From: a bacterium
GTDB lineage: Bacteria > JAAXHH01
DNA: 64,000 nt
Direction of reading: 5' to 3'
Assembly (NCBI GenBank): GCA_965242885.1
Contig: CBDETH010000008.1
Coordinates: forward strand, 3,374,937 to 3,438,936
Both the position numbers and the translations under genes were made by a program. Shown piece after piece: positions 1-64,000 of this stretch. Below the pieces are notes generated by a model. It worked only from the letters and a program-made list of their open reading frames with translations. It searched no databases and was not told the origin of the DNA. How positions within the stretch are numbered: the stretch's first letter is position 1; every line of letters begins with the position of its first letter.

Positions 1-1
1 A

Positions 2-550
2 TTTACGGTGGTCGACCAGGAGGAGATCCGGACGGTCGAAGTCGGCGGCATCGAGGTGAAAATCCGGGTGGACCGTGTGGACCGCCTGGAGAACGGGAAT
101 CTGGTCATCCTGGACTATAAGTCCGGAGATTGCGGCCCCGCCGACTGGGAGGGTGCAAGACCGGACGAACCCCAGTTGCCCATTTACGCCGTTACCACGG
201 AAACCGAGGTGGCCGCAGTCCTGTTCGCCAGGCTGCGGGCGGGTGACCTGGCGTTCAGGGGGTTGGCCGATTCCCCGGATATCGCGCCGGGGGTCCGTGT
301 ACCGGAAAGGCAGCCGCCGATTGCGCAGACCATAAGCGGCTGGAGAGCGGTGCTGGATGAACTCGGCCGCGACTTCCGTGAAGGCCGGGCGCACGTGGAT
401 CCCAAGGAACCCGCAAAGACCTGCAGGTACTGCGACCTGCCTTCCTTATGCCGGATCAGCCAGGGCACGGTGGAACTGGAGGAGCCGGATAAACCGGTAC
501 GACCACAGGCACCGGATGAACCGGAGGAACCGGAAAATGACCGTGGTTGA
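2..550 (+). CDS. addB: AddB-type double-strand-break repair nuclease (PD-(D/E)XK family), C-terminal fragment. The 5' end lies outside the window.
   Basis: The frame is open to the window edge. It has a VILDYKSG nuclease motif and a terminal CRYCDLPSLC cysteine cluster as in AddB/RecB-family Fe-S nuclease domains. Its stop overlaps the downstream helicase start by 14 nt. Confidence 0.7.
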   Translation, partial: FTVVDQEEIRTVEVGGIEVKIRVDRVDRLENGNLVILDYKSGDCGPADWEGARPDEPQLPIYAVTTETEVAAVLFARLRAGDLAFRGLADSPDIAPGVRVPERQPPIAQTISGWRAVLDELGRDFREGRAHVDPKEPAKTCRYCDLPSLCRISQGTVELEEPDKPVRPQAPDEPEEPENDRG

Positions 551-3500
551 ACCCGCAGCGGACCAGCAGCAGCGTCTTGATGCAATCGATACCGCCCGGT
601 CGTTCATCGTCCAGGCGCCCGCGGGGTCCGGCAAGACCGAACTGCTGATCCAGCGGTTCCTGGCCTTGTTGGCAAAGGTGGACCGGCCGGAGGCCGTCGT
701 GGCCATTACCTTCACCCGCAAGGCCGCCGCGGAGATGCGCCATCGCATCGTCGCGGCCCTCGGAAGCGCCGCCGGACCGCGGCCCGATACGCCGCACGAA
801 GCCCACACCTGGCAACTTGCACGGGAAGCTGTAGCTCGAAATGATCGGCTGGGCTGGCGGTTGGCCGATCATCCGGCGCGCCTGCGCATACAGACGATCG
901 ACTCGCTCTGCGCCATGCTGGTTCGAAGGATGCCCTGGGTCTCCCGCATGGGCGCGGCGCTCCGGCCCGTAGATGACGCGGGACACCTGTACGCACGCGC
1001 GGCTCGCCGGACGGTGTCCATGCTGGATGCCGAAGGGACGCCGGCGGACGTGACCGGTGCGGTGGCCGTACTGCTTGCCCACCTGGACAACCACTTCGGG
1101 CGAGTCGAGCAGTTGCTGAGCGTCATGCTCGGTACCAGGGACCAGTGGATGCGGCACGTGGCCAACCATGGGCACCGCAGTGTGTTGCGTGAAGCGACGG
1201 CGTCTCGCGGGCCCGATGCGGCCGGTGATGACGATGCGGTCGGTGATGACGGTGCGGTCGGTGATGACGATGCCGCCGGTGATGCCGGCGCGGTCGTCAA
1301 TGCCGGTGTGGCCGGCGATGCCCCGGCGTCCCCCGGACCCGCGGCACTGCGCGACCACCTGGAGGCTTCCCTCCGGGAGGTCGTAGAGCGCGCTCTTGCA
1401 GCGGTCCAGGCCGGGTTCCCGGAGCACTTCAGGGACGAAACCGCAGCGCTCACCCGTTACGCGGCATCGAACCTGCGTGGGAGTAACCGGGCGAGTGCGA
1501 TCGACGCGTGTCACGAGATGACCGGGTTTCCGGGTTCGGATGCCGAGTCGCTCCCCTCCTGGATCGGGATCGTGGAGATGTTCCTGACCGGCCAGGGGAC
1601 CCGGCGCCGGTCCCTGAACGTCAACCATGGATTCCCGCCGACCGATGCCGGACGGGACGCAAAAGAACGACTCGCCCGCATCGACCTGGACCCCGAAACC
1701 ACCGAATCGCTGCACGAATTGCGCACACTGCCCCCTCCGCGTTTCGATGAAAGGCAGTGGGACGTCCTGAACGCGCTGATGCTCCTGCTTCCCGTGGCGG
1801 TGGAGCAGCTCAGGCTCGTCTTTCGGGAGGAAAATTGCGTCGACTTCACGGAGATCGGCATCGGCGCGCGGACCGCCCTGGGTCCGGACGAGGCGCCCAC
1901 CGACCTGGCCCGGAGCCTGGACGATCGCATCATGCACCTGCTCATCGACGAGTTCCAGGACACCTCCCAGAGTCAGTACGGCCTGCTCACCCGCCTGATC
2001 AGGGACTGGCGCCCGGATGACGGCCGGACGCTGTTCCTGGTGGGCGATCCCATGCAGTCGATCTACGGTTTTCGCGAAGCGGAGGTGGGGCTTTTCCTTC
2101 AGGCCCGTAAAAACGGGGTAGGCGCCGTCAACCCGGTCCCTCTCGCGCTATCGGTGAACTTCCGCTCGCATCCACGGGTCGTGGATTGGGTGAACCGCGT
2201 GTTGTGCGAAGCATTCCCCCCGAAGGAGGACTTCCTGTCGGGCGCGGTGACCTACGAGCCCTCCGTGGCGTTCAAGGCTGACCATCCCGACAGTTACGTC
2301 CGCTTCCATCCCTTCCTCTCCCGCGATCAGGAGGCCGAAGCAGAACGCGTCGTCGAGATTGTATCCGAGGCGCAGGCACGGCGACCGGACGGGACCATCG
2401 CCGTGCTGGTCCACGCCCGCAGTCATTTGGCCGGCATCGTTTCCGCCCTGAGAAAGAACGGGATAAGATTCCGTGCCGTGGAGATCGACGCCCTGGGGGA
2501 CCGTCCGGTGGTGCGGGACCTGCTGGCGCTCACTCGGGCGCTCCTGCATCCCGGCGACCGGCTGGCCTGGCTGGCCATACTCCGCGCGCCGTGGTGCGGC
2601 CTCACGTTGACGGATCTCGAAGCCCTGGCCGGAGGCGACGCCCCGTCCGCCGTCTGGGATCTCCTTCAGGACCCGGCGCGGCGGGAGCGGTTGTCGCCGG
2701 ACGCCCGGTCCAGGATCGACCGCATGATGCCCGTACTCGACGATGCGTTCGCCCTTCGCGCCAGATTGCCTGTCCGCCGGCTGGTGGAAGGGGTCTGGTC
2801 GGCGCTGGGAGGACCGGACTGCCTGGAGACCTGGACCGAACGCGAGGACGCGACCGCTTTTCTCGATCTCCTGGAACGGGCTCAGGACGGCCTGGGGATT
2901 CCGGACGAGAAGGTCTTCGCCGATGACGTCGCGCGCCTTTTCGCGCCTTCCGACATGGAAGCCGCCGGCGACGTGCAGCTGCTGACCATTCACCGGGCCA
3001 AAGGGCTGGAGTTCGATACAGTCATCCTGCCCGGTCTGGGCCGCCTACCGCGATCGGAGGACCCGAGGTTGCTCCTGTGGCATGAATACGCCCGCGGCGG
3101 CCGGTCCCGGCTTCTGCTGGCGCCTATTCGTCCCACCGGCGGCGAAAAGGACCCACTCTACGCCTACCTGGCCCGCATCGAATCGCAAAAGCGCGAGAAC
3201 GAAAGGACCCGGCTGCTCTACGTAGCCGCCACCAGGGCTCGTCAATGCCTGCATCTGCTCGGGCACGCCCTGCCCGATCCGGAGAACGACGCCCTGAAGC
3301 CGCCGGGTTCGCGGACGCTGCTGGCAAGAATCTGGCACGCCGTGGAGCCGGAGTTCATGGATGCGCTGAAGGATTACGAGGGGAAAGACCCGGAACGCGA
3401 AGCGGCCACGGCGAAGCCCCGGGGGGTGCCGCTGCGCCGCCTGGTTGCGGACTGGACGCCCGCACCGCCGCCCGAAGACATCGACTTTAAACCGTCTTAC

Positions 3501-4070
3501 GATCCTTCGGATGCGGGAAGCGACGAGTCGGGCCATCCCACCTTCGAGTGGGTAACCGAACTTCAGCGCCGGGTAGGCATCGTCGTGCACCAGATGCTGC
3601 AGCGCATGTACGCGCCGGATCAACTGGATTTCGACGAGGGCGGGATACGCACGGCGCTCCGGCAGGAAGGACTGGCCGGCGAAAAGCTGGACGAGGCAGT
3701 ATCCCGGGCGCTGTCCGCCCTGGGGAACACCGTCGCCGACGCAAGGGGACGCTGGATACTGTCCCGTCACCCGCGCGACGAAAGAGAACTTGCCCTGACC
3801 ACGGTCCTCGACGGCCGCCCCCAAAGATACGTCGTGGACCGGACTTTCGTGTTCGAAGGCACACGCTGGATCATCGATTACAAGACCAGCCCCCATACCG
3901 GCGGGGATCTAGAGGGTTTTCTGGATAACGAACAGCAGCGGTACCGAAGCCAGTTGGAGGGTTATGCGAGCGTTCTGCAATCGCTGGAATCCGGGCCGGT
4001 AAACCTGGGCCTGTATTACCCGATGCTGCGTGGGTGGCGGACGTGGACGTACCCGGGGAACCCGCATTGA
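537..4070 (+). CDS. addA: AddA-type UvrD/Rep helicase-nuclease (double-strand-break repair)
   Basis: Walker A FIVQAPAGSGKTELL. Helicase motifs LLIDEFQDTS, FLVGDPMQSIYGFR and LTIHRAKGLEFD. C-terminal PD-(D/E)XK motif WIIDYKTS. ATG 537 was chosen over the ORF-track start at 357, which lies inside addB. Confidence 0.85.
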   Translation: MTVVEPAADQQQRLDAIDTARSFIVQAPAGSGKTELLIQRFLALLAKVDRPEAVVAITFTRKAAAEMRHRIVAALGSAAGPRPDTPHEAHTWQLAREAVARNDRLGWRLADHPARLRIQTIDSLCAMLVRRMPWVSRMGAALRPVDDAGHLYARAARRTVSMLDAEGTPADVTGAVAVLLAHLDNHFGRVEQLLSVMLGTRDQWMRHVANHGHRSVLREATASRGPDAAGDDDAVGDDGAVGDDDAAGDAGAVVNAGVAGDAPASPGPAALRDHLEASLREVVERALAAVQAGFPEHFRDETAALTRYAASNLRGSNRASAIDACHEMTGFPGSDAESLPSWIGIVEMFLTGQGTRRRSLNVNHGFPPTDAGRDAKERLARIDLDPETTESLHELRTLPPPRFDERQWDVLNALMLLLPVAVEQLRLVFREENCVDFTEIGIGARTALGPDEAPTDLARSLDDRIMHLLIDEFQDTSQSQYGLLTRLIRDWRPDDGRTLFLVGDPMQSIYGFREAEVGLFLQARKNGVGAVNPVPLALSVNFRSHPRVVDWVNRVLCEAFPPKEDFLSGAVTYEPSVAFKADHPDSYVRFHPFLSRDQEAEAERVVEIVSEAQARRPDGTIAVLVHARSHLAGIVSALRKNGIRFRAVEIDALGDRPVVRDLLALTRALLHPGDRLAWLAILRAPWCGLTLTDLEALAGGDAPSAVWDLLQDPARRERLSPDARSRIDRMMPVLDDAFALRARLPVRRLVEGVWSALGGPDCLETWTEREDATAFLDLLERAQDGLGIPDEKVFADDVARLFAPSDMEAAGDVQLLTIHRAKGLEFDTVILPGLGRLPRSEDPRLLLWHEYARGGRSRLLLAPIRPTGGEKDPLYAYLARIESQKRENERTRLLYVAATRARQCLHLLGHALPDPENDALKPPGSRTLLARIWHAVEPEFMDALKDYEGKDPEREAATAKPRGVPLRRLVADWTPAPPPEDIDFKPSYDPSDAGSDESGHPTFEWVTELQRRVGIVVHQMLQRMYAPDQLDFDEGGIRTALRQEGLAGEKLDEAVSRALSALGNTVADARGRWILSRHPRDERELALTTVLDGRPQRYVVDRTFVFEGTRWIIDYKTSPHTGGDLEGFLDNEQQRYRSQLEGYASVLQSLESGPVNLGLYYPMLRGWRTWTYPGNPH
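1218..1325. repeat. About six copies of an 18-bp degenerate tandem repeat (GCGGTCGGTGATGACGAT-like), in frame inside addA
   Basis: Read directly from the sequence. It encodes DAAGDDDAVGDDGAVGDDDAAGDAGAVVNAGVAGD, a hexapeptide A-x-G-D-D-x array. Confidence 0.9.
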
Positions 4071-4144
4071 AACGCCCTGCGTGGCCGGCCGACACTCTGC
4101 GCGGCAGGCCAACAGGGATCGTATCGCAACCCGAGTAGGACACT

Positions 4145-5176
4145 ATGCCTGATCACACATTCCCGCTGATCGAAGTTGAGGGCAGCAGCTACGAGATGGG
4201 TTATCAACACGGCGCGCAGGCCGCCGGTCTCGTCCGCCGGTACCTCAGATGGATCGACCGGTTGACCGGGATGTCCCGGGATACGCTGTGCCGGAACGCC
4301 ATGGGTTTCTGGCCGCTGTTGGAGCGTATGAGCCCGGCCTTCTCGGAGGAGGTGCGGGGGCTGGCGGCGGGTGCGGACATCAGCCTGGAAGAAGCGGTCC
4401 TGTGCCAGGCCCGCGCCGAGGCCGCGCGGCAGTCGGTCGGGGCGTGCACCGCCTTCGCGCTGACACGGTCGGCCACGGCCGATGGAAACACGCTGGCGGG
4501 ACAGAACCAGGATCTCGAGCCGGAATACGCCGACGTCGCGCTGCTGTTACGCGTAAGACCGGGCGACGGCCGGCCCCGGGCGTTGATGTTCACCTTTGCC
4601 GGCCAACTGGGATATTCCGGAATGAACGAGCACGGCGTGGCCCATTTCGCCAATGCCCTCTATGGATGTACCTGGCGGATGGGACTGCCCCATTACCCGA
4701 TCAAGCGCCTGGCCCTGGAGCAGCGGACGGTCGAAGACTGCGTGGAGCTTCTTTCCAGGCACCGCACCTGTTCGGCCGCCAACCTGGTGTTGTGCGACGG
4801 GCAGGGACACATCGATACCGTGGAAATACGGCCCGAGGGGATTGCCCGGTACCGGGACGCCCATCCGGACGCCTGCCTGCACACCAACCACTACCTGACC
4901 CCCGCGTTCGCCGATCACGAACGTGGATACCTGCCGGATTCTTGTCCCCGGCTGGACCGCATCCGGCAACTTGTCCAGGCGGGATGGGGGTCGATCACCG
5001 TAGATACGATCAAAGGAATCCTGGCCGATCACGAAAACGATCCCGGCGGGATCTGCCGGCACGGCGCGGTCGGGATGCACTCGATTTCAGGGTACATCGC
5101 CGAACCCGATAAACGGCTGCTTCACGTGCGGCGCGGCCACGGTTGTCTGGGTACGTGGCGGGCGTATGAGGTATGA
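4145..5176 (+). CDS. Peptidase C45 / acyl-CoA:6-aminopenicillanic-acid acyltransferase-like Ntn hydrolase
   Basis: N-terminus FPLIEVEGSSYEMGYQHG and a candidate nucleophile in GACTAFAL. Length is about 340 aa, typical of the family. Confidence 0.7.
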   Translation: MPDHTFPLIEVEGSSYEMGYQHGAQAAGLVRRYLRWIDRLTGMSRDTLCRNAMGFWPLLERMSPAFSEEVRGLAAGADISLEEAVLCQARAEAARQSVGACTAFALTRSATADGNTLAGQNQDLEPEYADVALLLRVRPGDGRPRALMFTFAGQLGYSGMNEHGVAHFANALYGCTWRMGLPHYPIKRLALEQRTVEDCVELLSRHRTCSAANLVLCDGQGHIDTVEIRPEGIARYRDAHPDACLHTNHYLTPAFADHERGYLPDSCPRLDRIRQLVQAGWGSITVDTIKGILADHENDPGGICRHGAVGMHSISGYIAEPDKRLLHVRRGHGCLGTWRAYEV

Positions 5177-5187
5177 GAAACCTGCAA

Positions 5188-5967
5188 TCACACCGCCGTG
5201 TCGCCGCGAACGAGGGAAGTCGACCGGTACGCTCCGTCCTTCAACACTGGTACGCACTCGCTCGCGTCCAGCGCCGCGGCAAGCCGTACATCCTCCGCGA
5301 AACCCCTGCCGATCAACTCCTTGCCGGACCCCGACGCGCGAAGGACCGACTCCAGGTCGTCTCTGAACGCCTCGAAAACGTAGGAGGCGGTCTCGGCTTC
5401 CGGCGAACGGGTGCCTTCCAGTGCGTGAATGACGGCCCCTGCGCCGATCAGGTCTTCAATCGCGGGCCTGAGGGTCTGTTGTTGTTTCCAGCGTTCCCCC
5501 GCGGGGATGATACTGATACCGGTTTCGTATTGTCGCAGAACGCCGGCGAGCGCTGTTGCATTCCGAAGACAACCGGCGAAGGTGGGGATATCGCCGGTCG
5601 ACAAGGATAAGGTAGACCCGTTGGGAGAGGGAAGGACCAGTGCAGTACCAGCGGGGATGTCCAGCAGGGAGGAGGGGGACAGCGAATAACCGCCCCCTTC
5701 GAATTCCCGGGTGGCATTGGCCATCAGCGCATTCCGGGACCTGGCATAGGCCGCCGCCGATTGGTCCCTGCTGCGGTAAGGGTATACCAGCGCGCCGTTT
5801 GCCGCCGCGACGTCCACACTGGTGGAAAACGACAGGACGTCGACGATGACCACGGCCCGGCTGACTGGCAGCAGTTCCTGGAGCCCCTCCATTCCCCACT
5901 CGCATCGGATATCGAACGATCCCTGGTCAAAGTACATCGAAAGCTCGCTGTCTAGCCTGGCCGGCAT
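5188..5967 (-). CDS. 2-phosphosulfolactate phosphatase (ComB) family protein
   Basis: Family-like motifs VIVDVLSFSTS, YSLSPSS, LPSPNGST and IEDLIGAGAV occur in ComB order. Confidence 0.65.
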   Translation of the reverse strand: MPARLDSELSMYFDQGSFDIRCEWGMEGLQELLPVSRAVVIVDVLSFSTSVDVAAANGALVYPYRSRDQSAAAYARSRNALMANATREFEGGGYSLSPSSLLDIPAGTALVLPSPNGSTLSLSTGDIPTFAGCLRNATALAGVLRQYETGISIIPAGERWKQQQTLRPAIEDLIGAGAVIHALEGTRSPEAETASYVFEAFRDDLESVLRASGSGKELIGRGFAEDVRLAAALDASECVPVLKDGAYRSTSLVRGDTAV

Positions 5968-5969
5968 GG

Positions 5970-6164
5970 TCAGCCTGGTCCGGCCTGGGCGCTCGACTGT
6001 TCTTCGCGTTGCATGTTGCGCAGATACCGGTTCAACTTGTGCGTCTCGTAACGAAAGTCGTCGATGTGCCGGGCGATCGTCGACAACAGGATGACCACCT
6101 CGTGCAGCTCGCCACGCAGTTCATTCAGTACCTCGTTGGTCTCTTGCACTTCCGTGTTTCGCAT
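5970..6164 (-). CDS. Small hypothetical coiled-coil protein (64 aa)
   Basis: The ORF ends 2 nt before the ComB-like start. A GGGAG RBS-like motif lies about 8 nt upstream of the ATG. No recognisable domain. Confidence 0.4.
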   Translation of the reverse strand: MRNTEVQETNEVLNELRGELHEVVILLSTIARHIDDFRYETHKLNRYLRNMQREEQSSAQAGPG

Positions 6165-6239
6165 GAAATCACTCCCGATTCGGTGCGGACAAGTCTTTAG
6201 GAACGAGTGCGCACTGGGCCGGCACCCGGTGCGAAAGCC

Positions 6240-6335
6240 CGGATGCCATCATTAAACAAGATGTATAGTTACTATATAGTTTATTATTATTTCAAACGGA
6301 AGTTTAATTCACTTTTTTTGTTTCAACATGGGAAG
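6240..6335. promoter_or_regulatory. Sharply AT-rich island in a GC-rich background. Probable promoter/UP region for the 5970-6164/ComB-like transcription unit.
   Basis: The sequence attaaacaagatgtatagttactatatagtttattattatttcaaacggaagtttaattcactttttttg lies between the end of a PhyH gene and the start of the small ORF. TTGAAA and TATA-like hexamers are present on the minus strand, but with non-canonical spacing. Confidence 0.3.
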
Positions 6336-6348
6336 ATGCATCCGGTCC

Positions 6349-6404
6349 GGCCTACGTCTGTCGGCCTACGTCTGCTGGCCTACACCTGCTGGCCCGCGGT
6401 CTCC
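6349..6404. repeat. About four copies of a 14-bp tandem repeat (GGCCTACGTCTGYY) spanning the stop codon of the PhyH gene
   Basis: Read directly: ggcctacgtctgtc ggcctacgtctgct ggcctacacctgct ggcccgcggtctcc. Confidence 0.85.
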
Positions 6405-7198
6405 AGCGTGAAGGTCTCCCGGCCATCCAGACCGCACGCCACAGGATAGGTTTTTTCCCTGGGGCCGCCTTTGCCGGGGACGTAGCGGACATGGGGCGGG
6501 AAGTAAGCGTAGAGCGCCGTATTGCGTGGGTTGGGGGACCGGTTGGGACCGGATCCGTGTACCATCAGGCTGTGGAAAAAGAGCGCACTGCCGGCCTTCA
6601 GCGGCACCTCGATCTGATGGGCATCCTGCAGGTCGCGCTCTTGCGTGGGTTCCGCATCCTGTGCCTGCGCGATGAGACCCCAGTCTTTCAGACCCCAGGT
6701 GTGACTGCGCGGGATGACTTTGAAACAGCCGTTCTCGGTCGTGGCGTCGTTCAGGGCGATGCTGACGGTCACGAGCGCGGGCGGTTCGATGGGCCAGTAG
6801 GCCGAATCCTGGTGGGGCGCATGGGCGGAACCGTGAAAGGCCGGCTTGAGCATCAGGGTGCTGCGGAACAGCAGCAGGTCGGGACCGAGCAATCCACCCA
6901 CCACCCGGAGCAGCCTGGGATGGACGGATAGGTCGCGAAAGTACGGCGAGATTGCCCGCGTGTTTTCGATTTTCCTCAGCACGGGCAGGCCGTCCGGCCG
7001 GTTCGCGCCCTTCGCGTAGGGTTCGCGTTGGAATTGCGAGGATGCCGGATCGCCGGCGGACTCGAGCTCCGCCGACAGCTCGTGCAGGCGTTCGATTTCC
7101 TCGTGACATGCGGACAGTTCATCCGCCGACAGCAGGCCTTCGACGACCAGGTATCCCTCTTCCTCGAAAAAGGCCTTCTGTTGAGCCAGGCTGTTCAT
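6380..7198 (-). CDS. Phytanoyl-CoA dioxygenase (PhyH) family Fe(II)/2-oxoglutarate oxygenase
   Basis: N-terminus MNSLAQQKAFFEEEGYLVVEGLL and HQDSAYW (an HxD iron motif). ATG 7198 forms an ATGA overlap with the upstream gene's stop. The longer ORF-track start at 7477 was rejected. Confidence 0.75.
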   Translation of the reverse strand: MNSLAQQKAFFEEEGYLVVEGLLSADELSACHEEIERLHELSAELESAGDPASSQFQREPYAKGANRPDGLPVLRKIENTRAISPYFRDLSVHPRLLRVVGGLLGPDLLLFRSTLMLKPAFHGSAHAPHQDSAYWPIEPPALVTVSIALNDATTENGCFKVIPRSHTWGLKDWGLIAQAQDAEPTQERDLQDAHQIEVPLKAGSALFFHSLMVHGSGPNRSPNPRNTALYAYFPPHVRYVPGKGGPREKTYPVACGLDGRETFTLETAGQQV

Positions 7199-7641
7199 CG
7201 TTGTGTCCCCTGTGTTCTGTGCCGCCCATAGATCCAGTAAGCCAGCGCGGAAAGACCGACGAGATCGCATATGAAAACAGGCAAGCGGTATACGGCCACT
7301 TCGTCGTAACGCATCACGGCGCCGCTGGCTCCCATGGCGGTGACGAGAAACGAGCAGGCCACCAGCCGCCTTGCCCATCGGTTCCCGGCCAGCGGGGCGG
7401 CCAGGATACCGAGCAGCGCGGCATGGAATATGACGAACCCCGCATACCCGTTTCTCGTAGCCTGGGCGATCTCCCATTCATACCGGTAGTGCCAGATCAT
7501 GAGCACATGGGCGAAGACGATCAGCGCGACTGGCATCATGTGCTTCGGCCGGTGCCGGTCTGCGGCCACCAGGGCCATGTTCGCGGTCAACCCGGCGTAG
7601 CCCGTGATCGCGGCGAGAAAGGTAATCGTTTCGATATACAT
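7195..7641 (-). CDS. Hypothetical integral membrane protein (about 4 TM helices)
   Basis: Hydrophobic segments throughout. Start taken at MYIETITF (7641). Translationally coupled to the PhyH gene. Confidence 0.5.
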   Translation of the reverse strand: MYIETITFLAAITGYAGLTANMALVAADRHRPKHMMPVALIVFAHVLMIWHYRYEWEIAQATRNGYAGFVIFHAALLGILAAPLAGNRWARRLVACSFLVTAMGASGAVMRYDEVAVYRLPVFICDLVGLSALAYWIYGRHRTQGTQR

Positions 7642-7921
7642 GGTTCGCGGATGCGCTCGCGGATGGTCCTGGTCAGCCGGGATCGAAAATGCGTATGGTC
7701 CGAACGATTTTGTGCATCTTTTTAGGCGTTTCGGAGTCCAATAAAGTAGTACAGGCGGACATCGAACACGTGATTGCATCACGGCCACGATCGATTGCCC
7801 GCCAATGATCAAGGATTCGATATGACTCCGGCGCCCTGCGGGAGCATATCCAATCATCCAAGCGACGGCATTCCTTGCCGCTTCCCATGCGGCCGCCCAA
7901 ATGCCGTCGCTTTCTTTTTTG

Positions 7922-9625
7922 CTAAACCCTCCGCATGGCCCACGATTTGGCGCCCGGCAGCGTCAGCCCTTCCTGGTCGGCCCACATGGAAAGCACGTTC
8001 CAGCCTTCCTGCGCACGGCCGCTGTGGGCGTCCGTGGGCCGGCTGTTGCTGCGGCCGCGCACCTGGCGGATGTACTTCCTGTTGTTGAGCAGTTCGATGG
8101 TCAGCACGTTTCGGGTCGTTCCGGATCCCAGGTATTCGACCTTCATGGACCAGATGGACCGCGTGCCATTCGCGCAGGAGGTCAGGTACGACGCCACGCA
8201 GTGCTTCATGTGCTTGCCCTCGTAGGACAGGTCCCGGCTGTTGCGGATCTCCTCGATGCGCCAGGTCCGGATCTCCCCCGCCCTTTCATCCTCGTCCACC
8301 CACGTGTAACCGTTCACCCCGCATGATGCCCACTGGCGGGATTTCTTTGGCTGAGATCGGTTCAACCCGCGGTGCCAGGATTCCACCCGCCGAAGCATGG
8401 ATTCGGGCGTGCGGCCTTTCATGGTGAAATCCGGTTCGGGAGGATCTATGGAGCGAACGCTGCCGTCCGGATCCCGTTGCTCCTGGACGACCGTCCGCCG
8501 GTGATGGACGAAGTCGACGATCGGTCCCACGTGCGCCACGTCGAGCATGGGATGGTTCACGAAGAAGTGCAGCACGGTCTCCCAGAACGGCCCGTCCTCG
8601 AACCTTTCCCCGAGCATCGAATCGCACACCGCCTCCGCCAGCAGGTCGTCACCGCCCATCCCGATCACCTGGGCCCACCGAAGGGCCATGTCCACCGTGT
8701 ATCCGGACGGGGCGGACACGATGAACGCATGGGCCATGCGCTTGGTGAAGCGCAGTGGTATGGCGGCCTTGCGAATGTTCTGACCGGTGCCGACATGAAC
8801 GAACCAATCCTGCCGGGTCTTCGCATCGGAATCCATACCCGCGAAGAATGCCGTGTCCATGCATGCGGGCACGTCGTATTCGGCCAGGAGATGTCTCGCC
8901 AGCGCGCCGAACTGCCGCCGGCCGTTGTGGCTTTCCGGTTTCCACGCCTCCACCTTTCGGAGCCAGCGGCCGTGCCAGGCGGCCAGCGACGCCAGTCCGT
9001 CCACGAAATTGTTGGCCGGCTGCGGTCCGTATTGGGGCACGACCGGTTTGAGATGAAACAGTCTTCCCTGGCTTTCGACGTGAAGTAGGAGCGTCAGGAA
9101 GGCGGATCGGGCTCCCGGATCGAGGGGCGCGTTCTGGAAGAGATGGCGCACCCGGAGCAGCACGGGACTGGTGAGTTCCAGTTCGTCTACTTCTCCCGTG
9201 GCAATCCGCTTCAGCAAGTCTTTCCGGCGCCGCCGGTGCTGGCTGGCGGACGACCGGTCGGCCTTCTCCCGGCTGCGTGACTGCCTCCCCAACTGGATCT
9301 CGTGCCGGCGTTGCGCCTTGCTCTTCTGAAGGCCGTCCCCGGCGCCGTGCGCCCGGCACCAGGCCTGGTACTCCGCGATCGTACCCAGGCCCAGAGCGTT
9401 GATATGCGCCTCGAGTTCCGAGTCGATCCGGTGCTGTTTCGTGGTCTTCTGTGACGAGGCCAGTTCCTGCCGCCGCTGCGGCAGGGTCTTGTTGAGCCGG
9501 ACGTTGAAACCATTCTTCCGGCACCAGGTCCTGTAGGCTTCCACCGTTGCCAGGTGAAGCGAACGGAGATGGCGGCGCATCGGCGCGCTCAGTCGCGGGT
9601 CGGCCTCGAGATAGGTCTCAGGCAT
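7922..9625 (-). CDS. PcfJ-like domain protein (567 aa) of unknown function
   Basis: The C-terminal block EGKHMKHCVASYLTSCANGTRSIWSMKVE...TIELLNNRKYIRQVRGRSN resembles the PcfJ-like family signature. The N-terminus carries a duplicated motif of about 40 aa (YRTWCRKNG...QRRQE and YQAWCRAHG...QRRHE). AGGA lies about 6 nt upstream of the ATG. Confidence 0.6.
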   Translation of the reverse strand: MPETYLEADPRLSAPMRRHLRSLHLATVEAYRTWCRKNGFNVRLNKTLPQRRQELASSQKTTKQHRIDSELEAHINALGLGTIAEYQAWCRAHGAGDGLQKSKAQRRHEIQLGRQSRSREKADRSSASQHRRRRKDLLKRIATGEVDELELTSPVLLRVRHLFQNAPLDPGARSAFLTLLLHVESQGRLFHLKPVVPQYGPQPANNFVDGLASLAAWHGRWLRKVEAWKPESHNGRRQFGALARHLLAEYDVPACMDTAFFAGMDSDAKTRQDWFVHVGTGQNIRKAAIPLRFTKRMAHAFIVSAPSGYTVDMALRWAQVIGMGGDDLLAEAVCDSMLGERFEDGPFWETVLHFFVNHPMLDVAHVGPIVDFVHHRRTVVQEQRDPDGSVRSIDPPEPDFTMKGRTPESMLRRVESWHRGLNRSQPKKSRQWASCGVNGYTWVDEDERAGEIRTWRIEEIRNSRDLSYEGKHMKHCVASYLTSCANGTRSIWSMKVEYLGSGTTRNVLTIELLNNRKYIRQVRGRSNSRPTDAHSGRAQEGWNVLSMWADQEGLTLPGAKSWAMRRV

Positions 9626-9902
9626 GGTGTATCCTGTGAATGTACGGGTTTCCCGTTACTGTACACCATTGCGGATGTATTCGGCAACTGCTTTCACGTC
9701 CTACCCATGGCCGGCGGCGGGTACCAGTCCACCGGGTTTCGGGCGTGGGCGCGCAGATAGAGGCTGGTCACACCAGACTGCCTGTTCGCGGGCGGGAGGG
9801 CCGGGCCCGGCATCGCAGCCCGGAACCACGATCCCGTAGATGAGGACGAAAGCGGCTGGAAAACAGCGGGCCGTACGGACCACGCGAGGCATGCGGGCGG
9901 CC

Positions 9903-11300
9903 CTAGATGTGGATCGCAGCGCCTTCCAGCCCGGCGGCGGCTTCCATGACCAGTTCCGACAGCGTGGGGTGGGCGTGAATGGTCTTATGGAGTTCGCGGG
10001 TGGTCGATTCCAGCGTGCGCGCGGTGCAGATCTCCGCGATCAGTTCCGTGGCGTCCGCACCGATGATGTGCGCGCCGAGGATCTCGCCGTACTTCGCGTC
10101 CGCGATCAGCTTGACCATGCCGTCCGTCTGGCCGGCGGCCACGGCCTTGCCGCTGGAGCGATAGGGCATTCTGAAAACCTGGATTTCACGCCCGTCCGCG
10201 GCGGCCTGCGCCTCGGTACGTCCGACGCTGGCGACCTGGGGCTGGCAATAGGTGCACGCGGGGATGTTCTCGCGATCGATGGGCGCCGATGGATGGCCCG
10301 CGAGTCGCTCCACCAGGTTGATTCCTTCCGCGGAAGCCTTGTGGGCCAGGAGGGGCGGGCCCGTGACGTCGCCGATGGCGTATACGTCGGACACCGTCGT
10401 CCGGCACTCCTCATCCACCTTGATGAAGCCCCTTTCGGTCTCGACGCCGAGTGCTTCCAGCCCGATATCCTCGACGTTCGCGTCGCGGCCAATGGCCAGG
10501 AGCGTGACGTCGGCTTTCAGCGTCTCTACTTTCCCGTCGACGGAAACGGTTACAGAGGTGCCGTCCGAACCCGATTCGGCCGATTCGACGCGCGCGCCGG
10601 TCTTGATCCCGATACCCAGTTTCGCAAAGCTCTTTTCCAGCGTTTCGCTGATCTCCTCGTCTTCCACGGGCAGCAGGTGAGGCAGCATCTCGACGATGGT
10701 GACTTCGGTTCCGTAGGCCGCGTAATAGTAGGCGAACTCCACGCCGATCGCACCACCGCCGATGATGGTCATCGACCCGGGCGGCTCTTCGATCAGCATG
10801 GCCTCGGTACTGGTGATGATCCGCTTTCCGTCCACCGGAACGGCCGGGATCGCCTTGGATCGCGAACCCGTCGCCAACACGATCGAACGGGCGTTTACGG
10901 TCTGTGTTTCACCCTTGCCGTTCGTCACGTCGACGGAAGTGGCCGAAGCCAGGCGGCCATGGCCGCTGACGAGATCCACCTTGTTCTTCTTGAGGAGGAA
11001 CTTTATGCCGCCGGCCAGTGTGTCGGCGGCCTTGCGGCTGCGCTTCACGGCCTTGCCCATGTCGAATTGCAGGTTGTCGCAGGAAATACCGTAATCTTCG
11101 GCGTGACGCAGGGTCAGTACGAGCTCGGCGTTCTTCAGCAGCGCCTTGGTGGGAATGCATCCCCAGTTCAGGCACACGCCGCCGGGTTTGTCCTTCTCGA
11201 TCACCACCGATTTCAAGCCCAGCTGGGCCGCGCGAATCGCCGAAACGTACCCCCCGGGCCCGCCGCCGACTACTGCCACGTCGTAGATCTCTGATGCCAT
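9903..11300 (-). CDS. lpdA: Dihydrolipoyl dehydrogenase (E3)
   Basis: YDVAVVGGGPGGY FAD motif and redox-active GGVCLNWGCIPTK disulfide. Full length of 465 aa. Confidence 0.95.
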   Translation of the reverse strand: MASEIYDVAVVGGGPGGYVSAIRAAQLGLKSVVIEKDKPGGVCLNWGCIPTKALLKNAELVLTLRHAEDYGISCDNLQFDMGKAVKRSRKAADTLAGGIKFLLKKNKVDLVSGHGRLASATSVDVTNGKGETQTVNARSIVLATGSRSKAIPAVPVDGKRIITSTEAMLIEEPPGSMTIIGGGAIGVEFAYYYAAYGTEVTIVEMLPHLLPVEDEEISETLEKSFAKLGIGIKTGARVESAESGSDGTSVTVSVDGKVETLKADVTLLAIGRDANVEDIGLEALGVETERGFIKVDEECRTTVSDVYAIGDVTGPPLLAHKASAEGINLVERLAGHPSAPIDRENIPACTYCQPQVASVGRTEAQAAADGREIQVFRMPYRSSGKAVAAGQTDGMVKLIADAKYGEILGAHIIGADATELIAEICTARTLESTTRELHKTIHAHPTLSELVMEAAAGLEGAAIHI

Positions 11301-11417
11301 GTCTGACTCCGGAAAAATGAATGGATCCCAACTGCCCCTGAAGCGCTGGTATAACTAAGGCGCAAGGCCCTGAATGTCAAGATAATTCTCTTGTCTGCCA
11401 GGGCTTTACGTTGTATC

Positions 11418-12692
11418 ATGAAAAGGATCGGAAGACCGATGAATACGGGCCTCGGAGCGCACATCGAAACGGCCGGACACATGACCCTGGAAGCCATCGT
11501 CAAGTCCATCACACACGGGCGAATCACCGAGCTGATCGAAGGACTGGTCGCCATCCCGTCGGTCACGGGAAACGAACAGGCGCTGGGCGACATGCTCCAT
11601 GGATATTTCGGCGAGATCGGCCTTGCTCACGTACATCGGATCCCGGTGGAGGATTCGGGCGACACCCTGGCCGTGCGGATTCCCGGCCGCGGGAACGGCA
11701 ACGGGAACAGCCGAGGGAACGGCGGCGGTCACGGCCGCGCGTTCATGCTCAATTTCCACCAGGACACCTTCGATGCGTGCGATGGCTGGGAAACGGACCC
11801 GTGGTCGCCCGTGGTCAAAGACGGTTGCGTTTTCGGACTCGGCGCGCACGACATGAAGGCCGGGGCGGCGGCCGTGCTCGCCGCGTTAGAGGCCATCGTC
11901 CGGTCCGGCGTGGAACTGGCCGGCGACCTGATCGTCTCCGCCACGACCGACGAGGAGAACTGGTCCCGGGGCGCCCACGCCCTGATCGACAGCGGGCTGC
12001 TCGGGGGGTGCGAAGGCTGCCTCATTCCCGAACCCACGCCGCCGGGACGCCTGCGCATCGGTTCGCGGGGCCGTCACGTGATCAAGATCGACCTCGCGGG
12101 CAGGACGGCCCATGCCGCGTACACGGGAGAGGGCATCAACGCCGTTCATGACGCCGCGACGATCATCACGGCACTGGACCGGATCGAACTGGGCTGGAAC
12201 GAGGAGTTCGAACTCGGCGGCACGATCTGCGTCATCGAAATCAGCGGGGGAAGAAACATCATCCTCGTGCCGGAACACGCGCAGGTCGTCCTCGACCGGC
12301 ACATACTGCCCGGACAGTCGATCAACGAGGCCGCGGAGGACATCGAGGCGCTGATCCGGTCCCTGTCGATCGCGTCCGAGTGGCGCGTCACGTGGGACGA
12401 CCGGCCCACGCCCGCGCCGGCGCCGTATATCGTGGATCCCGGCTCGAACTTCGTCCTATCCACCCGGAAGCGGGTCGAGGAGCAACTCGGCCGGCCGGTG
12501 CGAAACGCCCTGGCCCGGAGCGTGGCCGACACGAATCACTTTGCCGTGACCGGGGGCATCCCTACGCTGGTGTACGGACCCGAAGGGGGAAACACCTGCC
12601 AGGCCAACGAATTCGTCAGTATCGAGTCCACCCTCCGTGTCGCGCGGGCCTATTGCGGCATCGTGATCGACATGCTGGGAATCGCGCGTTAG
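11418..12692 (+). CDS. M20 family metallopeptidase (ArgE/DapE/ACY1/CPG2-like)
   Basis: LVAIPSVTGNEQ, HQDTF and the TTDEE motif. The start is uncertain (TTG 11391, ATG 11418, 11439 or 11481). Contains a GRGNGNGNSRGNGGGHGR low-complexity insert. Confidence 0.75.
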   Translation: MKRIGRPMNTGLGAHIETAGHMTLEAIVKSITHGRITELIEGLVAIPSVTGNEQALGDMLHGYFGEIGLAHVHRIPVEDSGDTLAVRIPGRGNGNGNSRGNGGGHGRAFMLNFHQDTFDACDGWETDPWSPVVKDGCVFGLGAHDMKAGAAAVLAALEAIVRSGVELAGDLIVSATTDEENWSRGAHALIDSGLLGGCEGCLIPEPTPPGRLRIGSRGRHVIKIDLAGRTAHAAYTGEGINAVHDAATIITALDRIELGWNEEFELGGTICVIEISGGRNIILVPEHAQVVLDRHILPGQSINEAAEDIEALIRSLSIASEWRVTWDDRPTPAPAPYIVDPGSNFVLSTRKRVEEQLGRPVRNALARSVADTNHFAVTGGIPTLVYGPEGGNTCQANEFVSIESTLRVARAYCGIVIDMLGIAR

Positions 12693-12698
12693 CCCATC

Positions 12699-13745
12699 AT
12701 GTTTCAACGCCTTCTCATCGTCGCCTTATTTATAGTGGTCGCGATCCTGCTCGTCCGAACGATCGCGAACTGGTTCAACCGGGGTGGCTGGATCGGCCGG
12801 GGACAGTCCGAAATAAAGGGCAGTTGGGCGGTGGTCGAACCGCTGGGTAGGCTCGGTAAAGCCGCCGAGAACACCCTGAAATCGTCGTTGAAACTCGAAG
12901 GCGAGGAAGATCTGCAGAAGGTGGCGGTGCTGTTCGACGTGGCGCACCGGACCGTCCAGAGCCTTCCTCTCGATGCCGCCGAGTTGCGTATCCTGGCCGA
13001 CGGGGCATCCGAGCCGATCCGCGCAGTACTCTACCAAGACGAGGCCTTATATGCGCCCGGGTGGCTGCTGTTCGCCGCGGATCGCGTACAGGACGTCCAC
13101 CCCGACATGTACGCGTACGAGGTCAAGCGGCTCACCCTTACGACCTACCGGGAAGTCTTCCCGTCGGACGGGGAAACAGTACTCCCACCGGAACGGACCC
13201 TGGCGCCCGTCGCGTACGGGACGCCGCCGCCGGTCGGCGATCAGTACGGCCACCTGGGCAGCCTGGGTGCGGAATATACCCGGGACGCGGTATATGTCTC
13301 CCTGCTCGAGTGCCCGGCAGAAGCGCTGCCCGACGAGGCCATGGCGCCCCTGTTGCAGTTGCTTTTCAAGACGGAGGACGAACCCGTACCGGATGGCGAG
13401 ACCCCGGTGGACGAGCTGCTTGCGCGGTATGGTGACCGGCTTTACGCGGCGGCCGTCCACTCTATGAACCGGTCGGAGTCGTCTGCACCGGCCGGATCGT
13501 CTGCGTCGGACGGACAGCCCGAACCGGCCGGACCGGGCGGACCGAACGGGCCACCCAGGCCCGGCGCGTATTCGCCCGCGCTGTTCCGGCTAATCGGCGC
13601 GTGGCCGCGGTCATCCGCGGAACCGCTGTTCCGTGCGGCCCTCGAATCGGGTTGGAACGACTGCGCACGCTTCCTGCCCGAATCGGGATGGGCGCGGGAC
13701 CTGAAGGCCGTGTTTCGAGACAGTCCCTATGGCGCACCGGCATAG
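12699..13745 (+). CDS. Hypothetical protein with an N-terminal membrane anchor
   Basis: N-terminal TM LLIVALFIVVAILLV. No recognisable domain. Repeat-derived SSAPAGSSASDGQPEPAGPGGPNGPPRPG segment. Confidence 0.45.
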   Translation: MFQRLLIVALFIVVAILLVRTIANWFNRGGWIGRGQSEIKGSWAVVEPLGRLGKAAENTLKSSLKLEGEEDLQKVAVLFDVAHRTVQSLPLDAAELRILADGASEPIRAVLYQDEALYAPGWLLFAADRVQDVHPDMYAYEVKRLTLTTYREVFPSDGETVLPPERTLAPVAYGTPPPVGDQYGHLGSLGAEYTRDAVYVSLLECPAEALPDEAMAPLLQLLFKTEDEPVPDGETPVDELLARYGDRLYAAAVHSMNRSESSAPAGSSASDGQPEPAGPGGPNGPPRPGAYSPALFRLIGAWPRSSAEPLFRAALESGWNDCARFLPESGWARDLKAVFRDSPYGAPA

Positions 13746-13791
13746 GACGGCGTAATGGAGATGGCGCCTTGAGGAACGGGAGGTGACCGCC

Positions 13792-14679
13792 ATGCGAATT
13801 TCCGCGAGACCCCTGCCCGGATTCGGCATGGAGTTATCCGGCGTCGATCTGTCGGAACCGCTGGAACCGGAAGTCATGCGGGAAATCCTGCGGGTATTTC
13901 ACGAACATGGCCTGATCGTGATCCCCGGCCAGGAAATGACCTTCGACCGCTACGACGCCTTCACCAGGGAGTTCGGCGCCCAGAAGCCCCATTTCCTGGA
14001 TCACCTGCGCCACGAGAACCATTCGGCCATACTCAACCTCTCCAACATTTTCGAAGACGGGCGTCCCATCGGCGTCTACGAAGGCGCGGCCTTCTGGCAC
14101 ACGGACGTGGCCTACCAGGACCCGCCCAACAGTTCCACGGTCGTTTACGGCCGGCAGTGGCCCGATGGGGGCTGCCCTACCTACTTCGCCGACCAGATGA
14201 CCGCCTACGACGACCTGCCCGTGAAGATGAAAGACACCATCGACAACCTGTCCGTTCTGCATCACTACGGAAACCGGGCGGACATGAACGAGGAGTCTTC
14301 GACCTCGGCGGAAAAACTGACGCTGGACCAGAAGGACCGGGTCGAGAACGTCTACCATCCCCTGGTCAAGCGCCACCCGGTCACTGGACGCAAAGCGCTC
14401 TACGGCGTCTGCGGCAGTTCCTTCGGCATCGTCGGCATGCCGGATGACGAGGCCTTCGACCTGTTGGATGAACTGGCCGCCCACGCCATCAAGCCGGAAT
14501 ACGTGACCGAGTACGACTTCAGGGTGGGCGACGCGGGTGCGTGGGACACCTTTTCGACCCTGCACAAGGCCACGGTGCTGGAACCGGCCAGCAGCCCCCG
14601 GGACAGCCGCTTGCTCTGGCGCATCAGCGTGACCGGGCTGCCTCCGATAATCGAACGGGAACGGGCGGCGATGCACTGA
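13792..14679 (+). CDS. TauD/TfdA family Fe(II)/2-oxoglutarate dioxygenase
   Basis: GVDLS...FHEHGLIVIPGQ and WHTDVAY (HxD) motifs. A GGGAGG RBS lies 9 nt upstream of ATG 13792. Confidence 0.8.
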   Translation: MRISARPLPGFGMELSGVDLSEPLEPEVMREILRVFHEHGLIVIPGQEMTFDRYDAFTREFGAQKPHFLDHLRHENHSAILNLSNIFEDGRPIGVYEGAAFWHTDVAYQDPPNSSTVVYGRQWPDGGCPTYFADQMTAYDDLPVKMKDTIDNLSVLHHYGNRADMNEESSTSAEKLTLDQKDRVENVYHPLVKRHPVTGRKALYGVCGSSFGIVGMPDDEAFDLLDELAAHAIKPEYVTEYDFRVGDAGAWDTFSTLHKATVLEPASSPRDSRLLWRISVTGLPPIIERERAAMH

Positions 14680-14716
14680 GCGGCTCCCGGCGCCTCGTCA
14701 GACTGATTGGATCGAC

Positions 14717-15349
14717 ATGCCCAGAAAAAACAGGCCCAACAGCGCCACGACGCCGCGTCGTCAGAAGACGAAGCGCGGACGGCGACCAGGCCGTCGCGCC
14801 AAGGGCGCCAATGGCATGGGCGAAGACAGCATGGCGGCCGATGGTCTGGCCGGTAATCCCGCCGATGTCGTCGCTCCCTCGGAAACCGGAACGGGCCAAC
14901 CCCCGGTGGGACGGGTTCTCGCCGTGGATTACGGTGAAAGACGTGTCGGTCTCGCCTTAAGTGATCCGGCTGGCCTGATCGCCCAGGGGCTGGAAACGAT
15001 CCAGACGCCGGGCACGGGCGAAACCGTCGCATCCATCGTGGACATCGTCGAGGAACAGGAGGTACGGGAGATCATCCTGGGACTGCCGGTCCACATGGAC
15101 GGGACCGCGGGCGAAATGGCCGGGAAGGTCGAGGCGTTGGCGGACCAGTTGCGAAAGAGAGTGGCCTGCGAGGTACGCACGTGGGACGAGCGGTTGACCA
15201 GCGTTTCGGCCCGTCGGGCCATGCATGAAATGGGCAGCACGGCCCGGGGAGACAAGGGCAGCCTGGACAGGATCGCCGCCACGCTGCTGCTGCAGAACTA
15301 CCTGGACTTCCGCCGGGGGAAGGCGACAGAACCGGATTCACGACCATGA
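14717..15349 (+). CDS. ruvX: Holliday junction resolvase-like RuvX/YqgF
   Basis: Core RVLAVDYGERRVGLALSD ... ILGLPVHMDG ... WDERLTS ... DRIAATLLLQNYL. The ORF carries a basic N-terminal extension of about 63 aa. An alternative GTG start at 14906 would remove it. Confidence 0.8.
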   Translation: MPRKNRPNSATTPRRQKTKRGRRPGRRAKGANGMGEDSMAADGLAGNPADVVAPSETGTGQPPVGRVLAVDYGERRVGLALSDPAGLIAQGLETIQTPGTGETVASIVDIVEEQEVREIILGLPVHMDGTAGEMAGKVEALADQLRKRVACEVRTWDERLTSVSARRAMHEMGSTARGDKGSLDRIAATLLLQNYLDFRRGKATEPDSRP

Positions 15350-16341
15350 AAAAGCTACTTGCCGCTGCCATCGTCCTCGTCGTGCTATTCGGAACGGCCG
15401 TGCTGGTCGCGGCCTACCAGTTCTCCAACCTCGCGGTCGAGCGCGATACCGTCATCCATTACACTGTCGAACCCGGCATGACCCTGACCGACGTCGCCGG
15501 GGACCTGGAAGACCGGGGCGTGGTACGTCACGCGATCCTGTTCGAACTGCTGGCGCGTTACAGGGGAGTGGGGCACGGCATAAACGCTGGACGTTACGAA
15601 ATCGAGTCCTACATGGACGCCGGCCAGATCCTGAGCATGCTCGTTGAGGGCAGGATCGTGGTCAATCGCGTCAATGTCCCGGAGGGCCTGACCATCCCTG
15701 AAACGGCCCGGATCCTGCGGGCGAGGATCGGCATCGATTCCACCGCGTTCGTTCAACGGTCCGTCGATCCGGAGGCCGTGCGATCGCTGGGGATCGAAGC
15801 GCCCTCCCTGGAGGGATACCTGTACCCGGCGACCTACAACATGTACCCGGACATGACCGTCGACGACATCCTCAAGCAGATGACGTCGCGACATCTGCAA
15901 ACCATCACCGAGGAGTACCGCAAGCGGGCGGAGGAACTGGAGTATAGTTTACACGAGATCGTCACCCTGGCTTCCATCATCGAACAGGAAGCGATGGTGG
16001 ACGACGAAAGGGACGTCATTTCGGGGGTATTTCACAACAGGCTGCAGAGGGGCATGCGACTGGAGGCCGACCCCACGGTCCAGTACGGGATCGGCAGGCC
16101 GAACATGAGACTCTACGAGAAGCACCTGTCCCACCCCTCGCCCTATAACACGTATGTGCATGCCGGGCTGCCGCCGGGACCGATCTGCAGCCCCGGCGAG
16201 GCGTCCATTCACGCCGCGCTCTACCCGGAGGACGTGCCCTATCTCTTCTTCGTAGCCCGCGGGGACGGCAGGCACATCTTTTCCGAAACCAACCGCGAGC
16301 ACAACCGGGCCCGGGCCCAGGTCAGACGCCAGCGTAACTGA
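15346..16341 (+). CDS. mltG: Endolytic murein transglycosylase MltG (YceG family)
   Basis: N-terminal TM. YceG-like blocks TLASIIEQEA and YNTYVHAGLPPGPICSPG. ATGA overlap with ruvX. Confidence 0.85.
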   Translation: MKKLLAAAIVLVVLFGTAVLVAAYQFSNLAVERDTVIHYTVEPGMTLTDVAGDLEDRGVVRHAILFELLARYRGVGHGINAGRYEIESYMDAGQILSMLVEGRIVVNRVNVPEGLTIPETARILRARIGIDSTAFVQRSVDPEAVRSLGIEAPSLEGYLYPATYNMYPDMTVDDILKQMTSRHLQTITEEYRKRAEELEYSLHEIVTLASIIEQEAMVDDERDVISGVFHNRLQRGMRLEADPTVQYGIGRPNMRLYEKHLSHPSPYNTYVHAGLPPGPICSPGEASIHAALYPEDVPYLFFVARGDGRHIFSETNREHNRARAQVRRQRN

Positions 16342-16387
16342 TCTCGACGAGCGGAACCGATCTTGATGGTTGAATCACTGAAAGCCG

Positions 16388-17155
16388 TCACACGGCCGTG
16401 TATCCGCCGTCCACGACCATGGTATGGCCGGTCACCATGGCACTCGCGTCGGACGCGAGGTAGATGATCGAACTGGCGATCTCATCCGGTTCGGCCAGCC
16501 GTCCCAGCAGGATCTTCTTGATATTGGCCCGGAACCCCGGGTTCTCCATCGCCTTCTCCACCATGGGGGTTCGCGTCATGGTCGGCGCCACGGCGTTCAC
16601 GGTGATGCCGTGCTCCGCCCATTCGGCGGCCATGGACTTGGTCAGTGTGCACACGCCGCCCTTGGCCGCCGTGTAGGCCGCCCGCAGCGGACCGCCGACA
16701 ACGCCCACCTGGGACGATATGTTGATGATGCGCCCGCCGCGGCCCCGTTCGATCATGTGCGCGGCGAGGGCCTGGCTGAGGAAGAAGACGCTTTTCAGGT
16801 TCACGTCGATGATCTCGTCGTACACTTCCTCGGTGACTTCGAGCACCGGCATGATTCGGTTGCATCCGGCGTTGTTGACCAGGATATCGATGTCTCCCGC
16901 GTCCGCGAGCACCTGGTCCACGAATGCGCGGATCGAATCCAACTTGCCCACGTCCACCGTATGAACGACGCAGTCGCGGCCCATCGACCGGATCTCGGAA
17001 GCCACCGGCTCCAGGTCGGCCCGGGTGCGGCTTCCGATCGCCAGGTCGGCGCCCACGCGGGCGGCCCCCAGCGCGATGGCCTTGCCGATGCCCTTGCTCG
17101 CACCGGTGACGATCATGGTTTTGCCTTCCAGGGAAAACAGGGATGTATCGGACAT
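16388..17155 (-). CDS. SDR family oxidoreductase (FabG/glucose dehydrogenase-like)
   Basis: TGASKGIG cofactor motif, NNAG, and a YxxxK-type active-site region (YTAAKGG). GGAGG RBS upstream. Confidence 0.85.
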   Translation of the reverse strand: MSDTSLFSLEGKTMIVTGASKGIGKAIALGAARVGADLAIGSRTRADLEPVASEIRSMGRDCVVHTVDVGKLDSIRAFVDQVLADAGDIDILVNNAGCNRIMPVLEVTEEVYDEIIDVNLKSVFFLSQALAAHMIERGRGGRIINISSQVGVVGGPLRAAYTAAKGGVCTLTKSMAAEWAEHGITVNAVAPTMTRTPMVEKAMENPGFRANIKKILLGRLAEPDEIASSIIYLASDASAMVTGHTMVVDGGYTAV

Positions 17156-17170
17156 TGAATCCTCCGGTCA

Positions 17171-17255
17171 GATTGGTCTGGCTTGGTCATGCCTGGCTAT
17201 GCTTGGTCATGCCTGGTCATGCCTGTGCATGCCTGGGACATGCTCGGATATGCAT
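17171..17255. repeat. About 7.5 copies of a 10-bp phased tandem repeat (GCYTGGTCAT), immediately upstream of the SDR gene start
   Basis: Read directly: gcttggtcat gcctggctat gcttggtcat gcctggtcat gcctgtgcat gcctgggacat gctcggatat gcat. Confidence 0.9.
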
Positions 17256-17513
17256 AGGGATACGCGTGGCCCGGGAACCATGGAAGCCACGCGGTCAATT
17301 GGCTGATATCGGCGGAGGAGTGTACAATCGAGGTTGGATTTCGTCAAATGAATTCGGCCGTCGTTGCCGCGCCGCGCGGCGCCTTAGCGCTTGCATCCGA
17401 CGCCTGCGCCGGTTACTTTACGCCGGTGTGCCGCCATGGTTGCAGCATGGGCGTGACATGGTGCGCCGGCATGGTTGCACCGGCCCTGTTTTTATTGTGA
17501 AATCCCGTGTGCT

Positions 17514-18920
17514 TCAGGAGGCCGGTTTCAGCACGTTCCGCCAAGATCCTTCCCACGCGAACCGCGCGATCAACAGGCCGTAAAAGGGGACGTACTGCAC
17601 ACAACGGACCCAGATTTCTTCTTCCCAGGTCCCGGTGAGGACGAAACCGATAACGACATGGTAAGAAAGGGCAGCCAGGCCGGACAGCAGGATCCACGCC
17701 GGGTTGGGGTACAGGCAGAGGAAAGGGATGATCCAGACCAGGTACCAGGGCTGCACCGTGGGCGTGAGCACGAGATAGCCTCCGAGCAGTACGAAGGCCG
17801 AACGGAACGGATCCGTTATCCTGACCGCGCAGTACGCGACCAGGGCGATGAAGAGCAATGCCGCGATGATCTTGGACGCGTTCAGCGAATCCGTCAGATA
17901 GAAGAAGATCGAGAAGAGACTGTCATTGAACCGCCACTTGTCGCCGTAGACCAGGAGTCCGCTGAACAGATCCGGCCCGGCGCCGAGGTAGGGCAGGTAG
18001 CCGGCGAGCAGCAGGACCGGTAGCAGCCAGAAAGGCCTGATGCCGCGAATTTTCAGGTAGAAGGACGGGACAAGCATGGCGGTGAACCACTTGGCGAGCA
18101 TGGAAAGGGCAAGCAAAGCAACCGCCCGGACCGGACGGAGACCGTCCACGGCCAGCAGCGCGGCGAGCATGAGGACGACCGGCAGCGAGTCGTTGTGGCC
18201 GCTGCCCGCGATTTCGACCAGGACGAGGGGATTCCAGGCGTAGATGAGCACGCGCTCCCTTGGAAGGTTCCTGCGACGAAGCATCAGGATCGTGAGGATG
18301 ATTACGCCTACATCGCACAGCGTGAAGAGCAGTTTCATCGAAGCGGGACTGTACCACAGGTACGCCGCAGCCATGAAGGCCGCCTGCATCAGGGGCGGAT
18401 AGACCGTGGGGACGTCCTTATTGTTGATCCCCCCATGGTATTCATCGCGGAGGTGAGCGATTTCGTCGCTCTCCGGGGCATACACGTAGGGGTTTACGCC
18501 GTGGAACTGCATCCTGGCGTCCCAGAGGTACCGGTAGATGTCGTCGGACAGGGTGGGCGGACTGAACTGCAGGATGACCCGACAGAGGATGGCGGCGGCC
18601 AGGATGAACCAGAACGTACTCCGGCCCGGCGCCGCACCGGTCCGGACCTGGTGGACGACGGCGACCGTATAGGCGATGAATGCCGCGGCGAAGGGGATCC
18701 AGAACAGCAGCAGGGCGTCCGGCAAGGCCACCATCGAGGACAGGAAGTCAGGCAGGAACGCGTCAGGGTCGAACAGTCCGCCTGGTCCGATCAGTCCCGC
18801 CCGCAGGTCGCCGATGGCCACGATGACGACACAGGCGGCCACGAGCAGGAGGCCGGGGATGGCGATCGGGGCCAGCCGTCCAGTGAATCCGGCCGGGATG
18901 CTGTAAGCAGAAACGGACAT
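17514..18920 (-). CDS. Polytopic membrane glycosyltransferase, GT-C fold (DUF2029/GT87-like)
   Basis: Many TM helices. Loop motif DDIYRYLWDARMQFHGVNPYVY resembles GT-C/DUF2029 mannosyltransferase-type enzymes. Divergent from the GT2 gene. Confidence 0.55.
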   Translation of the reverse strand: MSVSAYSIPAGFTGRLAPIAIPGLLLVAACVVIVAIGDLRAGLIGPGGLFDPDAFLPDFLSSMVALPDALLLFWIPFAAAFIAYTVAVVHQVRTGAAPGRSTFWFILAAAILCRVILQFSPPTLSDDIYRYLWDARMQFHGVNPYVYAPESDEIAHLRDEYHGGINNKDVPTVYPPLMQAAFMAAAYLWYSPASMKLLFTLCDVGVIILTILMLRRRNLPRERVLIYAWNPLVLVEIAGSGHNDSLPVVLMLAALLAVDGLRPVRAVALLALSMLAKWFTAMLVPSFYLKIRGIRPFWLLPVLLLAGYLPYLGAGPDLFSGLLVYGDKWRFNDSLFSIFFYLTDSLNASKIIAALLFIALVAYCAVRITDPFRSAFVLLGGYLVLTPTVQPWYLVWIIPFLCLYPNPAWILLSGLAALSYHVVIGFVLTGTWEEEIWVRCVQYVPFYGLLIARFAWEGSWRNVLKPAS

Positions 18921-18922
18921 GT

Positions 18923-20503
18923 ATGAGCTATCTCTCGCTGATCTTCATACTTCTCTACTTCCTCGTCCTTTTCCTGCTCGCGGTCTACGGGGTCCACCGG
19001 TACCTGATGGTCTATCTGTACTACAAATATAAGGACCGGGCCGGGCGTGTAAAGCCGGAAGCCCTGGAGGATCCGCCCCCCGCGGTCACGGTGCAACTAC
19101 CCCTCTACAACGAGCAGTACGTGGTCGAAAGGCTGATCGACGCCGTCTGCCGTATCGACTATCCCCGCGACCGGCTGGAGATACAGGTTCTGGACGATTC
19201 GACCGACGAAACCCGTGGTCTCGCGGCCCGTTGCGTCGAACGTCACCGGGCGGCCGGCATCGATATCCACTATATTCACCGGAAGGAACGCACCGGATAC
19301 AAGGCGGGCGCGTTGCAGGAGGGGCTCGAGGTGGCGCGCGGCGCGTTCATCGCGATTTTCGACGCCGACTTCATCCCGCCGCCGGACTTCCTCAGGAACA
19401 CCATGCACCGGTTCCGTGACGATCGGGTGGGCCTGGTACAGACCCGATGGTCCTATCTCAACCGGGGCTACTCGATCCTGACACGGGTCCAGGCGATCAT
19501 GCTGGACGGCCATTTCGTAATGGAACACGGCGCCCGGAACCGGTCGGGGCGGTTTTTCAACTTCAATGGGACAGCGGGGATCTGGCGCCGGGAGTGCATC
19601 GAAGCGGCCGGCGGCTGGCAGCATGACACACTGACCGAGGACCTCGACTTGAGCTACCGCGCGCAACTCCGGGGCCAGCGCTTCGTATTCCTGGAGGAAG
19701 TCACCACGCCATCCGAACTCCCCGTGGAAATGAACGCCTTCAAGACCCAGCAGCACCGGTGGTCCAAGGGGTCCATACAGACCGCGAAAAAGATGCTACT
19801 CCCTGTATGGCGCAGCGCGCTGCCATTCCGCTTCAAGCTGGAGGCGACCTATCACCTCACGAACAACATGGCGTACCTGCTCATGCTGCTGCTATCGGTC
19901 CTGATCTTCCCGTCCATCGTGATCCGGGTACAGGCCGGATGGATCAATTCCTTCTGGATCGACCTGCCCTTTCTGTGCGCGGCCACGGTTTCCGTATCGC
20001 TCTTCTACCTGTTCGCGCAGTATGAAATCAACCGCACCAGGTGGATATGGTCCCCCTTTTACCTGCCCGTGCTCATGTCCATCGGCATCGGCATCTGCCT
20101 CAATAACACGCGGGCCGTCCTGGAGGCACTGCTGAACCTCAAGTCGGGTTTCCAGCGTACGCCCAAATACGGCATCCTCGGAAAAACGGACCAGGCGGAC
20201 CAGGCGGACCAGATGAACCAGGCGAACCAGGCGGATCAGATGAACCAGGCGAACCAGGCGGAGCAGTCGAACCAGGCGGGCCGTTCGAACCAGGCGGCCT
20301 CATGGCGCGATCTGCGCTACCGGGGGATCCGGAACTGGCTTCCCGCGCTGGAACTGCTGTTCGCTGTACATTTCGGCCTGCTGATCTACTACACGGCCAT
20401 CAACGGTATTTACGCCTCGATTCCCTTTCTGTGCCTGTTCTTCGCCGGTTACCTGTACGTCGGCCTGGCCTCCCTGTGGCCGGGAACCGCCCGCCAAGGT
20501 TAG
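18923..20503 (+). CDS. Family 2 glycosyltransferase, membrane-integrated processive type (CslA / monoglucosyl-DAG synthase-like)
   Basis: VTVQLPLYNE, VLDDSTDET, FDADF and QQHRWSKG (QxxRW). N- and C-terminal TM helices. Repeat-encoded DQADQADQMNQANQ... insert. Confidence 0.8.
   Translation: MSYLSLIFILLYFLVLFLLAVYGVHRYLMVYLYYKYKDRAGRVKPEALEDPPPAVTVQLPLYNEQYVVERLIDAVCRIDYPRDRLEIQVLDDSTDETRGLAARCVERHRAAGIDIHYIHRKERTGYKAGALQEGLEVARGAFIAIFDADFIPPPDFLRNTMHRFRDDRVGLVQTRWSYLNRGYSILTRVQAIMLDGHFVMEHGARNRSGRFFNFNGTAGIWRRECIEAAGGWQHDTLTEDLDLSYRAQLRGQRFVFLEEVTTPSELPVEMNAFKTQQHRWSKGSIQTAKKMLLPVWRSALPFRFKLEATYHLTNNMAYLLMLLLSVLIFPSIVIRVQAGWINSFWIDLPFLCAATVSVSLFYLFAQYEINRTRWIWSPFYLPVLMSIGIGICLNNTRAVLEALLNLKSGFQRTPKYGILGKTDQADQADQMNQANQADQMNQANQAEQSNQAGRSNQAASWRDLRYRGIRNWLPALELLFAVHFGLLIYYTAINGIYASIPFLCLFFAGYLYVGLASLWPGTARQG
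20188..20297. repeat. About 12 copies of a 9-bp tandem repeat (GACCAGGCG / GAACCAGGC variants), in frame in the GT2 gene
   Basis: Read directly. It encodes DQADQADQMNQANQADQMNQANQAEQSNQAGRSNQAA. Confidence 0.9.
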
Positions 20504-20506
20504 CCC

Positions 20507-21706
20507 ATGGAACGAGTCTTCGGCATCATCGGGCTGGTCATTCTACTGGCCATCGCCTGGCTCCTGTCGGATAACCGCGGGCGGATGAACTGGCGGCTCA
20601 TCGGCAGCGGCCTGGCACTTCAGGGACTGCTGGCCCTACTGCTGCTGCACACGGCGCCCGGCCAGGTGGTGTTCGACGTGGCCCGGCTGGCCGTCAACAA
20701 GGTGATCGCCTTCTCCAACGAGGGTGCGCGGTTCGTCTTCGGCGACCTGGTGGAAACCGCGCTTTTCGGTTTCTCCGTGCTCCCGATGATCATCTTCGTA
20801 TCCTCCATTACTTCGATCCTGTTCTATCTGGGCTTCATCCAGTGGATCGTCCGCCAGATGGCCCGTGTCATGGTGCGCGTCATGGGAGCTTCCGGCTCGG
20901 AATCCATGGCCGCTGCGGCGAACGTCTATCTCGGGGCTTCCACCGCGCCACTCGTCATACTGCCTTACCTCAAGACCATGACCCGGTCCGAGATCATGGC
21001 CGTGATGACCTCCGGTATGGCGACCGTGGCGGGTTCCGTGCTGGCCGCCTATGTCGCCCTGGGCGCAGACGCCGGCCATCTCCTGGCCGCCTCGCTCATG
21101 TCGGCGCCGGCGGCGCTGGTCGTTGCCAAGATCATGACCCCCGAGACCGAAACCTCACGCACCATGGGCGTCGTGACCGTAGACGTTCCGAAACCGGGGG
21201 TCAACTTCATCGATGCGGCCTGCAGCGGCGCGTCGGACGGATTGAGACTGGCGTTGAACGTGGCGGCCATGCTCATCATAGCCATCGCCTTCGTCAGCCT
21301 GTTCAACTGGGCGGTGGGACTCGCCCCCTACGTGGGCGGTGAACCGCTCTCTTTAGAACGGATGCTCGGGTGGCTCTGCGCGCCGTTGGCCCTGTTCATG
21401 GGCGTGGCGTGGGAAGACGCCCAGTCCGTGGGCATGTTGATCGGCAAGAAGACCATCCTGAATGAATTCCTCGCCTACCAGGACCTCAGCGCCATGCAGG
21501 CGCAACTGTCGGAACGGTCCTTCGCCATCGCCACGTACGCGCTGTGCAGCTTCGCCAACTTCGGGACCATTGCGATCATGATCGGGGGGATCGGAGGACT
21601 GGTGCCGGAACGGCGCAAGGACATCGCCCGGTTCGGTATCCGGTCCATGATCGGCGGCGCCCTGGCCGCCAACATGACCGCCACCGTGGCGGGCCTCCTG
21701 ATGTAG
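20507..21706 (+). CDS. NupC/CNT family nucleoside transporter
   Basis: N-terminus GIIGLVILLAIAWLLSDNR and conserved polytopic C-terminal domain. Length of 399 aa. Confidence 0.8.
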   Translation: MERVFGIIGLVILLAIAWLLSDNRGRMNWRLIGSGLALQGLLALLLLHTAPGQVVFDVARLAVNKVIAFSNEGARFVFGDLVETALFGFSVLPMIIFVSSITSILFYLGFIQWIVRQMARVMVRVMGASGSESMAAAANVYLGASTAPLVILPYLKTMTRSEIMAVMTSGMATVAGSVLAAYVALGADAGHLLAASLMSAPAALVVAKIMTPETETSRTMGVVTVDVPKPGVNFIDAACSGASDGLRLALNVAAMLIIAIAFVSLFNWAVGLAPYVGGEPLSLERMLGWLCAPLALFMGVAWEDAQSVGMLIGKKTILNEFLAYQDLSAMQAQLSERSFAIATYALCSFANFGTIAIMIGGIGGLVPERRKDIARFGIRSMIGGALAANMTATVAGLLM

Positions 21707-24700
21707 TGGATGCCTCCAAGGACCATAGGCTGGCGGCCGAGATCCGGGACCTGCTCCCCCGCTGCACGCTCAAGGACCGGCGGGACATCCAGCGTGGGCT
21801 TAAAACCGCACGCAATAAACGCGGCGGGAGAGGGAGCGGTGCACGCAGCGAGCGCGATAGCCACGGCGGGAGTGGCGGCGGTGCGCGTAGCGGGAGCGGG
21901 GACCGCGGCGGGAGTGGCGACGGTGCGCACAGCGGGAGCGATGACCACGGCCGGCTTCGCAGGCTGAAGGAGCGGGCGGACGCCTCGGCAAGCCTCGTGG
22001 AGGCGCGCCTTAGGTCGGCCCCCTCCTTCGACATCGACCCCCAGTTGCCCATTTCAACCCGAAAAAATGAGATCCTCGAAACCCTGCGCAGCCACCCGGT
22101 AGTCATCGTGACGGGGGAGACCGGTTCGGGCAAGACGACGCAGTTGCCCCGGATCTGTCTCGAAGCCGGCCGGGGTATATACGGTCGCATCGCGTGCACG
22201 CAGCCCCGGCGTGTCGCCGCCCTGTCGGTCTCGCGCCGCATCGCCGAGGAGCTCGGCGCGACCTGGGGACGGGAAGTCGGGTGCAAGATCCGGTTCACGG
22301 ACGAGACCGTGGCCGAGACCCGCATCAAGATGATGACCGACGGCATGCTGCTCGCCGAGATACAGCACGATCCGGACCTGCTTGAATACGACACGATCAT
22401 CATCGACGAGGCCCACGAACGCAGCCTGAACATCGACTTCCTGCTCGGTTACCTGCGTCTGCTGATCCGGCGCAGGAAAGACCTCAAGATCGTGGTCACC
22501 TCGGCGACGATCGACGCCGCCGCTTTCTCGAACGCCTTCGGCCAGGCGCCGGTCGTCGAAGTGTCCGGACGGCTGCACCCGGTGGAGATCCGCTATCTGC
22601 CCCTCGAGGACACCCGCGGTGAATCCGAAGTATATACCTATGTCGACGGGGCGGTGGACGCGGTCGACAGGATCATGGAAGAACCCGGCCGGGGCGACGT
22701 CCTGGTGTTTCTCCCCACGGAGAAGGACATCCACGAGACACGCAGGAGGCTGGACGGCCGGTCCTACCGACACACCGACGTGCTTCCGCTTTTCGGCCGG
22801 CTGACCAGCGCGGATCAGCAGCGGGTCTTCCGGCCGGGGAACAACCGGCGCATCGTCGTGGCCACGAACGTCGCCGAGACCTCGCTGACCATACCGCGCA
22901 TCAAGTACGTCGTCGATACCGGTCTCGCGCGGATCAGCCGTTACGCCGCGCGGACCCGCACCCAGCGCCTGCCTATCGAACCCATTGCGAAAAGCAGCGC
23001 CCTGCAACGGGCCGGACGGTGCGGTCGCGTGTCGGGAGGCGTCTGCCTTCGGCTCTACAGCGAGGCCGACCTCGAAAGCCGACCGGAATTCACCACGCCC
23101 GAGTTGCAGCGCGCCAATCTCGCCGAAGTCATCCTGCGCATGCTGGCGCTGAAACTGGGCGACGTCCAAGCCTTCCCCTTTCTCGACCCGCCCACGCCCC
23201 AGGCGATCCGGGACGGGTTCGGGCTGCTCGCCGAACTGGGGGCCATCGACCGGAATCGGCGATTGACCGGCCGGGGCAGGGACATGGCTAGATTGCCGGT
23301 ATCGCCCACGGTGTCGCGCATGTTGCTGCAGGCCCGGCAGGAAGGTGTCCTGCAGGAAGTCCTCGTGATCGCGTCGGCCATCAGCATACAGGATCCCCGC
23401 GTGAGGCCGATCGACCAGCAGGTAAAGGCGGACGCCGAACACCGCAAATTCAGGGACGGGACATCGGATTTCCTGACCCTCCTCAATATCTGGGAGGCCT
23501 TTCACCGCACCTTCGAGCACCTGCAGACCCAGTCCGCCATGCGCAGGTTCTGCCGGCAACACTACCTGTCCTACAACCGCATGCGCGAGTGGCGCGATAT
23601 CTACGTGCAACTCCGCCGCGCGCTGCGGGAATCAGGCGGTTTCCGAGGAAGGGCGGGGCGGGCGGGAAACGCGCACTACGACGCGATCCACCGGTCGATC
23701 CTCAGCGGACTGCTCAGCCAGGTCGCTGAACACCGGGAAGGCAACCTCTATACCGGCGCCCGGAGCCGCACCGCCATGATCTTCCCTGGTTCCGGTCTCT
23801 TTCGACGTAAACCGGTTGACCAGCATCCGAGGAAGAAATCCGCCGAACGGGATGAGGCGGATACCGGGCAGGACGGTTCGGATGGAACACGGAACGGGAA
23901 GGGAGCCGCACCCTGGATCGTAGCCGCGGAGATGGTCGAGACCAACCGGCTCTATGCGCGCACGGTAGCCCGGATTCAACCGGGGTGGGCCGCCGAGTTG
24001 GGCCGCCACCTGTGTCGTGCTTCCTGCTCCGATGCGAGATGGGACCGGGCCGCCGGTCGAGTGACGGCCACGGAGACGCTGCACCTGTACGGCCTGATGG
24101 TCGCCCGCCGGACTGTCGACTACAAGAAGATCGATCCCGATGACGCGACGCGTATCTTCATCCGCGACGCACTGGTCGGCGTGTTCGGCCAGGGCGGTTT
24201 GGTCGGCGACGATCTGCGAGCCCGGCACGGCTTCCTGGAGCATAACCGCAAGATACGGCGGGATGCCGAGATCTGGCTGCTGCAACACAGAAACGCCTAC
24301 CGCGTCGATCTCGACGAGGCTGCCTTCCGTTTCTACGAGGAACGGATTTCCGGGGTATCTTCGGTGCACGATCTCAATCGGTTGATGAAGACAGCCGACG
24401 CGGACAAGGCTTCCTTCCTGCATATGGAAATCGGGGATCTTACGGGTACCAAGGAGGAAGAGGACGGGGCGAGCAGTCAAGATGGACCGGGTGGACCAGG
24501 CAGACCGGGCGGACCAGGCGGTCCGGGCCGGCCAGGTCGGCCTGGGGGTTTTCCGGAACATTTCAACCTGGAAGGCGATCTGCTTCCCCTGCAGTATGCC
24601 TGCCGGCCGGGCCGGGAGGAGGATGGGGTCACCCTTTCTTTGCCCGTCGACCGGGTCCATCTGCTGGATCCCAATACGCTGGAATGGCTCGTGCCCGGCC

Positions 24701-25911
24701 TGCTGTGCGAGAAAATCGAAGCCCTCCTCCGAGGGCTTCCCGGAAGGAAACGCAAGCAGCTCGTGCCCATACCGGAAACGGCCCGGACGATCGCGGAGGA
24801 CCTGGATCCTTCCGCTTCCTCCCTGACCGATGCGCTCGCGGCATACATCGCCAGGCGGCACGGGATCGAAATCGACCCGACGGACTGGTCATCCGAGTCC
24901 GTTCCAGATCACTTGAGCATGCGCGTCCTGGTGACTGCGGAGGACGGGAGCACCGTCCTTTCCACCCGCGATCCGGACCGACTGCACGCCGAAGTCACGG
25001 GCCGCGTCGCCGCCGTCGAATCGGAAGGATGGCGGAAAGCGGCGGAAACCTGGGAGCAGTTTGACCTGCGGGACTGGTCGGTCGGGGACCTGCCGGAAAG
25101 GGTCGAAATCGGGCTGTCGGGAACCGTGCCCCAGTACGCATATCCCGGAATACAGGCCGATGACGACATGGTGGACCTCCGCCTGTTCCGGGACCGCCAT
25201 GAAGCGCTACGGGAAAGCCGCAGGGGGCTGGTTCGGCTGCTCGAACGCCGGATGGGCGAGGAAATGGCCTGGCTGCGCCGAGACCTGGCGTTTCTGCAAG
25301 ACCTCCACACCCTGGCGGACCATGCCGGCGGGTCCGAAGCGCTGCAGGATTCCGCTTACGACCACCTCCTGGCCGCCCTGTTCACCCGGGAACCCCTGTA
25401 TCCGCTGACGGCCCAGCGCTTCGAAGAAGACGTGGAGACCGCGCGAGCGCTGTTGAAGCAGCTCCCCCGCTGGTTTCGGCAACAGATGGAGGCACTGGAA
25501 AGGGTTGTCGGGAAAGACTTCAAAACGGCCGGCGCTTATCCTGGCATGGAAGACGATCTCGACCGATTGTTTCCACCCGATTTCCTGCGGAAAACACCCG
25601 CCGTCGAATTGCCCAACCTGGCCCGGTACCTCAAGGCGGTGGGAATACGTTCCCGCCGGGCCCGGGAAGACCGAACGAAGGACCTGAAGAAGGCGGAGCG
25701 GGTCAAACCCTTCGACGAGGCGCTCAAGTCACTGATAACCCGGGACGATGTGGATACCGCCAGACTGGATGAATTCAGGTGGTTGCTTGAAGAATACCGC
25801 GTGTCGGTGTACGCCCAGGAACTGGGAACCGCACGAACCGTCTCGCCGAAGAGACTGGAGGAACTGTTGGTCCGGATCGAAGCGGGCGCTAGCGAGCCGG
25901 GATCTTCATGA
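21706..25911 (+). CDS. hrpA: ATP-dependent RNA helicase HrpA (DEAH box)
   Basis: GETGSGKTTQLP, IIIDEAHERS, SATID, TNVAETSLTIP and QRAGRCGR, plus the long HrpA C-terminal region. The probable GTG start at 21706 overlaps the nupC stop. The ORF-track start at 21544 lies inside nupC. Confidence 0.9.
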   Translation: MDASKDHRLAAEIRDLLPRCTLKDRRDIQRGLKTARNKRGGRGSGARSERDSHGGSGGGARSGSGDRGGSGDGAHSGSDDHGRLRRLKERADASASLVEARLRSAPSFDIDPQLPISTRKNEILETLRSHPVVIVTGETGSGKTTQLPRICLEAGRGIYGRIACTQPRRVAALSVSRRIAEELGATWGREVGCKIRFTDETVAETRIKMMTDGMLLAEIQHDPDLLEYDTIIIDEAHERSLNIDFLLGYLRLLIRRRKDLKIVVTSATIDAAAFSNAFGQAPVVEVSGRLHPVEIRYLPLEDTRGESEVYTYVDGAVDAVDRIMEEPGRGDVLVFLPTEKDIHETRRRLDGRSYRHTDVLPLFGRLTSADQQRVFRPGNNRRIVVATNVAETSLTIPRIKYVVDTGLARISRYAARTRTQRLPIEPIAKSSALQRAGRCGRVSGGVCLRLYSEADLESRPEFTTPELQRANLAEVILRMLALKLGDVQAFPFLDPPTPQAIRDGFGLLAELGAIDRNRRLTGRGRDMARLPVSPTVSRMLLQARQEGVLQEVLVIASAISIQDPRVRPIDQQVKADAEHRKFRDGTSDFLTLLNIWEAFHRTFEHLQTQSAMRRFCRQHYLSYNRMREWRDIYVQLRRALRESGGFRGRAGRAGNAHYDAIHRSILSGLLSQVAEHREGNLYTGARSRTAMIFPGSGLFRRKPVDQHPRKKSAERDEADTGQDGSDGTRNGKGAAPWIVAAEMVETNRLYARTVARIQPGWAAELGRHLCRASCSDARWDRAAGRVTATETLHLYGLMVARRTVDYKKIDPDDATRIFIRDALVGVFGQGGLVGDDLRARHGFLEHNRKIRRDAEIWLLQHRNAYRVDLDEAAFRFYEERISGVSSVHDLNRLMKTADADKASFLHMEIGDLTGTKEEEDGASSQDGPGGPGRPGGPGGPGRPGRPGGFPEHFNLEGDLLPLQYACRPGREEDGVTLSLPVDRVHLLDPNTLEWLVPGLLCEKIEALLRGLPGRKRKQLVPIPETARTIAEDLDPSASSLTDALAAYIARRHGIEIDPTDWSSESVPDHLSMRVLVTAEDGSTVLSTRDPDRLHAEVTGRVAAVESEGWRKAAETWEQFDLRDWSVGDLPERVEIGLSGTVPQYAYPGIQADDDMVDLRLFRDRHEALRESRRGLVRLLERRMGEEMAWLRRDLAFLQDLHTLADHAGGSEALQDSAYDHLLAALFTREPLYPLTAQRFEEDVETARALLKQLPRWFRQQMEALERVVGKDFKTAGAYPGMEDDLDRLFPPDFLRKTPAVELPNLARYLKAVGIRSRRAREDRTKDLKKAERVKPFDEALKSLITRDDVDTARLDEFRWLLEEYRVSVYAQELGTARTVSPKRLEELLVRIEAGASEPGSS
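21820..21954. repeat. About 3.2 copies of a 42-bp tandem repeat, in frame near the hrpA N-terminus
   Basis: Read directly. It encodes RGGRGSGARSERDS / HGGSGGGARSGSGD / RGGSGDGAHSGSDD / HGR. Confidence 0.9.
24481..24549. repeat. GGACCAGGC/GGNCCGGGC-type short tandem repeat, in frame in hrpA
   Basis: Encodes GPGGPGRPGGPGGPGRPGRPGG. Confidence 0.85.
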
Positions 25912-25915
25912 GGCA

Positions 25916-26602
25916 TCACGAGGCGTATCGCGTCGGATCCTCGATTCCGGCTTCTTCGAACCCGTTCCGCCGCAGGATGCAGGCGTCGCATCGGCCGCAG
26001 GCCGCCCCGTCGTCCGCCGGGTCGTAACAGCTGGTCGTGAGGGCGTAGTCCACGCCGAGCCGGACGCCGGTACGCAGGATATCTGACTTGGACATTTCGA
26101 TGAGCGGCGCGTGGATGTTGAACCTGCCTTCGCCGGTCACCCCCGCACGCGTGGCCAGGTTGGCCAGGTGCTCGTAGGCCGCGATATATTCGGGCCGGCA
26201 ATCAGGATAGCCGCTGTAATCGATGGCGTTGGCGCCTATGTACAGGTCGAATGCACCGAGCACTTCCGCCCAGCCCAGCGCGAAGGAAAGGAAGATGGTG
26301 TTGCGGGCCGGGACGTAGGTGGACGGTATCTGCCCTGCCATGGTCTCGGGATCCTGGTCCCTGGGCACCGGGATGTCGTCCGTCAGCGCCGACCCGCCGA
26401 TGGCCCGCAGGTCGATGGGTATGGTCACGTGGCGCCCGACTCCCATGGACTCGGCGACGCGCCTGGCCGCTTCGAGCTCGAACCGGTGGCGCTGGCCGTA
26501 GTCGAAGGTGATGGCGTGGCACGCGAATCCTTCGTGCCTGGCCAAGGCGAGCGTGGTCGCCGAATCGACCCCGCCGCTGAGCAGTACGACGGCAGCCTTC
26601 AT
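25916..26602 (-). CDS. queC: 7-cyano-7-deazaguanine synthase
   Basis: [10 protein letters not shown]-loop, FDYGQRH and a C-terminal Cys cluster (CYDP...ACGRCDAC). Confidence 0.95.
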
Positions 26603-26616
26603 GGCAGTCCCATTCC

Positions 26617-26844
26617 TCAGGAAGTGTACAGCAGACTGGCGATGATGGATCCGGCGATGACGACCAGTGCCAGCATGAGCTTGTTGGCAGCGGCAGAAAT
26701 CCTCTTGTCGATTCTGTCGTCCATTGCGGAAAACCGTGCGTCCATCGTGTCGAACCGGGCGTACATGAGTTCCTTCAGTGAGGAAACCAAGGCTTCCAGG
26801 TCGGCCTTCGTTGCAAATTCGTGCTGGGGGGTGGTTGGCGGCAT
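26617..26844 (-). CDS. Small tail-anchored coiled-coil membrane protein (75 aa), hypothetical
   Basis: A GGGAGGA RBS lies 6 nt upstream of ATG 26844. C-terminal [19 protein letters not shown]. The longer ORF-track start at 26982 was rejected. Confidence 0.55.
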
Positions 26845-27039
26845 CGTAATCCTCCCGGTGGTACAGTGTGTAAACTTGCGAACGAACCAGATGCCCGACC
26901 TGGTGATCGAAACGTACCCTAGTCCCTCGTATAAAACGTAGCGCAGATTATGCCACCATTGCGAAGGCGCGATCGGGCGCAATATATTGAGTTAGTCGCA
27001 AAACCGCAATGCTTCTAGCCTGTAATCCGGAGGTAAAAC

Positions 27040-27924
27040 ATGTTCAGAGACGTGCGTGTCGCGGCGCTCTCGTTCAAGCCGGTCAAGCTGGACCTGCAGG
27101 GGAACGCGGCCCGGCTCGAAGAGATGTTTCGCGAGGCCGCGGCCGACGGGGCCGAACTCGCCGTCGCGCCGGAAGGCGTGCTGGAAGGTTACGTGGTCAA
27201 CGAGATCATCGACGGCGAAATCCCGCCGGAGGAAATGAACCGCGTCTCGCTGACCATGCGCAGCCCGGTCATCGGGCGGTTCCGCGTACTCGCGAGATCG
27301 TTGAACATGTGCCTCGCCTTCGGTCTCGCCGAGCGGATCGGGGACGAGGTATACAACTGCGCGGTATTCCTTGACCAGCGGGGACGGCTGCGGGGCAAGT
27401 ACCACAAGATGCAGCTGGCCGAGGGGCATCACCGGTCGTGGTGGTTCAACCGCCTGGGCAAACGTAGCCGCGCCTTCGACACCCCCTACGGGCGGGCCGG
27501 CATGGTCATCTGCAACGACCGGTGGAACCCGGATATTGCCCGCATTCCAGTGCTCGACGGCGCCCGGTACCTGCTCATTCCCTCCTTCGGATCGACAGCC
27601 CGCGCCCAGGACCGGGCCGTGCTCGCCCGGGCGCGCGAGAACGGCGTGCCCATCGTCGAAGCCAACGTCGGCGTCACGATGATCGTGAGCAAAGGGGAAA
27701 TCGTCGCCCTGTCCCGCAAGCAGACCGCCATCACCCATGGGACCATCGCCATTCCGGCGCCGTCGTCGCTTCGGAACCGGGACCGCCATGAACGGGGATT
27801 TCTCGCCTGGCGCCGCCGCGAAATGCCCCTGCGGTACCGGGACCGGATGCGCAGAAAGAGGCAGGGCCGTGATACCGTAGAGGTCGGCCATGACGCGAAG
27901 GGCCGGCTGATCGAGAAGGACTGA
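27040..27924 (+). CDS. Carbon-nitrogen hydrolase (nitrilase superfamily) protein
   Basis: E-K-C triad context: VAPEG, KYHKMQL and MVICNDRW. Confidence 0.8.
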   Translation: MFRDVRVAALSFKPVKLDLQGNAARLEEMFREAAADGAELAVAPEGVLEGYVVNEIIDGEIPPEEMNRVSLTMRSPVIGRFRVLARSLNMCLAFGLAERIGDEVYNCAVFLDQRGRLRGKYHKMQLAEGHHRSWWFNRLGKRSRAFDTPYGRAGMVICNDRWNPDIARIPVLDGARYLLIPSFGSTARAQDRAVLARARENGVPIVEANVGVTMIVSKGEIVALSRKQTAITHGTIAIPAPSSLRNRDRHERGFLAWRRREMPLRYRDRMRRKRQGRDTVEVGHDAKGRLIEKD

Positions 27925-28007
27925 CGGCCTCAGAACCCGTTGGTGCGCCGTAAATTGCGTCTTGCCTGTCCAATCGCTATTCCCTTATCTTTTTCGTGAT
28001 TGTCAAC

Positions 28008-28051
28008 CTGCCGGCGTGCGGCTTGGACCCTGCCGGTGTACGGCTTGGACC
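28008..28051. repeat. Two copies of a 22-bp direct repeat, about 50 nt upstream of the nadE start
   Basis: ctgccggcgtgcggcttggacc / ctgccggtgtacggcttggacc, read directly. Confidence 0.85.
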
Positions 28052-28101
28052 ACCGGCCGGGATGCCGGATCGAGCCGGTTCGTGCGGAATCGCGGCGAGA
28101 T

Positions 28102-30153
28102 ATGGTTACCATGGACCCGAAGTTCTCACCCGACCAGTTCCTCGACATTCGCAGCCACGGCTTCGTCCGCCTGGCCATCGCCGTACCGCGCATACGCGTG
28201 GGCGATCCCGCGGAGAACGTAGCCCATCACCTCGAGCAGATTGAAGCGGCCGGAGAGATGGGGGCTTCCTACGTCCTCTTCCCCGAATTGAGTCTCACCG
28301 GCTATACCTGCGCCGACCTCTTCCACTCCCAGGCGCTGCTGGAAAGCGCCCTGGAGGGCCTGGAAGCCTTGCTCGCCGGCACGGAGGGGCATGACCTGGC
28401 CTTCAGCTTCGGCATGCCGCTGAGGCTGGACCACGCGGTCTTCAACGTCGCGGTGACCTGCAGCCGCGGGGAAATCCTGGCCGTAACGCCCAAGACCTAT
28501 CTTCCCCAGTACCGCGAATTCTACGAGACACGGTACTTCGCCCGGGCGGCTGAAGCGCAGACCGAGAATGTATCCCTCTGCGGACGGGACGTGCCTTTCG
28601 GACCCGACGTGCTCCTGCGCACGGATGATTCCAGGGTGGTGATCTACCCGACGATCTGCGAAGACGACTGGGTGCCGGTCCCGCCAGCCAGCCGGGCGGC
28701 GCTGGCGGGGGCGACCATACTCGCCAATCTTTCTGCTTCGAACATCGTCATCGGCAAAGCGCAGTACCGCGAGGACCTCATCCTGGCCTCCTCGGGACGC
28801 AACGAGGCTGTACACATGTACGCCGCGGCGGGCTTCGGGGAATCGACCATGGACGTGGTCTGGGACGGCCACGGGTTCATCACCGAGCGCGGTTACATGC
28901 TGGCGAAAACGGAGCGTTTTCAACTGGACGGGACCTGCATCACGGCGGACGTGGACGTGGAGGCGCTCACGCTGGAACGTGGCGTCCAGGGTTCGTTCCG
29001 GCAGAACGCCATGGATTACAAGGCATCCTGGCGGTCCGTCTCATTGCCGGGCTTCCGGCCCGGACAGGCCGGGGATGCGGATAACGGTGCCGCCGGAAAA
29101 GGCCGTGAACAGGCGCATCAGACCTTCCATCGCGACATACCCGCCCATCCCTTCGTACCCCAGAATCCGGCCGAACGCAGCCAGCGATGCCGCGAGGTCT
29201 TCATGATCCAGTCCACGGGACTGGCGACCAAGCTCAGATCGCTGCCCGAAGACGCCCGACGCGTCGTCGTGGCGGTTTCCGGCGGCCAGGATTCGACCCA
29301 CGCCCTGAACGTGGCGGTGCACACCATGGACCTCCTCGGCCTGCCCCGGTCCCGCATCGTGGCCCTGACCATGCCTGGTCTGGGCACCACGGATCGGACC
29401 TACACCAACGCCTGCGCCCTGATTCGAGCCGTCGGCGCCACTTTCCGGGAGATCGACATCAAACCCGCGGTGCGAAAGTTTTTCGCGGACATCGAGCATT
29501 CTGAAGACAAGAAAGATCTCGTCTACGAGAACACCCAGGCATGGACGCGGAAATTGGAGGAACTCGCCACGGCCGCCCAGGTCAGGGGCATCGTGCTCGG
29601 TACCGGTGACCTCTCGGAACTGGCGCTGGGCTGGTGCACCATGTTCGGCGACCACGCCAGCCACTACGGGGTCAACGCCGGGATTCCCAAGACCCTCATT
29701 TCCTACCTGATACACTGGACGGCCGACGAGGTCTTCGAGGAAGAACCGGAGGTCCGCGCCGTACTGCTGGACATTCTCGATACGCCCATCTCCCCGGAAC
29801 TGCTGCCCCCGAGCGATCGCGAGATCGCACAGAAAACCGAAGAGGAGATCGGTCCTTACGAGCTGCACGACTTCTTCATCTACTACTTCCTGCGATTCGG
29901 CTTTTCGCCTTCCCGGATCGCCCGGATGGCGCTCCACGCCTTCGAGGGAAAGTACGGACTCCCTGAAATCAAGGCCTGGCTCCGCGTCTTTATCGTGCGG
30001 TTCTTCCAGAACCAGTTCAAACGGAACTGCCTGCCCGAAGGCCCAAAGGTCGGCATGACCTGCATCTCCCCCCGCGGCGACTGGCGGATGCCATCCGATG
30101 CTTCCCCGGCGGCCTGGCTTGCGGACCTGGAACGCATCCCCGATGCGCTATAA
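28102..30153 (+). CDS. nadE: Glutamine-dependent NAD+ synthetase, two-domain (C-N hydrolase + synthetase) long form
   Basis: N-terminal glutaminase domain (FPELSLTGYTCADLF, ICEDDW). The SGGQDS PP-loop starts the synthetase domain. ATG 28102 was chosen. Confidence 0.9.
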   Translation: MVTMDPKFSPDQFLDIRSHGFVRLAIAVPRIRVGDPAENVAHHLEQIEAAGEMGASYVLFPELSLTGYTCADLFHSQALLESALEGLEALLAGTEGHDLAFSFGMPLRLDHAVFNVAVTCSRGEILAVTPKTYLPQYREFYETRYFARAAEAQTENVSLCGRDVPFGPDVLLRTDDSRVVIYPTICEDDWVPVPPASRAALAGATILANLSASNIVIGKAQYREDLILASSGRNEAVHMYAAAGFGESTMDVVWDGHGFITERGYMLAKTERFQLDGTCITADVDVEALTLERGVQGSFRQNAMDYKASWRSVSLPGFRPGQAGDADNGAAGKGREQAHQTFHRDIPAHPFVPQNPAERSQRCREVFMIQSTGLATKLRSLPEDARRVVVAVSGGQDSTHALNVAVHTMDLLGLPRSRIVALTMPGLGTTDRTYTNACALIRAVGATFREIDIKPAVRKFFADIEHSEDKKDLVYENTQAWTRKLEELATAAQVRGIVLGTGDLSELALGWCTMFGDHASHYGVNAGIPKTLISYLIHWTADEVFEEEPEVRAVLLDILDTPISPELLPPSDREIAQKTEEEIGPYELHDFFIYYFLRFGFSPSRIARMALHAFEGKYGLPEIKAWLRVFIVRFFQNQFKRNCLPEGPKVGMTCISPRGDWRMPSDASPAAWLADLERIPDAL

Positions 30154-31177
30154 ACCACCCGGCGAAGTACCTCCCCACTTCCGGCCCGATTCCGTCGAGA
30201 CCTACTGGCGCGTCCCCTACGGAGAAAGGGCGGTCGATGCCCGCGCGTGGGCGGCGGAACACGGCATTCGGCCCTCGGCCGATGACGAATGGCGCATCGC
30301 GCTGCTCCTGGTGGACTGCCAGAACACCTTCTGTCTACCCGAGTTCGAACTCTTCGTGGGAGGCCGGAGCGGCCGGGGCGCCGTGGAGGACAACAAGCGG
30401 CTCTGCGCCTTCATCTACCGCAACCTCCATTCCATCACGGAAATCATCCCCACGTTGGACACCCACACGGCCCAGCAGGTCTTCCATCCGATGTTCTGGG
30501 TAGACCGGGACGGCGAACATCCCACCGGGGGCGAGACCATCATCACTCCGGACGACGTGGAAGCGGGAACCTGGAGCGTCAATCCGGCCGTGGAGGCCTG
30601 GTACAGCGGCCGGATCGATCTTTCCGCCTACGCCTTGCATTACGTACGGCGCCTTACGCGGGACGGCAAGTATCCCCTCATGATCTGGCCCTATCACGCC
30701 ATGCTCGGGGGGATCGGCCACGCCCTGGTGTCCGCCGTGGAGGAGGCCGTCTTCTTTCACAGCATCGCCCGGGTCCGGCAGACGCGCTTCGAGATCAAGG
30801 GAAACCATGCCCTCACGGAGAACTACTCCGCGTTGCGCCCCGAAGTGACGGAAGATGCCGATGGCCGCCCGCTGGGTGTGGAGAACACGCCGCTGGTCGA
30901 CCACCTGCTGACCTTCGACGCCGTCATCGTGGCCGGGCAGGCCAAGAGCCACTGCGTGGCGTGGACGGTGGAGGATCTCCGGTCGGAGTTCGCAGCGCGC
31001 AAGCCGGCCATGACCCCGCGCGTCTGCCTGCTGGAGGACTGCACCTCGCCGGTCGTCGTGCCCGACGTGATCGACTTTACCGAAGAGGCGGAGGAGGCCT
31101 TCGGCCGGTTCGCCGACGCGGGCATGCACCGGGTGCGTTCCACCGTACCCATGGATAAGTGGGGAATTTCGGAGTGA
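30143..31177 (+). CDS. Isochorismatase-family hydrolase (nicotinamidase-like), long form
   Basis: LLLVDCQNTF (catalytic Asp context) and AGQAKSHCVAWT (catalytic Cys context). Overlaps the nadE end by 11 nt. Confidence 0.65.
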   Translation: MRYKPPGEVPPHFRPDSVETYWRVPYGERAVDARAWAAEHGIRPSADDEWRIALLLVDCQNTFCLPEFELFVGGRSGRGAVEDNKRLCAFIYRNLHSITEIIPTLDTHTAQQVFHPMFWVDRDGEHPTGGETIITPDDVEAGTWSVNPAVEAWYSGRIDLSAYALHYVRRLTRDGKYPLMIWPYHAMLGGIGHALVSAVEEAVFFHSIARVRQTRFEIKGNHALTENYSALRPEVTEDADGRPLGVENTPLVDHLLTFDAVIVAGQAKSHCVAWTVEDLRSEFAARKPAMTPRVCLLEDCTSPVVVPDVIDFTEEAEEAFGRFADAGMHRVRSTVPMDKWGISE

Positions 31178-31202
31178 GGACGACCGGCGCGTAGCAGCTG
31201 CC

Positions 31203-32300
31203 CTACCTGCCTGGAGGACAGCAGTCCAGCGGACATCGATCGGGCCAGGGACCCAGGACGCCCTCGGCCGGCCTGGCCGCCGCCGCGGACCCGTCTGCCG
31301 CAGCCGGGGACAACCGTTCTTCGACGAGGTCCTCGATCATGTCCACGAAGCGGGGATGGGTCCCCGCCGTTTCCGCCCGGACCATGCGCACCCCGATTTC
31401 ATCGCATAAAGCCCGCGCTTCCACGTCCAGGTCGTAGGCCACCTCCATGTGATCCGAAATGAATCCCACGGGAATCACTACGATATCTCGGTCCGACTGG
31501 TCCGTCTGGTCCGCCGTGTCCACCTTGTCTGCCCGGGCCGTTCGGGACGTGCCTGCTTCGTGGAACGACCGGATGTAGTCGCGGACGTCGGGTTCCAGCC
31601 AGGGCTGCGCGGGCGGTCCGCTGCGGCTCTGGAAGGTCAGCGCCCAGGAGGACATGCCCACGCGCTCACTGATGAGCCGGGAAGCTTCGCGGAGCTGCGC
31701 TTCGTACGCGCAGCCGCCGGCCATGGCCAGCGGTATGCTGTGGGCGGTATACACGAGGTGCGCCCGCGGACGGCGTTCCTCCGGCAGGCGATCCAGCGCG
31801 GAGCGAACGCGCGCCGCCATGGTTCCGATAAATCCCGGGTGATTGAAAAAGGGCCTGATCTTCTCGATCACCGGTGCGCCGGACCCTGCTTCGCGCCGGG
31901 CATCCTCGATGTTCTCCAGGTACTGCCTGCAGTTAGACCAGGAACTGTACGGCGACGTGACAAAGGCCAGCGCCCGTTGGATCCCGTCCGCAGCCATGCG
32001 CCGGACCGTATCCGGAAGCAGGGGATGCCAGTTCCGGTTTCCCCAGTAGACCGGCAGCGAAAGGTTTCGAGTTTCCAACGCCGCTTCCAGGGCGGAGATC
32101 AACGCACGGTTCTGGCCGTTAATCGGGCTGACCCCGCCGAAATGACGATAATGTTCCGCGACCTCCATCATCCGTTCCCGGGGGACGCGACGGCCCTTGA
32201 GCACGCGCTCCAGGAAGGGGATCACATCGTCCGGGCCCTCGGGGCCTCCGAAAGATACCAGGAGTAGTGCGTCGTAGTTCAACGGGTTTCCTCCCCGCAT
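31203..32300 (-). CDS. hemH: Ferrochelatase, probably coproporphyrin type, with a Cys-rich C-terminal extension
   Basis: YDALLLVSFGGPEGPDDV, HYRHFGGVSPI and VGFISDHMEV. C-terminus CPLDCCPPGR. Repeat-derived ADKVDTADQTDQSDRD insert. Confidence 0.9.
   Translation of the reverse strand: MRGGNPLNYDALLLVSFGGPEGPDDVIPFLERVLKGRRVPRERMMEVAEHYRHFGGVSPINGQNRALISALEAALETRNLSLPVYWGNRNWHPLLPDTVRRMAADGIQRALAFVTSPYSSWSNCRQYLENIEDARREAGSGAPVIEKIRPFFNHPGFIGTMAARVRSALDRLPEERRPRAHLVYTAHSIPLAMAGGCAYEAQLREASRLISERVGMSSWALTFQSRSGPPAQPWLEPDVRDYIRSFHEAGTSRTARADKVDTADQTDQSDRDIVVIPVGFISDHMEVAYDLDVEARALCDEIGVRMVRAETAGTHPRFVDMIEDLVEERLSPAAADGSAAAARPAEGVLGPWPDRCPLDCCPPGR
31488..31535. repeat. About five copies of a 9-bp repeat (CTGGTCCGN), in frame in hemH
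   Basis: cggtccgac tggtccgtc tggtccgcc gtgtccacc ttgtctgcc, read directly. Confidence 0.85.
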
Positions 32301-32413
32301 GGTGTGCCGACTCTGTATTTCCTTGCCATGCTACCGGTTCGACCCTAATTTACGCACGGCTGGACCCATCGGAATTTCGCGTGATTTCTCGAAATAGGCA
32401 ACAGGGAAGCGCA

Positions 32414-33187
32414 GTGAGCCAAGAAACCGGGAAAACCCCCGACATCCTTGAACACGGAGCGCCCGTCGACGGGCAACCCCAGACGGCTGAAACGCGGCTG
32501 TACATGCAGCTCAACGTGTTCACCCTGTCCGGCGCCGGATCCGCCGGTCAGCCTGGTCAGCCCGGCCAGACGCGGCAGACCCGGTCCATGGCAGACGACA
32601 TCGCGGCCAGGCTCGGGAATTCCGGCCTGGACGCCGCGGTGTACCTCGATGTCAACGATCCCGTGGGCATCGGCGTGCTGTTTCTCGCCGAAAACCCCGA
32701 CACCTTCGTAACCGATATCCGGAACCTGCTGACGGAACGGCCTTTCGATGTCCTGGAACGTCGCGGGTCCATGTCGATGCTCGGCAGGACCTACTCCATG
32801 GGATTCGAGCCGGACCTGATGGAATCGCTCATCCACCGGCCGCGCAACACCGTGCTCAACCCCGACTGGCCCTGGGCTATCTGGTACCCGTTGCGGCGCA
32901 ACGGCGCCTTCGCGCGACTGGAACACAAGGAACAGCGCCAGATCCTGATGGAGCACGCCCACATCGGGCGGGCCTACGGCCGGGCCGACTTCGCCCACGA
33001 TATCCGCCTGGCCTGTTACGGGCTGGACGAGGCGGACAACGACTTCGTCATCGGGTTGATCGGCAAGGAACTTTACCCGCTGTCCCGGGTCGTGCAGGAC
33101 ATGCGCAAGACCCAGCAGACCGCGTTGTACATCGATTCGCTCGGACCGTTTTTCGTCGGCAAGAAGACCTGGTCGAGCGACCCCTGA
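32414..33187 (+). CDS. hemQ: Chlorite-dismutase-family protein, likely coproheme decarboxylase (HemQ/ChdC)
   Basis: Chlorite dismutase family blocks (WAIWYPLRRNGAFARL, ILMEHAHIGRAYG, YGLDEADNDFVIGLIG). Divergent from hemH. The start is uncertain (GTG 32414 or ATG 32504). Confidence 0.75.
   Translation: MSQETGKTPDILEHGAPVDGQPQTAETRLYMQLNVFTLSGAGSAGQPGQPGQTRQTRSMADDIAARLGNSGLDAAVYLDVNDPVGIGVLFLAENPDTFVTDIRNLLTERPFDVLERRGSMSMLGRTYSMGFEPDLMESLIHRPRNTVLNPDWPWAIWYPLRRNGAFARLEHKEQRQILMEHAHIGRAYGRADFAHDIRLACYGLDEADNDFVIGLIGKELYPLSRVVQDMRKTQQTALYIDSLGPFFVGKKTWSSDP
32544..32590. repeat. CTGGTCAGC-type 9-bp repeat, in frame in hemQ
   Basis: ccggtcagcctggtcagcccggccagacgcggcagacccggtcc encodes AGQPGQPGQTRQTRS. 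Confidence 0.85.
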
Positions 33188-33197
33188 CCATCCGGCG

Positions 33198-33839
33198 TCA
33201 TCCTTTCGATCCGCCTCGATCCCCTTCCATCGTCTCAAGCGCCTTGAATCCCAGGACGGCGCATGCGGACCCCACGTTCAGCGAATTCTTGTAGCCCCGC
33301 GTGGGGATTTCGACCAGGCCGTCGCAACGTTCCAGCACGCCCCGGCTCACCCCGAGGGCTTCATTCCCGAGCACAATGGCCAATTCGTCCGGAAACACCG
33401 CGGCGGCGTAAGACACCGACTCCGACGTGGTTTCGGCGGCCCACACCGCAATACCGCGATCCTTCAGGCATTCGACCGCGTCGACGGCCGTTTCGAAGTA
33501 ACGCCAGGGAACGTAATCGATGGTGCCCAGGGCGGTCTTCTCCAGTTTCGCGTGGGGCGGGCAAGCTGTATATCCGCACAGGAAAAGGCCCTTCACACGC
33601 AGGATATCGCAGGTCCGGAAGATGGAGCCCACGTTGAATGCGCTGCGCAGGTTGTCCAGGACAAAGTAGAGGGGCAGCTTGGGCAGCCGGTCGTACGCTT
33701 CCTTCGTGATCTCCGCGTCGAAGCTGCGGACTTCGAAGTTCGTCTCCATGTCTCCGGTTTTCCTGGACTGCACGGGGCGTTCCTTCACACAGGGCGCCAT
33801 TCGTGCGCTGCGTTCCTTCGCACGAGGCGTCATACCCAC
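33198..33839 (-). CDS. TrmH/SpoU family RNA 2'-O-methyltransferase
   Basis: SpoU motifs NVGSIFRT, IVLGNEALGVS and IPTRGYKNSLNVGSA. GTG 33839 has an AAGGAA RBS. An alternative ATG lies at 33749. Confidence 0.8.
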   Translation of the reverse strand: MGMTPRAKERSARMAPCVKERPVQSRKTGDMETNFEVRSFDAEITKEAYDRLPKLPLYFVLDNLRSAFNVGSIFRTCDILRVKGLFLCGYTACPPHAKLEKTALGTIDYVPWRYFETAVDAVECLKDRGIAVWAAETTSESVSYAAAVFPDELAIVLGNEALGVSRGVLERCDGLVEIPTRGYKNSLNVGSACAVLGFKALETMEGDRGGSKG

Positions 33840-33862
33840 GGAGGTTCCTTCGAGCGGGACGT

Positions 33863-34675
33863 TCAGGACAGCAGGTCGTTGATCTCTTTTCTCAGTTGTA
33901 GGGTGGCCGCCCGGGCGGACTCGGCGAAATCACGGCCGCTGGAGGAATAGAGGATGGCCCGGGAGGAATTGATGAGCAGGCCGCCGCCGCGATCGTCGGC
34001 GCCTTCCCGGATGACCGTTTCCAGGTCGCCGCCCTGGGTGCCGATCCCGGGGATCAGCAGAGGCATGTCCGGGACGACGGCACGGATACCCGCCAGGGAT
34101 TCCGCCTGCGTAGCCCCCACGACCAGTCCCGCGTTCCGGGCGGTGTTCCACGACCTGGCTGCGTTGGCGACCTCCAGGTACAGCGGGTGTCCGTTGACGG
34201 ACAGGTACTGGAATTCACGGGCGCTTTCATTGGACGTCAGGCAGAGGATGAAAACCCCCCGGTCGGTGTAGTCCAGGAAGGGCTGCACGGAATCCCGTCC
34301 CTGGTAGGGATTTACGGTCACCGCGTCGAAACCGAAATGCTCGAACAGCGCCTTTGCGTACATGCGGGCGCTGTTCCCCATGTCTCCCCGCTTGCAGTCG
34401 CAGATGACCACGACCCCATCCGGTATCACCGTGAGCGTGCGCTCCAGCGCTTCGTAGCCCCTCGAGCCCATGACCTCGAAAAACGCGATGTTCAGCTTGT
34501 AGGCCGAAACGAGGTCCGAGGTGTGCTCGATGATCGCCCGGTTGAACTCGAACAGCGCGTCCGGTGCCGACCTGAGGTGCTCCGGGAATCGATCCAGGTC
34601 CGGATCGAGCCCCACGCAGACCAGGCTGTTCGCCGCGGCCCGGGCGCGGTTCAATCTATCTACGAAGGGTGACAT
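33863..34675 (-). CDS. pyrF: Orotidine 5'-phosphate decarboxylase (type 2)
   Basis: LVCVGLDPD, CDCKRGDMGNS and LIPGIGTQGG. ATG 34675 has an AGAGGA RBS. Confidence 0.9.
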   Translation of the reverse strand: MSPFVDRLNRARAAANSLVCVGLDPDLDRFPEHLRSAPDALFEFNRAIIEHTSDLVSAYKLNIAFFEVMGSRGYEALERTLTVIPDGVVVICDCKRGDMGNSARMYAKALFEHFGFDAVTVNPYQGRDSVQPFLDYTDRGVFILCLTSNESAREFQYLSVNGHPLYLEVANAARSWNTARNAGLVVGATQAESLAGIRAVVPDMPLLIPGIGTQGGDLETVIREGADDRGGGLLINSSRAILYSSSGRDFAESARAATLQLRKEINDLLS

Positions 34676-35610
34676 GGGGCGTCCTCTTGTGAAGGGATTT
34701 GAATGCTTCCGATCAGCGAGCGGACCGAATGCACGTCCGACGCGGCGCACCATTCGGCCAGCGTACGCGCGACAGACGGTCCGGCGCGGGGTTCGACGAA
34801 GGTGGCCGTGCCCACCTGGACGGCCGTGGAGCCCGCAACGAGGAACTCCACGGCGTCTGCTCCGCTCATGATGCCGCCGATGCCGATGACCGGGACGTCC
34901 ACCTGGCTTGCGATCCGGTAGACGGCCGCAACGGCCACGGGCTTGATGGCCGGACCGGACAGGCCCCCCGTGACCGCGCCGAGCATGGGGCGGCGCGTAC
35001 TAATGTCCACCGCCATGCCTCGCAGGGTGTTGATGGCCGATATGGAGTCGGCGCCGGCTTCTTCGACGCTGCGGGCGATCTCCCCGATGTCCGTAACGTT
35101 CGGCGTGAGCTTGGCGATGAGCGGCAGTTCCGTGATGCTCCGCAGCCTGGAAACCAGTTCCGCCGCGCGCCGGGGATCGGTGCTGAAGTCCATGCCCCCG
35201 GACACGTTCGGGCAGGACATGTTGATCTCCAGAGCATCAATGCCTTCGCAGTCCGACAGGCGTTCGGTCACGTAGACGAATTCCTCCACCGGACCTCCAC
35301 CCACGTTGACGATCAACGCGGTGTCCACGTTTCTCAAGTAGGGCATCTTGTCCCGGATGAAGGCCTCCACGCCCACGTTCTGCAGTCCGATAGAATTGAG
35401 CATGCCGGCGGCCGTCTCCGCGGCCCGGGGCGGGGGATTGCCCGGCCAGGGTTTTGGCGTGAGCGTTTTCGTGACGATGCCGCCGAAATCGGAGAGATCC
35501 ACGAACCGCCCGTATTCCGAACCGTATCCGAAGGTGCCCGATGCGGCGAGCACGGGATTCCTCAGCTCCAGCGCACCAATGTTTACCGTCAAATCAGGTT
35601 GTGCCGTCAC
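34660..35610 (-). CDS. pyrD: Dihydroorotate dehydrogenase, class 1B catalytic subunit
   Basis: NPVLAASGTFGYG, NSIGLQN, NMSCPN and GIGGI. GTG 35610 forms a GTGA overlap with the pyrK stop. Confidence 0.9.
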   Translation of the reverse strand: MTAQPDLTVNIGALELRNPVLAASGTFGYGSEYGRFVDLSDFGGIVTKTLTPKPWPGNPPPRAAETAAGMLNSIGLQNVGVEAFIRDKMPYLRNVDTALIVNVGGGPVEEFVYVTERLSDCEGIDALEINMSCPNVSGGMDFSTDPRRAAELVSRLRSITELPLIAKLTPNVTDIGEIARSVEEAGADSISAINTLRGMAVDISTRRPMLGAVTGGLSGPAIKPVAVAAVYRIASQVDVPVIGIGGIMSGADAVEFLVAGSTAVQVGTATFVEPRAGPSVARTLAEWCAASDVHSVRSLIGSIQIPSQEDAPCHPS

Positions 35611-36515
35611 AGCACGACCTCCTGCATGTCGAACACCGGGCCGGCGTCGCAAACCCGTTCGTAGCGTCGGGATGCCGACCGTGCATCGGGGACCTTGCCG
35701 GGGGCGGCGCCGGGGTCGTTACCGGGGGCGGTATTGGGGGCGTCGCAGGCCACGACACAGGCCATGCACACGCCTACGCCGCAGGGCATGATCCCCTCCA
35801 GGGAGACCTGTCCGTCGATACCGGCTTCCCGGGCGATTTCCTGGCAACGCCGCATCATGGGCGTCGGACCGCAGGCATAGAGATAGGTGCATCGCCGGGG
35901 CGAGGAGGCCAGTTCCCGTTCCAGCAGGTACGTCACCAGGCCGTGGTAGCCCGTCGTACCATCGTCGGTCGCCAGCCGGACGTCGACCCCGTATTCGCGG
36001 AATTTCTCTTCCCCGCTCAAGAGGCCCGCCGTGGCCGCGCCGAAGAGCACCGTTATTTCGGCCGACCGCGCCCGTCCATCCCTTGCCGTCTCCTGGGCCA
36101 GGGAGAGAAAGGGCGCCACGCCGACGCCCCCGGCGACCATGATCACTGGCCGTCCCGCCCGGACTGGTTCGAACGTCCTTCCCAGGGGTCCGAGCACGTC
36201 GACCCGTTCTCCACGGCGCCGCGTTGCCAGGATCTCAGTTCCGCCTCCGACGATCCGGTATATGAGCCCGAAAACGCCGCGTTCCGGATCCCGTTCCGCT
36301 ATGCTGAAGGGGCGCCTGAGCAAGGGGGTGTGCCGGAGCCAGGTCTGCCTGCTGCTGTCCTCCGAGACGTCGGAAGCGATCAGGTGTACGAAGTGACCGG
36401 GCAAGGCGTGTCGTGTGATTTCGGGTGCCAGCAGGTCGATCCAGTACAGGCCGGGACCGATTTCACGGTTGGCGAGGATCTCGGCGTCATACTGGCAGAT
36501 GGGGATGGTGGACAT
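35607..36515 (-). CDS. pyrK: Dihydroorotate dehydrogenase electron-transfer subunit
   Basis: RRPFSI FAD motif, GGVGVAP and C-terminal 2Fe-2S cysteines (CGVGVCMACVVAC...C). Adjacent to pyrD. Confidence 0.85.
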   Translation of the reverse strand: MSTIPICQYDAEILANREIGPGLYWIDLLAPEITRHALPGHFVHLIASDVSEDSSRQTWLRHTPLLRRPFSIAERDPERGVFGLIYRIVGGGTEILATRRRGERVDVLGPLGRTFEPVRAGRPVIMVAGGVGVAPFLSLAQETARDGRARSAEITVLFGAATAGLLSGEEKFREYGVDVRLATDDGTTGYHGLVTYLLERELASSPRRCTYLYACGPTPMMRRCQEIAREAGIDGQVSLEGIMPCGVGVCMACVVACDAPNTAPGNDPGAAPGKVPDARSASRRYERVCDAGPVFDMQEVVL

Positions 36516-36556
36516 GCTCCACTACAATACAAGCGGACGGACCGGATGTCAACGCA

Positions 36557-38371
36557 TCATTTGTCCGGGGCCGGAGCCGAGTCGGGGACCAGGGCCGGGG
36601 CCGGGGACGCAGTCGGTGCCGGGGCCGCAGCCGGGTCAGGGGAGGTGGCAGGGAGCAGTTCCTCCATGAGGCGAATCTTGTCGCGTACGGACCCGGCCTG
36701 TTCCGACCGGGGGTGGCGGTCCATGATTTCGCGGTACCGGTCGAGGGCGGTTTCGGGATCGTCGAAATGCGTCTCGGCGAGCCAGCCTAGCGCGTAGAGC
36801 GCACGCGGCGCGTATTCACCTTCCGGGTCCCGTTGGAGGACCAGCTCGTAAACCCCGCGCGCGGAGTCCGGCCGGCCGGCTTCGAAAAGCAGCCGTTCCG
36901 CCTCGGCGAAGAGCCGATCCGGGGGTAGTTCGCCTTCGATGGGTTTCGACTGCAGGAGGGCTGCTTCCACGGCGTGCACGGTCCCGGGATACCGCGTTGT
37001 GATGGAATCGAAGACCGAACGCGCGCTTTCCCTGTCCTTCAGTATCTCGTCGAGTATCCAGCCCCTTGCATAGGCAGCCTTGGCTGCAATAGCGGAATCG
37101 TTCGACCCTTCTTCAACGGCGCGGTACTGACTCAGTGCCGAGTCGGCCATCTCCAGCTGAAACAGATAGAGTTCCGCCAGCTGGAATCGCAGTCCGACCG
37201 CGTCATCTGTCAACTTCGCATAGTTCGACGGGGTATTCGATTCGGGACCGTCGGGGGATTTCAGCGCATTCATCGCGGCCAGCAGGTTTCCGAGGTTTCC
37301 GTCCAGGCGCCGCAGTTCGCGTATGGCGCGATGCTTCCGGTCGGCCTCATCGCCGACCCAGAACGAACGCGGACTCTTGCGTCGCGCCTCGTCATACCAC
37401 TGTTCCGTCAGATCGAGATCGCCCGCAGTCCGGTATAGTTCCCCCAGTTCGAACATGGCCCGGGAGACTTCCTCCGCGTGACTCCGGTCGGACTCGAAGT
37501 GGGTGATGAGCGATTCGTACTTGGAGACGGCCGATTCATGCAAGTCCATTTCGGCCAGGCACGCGGCTATCGCCAGTATGACCTCGGGGTGATAGTCGCT
37601 GTAGGCGCGCTGGTCCAGCAACGACTCGTATATCTCCAGCGCGGCCGGCAGATCCCCTTCGCGCCGCAGGCTTTCGCCCAGCATGAAACTCGCCTGAAAC
37701 TTAAGCTTCCGGGTCCGTGCCTGCTCGATGGCCTGGGCGAGTTGATCACGGGCCTCGGGGAACCGATGCGCTTCCAGCCTGGCGCGTGCGATGTGGTACC
37801 TGGCCTCCGCCTCCCGTTCATCGCCGGGGCGCTTTTCCAGCACTTCCTGGAACCGCGCGACGGCTTCCTCGTAGCGGGTGCCGCCCAGGGCGATCTTTCC
37901 CCGAAGCATCAGGGCGTCCGGAATCCGGTCGCTGCCGGGAAACTCCCTGACGAAACGGTCCAGCTGTTCATCAGCGCGGGTGGAATCCCCCGCGTTGAGG
38001 AGGCTGTTGCCCAGCGAGAAAACGCAGTGGCCGGTAAATTCGCCGTCCGGGAACAGCCTCAGCACCTGCTCATACCGCTTGATGGCCTGCAGATGCTGTC
38101 CCTGGATCGCCCGGACGTCACCGATCAGTACCAGCGCGTCGTCCACATAGGAACTTCCGGAGTGATCCCTCAGGACGAGTCCCGCGTTTTCGACGGCGAG
38201 TTCGTAGGAGGCCAGGGCCAGGGGCGGTATGCCGCCATCGGGAGTTTGCTGGGTGAGACGTATCCGCTCCCCTTCCTTGAACGCTTTCCTGGCGTTGTAG
38301 AACGTATTGTAGTACGCGCATCCAAAAACCACGCAAACCAGGGTGAGTGGGATCAGGGAAGTCCTGCGCAT
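36557..38371 (-). CDS. TPR-repeat lipoprotein
   Basis: Lipobox-like LVCVVFGC, then repeated TPR-like A..Y..A helices. Pro/Ala-rich C-terminal tail. Confidence 0.7.
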   Translation of the reverse strand: MRRTSLIPLTLVCVVFGCAYYNTFYNARKAFKEGERIRLTQQTPDGGIPPLALASYELAVENAGLVLRDHSGSSYVDDALVLIGDVRAIQGQHLQAIKRYEQVLRLFPDGEFTGHCVFSLGNSLLNAGDSTRADEQLDRFVREFPGSDRIPDALMLRGKIALGGTRYEEAVARFQEVLEKRPGDEREAEARYHIARARLEAHRFPEARDQLAQAIEQARTRKLKFQASFMLGESLRREGDLPAALEIYESLLDQRAYSDYHPEVILAIAACLAEMDLHESAVSKYESLITHFESDRSHAEEVSRAMFELGELYRTAGDLDLTEQWYDEARRKSPRSFWVGDEADRKHRAIRELRRLDGNLGNLLAAMNALKSPDGPESNTPSNYAKLTDDAVGLRFQLAELYLFQLEMADSALSQYRAVEEGSNDSAIAAKAAYARGWILDEILKDRESARSVFDSITTRYPGTVHAVEAALLQSKPIEGELPPDRLFAEAERLLFEAGRPDSARGVYELVLQRDPEGEYAPRALYALGWLAETHFDDPETALDRYREIMDRHPRSEQAGSVRDKIRLMEELLPATSPDPAAAPAPTASPAPALVPDSAPAPDK

Positions 38372-38372
38372 C

Positions 38373-39071
38373 TCAATCTCCGAACTTGTATCCGACGCCC
38401 CGGACGGTCGTGATGATATGCACGCCGTGGCGCTCGATCTTCATGCGCAGCCGTCTCACGTGCACGTCCACCGTCCTCGTACCGCTGAAATAATCGTATC
38501 CCCAGACGGCGGTCAGCAGCTCGTCCCGCGTGAACACCCGTCCCCTGTGCCGGGCCAGGTGCTTGAGCAACTCGTACTCTTTGAGGGTCAGATCAATCGC
38601 CTTGCCCCGGATCGTGACTTCGTAGTTGCCCAGGTTGATCAGCAGGTCGCCCCAGGCGATCATATCCTGGATCTGCACGCTGTGGCGCCGCCAGAGGACG
38701 TTCTTGATGCGAAGATCGAACTCGCGGACGTTGTATGGCGCGCAGATGAAATCGTCGATTCCCCGGGTGACGTCGAGGTCGCCGATAGCGTCCGCGCCGG
38801 TCAGGACCATGACCGCGGGGGCGTGCCGGAACCCGCGCGACCGCAGTTCGTCCATCACGAAGGGAAGGACCGACCGGGGCCGGTCCGTCTGGATGAGCAG
38901 GAGGTCCGAATCGGGTATGCGAGCGTGGAGGTCTTCAACAACGGTGTAATGCAGTTCCGTTAAGGCGTAACCTGCACCGCTCAACCACCTGATCAGCGGT
39001 TCGACGGGTTCCTGGCGGGCAAAAAGGATCGAAATTCGGGGAAGCCCGTTGCCGCTAAGTCTAACGGTCAT
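38373..39071 (-). CDS. OmpR/PhoB-family winged-helix regulator with a degenerate (pseudo-)receiver domain
   Basis: The C-terminus (LTLKEYELLKHL, VDVHVRRLRMKI, RGVGYKF) is canonical. The receiver lacks the N-terminal acidic pair and the KP lysine (ICAPY). The stop is 1 nt from the TPR gene start. Confidence 0.75.
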   Translation of the reverse strand: MTVRLSGNGLPRISILFARQEPVEPLIRWLSGAGYALTELHYTVVEDLHARIPDSDLLLIQTDRPRSVLPFVMDELRSRGFRHAPAVMVLTGADAIGDLDVTRGIDDFICAPYNVREFDLRIKNVLWRRHSVQIQDMIAWGDLLINLGNYEVTIRGKAIDLTLKEYELLKHLARHRGRVFTRDELLTAVWGYDYFSGTRTVDVHVRRLRMKIERHGVHIITTVRGVGYKFGD

Positions 39072-39141
39072 GGGTTCTCATTACAAGCCCACGTTGGAAG
39101 GAGCAACCGGTTGCGGCGAACGGACTTTCCCTCGAACGGCG

Positions 39142-39579
39142 TCAGAACGGAAGATCGTCGTCGGAATCGGCCTCGGGCGTAGAAGGCGGCGCTTCCGTCG
39201 CCGTGCTCCCGACTCCTCCGGGTGCGTCCGATGCGAGCTCATTCTGCTGGCGGGCACTCAGCATCTGCATCTCGTTCGCCACGATCTCGGTCATGTACCG
39301 TTTCATCCCGTTCTGATCCTCCCAGGAACGGGTCTGCAGACGTCCTTCGACATACACCGGTGCGCCTTTCTTGAGGTACTGGCCGCAGATCTCCGCCAGT
39401 TTCGAAAAGGCCACGATCCGGTGCCATTCCGTTTCTTCCCGCCGTTCTCCGTCCTGCGTGTTCCACTGGCGCGTCGTGGCCATGCGGAAATTGACCACGG
39501 CCCGGCCGGCAGGCGTGTACCTCATCTCGGGATCCGCGCCGAGATTGCCGATCAGAATGACTTTATTCAAGCTGGCCAT
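39142..39579 (-). CDS. ssb: Single-stranded DNA-binding protein
   Basis: [18 protein letters not shown], the OB-fold core and the acidic C-terminal DDDLPF tip. Confidence 0.95.
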
Positions 39580-39824
39580 TTGGGATGCTCCTTATATGAA
39601 AAAGAATGAAGTGAGTATAGCGAGATACACGGGGCAAGTCAAGCGAATTTCCCGCTGTCCCGGGACCGTCGCACGGGAGAAAACAGCTTGCTTATCCCCG
39701 GTATCGCGCCCTATATTCGAATAGTCGAGGGACCTTTTCAAAACATCGTAACTATTGTTGACGGAACCCGACACCGGACGCGTCGGAATGCCCTCCCCCG
39801 GCCCGTTATCCGCCCGATTGGCCC

Positions 39825-41051
39825 ATGACCCTCCCGGTTCACCTCTACCGATACGTGTTCAAGGCGCACGTCGGTCCCTTTCTTTTCTCCTTCGTGGTCA
39901 TCACGTTCATCCTCGTGATGGACATCATATTCCAGATCGCCGACCTCATCATCGGCAAGAACCTCGACCTGTTCATCGTGCTCGAGGTGTTTTTCCTCAA
40001 CCTGGCCTGGATTGTCGCCGTATCGATCCCCATGTCCGTGCTGGTCGCCAGCCTCATGGCATTCGGCCGGCTTTCGGCCGACAACGAGGTCACCGCGCTC
40101 AAGGCAGGCGGCGTCAGTTTCTTCCAGATGGTCTCGCCGGTCCTGGCAGCGGGAATCCTCCTGGGGAGCGGCCACCTGTTCTTCTTGGACGTCATTCTGC
40201 CCGAAGCCAACTACCGGGCGCGCTCGCTCATGAACGACATCCACCGGGCGCGTCCCACGTTGCTCTTCACCGGGGGCATATTCATGAAGGACATACCGGG
40301 ATACAGCATCCTGATCGACCGGGTCAATCCAAGAAACAACGAAATCTCCGGTATCACCATCTACGAGACGGAGAACCTTCGCTACCCCCGCCTCATGACG
40401 GCGAAATCCGGTGAATTTCACGTCAACGAGACGGGCAGCCGGCTCGATCTCATGCTGTACGACGGAGAACTGCTGCAGCAGGACGAATCTTCGGGGCGCT
40501 ATTTCAAAGAGATCTTCGAGCGGCAGCGGTTTACGATCCGCACCGAACCGGCCGGCGTCCAGCGATCGGAGGCGGGCATCCGGGGCGACCGCGAACTGAA
40601 CATCGAGATGATGCAAGCCAGAATCGATGAGTGGCAGCTGGACATCGACGAAGCATCGGCGATCATGGAATCCGCACCGGATGCTCAGGAGACGAAGGCG
40701 GATTCTCTCGAGGCGGCGAGGGACCGGGCGGAACGGACGGTCTCGCTGAGGCAGCGGCAGAAGAACAGTTACATCGTGGAGATCCACAAGAAGTACGCCA
40801 TTTCAGCGGCCTGCTTCGTCTTCGTGCTGATCGGCGCGCCGCTGGGGGTTCGCATACGCCGCGGCAGCATCGGCGTCAGCGTCGGCGTCAGCCTGTGCTT
40901 CTTCCTGCTGTACTGGGCCTGCCTGCTCGGCGGTGAGGAACTGGCGGACCGCGACATGATCGATCCCGTCTGGGCGATGTGGGCGGCGAATATCGTCATC
41001 GGCGTTCCCGGAGCCTTCCTGGTCTGGGTTACCGGCCGAGACCGCATTTGA
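39825..41051 (+). CDS. lptF: LPS export ABC permease, LptF/LptG (YjgP/YjgQ) family
   Basis: N-terminus YRYVFKAHVGPFLFSF, topology of 3 TM + periplasmic domain + 3 TM. First gene of a tandem pair. Confidence 0.75.
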   Translation: MTLPVHLYRYVFKAHVGPFLFSFVVITFILVMDIIFQIADLIIGKNLDLFIVLEVFFLNLAWIVAVSIPMSVLVASLMAFGRLSADNEVTALKAGGVSFFQMVSPVLAAGILLGSGHLFFLDVILPEANYRARSLMNDIHRARPTLLFTGGIFMKDIPGYSILIDRVNPRNNEISGITIYETENLRYPRLMTAKSGEFHVNETGSRLDLMLYDGELLQQDESSGRYFKEIFERQRFTIRTEPAGVQRSEAGIRGDRELNIEMMQARIDEWQLDIDEASAIMESAPDAQETKADSLEAARDRAERTVSLRQRQKNSYIVEIHKKYAISAACFVFVLIGAPLGVRIRRGSIGVSVGVSLCFFLLYWACLLGGEELADRDMIDPVWAMWAANIVIGVPGAFLVWVTGRDRI

Positions 41052-41107
41052 CGGTCAGCCTGGTCAGCCTGGACAGCCTGGTCGCGTCTGGTCGCGCCTG
41101 GACACGC
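41052..41107. repeat. About six copies of a 9-10-bp tandem repeat (CTGGTCAGC), in the lptF-lptG spacer
   Basis: cggtcagc ctggtcagc ctggacagc ctggtcgcgt ctggtcgcgc ctggacacgc, starting directly after the lptF stop. Confidence 0.9.
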
Positions 41108-41145
41108 TTCAATTCGCTTCGATACCACCGGAGGAACGACGTTTC

Positions 41146-42228
41146 ATGTCCCTGATCACCCGGTACGTGCTCCGCCTGTTCATCACCGCCATCGCCGTCA
41201 GCCTGATCGCCTTCGTCAGCATCTTCTTCGTGGTCGATCTCATCGAGCAGCTGGACAGTTTCCTCGACCGCGAGGTGGCCCCGGTATACATCGCGCTCTA
41301 CTACGCCTACTACACGCCCTATATCTTCGTACTCACGATTCCCGTCAGCCTGCTGCTCGCCAGCCTGTATACCTTCGGCCAACTGACCAGGCTGGGCGAG
41401 TTGACCGCCATGAAGGCATCCGGGCTAAGCGTGTACCGGTTGCTGCGGCCCCTGCTCCTGGTCAGCGCGGTGGTAAGCGGCTGCCTGTTCTGGGCCGGTG
41501 AATGGCTCGTACCCCATACGAGCATGAAACGGGCCGAAATCCAGTCGGAGCACGTGGACCTGCGGGGCGGAGCAGGCCAGCACATACGAAACGACGTGTA
41601 CTTCAGAGGAGAAGGAGGGCGCCAGTTCTATATCCGCGTATTCGACGGTCTCGACGCGGAGGGCACAGGGGTTTTCGTCACCGAATTCCAAGACAGCCTC
41701 GTCTCCAGCGTGCTCGAGGCGGAAAGTGCCCTCTGGAAGGACGGTCGCTGGCTGGTTTCCAACGGGGTGGAACGGCGGTTCCAGGCAGGAGGCGGACTAT
41801 CCGAATACACTACTTTCGCCGAACGGGAACCGGACGGATGGTCCGTAACGCCGGAGGATTTCATGCGGGGGCAGAAACGTCCCGAAGAGATGAGCTACGG
41901 CGAACTCGACCAGTTGATCCAGAACGTCGAGCGCGGTGGCGGAGACGTGCAGGGCTACCTGGTAGACCTCAACCTGAAGATCGCCTTCCCCAGCGCGGGT
42001 CTGATCATCGTGCTCCTGGGCGGCGCGCTGGCCTCACATCTGAGACGGGGCGGCGTGGCAGTGGGATTTGCCCTGAGTATCGGTATTTGTTTCGTCTACT
42101 GGGGACTGCTCCGCTTTGCCCAGGCCTTCGGGCACGCCGGATTGCTTCACCCCATGGCCGCGGCCTGGGGTGCCAACGCCCTCTTCTGCCTGCTGGCCCT
42201 GATTCTGCTGGTCAGAGCGCCGAAATAG
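41146..42228 (+). CDS. lptG: LPS export ABC permease, LptF/LptG family
   Basis: N-terminus ITRYVLRLFITAIAVSL and the same topology as lptF. Second gene of the pair. Confidence 0.75.
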   Translation: MSLITRYVLRLFITAIAVSLIAFVSIFFVVDLIEQLDSFLDREVAPVYIALYYAYYTPYIFVLTIPVSLLLASLYTFGQLTRLGELTAMKASGLSVYRLLRPLLLVSAVVSGCLFWAGEWLVPHTSMKRAEIQSEHVDLRGGAGQHIRNDVYFRGEGGRQFYIRVFDGLDAEGTGVFVTEFQDSLVSSVLEAESALWKDGRWLVSNGVERRFQAGGGLSEYTTFAEREPDGWSVTPEDFMRGQKRPEEMSYGELDQLIQNVERGGGDVQGYLVDLNLKIAFPSAGLIIVLLGGALASHLRRGGVAVGFALSIGICFVYWGLLRFAQAFGHAGLLHPMAAAWGANALFCLLALILLVRAPK

Positions 42229-42340
42229 GACACGCTGGGCGTGGCAACACCCCTGGTCAGAGCGCCGAAATGAGACTCGCTTCGCCCGGAAACACCTTAG
42301 TCAGAGCGCCGAAATGAGACTCGCTTCGCGCGGAAACACC
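42208..42340. repeat. Three copies of a 44-45-bp tandem repeat. The first copy contains the last 6 codons and the stop of lptG.
   Basis: ctggtcagagcgccgaaatag... / ctggtcagagcgccgaaatgagactcgcttcgcccggaaacacc / ttagtcagagcgccgaaatgagactcgcttcgcgcggaaacacc. Confidence 0.9.
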
Positions 42341-42379
42341 GCCTGGTCCACCTGACCGGGCGTCCCGTTCCCTGACGGC

Positions 42380-43522
42380 TCATGCGTGGTTCTTGAGTTC
42401 CTCCGCCTTGTCGCAGTTCTCCCAGGTGAAGCCCGCCTCGTTGCGGCCGAAGTGTCCGTAGGACGCCGTGGGGCGGTAGATCGGCCGGCGCAGGTCGAGG
42501 CTTTCGATGATGCCCTGGGGCGTCAGGTCGAAGTGCTTGCGGATCAGCCGCGTGATCTCCAGGTCATCGGCCGCGCCGGTGCCGTAGGAATTGACGTTGA
42601 CGGAAACCGGTTCCGCCACGCCGATGACGTAGGCAAGCTGGATCTCGCATTTATCGGCCAGTCCGGCCGCGACGACGTTCTTGGCCACGTAGCGGGCCGC
42701 GTAGGAAGCCGAGCGGTCCACCTTGGTCGGGTCTTTGCCCGAATAGGCCCCGCCCCCGTGGCGGCAGTAACCGCCGTAGGTGTCCACGATGATCTTCCGG
42801 CCCGTCAGGCCGGCGTCTCCCTGGGGTCCGCCGGTGACGAAACGGCCGGTCGCGTTGACATGGTACTTGATCCGGCCCGGGTCGATCAACGCTTCCGGCA
42901 ACGCGGGGGCAATCACCTCGTTGACGATGTCCTCCCTGATCTGCTCGTTGGAGACGTCCGGGTCGTGCTGGGCGGCGATGACCACCGTGTCGATCCGGCG
43001 GGGCTCGCCATCGACGTATTCCACCGTGACCTGCGATTTGCCGTCGGGACGCAGGTACGGGGCCGCGCCGTCCTTCCGGATCGCCGCGAGGTTTCGGGTC
43101 AGCCGGTGGGCCAGGGTGATAGGCAGGGGCATCATCTCGGGCGTCTCGTTGGTCGCGTAGCCGAACATCATGCCCTGGTCGCCCGCGCCTTCCCGGTCCA
43201 CCCCCATAGCAATGTCGGCCGACTGCTGGTCGAGGGATACGATCACGCCGCAGGATTCCCAGTCCAGCCCGAACCCGGAATCCGTATACCCGATGGATTT
43301 GACGGTCTCGCGGGCTACGTTCTGCGCGTCCACGTGGCCGTCCGTCGTGATCTCCCCGCCCACGACCACCAGGCCCGTGGTGACGAAGGTCTCACAGGCC
43401 ACGCGGGCGTAAGGGTCCTGTTCGATGACGGCGTCCAGCACCGCGTCGGAGATCTGGTCGGCGACCTTGTCAGGATGGCCTTCGGTAACGGATTCGGAAG
43501 TGAAGAGGTAACCTGGTGTCAT
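42380..43522 (-). CDS. metK: S-adenosylmethionine synthase
   Basis: [25 protein letters not shown] and [24 protein letters not shown] upstream. Confidence 0.97.
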
Positions 43523-43587
43523 GCGTCATGCTCCTAACGAACTGTTGTCGGGTCGTGAATGATCGGTCTCGTGGTTTCGATAAATGG

Positions 43588-44646
43588 TCAAACGAAAACT
43601 TCGCAGCGTGCGCCACCCGTACCACCCGGGCCGCCGGGGCCGTCCGGGCTAGCCTTGCCACCCGGGCCAGCCAGTCCGTTCAGGTTGCCCGGGCCGACCG
43701 GAACACGCCTCACCGTATCGGCCAGGACGGCATGGGGAGTAACGATGGAACCCCGAAGGTCGCAGTTCTCGATATGGGCGTGGGTTCCGATGGTGGCGTC
43801 GCGGACGACGGTGCGTGCGACGCAGGCCCTGGACGAGATGGCGACGTGGGGGCCGATGACGGACCGATGGACCCGGGCGTCGTCCGCGATGTCCACCGGC
43901 GGAATGATCACGCTGCCGGGAATGTCGCAACGCCCCCCGTTCAGGTCGAGCAGCCGCCTGTTGGCCTCCAACAGACGCTCCGGCGTGCCGCAATCGTACA
44001 AATCGTCGACTTCGAAGGGGGCCAGGCGTTCGCCCTGTTCAACCATCCACTGCAGGGCGTCCGTCAGTTGATACTCGTTCCGGGTCCTTCTGCCGGATCT
44101 TACGAGGATGTCCAGTCCTTCCATGAGCGGTCGGGGACTGGAGAAACCGTAGATCCCGGCGATCGCGAGATTCGACACGGGGTGGTCGGGTTTCTCCACC
44201 AACCGGGTAATCCGCCCGTCCACGACCTCGACCAGTCCGTACCGGCTAAGGTCACCTGCGACCCGCTTGACGCCGATGGCGTTACAGGGCGGTTCGTCGG
44301 CCAGGAAAGAGAAATCAGAAAGATATATGACGTCGCCCAGCAGGACCAGGAGCGGCTCGTCATCCACGAGGTCCCCGCACAGGTGCACGGCGTGTCCGAT
44401 CCCGAGCGGCTCATGTTGCACGACGTACCGGGCTTCGAGGTCATCCCGCCCGTCGACGTACTGGCGGATAACGTCTCCCGAAGGCGAGACCACCAACACG
44501 ACGTCGCGGATGCCCATGCCGGTTACCTGGTCGAGCAGGTATTCCAGCACCGGCTTACCGGCGACGGGGACCATGGCCTTGGGGGTTTTCAACGTGAGGG
44601 GGCGCAATCGGCTACCGCTGCCAGCGACGGGAATGATGGCTTTCAT
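43588..44646 (-). CDS. Sugar-1-phosphate nucleotidyltransferase with a C-terminal left-handed beta-helix domain
   Basis: MKAIIPVAGSGSRLRPLTLKTPKAMVPV signature and hexapeptide-like C-terminus. An AAGGAAG RBS precedes ATG 44646. Repeat-derived Gly/Pro tail. Confidence 0.8.
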   Translation of the reverse strand: MKAIIPVAGSGSRLRPLTLKTPKAMVPVAGKPVLEYLLDQVTGMGIRDVVLVVSPSGDVIRQYVDGRDDLEARYVVQHEPLGIGHAVHLCGDLVDDEPLLVLLGDVIYLSDFSFLADEPPCNAIGVKRVAGDLSRYGLVEVVDGRITRLVEKPDHPVSNLAIAGIYGFSSPRPLMEGLDILVRSGRRTRNEYQLTDALQWMVEQGERLAPFEVDDLYDCGTPERLLEANRRLLDLNGGRCDIPGSVIIPPVDIADDARVHRSVIGPHVAISSRACVARTVVRDATIGTHAHIENCDLRGSIVTPHAVLADTVRRVPVGPGNLNGLAGPGGKASPDGPGGPGGTGGARCEVFV

Positions 44647-44894
44647 GGGACTTCCTTGCGCGTGTGCACCCTCTCCCGGCGGAACGCGCCGGGACCGAAA
44701 AGAACGGTTCAGTAAGTAACAGCGGACCAGGACCGCGCGCAACAGAAATCATGGTTTCCAGCACCGGTGCCGACCCCGGTCTCCGTGGCTGCTGGCTCCG
44801 GTCTTGGCGGCTGTGGTCCCGGTATTCGCGGCGGCAGGCCAATGTTCTCGTTACGCCGGACCCAGGTTCTCACTACGACGGACCGTATTTATAC

Positions 44895-45569
44895 TCAGAA
44901 GATCGAACCGAGCCAGGCGCCGAGAGCTTCCATCCGGCCGGTCAGCAGGGATATGCGCGCCATGACCGTGTACCCGAAGGCCGCGCCGAAGGTCACCATC
45001 AAAACCCAGATACCCGCGCGGGACACGTGTCCCAGCACACCCTTGTGCTCCACGGAAAAGAAGAAGTATACCAGGCCGCAGATCACGCCCAGGACGAGTA
45101 CAACGTGGGAGAAGCTGGCCCCCCAGAGCAGGTTGCCCGAAGCGTCAAGCACCACGAGGGGGATCATGGTACTCTGGACCTGGATGATGAAGTCCGAATC
45201 GAGGAATCGGGGCAGGTTGAACCCCGCCGCGCCGCCGACGATGAAAGCCAGGGCCCAGCGGCTGAGCCAGGCCCAGCGGTCGATCAGGCGGGTGAGCAGC
45301 AGCAGGCCGAAGACGGCGGGGATGAGGTAGTAGTAGTCCGGCGATCGGCCCACGGCGCCGGGCACGACCCCCGACATGAGCGAAGGGAACAGCTTGCCGA
45401 GCAGATTCGGCACCAGGTGGTCCCAGAACCCGACGGCCATCAGGTATGCGGCCGAAACGCCGACGAACAGGTGTTCGGCGAACTTGTAGAAGGGATTGTC
45501 CCGGTAGAGGAAACTGAGGATCATCAGCGTGAGGGCCGCGTCGATCCATAGCATCAGCGTTACGTCCAT
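44895..45569 (-). CDS. Hypothetical polytopic membrane protein (gene 7 of the ASKHA-ATPase operon)
   Basis: About 6 hydrophobic helices. No recognisable domain. Confidence 0.55.
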   Translation of the reverse strand: MDVTLMLWIDAALTLMILSFLYRDNPFYKFAEHLFVGVSAAYLMAVGFWDHLVPNLLGKLFPSLMSGVVPGAVGRSPDYYYLIPAVFGLLLLTRLIDRWAWLSRWALAFIVGGAAGFNLPRFLDSDFIIQVQSTMIPLVVLDASGNLLWGASFSHVVLVLGVICGLVYFFFSVEHKGVLGHVSRAGIWVLMVTFGAAFGYTVMARISLLTGRMEALGAWLGSIF

Positions 45570-45574
45570 AAAAA

Positions 45575-45700
45575 GACCTCTATGGCCGGCGTCAGACCCG
45601 GCCCCCTGGCTTGTCCGGTCTGTCCGGCCTCCCTAGCCTGCCCGATTACCCTGGCCTGTTCGACCCGTTCGGCCCGCCCGGTCCGCCCGGCCGAGGAAAT
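45575..45700. repeat. Degenerate GGCC/GGTC-rich short tandem repeats spanning the 3' end of gene 6 and the spacer to gene 7
   Basis: ...ctggcttgtccggtctgtccggcctccctagcctgcccgattaccctggcctgttcgacccgttcggcccgcccggtccgcccggcc. It encodes the GRADRAGRTGRTGQGNRAG tail. Confidence 0.75.
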
Positions 45701-46523
45701 AGGCCAGGTTGCCCAGCAGGACCAGCAGGACGATCAGCACGTGAGTCACGACCTGGGGCCCCATGCGCATGGTGGCCTCCATGGTGGCGTTCCGGTAGGC
45801 CGGATACCGGGCCACCAGGGCGGACTCGTACTCGGAAGCTCCTTTGAGGCCGCCCATCAGGCCGACCAGCTGCTGGGGATAGTAGGGATAGAGTTCCGGC
45901 GCCACCACGGCCGTGCCGCCTCCCATGACGGGAATCCCCGCGATGTCGCCCGCGAACTGGATCCACTCCTTCAGTCCCGGGTCCCCCGCGGTCAGGCTCA
46001 GGATGATGACGTAATCCACCATCTCGTCCACGTCCGCGGTTATGGGAAGATCGTCGAGCGGCGTGCCCTCCGCGTCGGCGTTGACCAGGGTCCTGAAGTT
46101 GACCACCATGGTGTTGATCGCGCCGCCCAGACCGGCCTTGTACCCCAGGTTCACGAAGTCCCGCCCGTACGCCTTGTCCGGGAACTCCACGGGCAGCAGG
46201 TTGTCCGTGATCTTCTTGATCTGTCCCACCCCCTCGGGGAACAGGGTGAAGAAAGAAACCTCGAGATCACGGGTCATCGTATGCCGCACGAGGGCCTTGG
46301 CCATGGGATCCAGCTCGGGTGCGGTGTCCGGACCGTAGTCGAAGGAAAGGAACACCCGCGACCCGGACGGAAGCCGTTCCACCGTGTCGAAGATCGACTG
46401 GACGATAGGCGTGGGGCTGTCCTGGAAGCGGGGTTTCAGGAGCAGGGGGATGCAGACCGCCGCCCCGATGAGCAGGAAGATGATCCGGCGGTCGATCTGC
46501 AGGATGGAATCGGGAATCCGCAT
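45633..46523 (-). CDS. Hypothetical bitopic protein (N- and C-terminal TM helices flanking a soluble domain of about 240 aa; gene 6)
   Basis: ATG 46523 has a GGGGAGAG RBS and lies 2 nt after the upstream stop. TM helices IIFLLIGAAVCIPLLL and VLIVLLVLLGNLAYFL. Confidence 0.6.
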   Translation of the reverse strand: MRIPDSILQIDRRIIFLLIGAAVCIPLLLKPRFQDSPTPIVQSIFDTVERLPSGSRVFLSFDYGPDTAPELDPMAKALVRHTMTRDLEVSFFTLFPEGVGQIKKITDNLLPVEFPDKAYGRDFVNLGYKAGLGGAINTMVVNFRTLVNADAEGTPLDDLPITADVDEMVDYVIILSLTAGDPGLKEWIQFAGDIAGIPVMGGGTAVVAPELYPYYPQQLVGLMGGLKGASEYESALVARYPAYRNATMEATMRMGPQVVTHVLIVLLVLLGNLAYFLGRADRAGRTGRTGQGNRAG

Positions 46524-46525
46524 GC

Positions 46526-47206
46526 TCACTCTCCCCGGCCCAGGTAGTTGCGTTCGATTCCCAGGATGATGCGCAGAGAAGTCGCGATGACCCCCAGGGC
46601 GATGCCGATCATGATGGCCCGCTGACCGGCGGTATTGGGCCAGGCCATGATCCAGTTGGCCAGGTTCGGCAGTTCGAGGAAGGCCAGGCTTTCCGGCATC
46701 CACGCCGTCAGCCACGCCCCTACGGGGGTCCTGCCCAGCAGGATGACCATGGCGGCCGACAGGAGGATGGTGGCCTCCTTCGTGCGCGCCCTGAAGGCGC
46801 GGTAGGACGCCGAGGCGACGAAGAAGGCCAGCAGGGAGAACATGGTGGCCGACAGCGGGTTGTAGACCCCGTCGAACATGAACCGCAGCCAGGAACCCGA
46901 GGCCAGGATCTCCCCGCCCATCCCGTCCGGGTTGCCCACCTTGAACAGGCCGATTACCAGGGTGACGAGGAAGGCCACGAGGGTGACCACGCTGTAGGGC
47001 CAGTCCGTGGCGCGGCTGGAAACGCGTTTCAGGTGTATCTTGAGCAGGCTTCCGCCGCCGAGGATGAACGCGAAGACGGTAATGATGGCGAAGTAATCCG
47101 AGAAACTCTCGTAGAGCGTATTGAAGGGCCCACGCGTCACGAAGTATCCCGTGATCAGGACCACGCCGATGATGAAGGTGATGATGAGGGGTATTCTACG
47201 GCGCAT
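46526..47206 (-). CDS. Hypothetical polytopic membrane protein (gene 5)
   Basis: About 6 hydrophobic helices. Starts 5 nt after the upstream stop. Confidence 0.6.
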   Translation of the reverse strand: MRRRIPLIITFIIGVVLITGYFVTRGPFNTLYESFSDYFAIITVFAFILGGGSLLKIHLKRVSSRATDWPYSVVTLVAFLVTLVIGLFKVGNPDGMGGEILASGSWLRFMFDGVYNPLSATMFSLLAFFVASASYRAFRARTKEATILLSAAMVILLGRTPVGAWLTAWMPESLAFLELPNLANWIMAWPNTAGQRAIMIGIALGVIATSLRIILGIERNYLGRGE

Positions 47207-47211
47207 GGGAC

Positions 47212-48264
47212 CTACCTGAAGAGCCAGAGTACGATTTCGGATACTTCGCGGACGGTTTCACTTCCGGTAATGGACTCCAGGGTGGCCAGCGCGCTGCCGG
47301 CCAGGATGAATACGATGGCGATGCCCTTGCCGGCGTCCTGTCCCTTCAGGCTGCCCAGCATGCGCGGCTCCTTGGACAGGTACGCGCTGGCGGCGAACAG
47401 TTCCTCTCCGATCAGCGTATAGTCGCAGGCCGCCACGAAGAAGGGCAGCTGGGGAGGTCTGGCCGTCCCCGCGATCTGTATGGCCCCGATGGAGTTGCCC
47501 GTTTCCGCCAGGATAAGGGATTCGGCGTAGAACCCGCCCAGGTAGAAGCAGGCGGCCGGCTTCTCGCGTACGATTATGCCGTCGACGGCCGCCGCGTAGG
47601 CGAACTGCGCATCGGAGACGTAGTGTATGTCGTCTTCCTGGTAGGCGTCGGGGCGGCCCGCGGTCAGGTAGGACTGCTGCACGGTTTCCCGGGCCACGCT
47701 CATGACGAGGGACTTGCGCACGGGCACGTGCAACCTGGAATCGTACCCCGCGATGATGGTGGCGAGATGGCCAAGCAGGTTCATGGACGCGATGGTCTGC
47801 ACCTCGTCCATGTCGTTCAGGCCGGGGACGTAGAGGATGGGCTTGCCCATCTCAGTCGCCCGACCCACGGCTTCCTCCACCGTCTCCAGGCCGGCGATCT
47901 TGCGTATGAACAGCGGACGGCCCGCGGAGGCCAGCACCACGTAAAGCAGAATCGCGCCCGTCAGGATGATCCCCAGGACCAGGGCCTGGGTCCGGTCCGT
48001 GTTGAACCAGCCGGATTCGGCGCCCGCCTGGGCCAGCACGGGATCCGCCTGCAGCAAGGAGAAGAGTGCCGCAAAGGCGAGGACCGCACGCGGCAAGGTG
48101 GAGACCGCCGAGCTAGCGAGGACCGCACGCGGCAAGGAGAATAGTGCCGCGAGGGCGAGGACCGCGCGCTGCGAGGAGACCGCCGCGAACACGCAGACCG
48201 CACACAGCAGCCTGCCCAAATGGGGTACGCCACACAGTATGCAGGTGGTTGGTAAGTGGTGCAT
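47212..48264 (-). CDS. Hypothetical membrane protein (gene 4) with a repeat-expanded hydrophobic N-terminus
   Basis: TGATG overlap with gene 3. N-terminal 13-aa units PRAVLAxxAxxSL in about three clear copies plus one degenerate copy. Further TM helices at both ends around a soluble-looking core. Confidence 0.6.
   Translation of the reverse strand: MHHLPTTCILCGVPHLGRLLCAVCVFAAVSSQRAVLALAALFSLPRAVLASSAVSTLPRAVLAFAALFSLLQADPVLAQAGAESGWFNTDRTQALVLGIILTGAILLYVVLASAGRPLFIRKIAGLETVEEAVGRATEMGKPILYVPGLNDMDEVQTIASMNLLGHLATIIAGYDSRLHVPVRKSLVMSVARETVQQSYLTAGRPDAYQEDDIHYVSDAQFAYAAAVDGIIVREKPAACFYLGGFYAESLILAETGNSIGAIQIAGTARPPQLPFFVAACDYTLIGEELFAASAYLSKEPRMLGSLKGQDAGKGIAIVFILAGSALATLESITGSETVREVSEIVLWLFR
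48055..48210. repeat. About four copies of a 39-bp tandem repeat, in frame in the N-terminal hydrophobic region of gene 4
   Basis: caaggagaagagtgccgcaaaggcgaggaccgcacgcgg / caaggtggagaccgccgagctagcgaggaccgcacgcgg / caaggagaatagtgccgcgagggcgaggaccgcgcgctg / a degenerate 4th copy. Confidence 0.85.
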
Positions 48265-49403
48265 CAGGTCTCCACGATCTCCACGTTCGCCCGGGGCACC
48301 GTCACGAGCGTTCCATCGGTCCTGCGCGCTTCCAGCACCCGGGCGAAGGCGCCCGTGGGAAGCCGCACAGGCTGTTCGGGCAGCGACGCCACCGTGGCGA
48401 GTTCCCCGAACCAGGGTTCTCGGATCAGCCGTACCAGCGAACCGGCCTCCAGGCCGCGGCCGGCCGGGGCCGCCCGATCCGAGGAGGCTTGATCAGCAGA
48501 CGCCTCGTCGCCGTCGGATCTGATGATGATCTCGGGACGGATCACACCGGCCCGGATCTGCGTGGCCCCGCTCAGGGAAGCTTCGCGGTCCTGCATGGAA
48601 CGGAGCAGTTCGAAGGTGCGTTCGGCCATGGGCAGCCTTCCGAAACCTTCGGTGACGATCATGGTCAGTCCGATGTCTTCCCCGCCGGTCACCGCGACAC
48701 CGATCTGGTATCCCAGGAGGTCGCCGATATCGTGGTAGCGCATGCCGCCCACGACCACGCCGGACGCACCGACCTCTATCAACTTACGCAACGCGTCAAG
48801 GGTGATCATGGATCCGCAGCAGACGATCCGGCCCCGCAGGCGGTCATTGATCATCTCACCGGTAACCTCGTCTTCGGGCGATTGGACGATCTGGCGTATG
48901 GGCGCGTGCGTTTCGCCCCCCACGCCGAAGATCCCCTGAATGCAGGCACCGGCCGTTCCCACGACGACGCCCTCCCCCGGCAGTGTTTCGGTGACTGTGC
49001 CATCGAGGTATGCGTTGATCCGCACCGGCGTCGACGGTTCCCGAATGAGCACCTGTCCGGTCACTTCCGAGACCATTTCGATGGTGCCGCTCTCGGGACA
49101 ACGAACACTGGACTTGAACAGACCGAATATTCCCTTCGATTCGGCGATCAACTCACCTTTCGCCACCGATTCGTCCCGTTGCTTGAGCATGCAGCCCGGC
49201 ACTTCCTCCGGTGCGATGGCCAGGGCATTGGCGACATTGACGTTGTGCACCGGGCCGGGCAGATGGGTTTCGGCGACCACCGTGTCGGGCCGTACCCGGT
49301 CGCCGACATCCACCAGCACCTGGCCGCTCAGGGGCAGGCGGCGCGTCCTGGCGACGACGGTCTTCGGCGATACGCGCAGGCCGGATGTATAGGCGTGGGC
49401 CAT
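48264..49403 (-). CDS. Hypothetical soluble protein (gene 3, 379 aa)
   Basis: TGATG overlaps at both ends. N-terminal SGQVLVDVGDRVRPDTVVAE / VAKGELIAE segments are reminiscent of barrel-sandwich (lipoyl/biotinyl-like) hairpins. This is a tentative, by-eye reading. Confidence 0.6.
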   Translation of the reverse strand: MAHAYTSGLRVSPKTVVARTRRLPLSGQVLVDVGDRVRPDTVVAETHLPGPVHNVNVANALAIAPEEVPGCMLKQRDESVAKGELIAESKGIFGLFKSSVRCPESGTIEMVSEVTGQVLIREPSTPVRINAYLDGTVTETLPGEGVVVGTAGACIQGIFGVGGETHAPIRQIVQSPEDEVTGEMINDRLRGRIVCCGSMITLDALRKLIEVGASGVVVGGMRYHDIGDLLGYQIGVAVTGGEDIGLTMIVTEGFGRLPMAERTFELLRSMQDREASLSGATQIRAGVIRPEIIIRSDGDEASADQASSDRAAPAGRGLEAGSLVRLIREPWFGELATVASLPEQPVRLPTGAFARVLEARRTDGTLVTVPRANVEIVET

Positions 49404-51205
49404 CAGCCGGACTCCGGAAAAAGATCGAGTGCGTGGTAATCTCTCTGCAGCGTTTCTATCCGTTCTGTCGCGTCCTCCGGGTGTTGAAGCGGCCTGCCGC
49501 GGGTGTCGATGATCACGCCCAGGGGGCCGCTCCGAACGGTACGGGCGATGGTCACGCCCCGTCCGGCGCCGACGTCGAACCCGCGGGACGGCGAGACCTC
49601 CAGGGCGACATCCTCCGCCTCACCGGCCGGAATCGCGACCAGTTCGCCCACGGCCGCCTCGTGCGTCCATTCCGCGTCGTCCGTCCTCGCCTTTACGGTC
49701 GCGCACGGGGCGCCGGGCGATCCGGTACCCACGGGTGCGACGCACGGACCGAGATGGACGAGGCAGTCCCGGTCGAAGACCTCCAGCGCCGCGGTTTCAT
49801 GTACGGTCGACAGCACGCCCAGGTGGGGCATCATGAAGATGCTGTCCACCGCCAAGTTCGTGATGCCCTCGGGCTGGAAGGCGTCCACCATCATCAGCGC
49901 GGCCTGCGCCCGGCTCGGTGCGTGGGAGAGCACGCCCCCACTGCCGATAATCAGGTCCAGGTTCAGCAGGTCGACCAGGGTCCGGCCGCCGGTCTGCTGG
50001 TCGAAGGTGTCCGATATCGTTCGAAGCTGTTGCACGCCCTTCAACTCGACGGCGAAGTTCCTGTGCTGTTCGAAGGCCAGCCGCAGGGCCTCGCGGGCTA
50101 CGGCCTGCTCGATGATCAGCTCCTCCATAGTCTGGGGGATGCTGGTGGGCCGGATCATCTTGTTGCCCATGCGGTCCTTCAGGTCGGCGTCGGACATCTC
50201 AAAGGGCAGCCAGCGGGCGATGTTCTCCAGCCCCGCCTCCGTCAACACGTTGGAAATGCTGTAGCTCATGCCGAGATTGGCGCTGACGGTCCGGTTAAAC
50301 GCGCCGCCGAAGACCGAAAACACGTCGGTAGTCGCGCCGCCGATATCGACGCCCAGCACGTCGATGCCACTACGTTCCGCCACGACCCGCACCATCCGCC
50401 CCACGGCGCCGGGCGTGGGCATGATCGGCACGTGGGTCCACGCCATAAGGTCGCCGTACCCGGGCGCCTGGGCCATCACGTGTTCCATGAACAGGGTGTG
50501 GATCTGTTCCCGGGCGGGGCCCAGGTGCTCTGCTTCGAGCACGGGCCGCAGGTTGTCCACCTGGCTTAGTTCCGTCCGTTCGGTCAGGATCCGGGCAATG
50601 TCTTCACGGGCGTCGGCGTTCCCGGCGTAGATCACCGGCAGATCGTAGCCGCTGCCCAACCGGGGTCTCGGGTCCGCCGCGGCGATCAGTTCGGCCATCT
50701 CGACCACGTGGGACTTCGTGCCGCCGTCCACGCCGCCGGACAACAGGATCATGTCAGGACGGAGCTGGCGTATGCGTTCGATGCGCTCGTGAGGCAGACG
50801 CCCATCGTTGGACGCCAGGGTTTCCATGACGATGGCGCCCGCGCCGAGGGCCGCCCGTTCGGCACTCTCGGCGGTCATGCTCTTGACCACGCCGGCCACC
50901 ATCATCTGAAGCCCGCCGCCGGCGCTGCTCGTCGAGACGTAGATGTCCACCCCTCGGCCGCCCTCGGCGGGCGACACGATCCGTTCTCCGTCGAGGATCT
51001 CGCGGCCGGACTGCTCCTCCACTTCGCGCACCGCGTTGAGGACGCCCCGCGTAACGTCCTCGAAGGGCGCTTCCACGGTCGTCGGCGCTTCGCCGCGGAC
51101 GACGAGACGGTAGGCGCCGTCGCGTCGCTCGATCAGGATGGCCTTGGTGGTGGTGCTGCCGCAGTCCGTGGCCAGGATGACGCTGATTTCTGTTGGAAGG
51201 GCCAT
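49403..51205 (-). CDS. GlmL/MutL-type ASKHA-fold ATPase (glutamate mutase accessory protein family), 600 aa
   Basis: Phosphate-1-like ILATDCGSTTTKAILI, SSAGGGL and phosphate-2-like LGVDIGGATTDVFS, typical of the GlmL-like actin/Hsp70-fold family. Confidence 0.7.
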   Translation of the reverse strand: MALPTEISVILATDCGSTTTKAILIERRDGAYRLVVRGEAPTTVEAPFEDVTRGVLNAVREVEEQSGREILDGERIVSPAEGGRGVDIYVSTSSAGGGLQMMVAGVVKSMTAESAERAALGAGAIVMETLASNDGRLPHERIERIRQLRPDMILLSGGVDGGTKSHVVEMAELIAAADPRPRLGSGYDLPVIYAGNADAREDIARILTERTELSQVDNLRPVLEAEHLGPAREQIHTLFMEHVMAQAPGYGDLMAWTHVPIMPTPGAVGRMVRVVAERSGIDVLGVDIGGATTDVFSVFGGAFNRTVSANLGMSYSISNVLTEAGLENIARWLPFEMSDADLKDRMGNKMIRPTSIPQTMEELIIEQAVAREALRLAFEQHRNFAVELKGVQQLRTISDTFDQQTGGRTLVDLLNLDLIIGSGGVLSHAPSRAQAALMMVDAFQPEGITNLAVDSIFMMPHLGVLSTVHETAALEVFDRDCLVHLGPCVAPVGTGSPGAPCATVKARTDDAEWTHEAAVGELVAIPAGEAEDVALEVSPSRGFDVGAGRGVTIARTVRSGPLGVIIDTRGRPLQHPEDATERIETLQRDYHALDLFPESG

Positions 51206-51208
51206 GGA

Positions 51209-51234
51209 GTCAGTTTGCCGTGTCAGTTTGCCGT
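51209..51234. repeat. Two copies of a 13-bp tandem duplication (GTCAGTTTGCCGT) that copies the last codons and stop of the 97-aa gene
   Basis: On the minus strand it reads ACGGCAAACTGAC ACGGCAAACTGAC tcc ATG. The upstream copy is the real T-A-N-stop. The second copy fills the spacer before the ATPase start. Confidence 0.85.
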
Positions 51235-51516
51235 GTCTTCCGCCCCGGAGGCGTGATGCTCTATGCGCTGGATCAGGAACTCCACGTTCTCCCGGCGCTC
51301 GATGGCCTCGGCGATCCGGTCGTAGTCCGACGCGTCCACCACCATGTGAATGAAGGGGCTCAGGAAAGCCATGAACTGTCCACCCAGAAACGAGAGGGGC
51401 TTCATGGATTCAAGGAAGAGGATCGCGGGCGCGGTGAGCTCGCGTGCGGCTATGGCTTCGGCGATCCGGTCGAGCAGGGCCTGCTGCTCCGCCAGGGTTT
51501 CTGATGAATCAGGCAA
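51223..51516 (-). CDS. Small hypothetical protein (97 aa; gene 1 of the operon)
   Basis: TTG start with a weak RBS. Central hydrophobic stretch PAILFLESMKPLSFLGGQFMAFLSPFI. Lies 17 nt from both neighbours. Confidence 0.45.
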   Translation of the reverse strand: MPDSSETLAEQQALLDRIAEAIAARELTAPAILFLESMKPLSFLGGQFMAFLSPFIHMVVDASDYDRIAEAIERRENVEFLIQRIEHHASGAEDTAN

Positions 51517-51533
51517 TGTACCGATAACCTTGC

Positions 51534-52385
51534 TCAGTTTACCACGAACTCCCGGCCCGCATGTTCAGCGATCCATTCGCGCAGCGGGATATCTTCCGGA
51601 AGAGGCGAGGTATAGCCATGGCCGCCCGAGGGTCCGGCGCCCAGGAGTTGCCGGCGGATGGGGTCGCTTCGGTCCATGTAGTGGTCCACCGTCATGTTGT
51701 CCCGGGGACGCAGCCAGCGGTAACTGTAGCCGTAGAACAACACTTTGCGGGTGATATCGGAGTAGTTGATCCCGGATGCGTGCCAGAGCCTGCGATCGAA
51801 AAACACGGCGTCGCCGGCCGCGGCCCGGATCGGAACGGCGCCATCCGGATCCTGTTCGGCGTTTTCGGGAAAGTCGATCGCCTCGTTTTGATGACTGCCC
51901 GGAATGGCGTGGAAATTGCCCCGGTCGGTCGCCGTACAGTCGCTCAGGAAGAAGGCCACTTTCAGCGACACCCGCGGACGGGGCGTGGTCTCCAGGTCGA
52001 TATTGAGCCTGCCGCTGTCCTGGTGCCAGCCCAGGCGCCGTTTTTTAGGCTTCTGATCCGCCGGCGACGGTGGCGAAACGATTAAATGGGAATGGTACAA
52101 CTGGATGTGCCAGCCGAGAATACCCCAGACCTTGGGGAAGGTCTTCGGCCAGTCAAGCAGTTCCAGCAGCAGGTCGTCCTGGCCGATGATGTCGAAGTGG
52201 TTCTTGATACTGTAGGGGCTGCCCCCCATGTTCGGACGGCGTTCGGCATCGATGCGGTCCGCGATCCGGCCCAGCGCTTCGACCATGTCGCCCGGCAGCA
52301 CGTTCTCCACGATGAAATAACCCTGTTTATCGAAGCGTCGCCGCTCTTCGTCCGTCAAACAGTAGGCAAGGCAGGAAGGGTCCAT
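51534..52385 (-). CDS. Phytanoyl-CoA dioxygenase (PhyH) family oxygenase
   Basis: LTDEERRRFDKQGYFIVENVL and WHQDSG (HxD). ATG 52385 has GGAG about 9 nt upstream. The ORF-track GTG at 52436 lacks an RBS. Confidence 0.8.
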   Translation of the reverse strand: MDPSCLAYCLTDEERRRFDKQGYFIVENVLPGDMVEALGRIADRIDAERRPNMGGSPYSIKNHFDIIGQDDLLLELLDWPKTFPKVWGILGWHIQLYHSHLIVSPPSPADQKPKKRRLGWHQDSGRLNIDLETTPRPRVSLKVAFFLSDCTATDRGNFHAIPGSHQNEAIDFPENAEQDPDGAVPIRAAAGDAVFFDRRLWHASGINYSDITRKVLFYGYSYRWLRPRDNMTVDHYMDRSDPIRRQLLGAGPSGGHGYTSPLPEDIPLREWIAEHAGREFVVN

Positions 52386-52542
52386 GGTGGGGCTCCATGT
52401 TCGTAACGCCAAAACGTCACGTATCGTAAACGTCACAATTCATACTTGTATTTTCTTAATGATTCACAACCCGACGGTCAACCCCTTTGAAGACGGGCCT
52501 TAGCGCAACCAGGCATCGGTCCGTCTTACGCTGTCGCGCCGG

Positions 52543-54153
52543 TCACGCTTCCCGAACCACGAACCTTGCCCGGATCTCGGGACTTTCTTTGTACCCGATC
52601 CGAATCGCTCGCGCCCTTACCAGGTACTCTCCTGCATCAAGACGCAGCGGTTCGGTATACAACAGCCAGTGGGGGTCGTCCTCCGTCCGGAGCGTGTAAG
52701 CGATGGATGCGCCCTGCGTTGCACAATGCAGTTGCAGCAGCATGGGTCCATCATAGGTGCCGCCCTCCGGAGCCGGTTCGATCCCGGGACTTTCGGCGCA
52801 TATGGGCACGCAGACCACGGGGGCGGTCTCGGGCTGGCGGCCTCCCGGATACCAGTTCCGGACCATCTCGCTTTCGGGGATGCGGCCCATGTCCCCCACT
52901 TCTTCGATCCATGCATCGAGTGCTTCGCGCATCCGCTCCAGGTCGTCGCGGATCCGGGGATTGCCTGCCAGGTTGTGAATTTCAAGGGGATCGGCCACCG
53001 TGTCGTAAAACTCCTCGACGGGCCGGGGGTACCGGAACAGGGCCGACTGCGCCTCGTCGAGGCCGCCCTCCACGCGAAGCCGCCAGATCTCCTGCATGAT
53101 CGGATGGCGGTTTCGATAGGGGATCCAGGAAAGATAGGGCAGATCCGGCCGGTAGTTGCGGATGTACTTGTACCGCCCGTCCCGAACGGCCCGGACCATG
53201 TCGTAGGACACGTCGTGGCGGTCCCGGCTGGCGAAGACGTATTCGCGCGGCGGGCGTGCCTGCTCTCCGAGAAAGGCGCGGCCCTGGATATGGTGCGGGA
53301 TTTCGACGCCGGCCAGGGACAGCATCGTGGGTCCCAGGTCGATCGTGCTGACCAGGTCTTCGCTTACCCGCCCGCCTTCCATGTCCGGTCCCCGCGCGAT
53401 GAGCGGCACGTGAATGCCCGCGTCATACGGCCAGCGCTTGCCCCGGGGCAAGGGTCCGTGGTCGCTCCAGTTGAAGACATAGGTGCTCCCGGCGAGGCCG
53501 TCTTCTTCCAGTTGCTCCAGTAGCGTGCCGAATTCCCGGTCATTGTGGGCGATATGGGTGTACATGCGGGCCAGGGCCTCCCTGACCTTCGGCGTGTCGG
53601 GCAGGTGGGGCGGCGGCTCGATGGCTGCGGGATCGAACTCGGGCGAAGGGCACTTTTCCGGCCACATCCCGCTCTCATGGCTGCGCATGAGGTTGAAGAC
53701 CGCGAAGAAGGGCTGGTCTGGATCAGGCCGGTTTCGCCAGTGGGCCGCGTCGCCCTGGTCGTCCCAGGCCGTCAGCGGCGGCTCGAACTGGTAGTCGGTC
53801 TTGAAGTTGTTCGTGCAGTAGTAGCCCGCAGCCCGCAGGTATTCTGTGAAGCACTTGACGTAGTGGGGCGGAACCGCGGAGTAGGGCGTGGGCAACTCGG
53901 GTACAGCGGGGTCGGCGTGGGTGGTCCTCATGTGGTGCGTGCCGATGGAGGTGGCGTACATCCCGGTAATGATCGCAGAGCGGGCCGGTGCGCATACGCC
54001 GGACGTGGAGAAACAGTTCGTCCACCGGCATCCCTGGGCCGCGAAGCGGTCCACGTTCGGCGTGTGGGCCACCGGGTCGCCGTAGCAGCCGTAGTAAGGG
54101 CCTGTGTCCTCGAAGGAAATCCACAGGATGTTGGGTCTGGAATGGGAAGGCAC
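52543..54153 (-). CDS. Sulfatase (formylglycine-dependent, arylsulfatase A family)
   Basis: NILWISFEDTG and SGVCAPARSAIITG (C-x-P-x-R). GTG start with a GAGGA RBS. Confidence 0.9.
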   Translation of the reverse strand: MPSHSRPNILWISFEDTGPYYGCYGDPVAHTPNVDRFAAQGCRWTNCFSTSGVCAPARSAIITGMYATSIGTHHMRTTHADPAVPELPTPYSAVPPHYVKCFTEYLRAAGYYCTNNFKTDYQFEPPLTAWDDQGDAAHWRNRPDPDQPFFAVFNLMRSHESGMWPEKCPSPEFDPAAIEPPPHLPDTPKVREALARMYTHIAHNDREFGTLLEQLEEDGLAGSTYVFNWSDHGPLPRGKRWPYDAGIHVPLIARGPDMEGGRVSEDLVSTIDLGPTMLSLAGVEIPHHIQGRAFLGEQARPPREYVFASRDRHDVSYDMVRAVRDGRYKYIRNYRPDLPYLSWIPYRNRHPIMQEIWRLRVEGGLDEAQSALFRYPRPVEEFYDTVADPLEIHNLAGNPRIRDDLERMREALDAWIEEVGDMGRIPESEMVRNWYPGGRQPETAPVVCVPICAESPGIEPAPEGGTYDGPMLLQLHCATQGASIAYTLRTEDDPHWLLYTEPLRLDAGEYLVRARAIRIGYKESPEIRARFVVREA

Positions 54154-54235
54154 GGGGTCCTCGCGTCTAGCCCGTGTAGCAAACTAACGAAATGAGATAG
54201 CAAGCCATGGAAATCACCACTGTCCTACGTCCCGA

Positions 54236-55345
54236 TCACAATCCCGTCACCGTCTCCTCGGCCAGTTGGTCCACGACCGCCTTCAGATCACCTGTGCTGG
54301 CATGTGTCCTGAGCTGCCGGTCCGCGCTGCTGCCCTGCTCGAGCATGACCCGGATGTACTCGATCTCCTCCCGGACCCCGAGTGGATCCACGACGTCGTC
54401 CACGATTTCCAGCAGTTCCTCGATGAGGTATCGCAGGGGGACCTCCTCTTCCTTGCCGAAGTCGACCAGGTTCCCGTCCAGCCCGTCCTTGATGGCGCGC
54501 CACTTGTTCTCGGCCACCAGGTCGCGCCGGTAGTACCGCCATGACTGGTTCTCTCGCCGCAGCCGGATCAACTTGGCTGCCACCGCCCTGACCAGGGCCA
54601 CGATGGCCACCACTTCGTCGATTTTGGTGATGCAGTCGCAGATCCGCAGTTCCAGCGTGGGAAAGCGGGGATGGGGACGCACGTCCCACCAGATCTTCGT
54701 GGGCTCGTCCATGCAGCCGGTTTTGATCATCGTCTGGATAAAATGGTCGTACTCGGCGGCCGAGTCGAACCGATCGGGTATGCCGGTCCGGGGCAGCTCG
54801 GAGAACACGATGCTCCGGTAGGATTTGAGCCCCGTGTTGTCTCCCATCCAGAAGGGGGACGAAGACGACAGGGCCAGGATGTGGGGTAGGAAATAGCCGA
54901 TCTGGTTCATGGTGTCGATGCGCAGTTCCCGATCGGGAATGCCGACGTGGATGTGCATGCCGAAGATGAGCAGGCGGCGGGCGACGTATTGCAGGTCGGC
55001 GACCAGGCTGCGATACCGGTCTTTCTCGGTGATTTCCTGCTCCTGCCAGCGGGAAAAGGGATGGGTGCCGGCCGCCACGATCCGGTGGCCGCTCTTTTCC
55101 GCGATTTCGGACACCATGCTACGTAGCCGGGCGATCTCCTTGCGGACTTCCTTGATGTCCCGGCAGACCTCCGTGCCCATCTCCACCTGGGACTGCAGGA
55201 ATTCCGGCTTGACCTGGTCGCGAAAGACCCGCTTCCCCTTTTCGAGAAACTCGGAGATGTAGGAGGTGAGTTCCCGCGACTCGGGGTCGATGATCTGGTA
55301 CTCTTCCTCGACACCGAGGGTCATGTCTTCGAACGTCATGGTCAT
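54236..55345 (-). CDS. Carboxylate-amine ligase, YbdK/GCS2 family
   Basis: LGVEEEYQIID and the GMHIHVGI block. Length of about 370 aa, typical of the family. Confidence 0.8.
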   Translation of the reverse strand: MTMTFEDMTLGVEEEYQIIDPESRELTSYISEFLEKGKRVFRDQVKPEFLQSQVEMGTEVCRDIKEVRKEIARLRSMVSEIAEKSGHRIVAAGTHPFSRWQEQEITEKDRYRSLVADLQYVARRLLIFGMHIHVGIPDRELRIDTMNQIGYFLPHILALSSSSPFWMGDNTGLKSYRSIVFSELPRTGIPDRFDSAAEYDHFIQTMIKTGCMDEPTKIWWDVRPHPRFPTLELRICDCITKIDEVVAIVALVRAVAAKLIRLRRENQSWRYYRRDLVAENKWRAIKDGLDGNLVDFGKEEEVPLRYLIEELLEIVDDVVDPLGVREEIEYIRVMLEQGSSADRQLRTHASTGDLKAVVDQLAEETVTGL

Positions 55346-55382
55346 GGCACGAGCCGCTCCAGAGATCCGGATCGGGACGGCA

Positions 55383-55427
55383 GACCGCCGGTTATCCTGC
55401 CGCCGGTTGTCCTGCCGCCGGTGATCC
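55383..55427. repeat. Three copies of a 15-bp tandem repeat (TGCCGCCGGTTRTCC) upstream of the YbdK-like gene
   Basis: gaccgccggttatcc tgccgccggttgtcc tgccgccggtgatcc, followed by three spaced CTGCTAC motifs. Confidence 0.85.
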
Positions 55428-55504
55428 TGTTGACTGCTACGGGTAGACTGCTACACGATGTTTGCTACGCGCGCGATTACTTTCGAACTGATTGTTGCGC
55501 GTTG

Positions 55505-55936
55505 TTAAGCGCGCGACTTCCGTGATCCGAACCAGACACCCACCGCTCCGATCAGCGGGTTGAGCCAGTTGAACCATGCCGGATGTACAGCATTCGCGGT
55601 CGCTTCCATCATCGACACATCGTCGGGACGCGGTCCTGCCGGCATCTCCACCGGCGTCAAGGCCCGCACCACACCGAACACGATCACGAGGCCGATCAGT
55701 ATCGTGGCGGCTCGGGCATTGTGCCCCACCCGGACGCAGACCAGCCCGGCGATGTACGCCCCTACAAACCCTAGCACGAGCGATCCGAGCGCCCAGCCTA
55801 CGGGCACTTCCCACGAACCCGGCTGGAAGGCGTGCGCAGGTCCTACCGCCACCCACAGCAGCGAGAAGAGTACAAAGAGTACGGCGGCCATGGCAACATA
55901 GCCGACGATGGCCGCGAGGATGTTCCTGAGCATCAT
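55505..55936 (-). CDS. Hypothetical membrane protein (about 4 TM helices)
   Basis: Hydrophobic profile only. Confidence 0.45.
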   Translation of the reverse strand: MMLRNILAAIVGYVAMAAVLFVLFSLLWVAVGPAHAFQPGSWEVPVGWALGSLVLGFVGAYIAGLVCVRVGHNARAATILIGLVIVFGVVRALTPVEMPAGPRPDDVSMMEATANAVHPAWFNWLNPLIGAVGVWFGSRKSRA

Positions 55937-55999
55937 GTTCCTCCCTTATATCGAACCTCGTGCCCTTGGACCAGGATGGTCGACGGGGCTATGCGATCG

Positions 56000-56395
56000 T
56001 CACGCCTGATCCTTCTGCGCCATAATCTGGATCAAATTGCCACAGGTGTCGTCGAAGGCGGCAATAACAACGTCCCCGGCATCCGTAGGCGGCTGTACGA
56101 ATCGCACACCCTTTGCCACGAGACGCTCGTGTTCGGCTTCGACGTTGTCGACCGTGAAGGCGGTCCAGGGGATACTGTCCTCCACGAGGGCCTTCTTGAA
56201 CGGTCGCATCGGGGGATAGGCGTCAGGTTCGAGCACCAGCTCCGTTCCATCCGGATCATCCGCGGATACCAGGGTGATCCAGGAATGTTCTCCCAGGGGT
56301 ATGTTGTGCTTCAACTGGAAGCCGAGTGTTTCCGTGTAGAAGCGAAGCGCCTTCTGCTGGTCATCTACCGTGACGCTGGTGTGTGTGATTCTCAT
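56000..56395 (-). CDS. VOC (glyoxalase/bleomycin-resistance/dioxygenase) family protein
   Basis: ITHTSVTVDDQQKALRFYTETLGF and a paired beta-alpha-beta-beta-beta-like layout. 131 aa. Confidence 0.8.
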   Translation of the reverse strand: MRITHTSVTVDDQQKALRFYTETLGFQLKHNIPLGEHSWITLVSADDPDGTELVLEPDAYPPMRPFKKALVEDSIPWTAFTVDNVEAEHERLVAKGVRFVQPPTDAGDVVIAAFDDTCGNLIQIMAQKDQA

Positions 56396-56441
56396 TACTC
56401 GAAACCCTCCTCTGCACGGTGTGAAGTCTGCGTCAGGGAAA

Positions 56442-57455
56442 CTAGCAGGGATTCAAATCCACGGGCCGTCCCTCGTCCATGGACGCGTGCACGGCGTCGA
56501 TGACCCGCATGTTGCCCAGGCTGTTTTCCGGTGGAATCCGGTGCGGCCCGCCGGATTCGAGACAGTCGCCAAGGTGCCGCAGTTGATTGGTGAATTGAAA
56601 GACCGGGGCAAACCGGATGGTTCTTTCTTCCCCGTCGTTTTTTCTGATTACCAGCGCCACCGGATGGTCTTCGTTGTTCCAGGCCATGTCCATTCGCATG
56701 TAGCCGTCCGTACCGAACACCTCGAACTCCTGGGAACCGTAGAACCGGAAGGAAAAGGCGCACTGCGCGCTGATCTCATCTGGGAACTCGAGTTGGGCCA
56801 GGACGGACTCCGGCACCCCGGACCGCTGGCCGTAGTGGCCGCGCGCAAGGACCCGTTCCGGTTCGCCGCCCGCGATGAACCGGGCGTGGTGTATGCAGTA
56901 GCAGCCCAGGTCGTAAACGGCCCCGCCGCGCTTCTTCCGGTTGAACCGCCAGTTGTAGTCCGGCCTCAGGTTACCGGGATCGACCGCGGCCGTAAAGGTG
57001 CTGCGGATCAGTTTGACCTTGCCGATCTCGCCGGCGTCTATGAGTTCCTTCGACCTGATATGGCACGGGTGATGGCGGAACTTGAAGGCTTCGGCGAGCA
57101 GGACGCCGTGGTCCCGCGCGGTTTCGATCATGGCTTCGCACTCGGCCGCCGTCGAACTGATGGGCTTTTCGCAGAGAATCGCCCTGACCCGGCCGGTCCG
57201 CGCGGCCCGGATAGTGAGATCCGCGTGTGAATCGCCCCAGGTACAGACGGACAGGATGTCGATTTCCTCTTCCTGCAACATGCGCTCCAGGTCCGTGTAT
57301 CGGCGGGAGACCCCGAAGGTCTCGCCGAACCGGTCCACCGCCTCCTCCGAGACGTCGCAGATCGCGGCGAGTTCCGCTTCGGGCGCTTCACGGGCCGCCC
57401 TGCCGTGGCAGTGCGCGATGCCGCCCACGCCGACGATGCCCACCCTGAGGGCCAT
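56442..57455 (-). CDS. Gfo/Idh/MocA family oxidoreductase
   Basis: LRVGIVGVGGIAHCH Rossmann motif and the EKP motif (ILCEKPISS). The 259-codon N-terminal extension in the ORF track overlaps the upstream gene and was rejected. Confidence 0.85.
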   Translation of the reverse strand: MALRVGIVGVGGIAHCHGRAAREAPEAELAAICDVSEEAVDRFGETFGVSRRYTDLERMLQEEEIDILSVCTWGDSHADLTIRAARTGRVRAILCEKPISSTAAECEAMIETARDHGVLLAEAFKFRHHPCHIRSKELIDAGEIGKVKLIRSTFTAAVDPGNLRPDYNWRFNRKKRGGAVYDLGCYCIHHARFIAGGEPERVLARGHYGQRSGVPESVLAQLEFPDEISAQCAFSFRFYGSQEFEVFGTDGYMRMDMAWNNEDHPVALVIRKNDGEERTIRFAPVFQFTNQLRHLGDCLESGGPHRIPPENSLGNMRVIDAVHASMDEGRPVDLNPC

Positions 57456-57472
57456 GGTGATTTCCCTTTCGT

Positions 57473-58330
57473 TCAGGCCGAACGTCTCAAATCCAATATC
57501 TTCGCCGCCGGTCCCACCAGGAACAGCGCGTACAGCGGCGCGTTCACGATTTCGAAGAGCCGCAGGATCATCTCTGCCAGCGCCACCAGAAAAGCCACCC
57601 CGATGCGGCCGTTGCGCGAGGACACGGACGTGGCGGGGTCCGTGACCATGAAGAAGGCCATGAGCTGGTACATGGGGCCGGTGATGGGCGCGACTTCGGA
57701 CAGGAACGGGGTCCCGGTCATCAAGGACCGCACGTAAGCGAGCGCTACGAAGGACGCGGCGTAGGTGAAGGTAACGTGAAATCGCTTCGCCCGCCAGAGG
57801 ATGACCGAACCCAGTACCCAGATCACGGCCATGGCCCAGAGGTCGTTGCCCCACTGCTCGCTCAGGGCGGCCACGGTCCCGGGCGCGGCGAAGAGCACCA
57901 CGCAGATGCCCAGGTTGGATGGATTCCACAGGTGCCGGCCCCTGAAGCGGAGGACGTACTTCGACAGGATGGAAAGCAGGCTGGCGATGGCGTAGGGCCA
58001 CAGGGCAAGCGACCTCAGCAGAATGCCGCAGCTGATCCCGGTGATGTACGCGCTGGCGGGGTTGAGCCACCTGCCCGTCAGCAGGCGGCCCAGGGCCAGC
58101 TCCGCCGCCAGGGCCGCGGCGATCGCCGTGAAGAGCTGCGACAGGTCGTGGAGGAATCCCACGTAAACCTGGCCGAAGACCAGGATCAGGGTGATCAGGC
58201 CGGAGGACAGGTACCGCGGGTCGATCTGCCATCCCGCCCCCTTCGGCGGCCCCGGCGTTGGTCCCTTAGGCGGTCCCTTCGGTGATCCCGCGTCGGATCC
58301 GGACTCAGCGGCCTTCGTTTCGTTCATCAT
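57473..58330 (-). CDS. Polytopic membrane protein, possibly UnbU-like
   Basis: About 8 TM helices. The start ATGATG overlaps the stop of the FG-GAP/ASPIC gene, with a GGAGGG RBS. Pairing with an UnbV-like protein suggests the UnbU family. This is a tentative, by-eye call. Repeat-derived GSPKGPPKGPTPGPPKG N-terminus. Confidence 0.5.
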   Translation of the reverse strand: MMNETKAAESGSDAGSPKGPPKGPTPGPPKGAGWQIDPRYLSSGLITLILVFGQVYVGFLHDLSQLFTAIAAALAAELALGRLLTGRWLNPASAYITGISCGILLRSLALWPYAIASLLSILSKYVLRFRGRHLWNPSNLGICVVLFAAPGTVAALSEQWGNDLWAMAVIWVLGSVILWRAKRFHVTFTYAASFVALAYVRSLMTGTPFLSEVAPITGPMYQLMAFFMVTDPATSVSSRNGRIGVAFLVALAEMILRLFEIVNAPLYALFLVGPAAKILDLRRSA

Positions 58331-60156
58331 CCCTCCGGTTCGGTCACGATGTGCAGCCGGTTGATTTCGGGACGCTCCAGCGTCTGCACCGTCCCGCCCG
58401 GCCAGCGTATCTCGACCCGTTCGATCTCCGTGGCGTCCCCCAGTCCGAAATGCCGTCTCCGCTGGCTCTGGGCGGCGAAACCCGCGCCCGCCGTCACGAC
58501 CTGGAGTTGTTGCCGGCCGTCCCAGAATACCCGGATCTCCGCGCCGATGGCGCTCGCGTTGCCGCGGGTGCCCTTCAATTCGAAGGCAATCCACGCGTTC
58601 TCATCGGTGACCTCGTTCCGGTACAGGATCAGGGGACCATCCTGGTTGGCCACCACCACGTCGAGCACGCCCCTGTTGTAGAGGTCCGCGAGGGCGACCC
58701 CCCTGCCGTCATACCGGTCGTTTACGCCGACGGATTCCGCCACGTCGTAGAAGCGCCCGGTACCGTCGTTCAGGTACAACCTGGACCGCTCGAATCCCGA
58801 CAGGCTCTGATCGCCCATGGGCGCCCAGTTCCGCACGTCCTGGAAGATGTTGTTGTTGCCCATGGCGACGCGCGACATCTCGTACCAGTAGTCCTCTTCC
58901 GGATCGGCTGATACGAAGCCGTTGGTGACGAAGAGGTCCACGGAACCGTCGTTGTTCAGGTCCCCGAACTGCGCGCCCCAGGCCCAGCCCGCGTCTGCGA
59001 TTTCACCTTCCGCGATGTTGATCATCCGACCGTTTTCCGCGATCAGGTTGCGGCGGAGATTGTTCCCCTGGAACAGGTAGCCACGCTTCGAGATATTCGT
59101 CACGTAGACGTCCGCGCGGCCGTCATTGTACAGGTCGCCGAAGGCCACGTTCATGCCGCTTTTGGAGGTCTCTTCCAACGAGGTCCCGGTGGCCTGCTCG
59201 AAACGCTTCCCTTCGATATTGAGGAGGAGCACCTCGGGACCGTAATCGTTGGCCAGGTACAGATCGGGCCAGCCGTCGCCGTTCAGATCCGCCGCGCCGA
59301 CGGACATGGTCCACCGCGTGCAGTCCGCCCCGTAGGCTTCCGTCACGTCCTCGAAGCGGCCGTTTCCCCGGTTCAGGAAGAGGTAATTGTGCCCGCCGTT
59401 GTTCGCGTATTCGAAACTCTCCTGCATGATGCGCGTCGTCGTAACCTGCCACAGGTCATGAACTTCCGAGAAATACCCGCCCACGTAGAGATCGATCAGG
59501 CCGTCCCGGTCTACGTCCGTCCACACGGCGCTGTTGGCGTTCATCCACCGGTCGAGCCCGGCCGCGCCGGTCGCGTCCTCGAAGCGGCCGTCGCCCAGGT
59601 TCCGGTACAGGCGCTGACGGCCCCACATGTAGATGAAGACGTCCTCGTACCCGTCGTTGTCGTAGTCCCCCCACGCCGAGCCCATGGACACGCCGCCGTC
59701 TCCGTTCACATCGGCCAGGCCGGCCGCTCCGGCCACCTCCGCGAAGCTTCCGTCGCCCAGGTTCCGGTACAGGGCGTTCGGCGTCCCTTTACGGCTGCTG
59801 GTCGCGTAAAGGTCCTGCCACCCGTCGTTGTCGTAATCCACGACCGATACGGATGCCCCGAGGGCCGAGATATGGGGCATGATCGGGTCGAGTTTCGGAT
59901 CGAGTTGCGGCTTCGCATGGACGAAATCTATGCCGGCCGCCGCCGTCGCGTCGGTCAGCAGGAACCCGTATCGACCTGGGTTTGCCTCGTCTGTCTCGTG
60001 TCCTTCTGTCTCGCGTACGCCTGGCTCTCGTACGCCTGGCGCACGCACGTCATTCTCGCGCGACAGCCACCGGTCGAGGTAGAAGGGAGTAATGATCAGA
60101 ATGATGAACAGAGCGGTTGCCGATGTCCGTATCGTACTGGAGGAGGCTGGTGACAT
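58327..60156 (-). CDS. FG-GAP/VCBS-repeat protein with a C-terminal ASPIC/UnbV domain (CRTAC1 family)
   Basis: Repeated DxDxDGxxD calcium-type motifs with LYRNLGDGxFE spacing. C-terminus FAAQSQRRRHFGLGDA...VEIRWPGG. Start taken at MSPASS (signal anchor). Alternative starts lie at 60270 and 60276. Confidence 0.8.
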   Translation of the reverse strand: MSPASSSTIRTSATALFIILIITPFYLDRWLSRENDVRAPGVREPGVRETEGHETDEANPGRYGFLLTDATAAAGIDFVHAKPQLDPKLDPIMPHISALGASVSVVDYDNDGWQDLYATSSRKGTPNALYRNLGDGSFAEVAGAAGLADVNGDGGVSMGSAWGDYDNDGYEDVFIYMWGRQRLYRNLGDGRFEDATGAAGLDRWMNANSAVWTDVDRDGLIDLYVGGYFSEVHDLWQVTTTRIMQESFEYANNGGHNYLFLNRGNGRFEDVTEAYGADCTRWTMSVGAADLNGDGWPDLYLANDYGPEVLLLNIEGKRFEQATGTSLEETSKSGMNVAFGDLYNDGRADVYVTNISKRGYLFQGNNLRRNLIAENGRMINIAEGEIADAGWAWGAQFGDLNNDGSVDLFVTNGFVSADPEEDYWYEMSRVAMGNNNIFQDVRNWAPMGDQSLSGFERSRLYLNDGTGRFYDVAESVGVNDRYDGRGVALADLYNRGVLDVVVANQDGPLILYRNEVTDENAWIAFELKGTRGNASAIGAEIRVFWDGRQQLQVVTAGAGFAAQSQRRRHFGLGDATEIERVEIRWPGGTVQTLERPEINRLHIVTEPEG

Positions 60157-60365
60157 GGACTGAAGGGCAAGATTTCCAGCGGGTGGAAAGTCGGGAATGT
60201 CACGTGTATTCCGACGTGGTCCAAGTGCCATTTCAAGGTAGAAACCCGGCACTGGCCTGTCAAGATGCATTGACACGCCGGGACGGAAGCACTATAAACT
60301 CACCGACAGCCTGATCGGCAGATCGATCGTAGTTCCCCGCGACTCATATCCTACTGGAGTGATCA

Positions 60366-61163
60366 ATGAGGACTTTCCTTTTGCGCGCCATCCCATCCTT
60401 TCTTCTGCTTGCCTTCCTGAGTGGCGTTTCAGCACACGTCCACGCCCAGGCCTCCCTGCTGGACCGGATCCAGGAACGGGGCGAGATCCGAATTGGGACG
60501 ACCGGCGACTACAAGCCTTTCACCTATCTGAATCCGGAGACCGGTACCTACGAGGGCATGGACATCGACGCGGCACAGTTGCTCGGTGAAGCCCTCGGCG
60601 TCAGCGTCCGGTTCGTGCCGACGACCTGGAGCACGCTATCGGACGACACCATGGGTGACCGGTTCGACCTGGCCATGAGCGGCATTACGCGGACGCTCGA
60701 TCGGCAGAAGATCCTCGCGCTTACCAACCCGTACGTCACTATCGGAAAGTCGGCGCTCATCAGAAAGTCCGACCGCAACCGTTTCAGGGGACTGCAGGAC
60801 ATGGACCGGCCCTGGGTGCGGATCGGGGTAAACCGCGGCGGCACCAACGAAGCCTTCGTGCGGGCCAACATCCGGCAGGCGACGATCGTCATGTTTGAGA
60901 ACAACCTGGACGTCCAGCCGGCCGTGGCGGAGGGAGACGTGGACGTGATGTTCACGGACAACGTGGAGGCGGTGATCTACGCGAGACAGAATCCGGTGCT
61001 GTACGCCCTGAGTCCGGGTGAACCGCTGACCCGGGAAGATATAGGATACATGACCGTCCGCGGCGACCAGCCCTTCGTCAACTTCCTGAACCTGTGGCTG
61101 TTTCAAATGGAACAGAAGGGAACGCTCGATGCGCTGAGGAGCAAGTGGATCGGGGAGTACTGA
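60366..61163 (+). CDS. Periplasmic solute-binding protein, family 3 (amino-acid ABC / cyclohexadienyl dehydratase-like)
   Basis: Signal peptide, IRIGTTGDYKPFTY, GMDIDAA and a WSTL-type hinge. Confidence 0.75.
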   Translation: MRTFLLRAIPSFLLLAFLSGVSAHVHAQASLLDRIQERGEIRIGTTGDYKPFTYLNPETGTYEGMDIDAAQLLGEALGVSVRFVPTTWSTLSDDTMGDRFDLAMSGITRTLDRQKILALTNPYVTIGKSALIRKSDRNRFRGLQDMDRPWVRIGVNRGGTNEAFVRANIRQATIVMFENNLDVQPAVAEGDVDVMFTDNVEAVIYARQNPVLYALSPGEPLTREDIGYMTVRGDQPFVNFLNLWLFQMEQKGTLDALRSKWIGEY

Positions 61164-61262
61164 TATAGGATTACTGACATAATTGTATTGCGAAGTCGCC
61201 TTTCCCTCCCTATCTTAGATGCGGCCTCATTCAAATCCCAAATCCTGAAAAGGAGCGAGTCT

Positions 61263-63047
61263 TTGGCCGGTGCCCCGGACTATAGCGACGATGTGTTTTT
61301 TAATGAAGTCGACCTGGACGCCCACAGCGCCAAGACCGTAGAATCCGAGGCCATCGAGTTCTTCCCCACCGATTACCGCATCGGCCGGACCAAGTACATC
61401 TTCGTCACCGGCGGCGTCATGTCCGGCGTCGGCAAAGGCGTCTTCAGCGCCTCTCTCGGACACCTGCTCAAGCATTACGGATTCACGGTCTCCCAGATCA
61501 AGATCGACGGCTACCTGAACCAGGACGCCGGCACCATCAACCCCTACCGCCACGGGGAAGTGTTCGTGCTCGAGGACGGCACCGAATGCGACATGGACCT
61601 GGGTACCTACGAGCGCTTCCTCGACGATAACCTGAACCGGAACAACTACATCACGTCGGGCCGGGTATATCGCATCATTCTCGACAAGGAACGGCGGGGC
61701 GAATACCTGGGCCGTGACGTGCAGGTCGTCCCCCACGTGACCGGCGAGATCAAGAACCTGATCCGGACAAAGGCCCACGAGGGCCCCTACGACATCCTGG
61801 TCGTCGAGATCGGCGGCACGGTCGGGGACATCGAAAACATCCATTTCATCGAAGCCGCCCGCGAGATGCTCTACGACGAGGGACGGGACAACGTCATGTC
61901 GGTCCACGTCACGCAGGTGCCCTACAATGCGTCCGCCGGGGAATTGAAGACCAAGCCTACGCAGCACAGCGTCAAAGCGCTGCTGCAACTGGGCATCCAG
62001 CCCGATATCGTGGTGTGCCGCTCGGCCATACCCCTGAACAAGAGCGTCCGCCAGAAGATCAGCCTCTTCTGCAACATCGCCGAGGACCGCGTGGTCAGCA
62101 GTCCGGACACGGATTCCATCTATCGGGTGCCGGCCCTGCTCGACCGCCAGGAGACGGTGCAGATCGTCGCCGACAAGCTCAACGTCAACCTCCCGCAGCG
62201 TACCGACCAGCGTCCAGAGATGTTCGACATCTACCTGAAGTACCTGTCGGGAAGCCACCCCGAAGTACGCATCGCCATCACCGGCAAGTACACGGCGCTC
62301 CACGATTCCTACGTGAGCATCCTGAACGCCCTGGACCACAGCAAGGTCGCCGTGGGCGCTGAGATCACCACCGAGTGGATAGACACGACCGATTTCTCGA
62401 GTGATCAGGCGCTGGACGAGGGCATGCTGGACGGGATTTCAGGGATCATCGTGCCCGGCGGCTTCGGCGAGCGGGGCGCCGAGGGCAAGATCCGTTTCAT
62501 TCAGTACGCCAGGGAGAACGGATTGCCGTTCCTGGGCCTGTGCTACGGCTTCCAGCTGGCCGTGGTGGAGTTCGCGCGAAACGCGTGCGGCATGCTGGAA
62601 GCGGCCCACGCGGAATTCGACGCGGAGACTGAAACGCCGGTCATCTACCTGTTGCCCGACCAGCGAAAGCTGACCGGCATGGGGGCCACGATGCGGCTCG
62701 GAGGACATGAAGTGAAAGTGAAGGCCGGTACGGAAGCCCACCGCTGCTACGGATCTGAAGCGGCCGTCGAACGGTTCCGCCACCGGTACGAGTTCAACAA
62801 CCAGTACAGGGAACTCATCGAGCACAAGGGCATGGTATTCTCCGGCATGACGCCCGACGAGGAGATCATGCAGATCCTGGAAATCCCCACACACCCCTTC
62901 TTCGTAGGCACCCAGTTCCACCCCGAGTTGACCAGCCGTCCTTACAGACCCCACCCCTTGTTCAGAGGCCTGGTCCAGGCCGCATTGACATACGCTGAAT
63001 CAGCAGAAAACCGGCAGGTGGCCATGGAGGCCGGGCAAGCGGAATAG
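61263..63047 (+). CDS. pyrG: CTP synthase with an N-terminal extension
   Basis: KYIFVTGGVMSGVGKG, the GTVGDIE block and the glutaminase GLCYGFQ active-site Cys. There is no in-frame ATG before the core. TTG 61263 has AAAGGAG 7 nt upstream. Alternatives are TTG 61188 and GTG 61293. Confidence 0.9.
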   Translation: MAGAPDYSDDVFFNEVDLDAHSAKTVESEAIEFFPTDYRIGRTKYIFVTGGVMSGVGKGVFSASLGHLLKHYGFTVSQIKIDGYLNQDAGTINPYRHGEVFVLEDGTECDMDLGTYERFLDDNLNRNNYITSGRVYRIILDKERRGEYLGRDVQVVPHVTGEIKNLIRTKAHEGPYDILVVEIGGTVGDIENIHFIEAAREMLYDEGRDNVMSVHVTQVPYNASAGELKTKPTQHSVKALLQLGIQPDIVVCRSAIPLNKSVRQKISLFCNIAEDRVVSSPDTDSIYRVPALLDRQETVQIVADKLNVNLPQRTDQRPEMFDIYLKYLSGSHPEVRIAITGKYTALHDSYVSILNALDHSKVAVGAEITTEWIDTTDFSSDQALDEGMLDGISGIIVPGGFGERGAEGKIRFIQYARENGLPFLGLCYGFQLAVVEFARNACGMLEAAHAEFDAETETPVIYLLPDQRKLTGMGATMRLGGHEVKVKAGTEAHRCYGSEAAVERFRHRYEFNNQYRELIEHKGMVFSGMTPDEEIMQILEIPTHPFFVGTQFHPELTSRPYRPHPLFRGLVQAALTYAESAENRQVAMEAGQAE

Positions 63048-63050
63048 CGG

Positions 63051-63173
63051 GAAGATGGACGTGCGTCCGGTCGGCTCGGGCAGGTACCCGGGAAGTTGGA
63101 CGTGCGTCCGGTCGGCCCGGGCAGGCACCCGGGAAGTTGGACGTGCGTTCGGTCGGTCCGGGCAGGCACCCGG
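63051..63173. repeat. Three copies of a 41-bp tandem repeat in the convergent pyrG/rpsT spacer
   Basis: gaagwtggacgtgcgtccggtcggcycgggcaggyacccgg repeated three times. Each unit contains the short palindrome GGACGtgCGTCC. Confidence 0.9.
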
Positions 63174-63197
63174 GAACAGGCTACAGGCTCAGTTGGG

Positions 63198-63443
63198 CTA
63201 GTTGGCCTGTTTCGTCAGCCTGGACTTAATGCGGGCGGCGGTCCGCCGGTGCATCACACCGCGCTTGACGGCTTTATCCAGCTTGGAATAGGCCTGTCCG
63301 AGAAGCCCGGGCGCCGCTTTGGCGTCCGTGTTCGCGCGCAGGCGCTTGATGGCGGTTCGGAGAGCGGACTTGACCGTGGCGTTGCGTCGCTGACGGACGC
63401 TTTCCTGGCGCAAACGCTTTTTGGATGAAACGAGGGTTGGCAA
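63198..63443 (-). CDS. rpsT: 30S ribosomal protein S20
   Basis: SSKKRLRQ...RRN...KSALRTAIK pattern, basic, about 80 aa. Apparent TTG start. Confidence 0.85.
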   Translation of the reverse strand: MPTLVSSKKRLRQESVRQRRNATVKSALRTAIKRLRANTDAKAAPGLLGQAYSKLDKAVKRGVMHRRTAARIKSRLTKQAN

Positions 63444-63666
63444 ATTTTACTCCCTTAATACGCTGAATACGCTGAATCGTCAAAAATACCGCACGGTGTC
63501 TCGGCCGATGCGGCCTGTCGTGATGCGGCCTGTCGTCCGGCTCGCAGGGTCCGGTTTGAACCAGCACCAAATTAGGTGGCGAGTCGCCGGAAGTCAAGGT
63601 TAAATTGATTTGATGGCGTGGGAGTTACCAGACCTCTCGAATCCACGTAACGGACGATCCTTCCCA

Positions 63667-64000
63667 TGGCTCTCGAACCGACCGATATCGAAAAGAAACT
63701 CAAGTCGCTCCCCGGCAAACCGGGCGTGTACCTGATGAAAGACGCCCGGTCGCGTATCATCTACGTGGGCAAGACCCGTGCGCTGCGGCAGCGGATTCGC
63801 TCATATTTCCAGAAGACCCGTCTCACGGCGCCCAAGGCCGTCGCCCTGGCCAGCCGGATCCGTGACTTCGACTACGTGGCCACCGAATCGGAGGTCGATG
63901 CGCTGCTCCTGGAAGACCATCTCATCAAGGAGCATAAGCCGAAGTACAACGTGATGCTGCGCGACGACAAGTCCTTTCCCTTCATCATGGTGACCAACGA
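63667..64000 (+). CDS. uvrC: Excinuclease ABC subunit C, N-terminal GIY-YIG fragment. The 3' end lies outside the window.
   Basis: PGKPGVYLMKDARSRIIYVGKTRALRQRIRSYF ... EVDALLLEDHLIKEHKPKYN. The frame is open to the window edge and is not in the ORF track. Confidence 0.9.

Follow-up and report, generated by a model that had tools for sequence, protein, structure and literature searches.

MutL has been described as a reactivating chaperone of glutamate mutase, and chaperone or reactivase is the sole role described for the MutL/GlmL family (PMC4682846). Protein g2 of the seven-gene locus analyzed here belongs to the same Pfam family (PF13941) as GlmL and the ornithine-degradation protein Or-4; like them, it has the ASKHA fold with its phosphate-1, phosphate-2, and adenosine motifs and a kinship to the hydantoinase branch. 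In contrast to both, g2 falls below the equivalog and subfamily cutoffs, carries ~120 extra C-terminal residues, and is never encoded beside glmS/glmE or oraS/oraE, having partners of its own (g1 and g3 to g7). A pairing that resembles g2 with g1 is found in DdrAB, which combines a large ASKHA-like ATPase of ~600 aa with a small subunit of ~100 aa; however, no Pfam or NCBIfam similarity to DdrAB or EutA was detected in the seven proteins, and no B12 enzyme or microcompartment genes lie nearby. The diol/glycerol dehydratase reactivases (DdrAB) and EutA were compared partly via PMC5597319, in which PilM-PilN/O, GspL, and FtsA are listed in the actin superfamily. The latter systems likewise combine a cytoplasmic ASKHA-fold protein with g6-like membrane proteins (one transmembrane [TM] helix and a periplasmic domain), but PilM, GspL, and FtsA belong to subfamilies other than that of g2 and are scaffolds in larger machines with separate hexameric ATPases.

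Layout of the seven-gene locus

The window (the whole 64,000-nucleotide stretch of DNA that was analyzed) contains all seven minus-strand open reading frames, the spacings, and both TGATG overlaps reported in the preliminary description. The genes form two modules, a soluble one (g1-g2-g3) and a membrane one (g4-g5-g6-g7). The array begins with g1 (positions 51223 to 51516; 97 aa, TTG start), and g2 (49403 to 51205; 600 aa) follows after 17 nt, a spacer that arises from a perfect 13-bp repeat (2.2 copies; 51209 to 51237) spanning the g1 stop codon. At 49403 and 48264, the sequence CTGATGG forms stop/start overlaps of 1 nt each between g2 and g3 (48264 to 49403; 379 aa) and between g3 and g4 (47212 to 48264; 350 aa). 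Gaps of 5, 2, and 63 nt precede g5 (46526 to 47206; 226 aa), g6 (45633 to 46523; 296 aa counted from ATG), and g7 (44895 to 45569; 224 aa), respectively. The start position of g4 is uncertain here, and therefore the g3/g4 overlap holds if the 350-aa start is used; close relatives of g4 are 304 to 341 aa long, and a 39-bp tandem repeat (3.2 copies; 48054 to 48179) lies inside the 5′ end of the gene. In the open reading frame listing, the g6 frame is open upstream to a GTG at 46715, but homologs start at MRIPDS. A PhyH-like gene on the same strand ends 17 nt 5′ of g1, so that transcription at this locus may extend over a longer unit that takes in this gene. Elsewhere, g1 and g2 typically overlap (median distance, −1 nt), and the g2-g3 gap has a median of 63 nt and exceeds 500 nt in 15 of 57 cases. 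The very tight gene spacing is lineage specific.

Relationship of g2 to GlmL

Pfam MutL matched residues 10 to 481 of g2 (8.8e-130), in agreement with the earlier assignment to GlmL/MutL-family ASKHA ATPases with intact nucleotide motifs, and Hydantoinase_A and Hydant_A_N gave weak matches in the Pfam scan. The NCBIfam scores were 236 for GlmL (cutoff, 475), 223 for Or-4 (cutoff, 600), and 177 for TIGR01319 (cutoff, 204). While g2 shares 62 to 69% identity with its orthologs in other phyla, identity to the reference GlmL, a Peptoclostridium protein encoded in a glmS-glmL-glmE cluster, was 29% over residues 10 to 480. The extra C-terminal domain (residues ~480 to 600) is subfamily specific. The phosphate-1 (D14-G16-S17-T18), phosphate-2 (D287-G289-G290-T292-T293-D294), and adenosine (G421-S422-G423-G424) motifs were invariant in an alignment of 15 diverse orthologs. 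Among 206 orthologs, column identity was mostly 0.7 to 0.9 in the core and 0.70 to 0.89 in the 20-residue blocks bearing the motifs, and residues C15 and C481 were invariant. Because the nucleotide motifs are invariant and the core is strongly conserved, g2 is plausibly an active ATPase. By sequence, it represents a subfamily of its own within Pfam MutL/GlmL.

The Pfam match, together with the database names of g2 homologs ("glutamate mutase L" and "methylaspartate mutase"), would fit an ordinary GlmL that has its B12-dependent mutase genes at another site in the genome and unrelated genes as neighbors. However, authentic GlmS, GlmE, and methylaspartate ammonia-lyase queries gave no tblastn match in the window, as anticipated in the preliminary description, and none in 166 related loci (~2 Mb in total), so that no mutase genes were found adjacent in relatives either; a B12-binding signature was likewise not found within the window. 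Combined with scores below all three NCBIfam cutoffs, the low identity to a genuine GlmL, the extra C-terminal domain, and the synteny of g1 and g3 to g7 with g2 that is kept across phyla, these results effectively refute this reading, which we regard as scarcely credible.

Soluble partners and membrane proteins

The small conserved protein g1 has a moderately hydrophobic core (PAILFLES..PL.F.G.Q) and matched neither Pfam nor NCBIfam. Its homologs adjoin g2 in 66 of 86 loci; g1 is placed between g3 and g4 in two loci (L073 and L076) and lies directly 5′ of g4, without g2 or g3, in two others (L152 and L157). It is found with either module and is a possible adaptor between the two. For g3, the AlphaFold2 model (mean pLDDT, 85.8) predicted an N-terminal barrel-sandwich hybrid, a small β-barrel, a glycine-rich α/β domain, and a C-terminal KOW/SH3-like barrel. 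Foldseek searches against the PDB returned domain-level matches only (NusG/Spt5 KOW, BesA, and V1-A barrel), and Pfam gave a weak RnfC_N match. The g3 motifs QGIFGIGGE, TEGFG, GATQIRAGVIRPE, and PRANVE are invariant or almost so.

Because MutL has been described as a chaperone for glutamate mutase (PMC4682846), g2 could by analogy be a chaperone or activase instead of an energizing motor. ATP would then be used to assemble, activate, or repair a client that does the real work without ATP being spent in each cycle; this client would be g3, in this case a putative enzyme encoded directly 3′ of g2, or the g4-g7 complex. In the canonical cluster, the GlmL gene lies beside that of its client, and g3 is among the two most constant neighbors of g2 (adjoining it in 59 of 86 loci; the other is g1). 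The invariant glycine-rich loops of g3 resemble a ligand-binding or active site, and a single g2 beside up to three membrane modules would suit a substoichiometric maintenance factor. However, the conservation of g2 across phyla, set against its distance from GlmL, is far above that expected for an accessory factor, and g3 has no recognizable cofactor site, its barrel-sandwich domain being devoid of the invariant lysine of lipoyl/biotinyl carriers. In addition, no B12-binding motif was found in the window and no mutase gene in the window or the 166 loci, and in the publications consulted, little biochemistry backs the chaperone role of GlmL itself. We consider a chaperone or activase function of g2 rather unlikely.

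Hydropathy analysis agreed with the earlier recognition of g4 to g7 as membrane proteins. g4 matched Pfam DUF6754 (PF20539; 1.1e-118), and hydropathy and charge indicated a repetitive N-terminal leader, a TM helix, the cytoplasmic DUF6754 domain, and a C-terminal TM helix. The leader, whose 13-aa hydrophobic repeats are encoded by the 39-bp repeat, is lineage specific; the AlphaFold2 monomer model of g4 was unusable (pLDDT, 55). DUF6754 proteins range from 255 to 1,276 aa and carry this domain at or close to the C terminus, and their N-terminal parts consist of FN3 repeats, BamB-like PQQ_2 propellers, or sequence without a Pfam match. The FN3 and propeller forms occur in phyla other than that of the locus described here. 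The polytopic protein g5 has six predicted TM helices with both termini inside (hydropathy and positive-inside pattern); no consistent Pfam match was obtained among 35 members and no relative among PDB sequences, and g5 comes after g4 in all but two loci with sufficient downstream sequence. In g6, an invariant D-R-R precedes the N-terminal TM helix, which is followed by a predicted periplasmic α/β domain of ~230 aa, and at the C terminus a second TM helix leads into a basic tail; neither a Pfam match nor a PDB relative was found. The polytopic g7 has ~6 to 7 predicted TM helices and the conserved motifs SFLYKDNP..K.AEH and FGASFGYTVMAR.SLLIGR; it gave stray subthreshold Pfam matches only, had no PDB relative, and is always the last gene of the membrane module. 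In the topology predicted from the positive-inside pattern, DUF6754 faces the cytoplasm and the g6 domain faces the periplasm.

The six partners had initially not been assigned to any characterized family. g4 proved to belong to DUF6754; for g1, g3, g5, g6, and g7, no Pfam family was assigned and no solved structure was matched. The searches matched none of the partners to a characterized transporter, secretion, assembly, or defense system, and the four-protein membrane module matches no characterized system.

Occurrence, modularity, and a proposed mechanism

The seven-gene system recurs in hundreds of bacterial species, mostly uncultured, from at least 10 phyla, and g2, g3, and g4 have at least 8,000 homolog clusters each. 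The order g1-g2-g3-g4-g5-g6-g7 was found in Gemmatimonadota-like MAGs, Latescibacterota, Zixibacteria, Nitrospirota, Planctomycetota (including Scalindua), Marinimicrobia, Fidelibacterota, BRC1, Deltaproteobacteria, and Ignavibacteriales. Across phyla, g2 thus keeps synteny with these six partners, and sequence comparison confirmed that the seven-gene set is real and no chance arrangement. A second search, centered on g4 rather than g2, led to the same synteny result: the order g4-g5-g6-g7 was kept in all but two loci with sufficient sequence, and of the 23 loci that were at least 12 kb long, 14 had g2 and/or g3 flanking this array and 9 had neither nearby. Some loci contain g2 or g3 without g4-g7 within ~8 to 10 kb. 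Within 10 kb, only g1-g2 were present in four WOR-3 loci (L025, L035, L047, and L055), and g2 was alone in L003 and three Poribacteria loci (L067, L083, and L085); in one WOR-3 genome, g3 stands by itself. The presence of g2 alone or of g1-g2 only in several lineages speaks against a single system. In some lineages, a 2-TM PH-like protein (c8) precedes g1-g2-g3. No pilus or secretion genes were found in any locus examined.

The tight spacing from which coupling of these genes was proposed is present here; elsewhere, however, the two modules are often split, and they may have opposite orientations or be separated by opp genes or a toxin-antitoxin pair. Fixed stoichiometry, which had been deduced from this coupling, is contradicted by the frequent encoding of one ATPase module with two or three membrane-module paralogs. 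Membrane modules are present singly or as tandem arrays of two or three copies, and double and triple arrays lie beside a single g2. Modules from array positions 1, 2, and 3 each group in a clade of their own, and the membrane modules are, by sequence, three ancient classes. Between classes in the same genome, identity was 59% for DUF6754, 45% for g5, 48% for g7, and 37% for g6, the most divergent subunit; within a class across genomes, the values were 75, 65, 65, and 59%, respectively. Conservation is highest in the cytoplasmic DUF6754 domain, and the outward-facing parts (FN3 repeats, BamB-like propellers, and the g6 periplasmic domain) are variable.

That the modules are separable in many genomes would also fit a metabolic operon, in which g1-g2-g3 form a soluble, hydantoinase/oxoprolinase-like enzyme that depends on ATP and acts on a small compound arising in the breakdown of amino acids or peptides. 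Its substrate or product would be handled by g4-g7, a secondary transporter or sensor in its own right, the modules being linked by pathway and not physically. The weak hydantoinase matches on g2 point in this direction, as do gcvT-H-P1-P2 directly upstream in 21 of 86 loci, an LplA-type ligase in 12, Opp/Dpp ABC genes interleaved in Latescibacterota, BRC1, Brocadia, and Fidelibacterota, and a DAO-type oxidoreductase preceding g2 in Ignavibacteria and Zixibacteria. Nevertheless, the carriers comprise both chemolithoautotrophs (Nitrospirota, Nitrospinota, and anammox bacteria) and heterotrophs, a breadth that speaks against a niche catabolic pathway. Riboswitches and other regulatory RNAs were looked for and not found, and most neighbors belong to housekeeping clusters (fab, rnc, ribosomal proteins, and gcv). 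Moreover, FN3 and β-propeller ectodomains are typical of protein or polymer contacts and not of small-solute carriers, and conservation of DUF6754 above that of any transmembrane part is difficult to account for unless there is a cytoplasmic partner. A metabolic operon of this kind appears improbable to us. Recurrent neighbors of the system (gcvTHP, an LplA-like ligase, opp genes, and the fab cluster) may be housekeeping hitchhikers, and neighboring genes indicate no substrate.

Two known designs offer parallels. In type VII ABC systems (MacB, FtsEX, and LolCDE), which operate by mechanotransmission, a cytoplasmic ATPase is seated on a small transmembrane core, and the work is carried out by periplasmic domains. 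By analogy, this concept may fit the variable outer domains described here, although there is no homology: ABC_tran and ABC permease families were not detected in the seven proteins, and the fold of g2 is actin-like rather than P-loop. ECF transporters have a shared energizing module, comparable to one ATPase module with several paralogous membrane modules whose ATPase-facing side is conserved and whose other side is divergent; in contrast to them, the present system has no sequence kinship, four subunits per membrane module, no S-component, and no vitamin context.

We tentatively favor a reading in which one shared ATPase module drives interchangeable membrane modules at or across the inner membrane. 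A physical complex energized by g2, as suggested in the preliminary description, would be part of it. For this, we infer the docking of g2, g3, and DUF6754, the energy coupling, and the kind of work done as follows. The GlmL-type ATPase g2 would bind and hydrolyze ATP and, in concert with g3 and using g1 as a small adaptor, would dock on the cytoplasmic DUF6754 domain of g4. The g5/g7 transmembrane core would relay the conformational cycle of g2 to the outward-facing parts, namely, the periplasmic domain of g6 and the variable ectodomain of g4. These parts would act on a substrate at or across the inner membrane by moving, releasing, or remodeling it. Such a mechanism would resemble mechanotransmission as in MacB, FtsEX, and LolCDE, or a shared energizing module serving several specificity modules. 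It would be without precedent, since no ASKHA-fold ATPase is known to energize a transporter. The seven genes thus look like an undescribed membrane machine that is probably ATP driven.

The g2 ATPase and the search for a mutase partner

The ORF listing of the window contains seven minus-strand genes between 44895 and 51516 (g1 to g7, with g1 at the 51516 end), at the positions assigned to them in the preliminary description. The junction sequences agreed with the coupling described there: two stop/start overlaps of 1 nt, each with the sequence CTGATGG (49403 and 48264), and remaining gaps of 17, 5, 2, and 63 nt. By hydropathy, g4 to g7 are indeed membrane proteins, and g5 displays a clean six-helix positive-inside pattern. 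As listed, the g6 ORF begins at GTG 46715; the start common to its homologues is ATG 46523. The start of g4 is uncertain, because its close relatives measure 304 to 341 aa and a 39-bp tandem repeat (3.2 copies; 48054 to 48179) lies within its 5′ end, and thus the g3/g4 overlap is uncertain too. This repeat encodes hydrophobic 13-aa repeats (RAVLA[L/F]AALFSLP) as part of a lineage-specific leader that here replaces the FN3 ectodomain of other phyla, in which the g4 N terminus comprises a signal peptide and FN3 domains. A perfect 13-bp direct repeat (2.2 copies of ACGGCAAACTGAC; 51209 to 51237) runs across the g1 stop codon. It is a recent duplication and the source of the 17-nt g1-g2 spacer, unlike most other loci, in which the two genes overlap (median gap, −1 nt).

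The earlier assignment of g2 to the GlmL/MutL-type ASKHA ATPases was upheld. The protein matched the Pfam MutL family (PF13941) with 433.9 bits (cut-off, 27; E = 8.8e-130), covering model positions 1 to 450 of 450 and residues 10 to 481. With DxGxT (phosphate 1), DxGGxT (phosphate 2), and GxG (adenosine) as motif criteria, D14/G16/S17/T18, D287/G289/G290/T292/T293/D294, and G421-G424 were invariant in an alignment of 15 diverse orthologues. The motif-bearing blocks were strongly conserved in 206 orthologues, in which the identity of core columns was mostly 0.7 to 0.9. By its motifs, g2 belongs to the ASKHA ATPase/kinase superfamily, with catalysis predicted. Its scores against the NCBIfam models remained below the curated cut-offs: 236.4 bits for the GlmL equivalog NF040745 (cut-off, 475), 222.8 bits for the Or-4 equivalog NF040744 (600), and 177.3 bits for the glmL_fam subfamily TIGR01319 (204). 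The genuine GlmL of Peptoclostridium acidaminophilum, which sits in a glmS-glmL-glmE-mal cluster, shares 29% identity with g2 across residues 10 to 480 and is without residues 480 to 600; g2 orthologues of other phyla are 62 to 69% identical over the full length. No match to the C-terminal domain of g2 was found in g1, g3, g4, or g6. In a plasmid collection, the g2 query retrieved genuine GlmL only (26 to 31% identity), and the DUF6754 domain of g4 retrieved nothing. An Fe-S activase like HgdC or BcrAD was also considered for g2 and rejected: only C15 and C481 are invariant (C488 and C501 are approximately 80% conserved), and hence g2 has no Fe-S cluster motif.

The claim that the window holds no B12 mutase was confirmed by tblastn with Peptoclostridium GlmS, GlmE, and methylaspartate ammonia-lyase (Mal), which matched neither the window nor any of 166 related loci at E ≤ 1e-3, and by the absence of the B12-binding signature DxHxxG..SxL..GG from the window. 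A glycine or cobalamin riboswitch was sought as a clue; Rfam gave no match in the window or six other loci. The canonical GlmL role that the PF13941 match brings to mind is effectively excluded, and g2 is not GlmL in the functional sense. MutL has been described in a chaperone or activase role (PMC4682846). By analogy, g2 might serve as a chaperone or activase, one of the two main rival readings, which we regard as unlikely.

Gene order, modules, and paralogue classes

When each species was represented by one genome, a scan detected a relative in at least 590 species. Synteny was analyzed in the best 80 of these and in six further loci; a simple ORF caller was applied to related loci, and antisense ORFs in GC-rich loci were discounted. 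Among these 86 loci, of which the 80 were those that best matched a Gemmatimonadota query and are therefore not an unbiased sample, g1 was present in 66, g3 in 59, g4 in 42, and g5 to g7 in 36 to 38, almost always in the order g1-g2-g3-g4-g5-g6-g7. The syntenic lineages comprise Gemmatimonadota-like metagenome-assembled genomes, Latescibacterota, Zixibacteria, Eisenbacteria, Nitrospirota, Planctomycetota (Scalindua), Marinimicrobia, Fidelibacterota, BRC1, Deltaproteobacteria, and Ignavibacteriales. A reciprocal, g4-centered scan of metagenomes yielded 80 loci with the same bias toward the query. Wherever enough downstream sequence was available, the order g4-g5-g6-g7 was kept except in two loci (L144 and L145). 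Of the 23 loci that were 12 kb or longer, 14 had g2 and/or g3 beside the array, in the same or divergent orientation.

Tight coupling had been taken to imply a fixed stoichiometry, and this part of the preliminary description did not stand: the membrane module (g4 to g7) is often duplicated or triplicated next to a single g2, and the genes form tight sub-blocks rather than one fixed operon. Besides the g1-g2 overlap, median gaps were 63 nt for g2-g3, 19 nt for g4-g5, 3 nt for g5-g6, and 66 nt for g6-g7. The looser junctions are g2-g3, with a gap of more than 500 nt in 15 of 57 cases, and g3-g4. In a neighbor-joining tree of DUF6754 domains, array positions 1, 2, and 3 formed three separate clades, and the lone membrane-module copy of the window clustered with class 1. 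Judged by this tree, the clades are ancient classes whose order in the array is fixed. Identity between different classes of the same genome was 59% for g4 (DUF6754), 45% for g5, 48% for g7, and 37% for g6; within a class, across different genomes, it was 75%, 65%, 65%, and 59%, respectively. The gene g1 lies between g3 and g4 in L073 and L076 and directly before g4, without g2 or g3, in L152 and L157; these positions suggest that g1 links the soluble module (g1-g2-g3) and the membrane module. An internal duplication (g4 with g6, g5 with g7) was rejected, as hhalign probabilities did not exceed 3.4%.

Insertions were observed at the g2-g3 junction. In five Latescibacterota loci (L014, L016, L019, L022, and L028; approximately 11800 to 16100), the oligopeptide ABC importer genes oppA, oppB, and oppC occupy this junction, and loci related to this set have oppD/oppF after g7; the association is similar in BRC1, Brocadia, and Fidelibacterota. 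L088, the locus of an abundant organism with three tandem membrane modules, carries an MNT/HepT (NTP_transf_2/HepT-like) toxin-antitoxin pair there (2259 to 2878).

Directly upstream of g1 in the window, on the same strand, are genes for a PhyH-like dioxygenase, a sulfatase, and a GCS2-family ligase (51534 to 55345), the stop codon of the PhyH-like gene being 17 nt from g1. These are probably co-transcribed passengers. The nearest relatives (L007 to L009) likewise have the sulfatase gene upstream of g1, with a conserved ORF between the two. Approximately 2.7 kb downstream of g7, beyond an NTP-transferase gene and metK, the LPS export permease genes lptF and lptG (39825 to 42228) lie on the opposite strand and confirm a diderm host; the GC content is 64%. 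Among the related loci, gcvT-H-P1-P2 is directly upstream in 21, an LplA-type ligase gene is nearby in 12, Opp/Dpp ABC genes are interleaved with the system in several phyla, and the plsX-fab-rnc cluster is a recurrent neighbor. Since the carriers include autotrophs and heterotrophs and the neighbors are mostly housekeeping genes, the context points weakly to a general cellular role rather than a specific catabolic one.

The partner proteins

The AlphaFold2 model of g3 was confident (pLDDT, 85.8) and predicted an N-terminal barrel-sandwich hybrid, a small β-barrel, a glycine-rich α/β domain, and a KOW/SH3-like C terminus; a Foldseek search of the PDB returned domain-level matches alone and none over the whole chain. 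A lipoyl or biotinyl carrier, suggested by the barrel-sandwich domain and by LplA/GcvH neighbors, was rejected because the hairpin lysine is variable (position 90 in 177 homologues: K in 135, R in 26, S in 6, and Q in 5). RnfC/NqrA was rejected as well: RnfC_N scored 19.4 bits (cut-off, 25.6) over the barrel-sandwich part only, and Foldseek retrieved neither protein.

The preliminary description had assigned none of the six partners to a characterized family, and this holds for all six, although g4 does match Pfam DUF6754 (PF20539; 395.5 bits; cut-off, 27), for which no function is described. DUF6754 proteins (2084 representative clusters) measure 255 to 1276 aa, with the domain at or near the C terminus, and their N-terminal parts contain FN3 repeats, BamB-like PQQ_2 propellers, or no Pfam match. 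A BamB-like PQQ_2 β-propeller of 250 to 500 aa takes the place of FN3 in some homologues (P0404, P0405, and P0392), and others of approximately 1270 aa (P0451 and P0505) have N-terminal regions of approximately 1000 aa without a Pfam or PDB match. No g4-g5 fusion was found; P0464, P0382, and P0379 carry C-terminal extensions that do not correspond to g5. From its charge pattern, the DUF6754 domain of g4 is predicted to be cytoplasmic. The AlphaFold2 monomer model of g4 was poor (pLDDT, 55), and its Foldseek matches were meaningless (E > 0.1).

The predicted topology of g6 has a transmembrane helix at either end and a periplasmic α/β domain of approximately 230 aa. Window positions 46485 to 46523 and the homologue alignment place an invariant D-R-R just before the first helix, and the g5 N terminus has R-R; these may represent a Tat-like export signal or an interaction motif. 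For g1, g5, g6, and g7, no Pfam family and no relative among solved structures was found, with only scattered subthreshold Pfam matches for g5, g6, and g7 among 91 members. In 17 loci (including L001, L013, L018, L030, L041, L045, L046, L051, L052, and L063), a conserved gene just upstream of g1, c8, encodes approximately 140 to 190 aa with two transmembrane helices and a PH-like C-terminal domain (GV.LSPF..PSRLE.FRG). It may be an eighth component of the system; no homologue is present in the window.

Searches of g1 to g7 against Pfam and NCBIfam identified no ABC, ECF, or other transporter or secretion-system family, and PDB profile searches with g2 to g7 matched solely titin FN3, from the ectodomains of g4 homologues. 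Of the outcomes that would have refuted the preliminary description, none was observed: the partners match no characterized transporter or secretion system, synteny holds, and the window and the 166 loci yielded no mutase genes. The other main rival reading, a soluble enzyme encoded beside a separate transporter, we rate as rather improbable. A defense or phage origin was rejected, as PADLOC gave no match and PHROGs only a 40-residue actin-fold match on g2. A literature search on DUF6754, PF20539, PF13941, TIGR01319, and GlmL with ASKHA returned no papers.

A candidate ATP-driven membrane machine

It is very probable that g1 to g7, which are associated in genomes, constitute one functional system; their products may form a physical complex. 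The best-supported reading is modular, with one cytoplasmic ATPase module for one to three membrane modules. The ATPase module would act on the membrane modules via the conserved cytoplasmic face of DUF6754, and the class- or lineage-specific work would be done by the variable periplasmic or ecto parts. That the system is an ATP-driven membrane machine is a tentative proposal. With somewhat greater reserve, we suggest that it would represent a new class of primary machines driven by ATP, in which an actin-fold ASKHA ATPase of the GlmL type, and not a P-loop, P-type, or rotary one, serves as the motor. In such a machine, the DUF6754 domain of up to three specialized four-subunit membrane modules would be the docking site of g1-g2-g3, which would drive periplasmic-side work through the FN3, β-propeller, and g6 domains, as a housekeeping envelope function of many uncultured diderm phyla. 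Mechanotransmission ABC systems and shared energizing modules would be analogous in their mode of working, without homology.

Should the ATPase indeed power the membrane module, an actin-fold ATPase would for the first time be known to energize a membrane machine, and a role would be assigned to proteins that are very strongly conserved across phyla, as the identities among g2 orthologues illustrate, and whose present annotation is either hypothetical or a misleading "glutamate mutase L" or "methylaspartate mutase." At 50% identity, DUF6754 proteins fall into about 2000 clusters. Lineages of ecological importance are among the carriers, namely anammox bacteria, Nitrospirota, Nitrospinota, Gemmatimonadota, Latescibacterota, Zixibacteria, and Marinimicrobia. 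Even should the proposed mechanism be incorrect, five protein families outside Pfam coverage are now defined, and inferences of glutamate fermentation drawn from a g2-type gene in metabolic reconstructions can be corrected.
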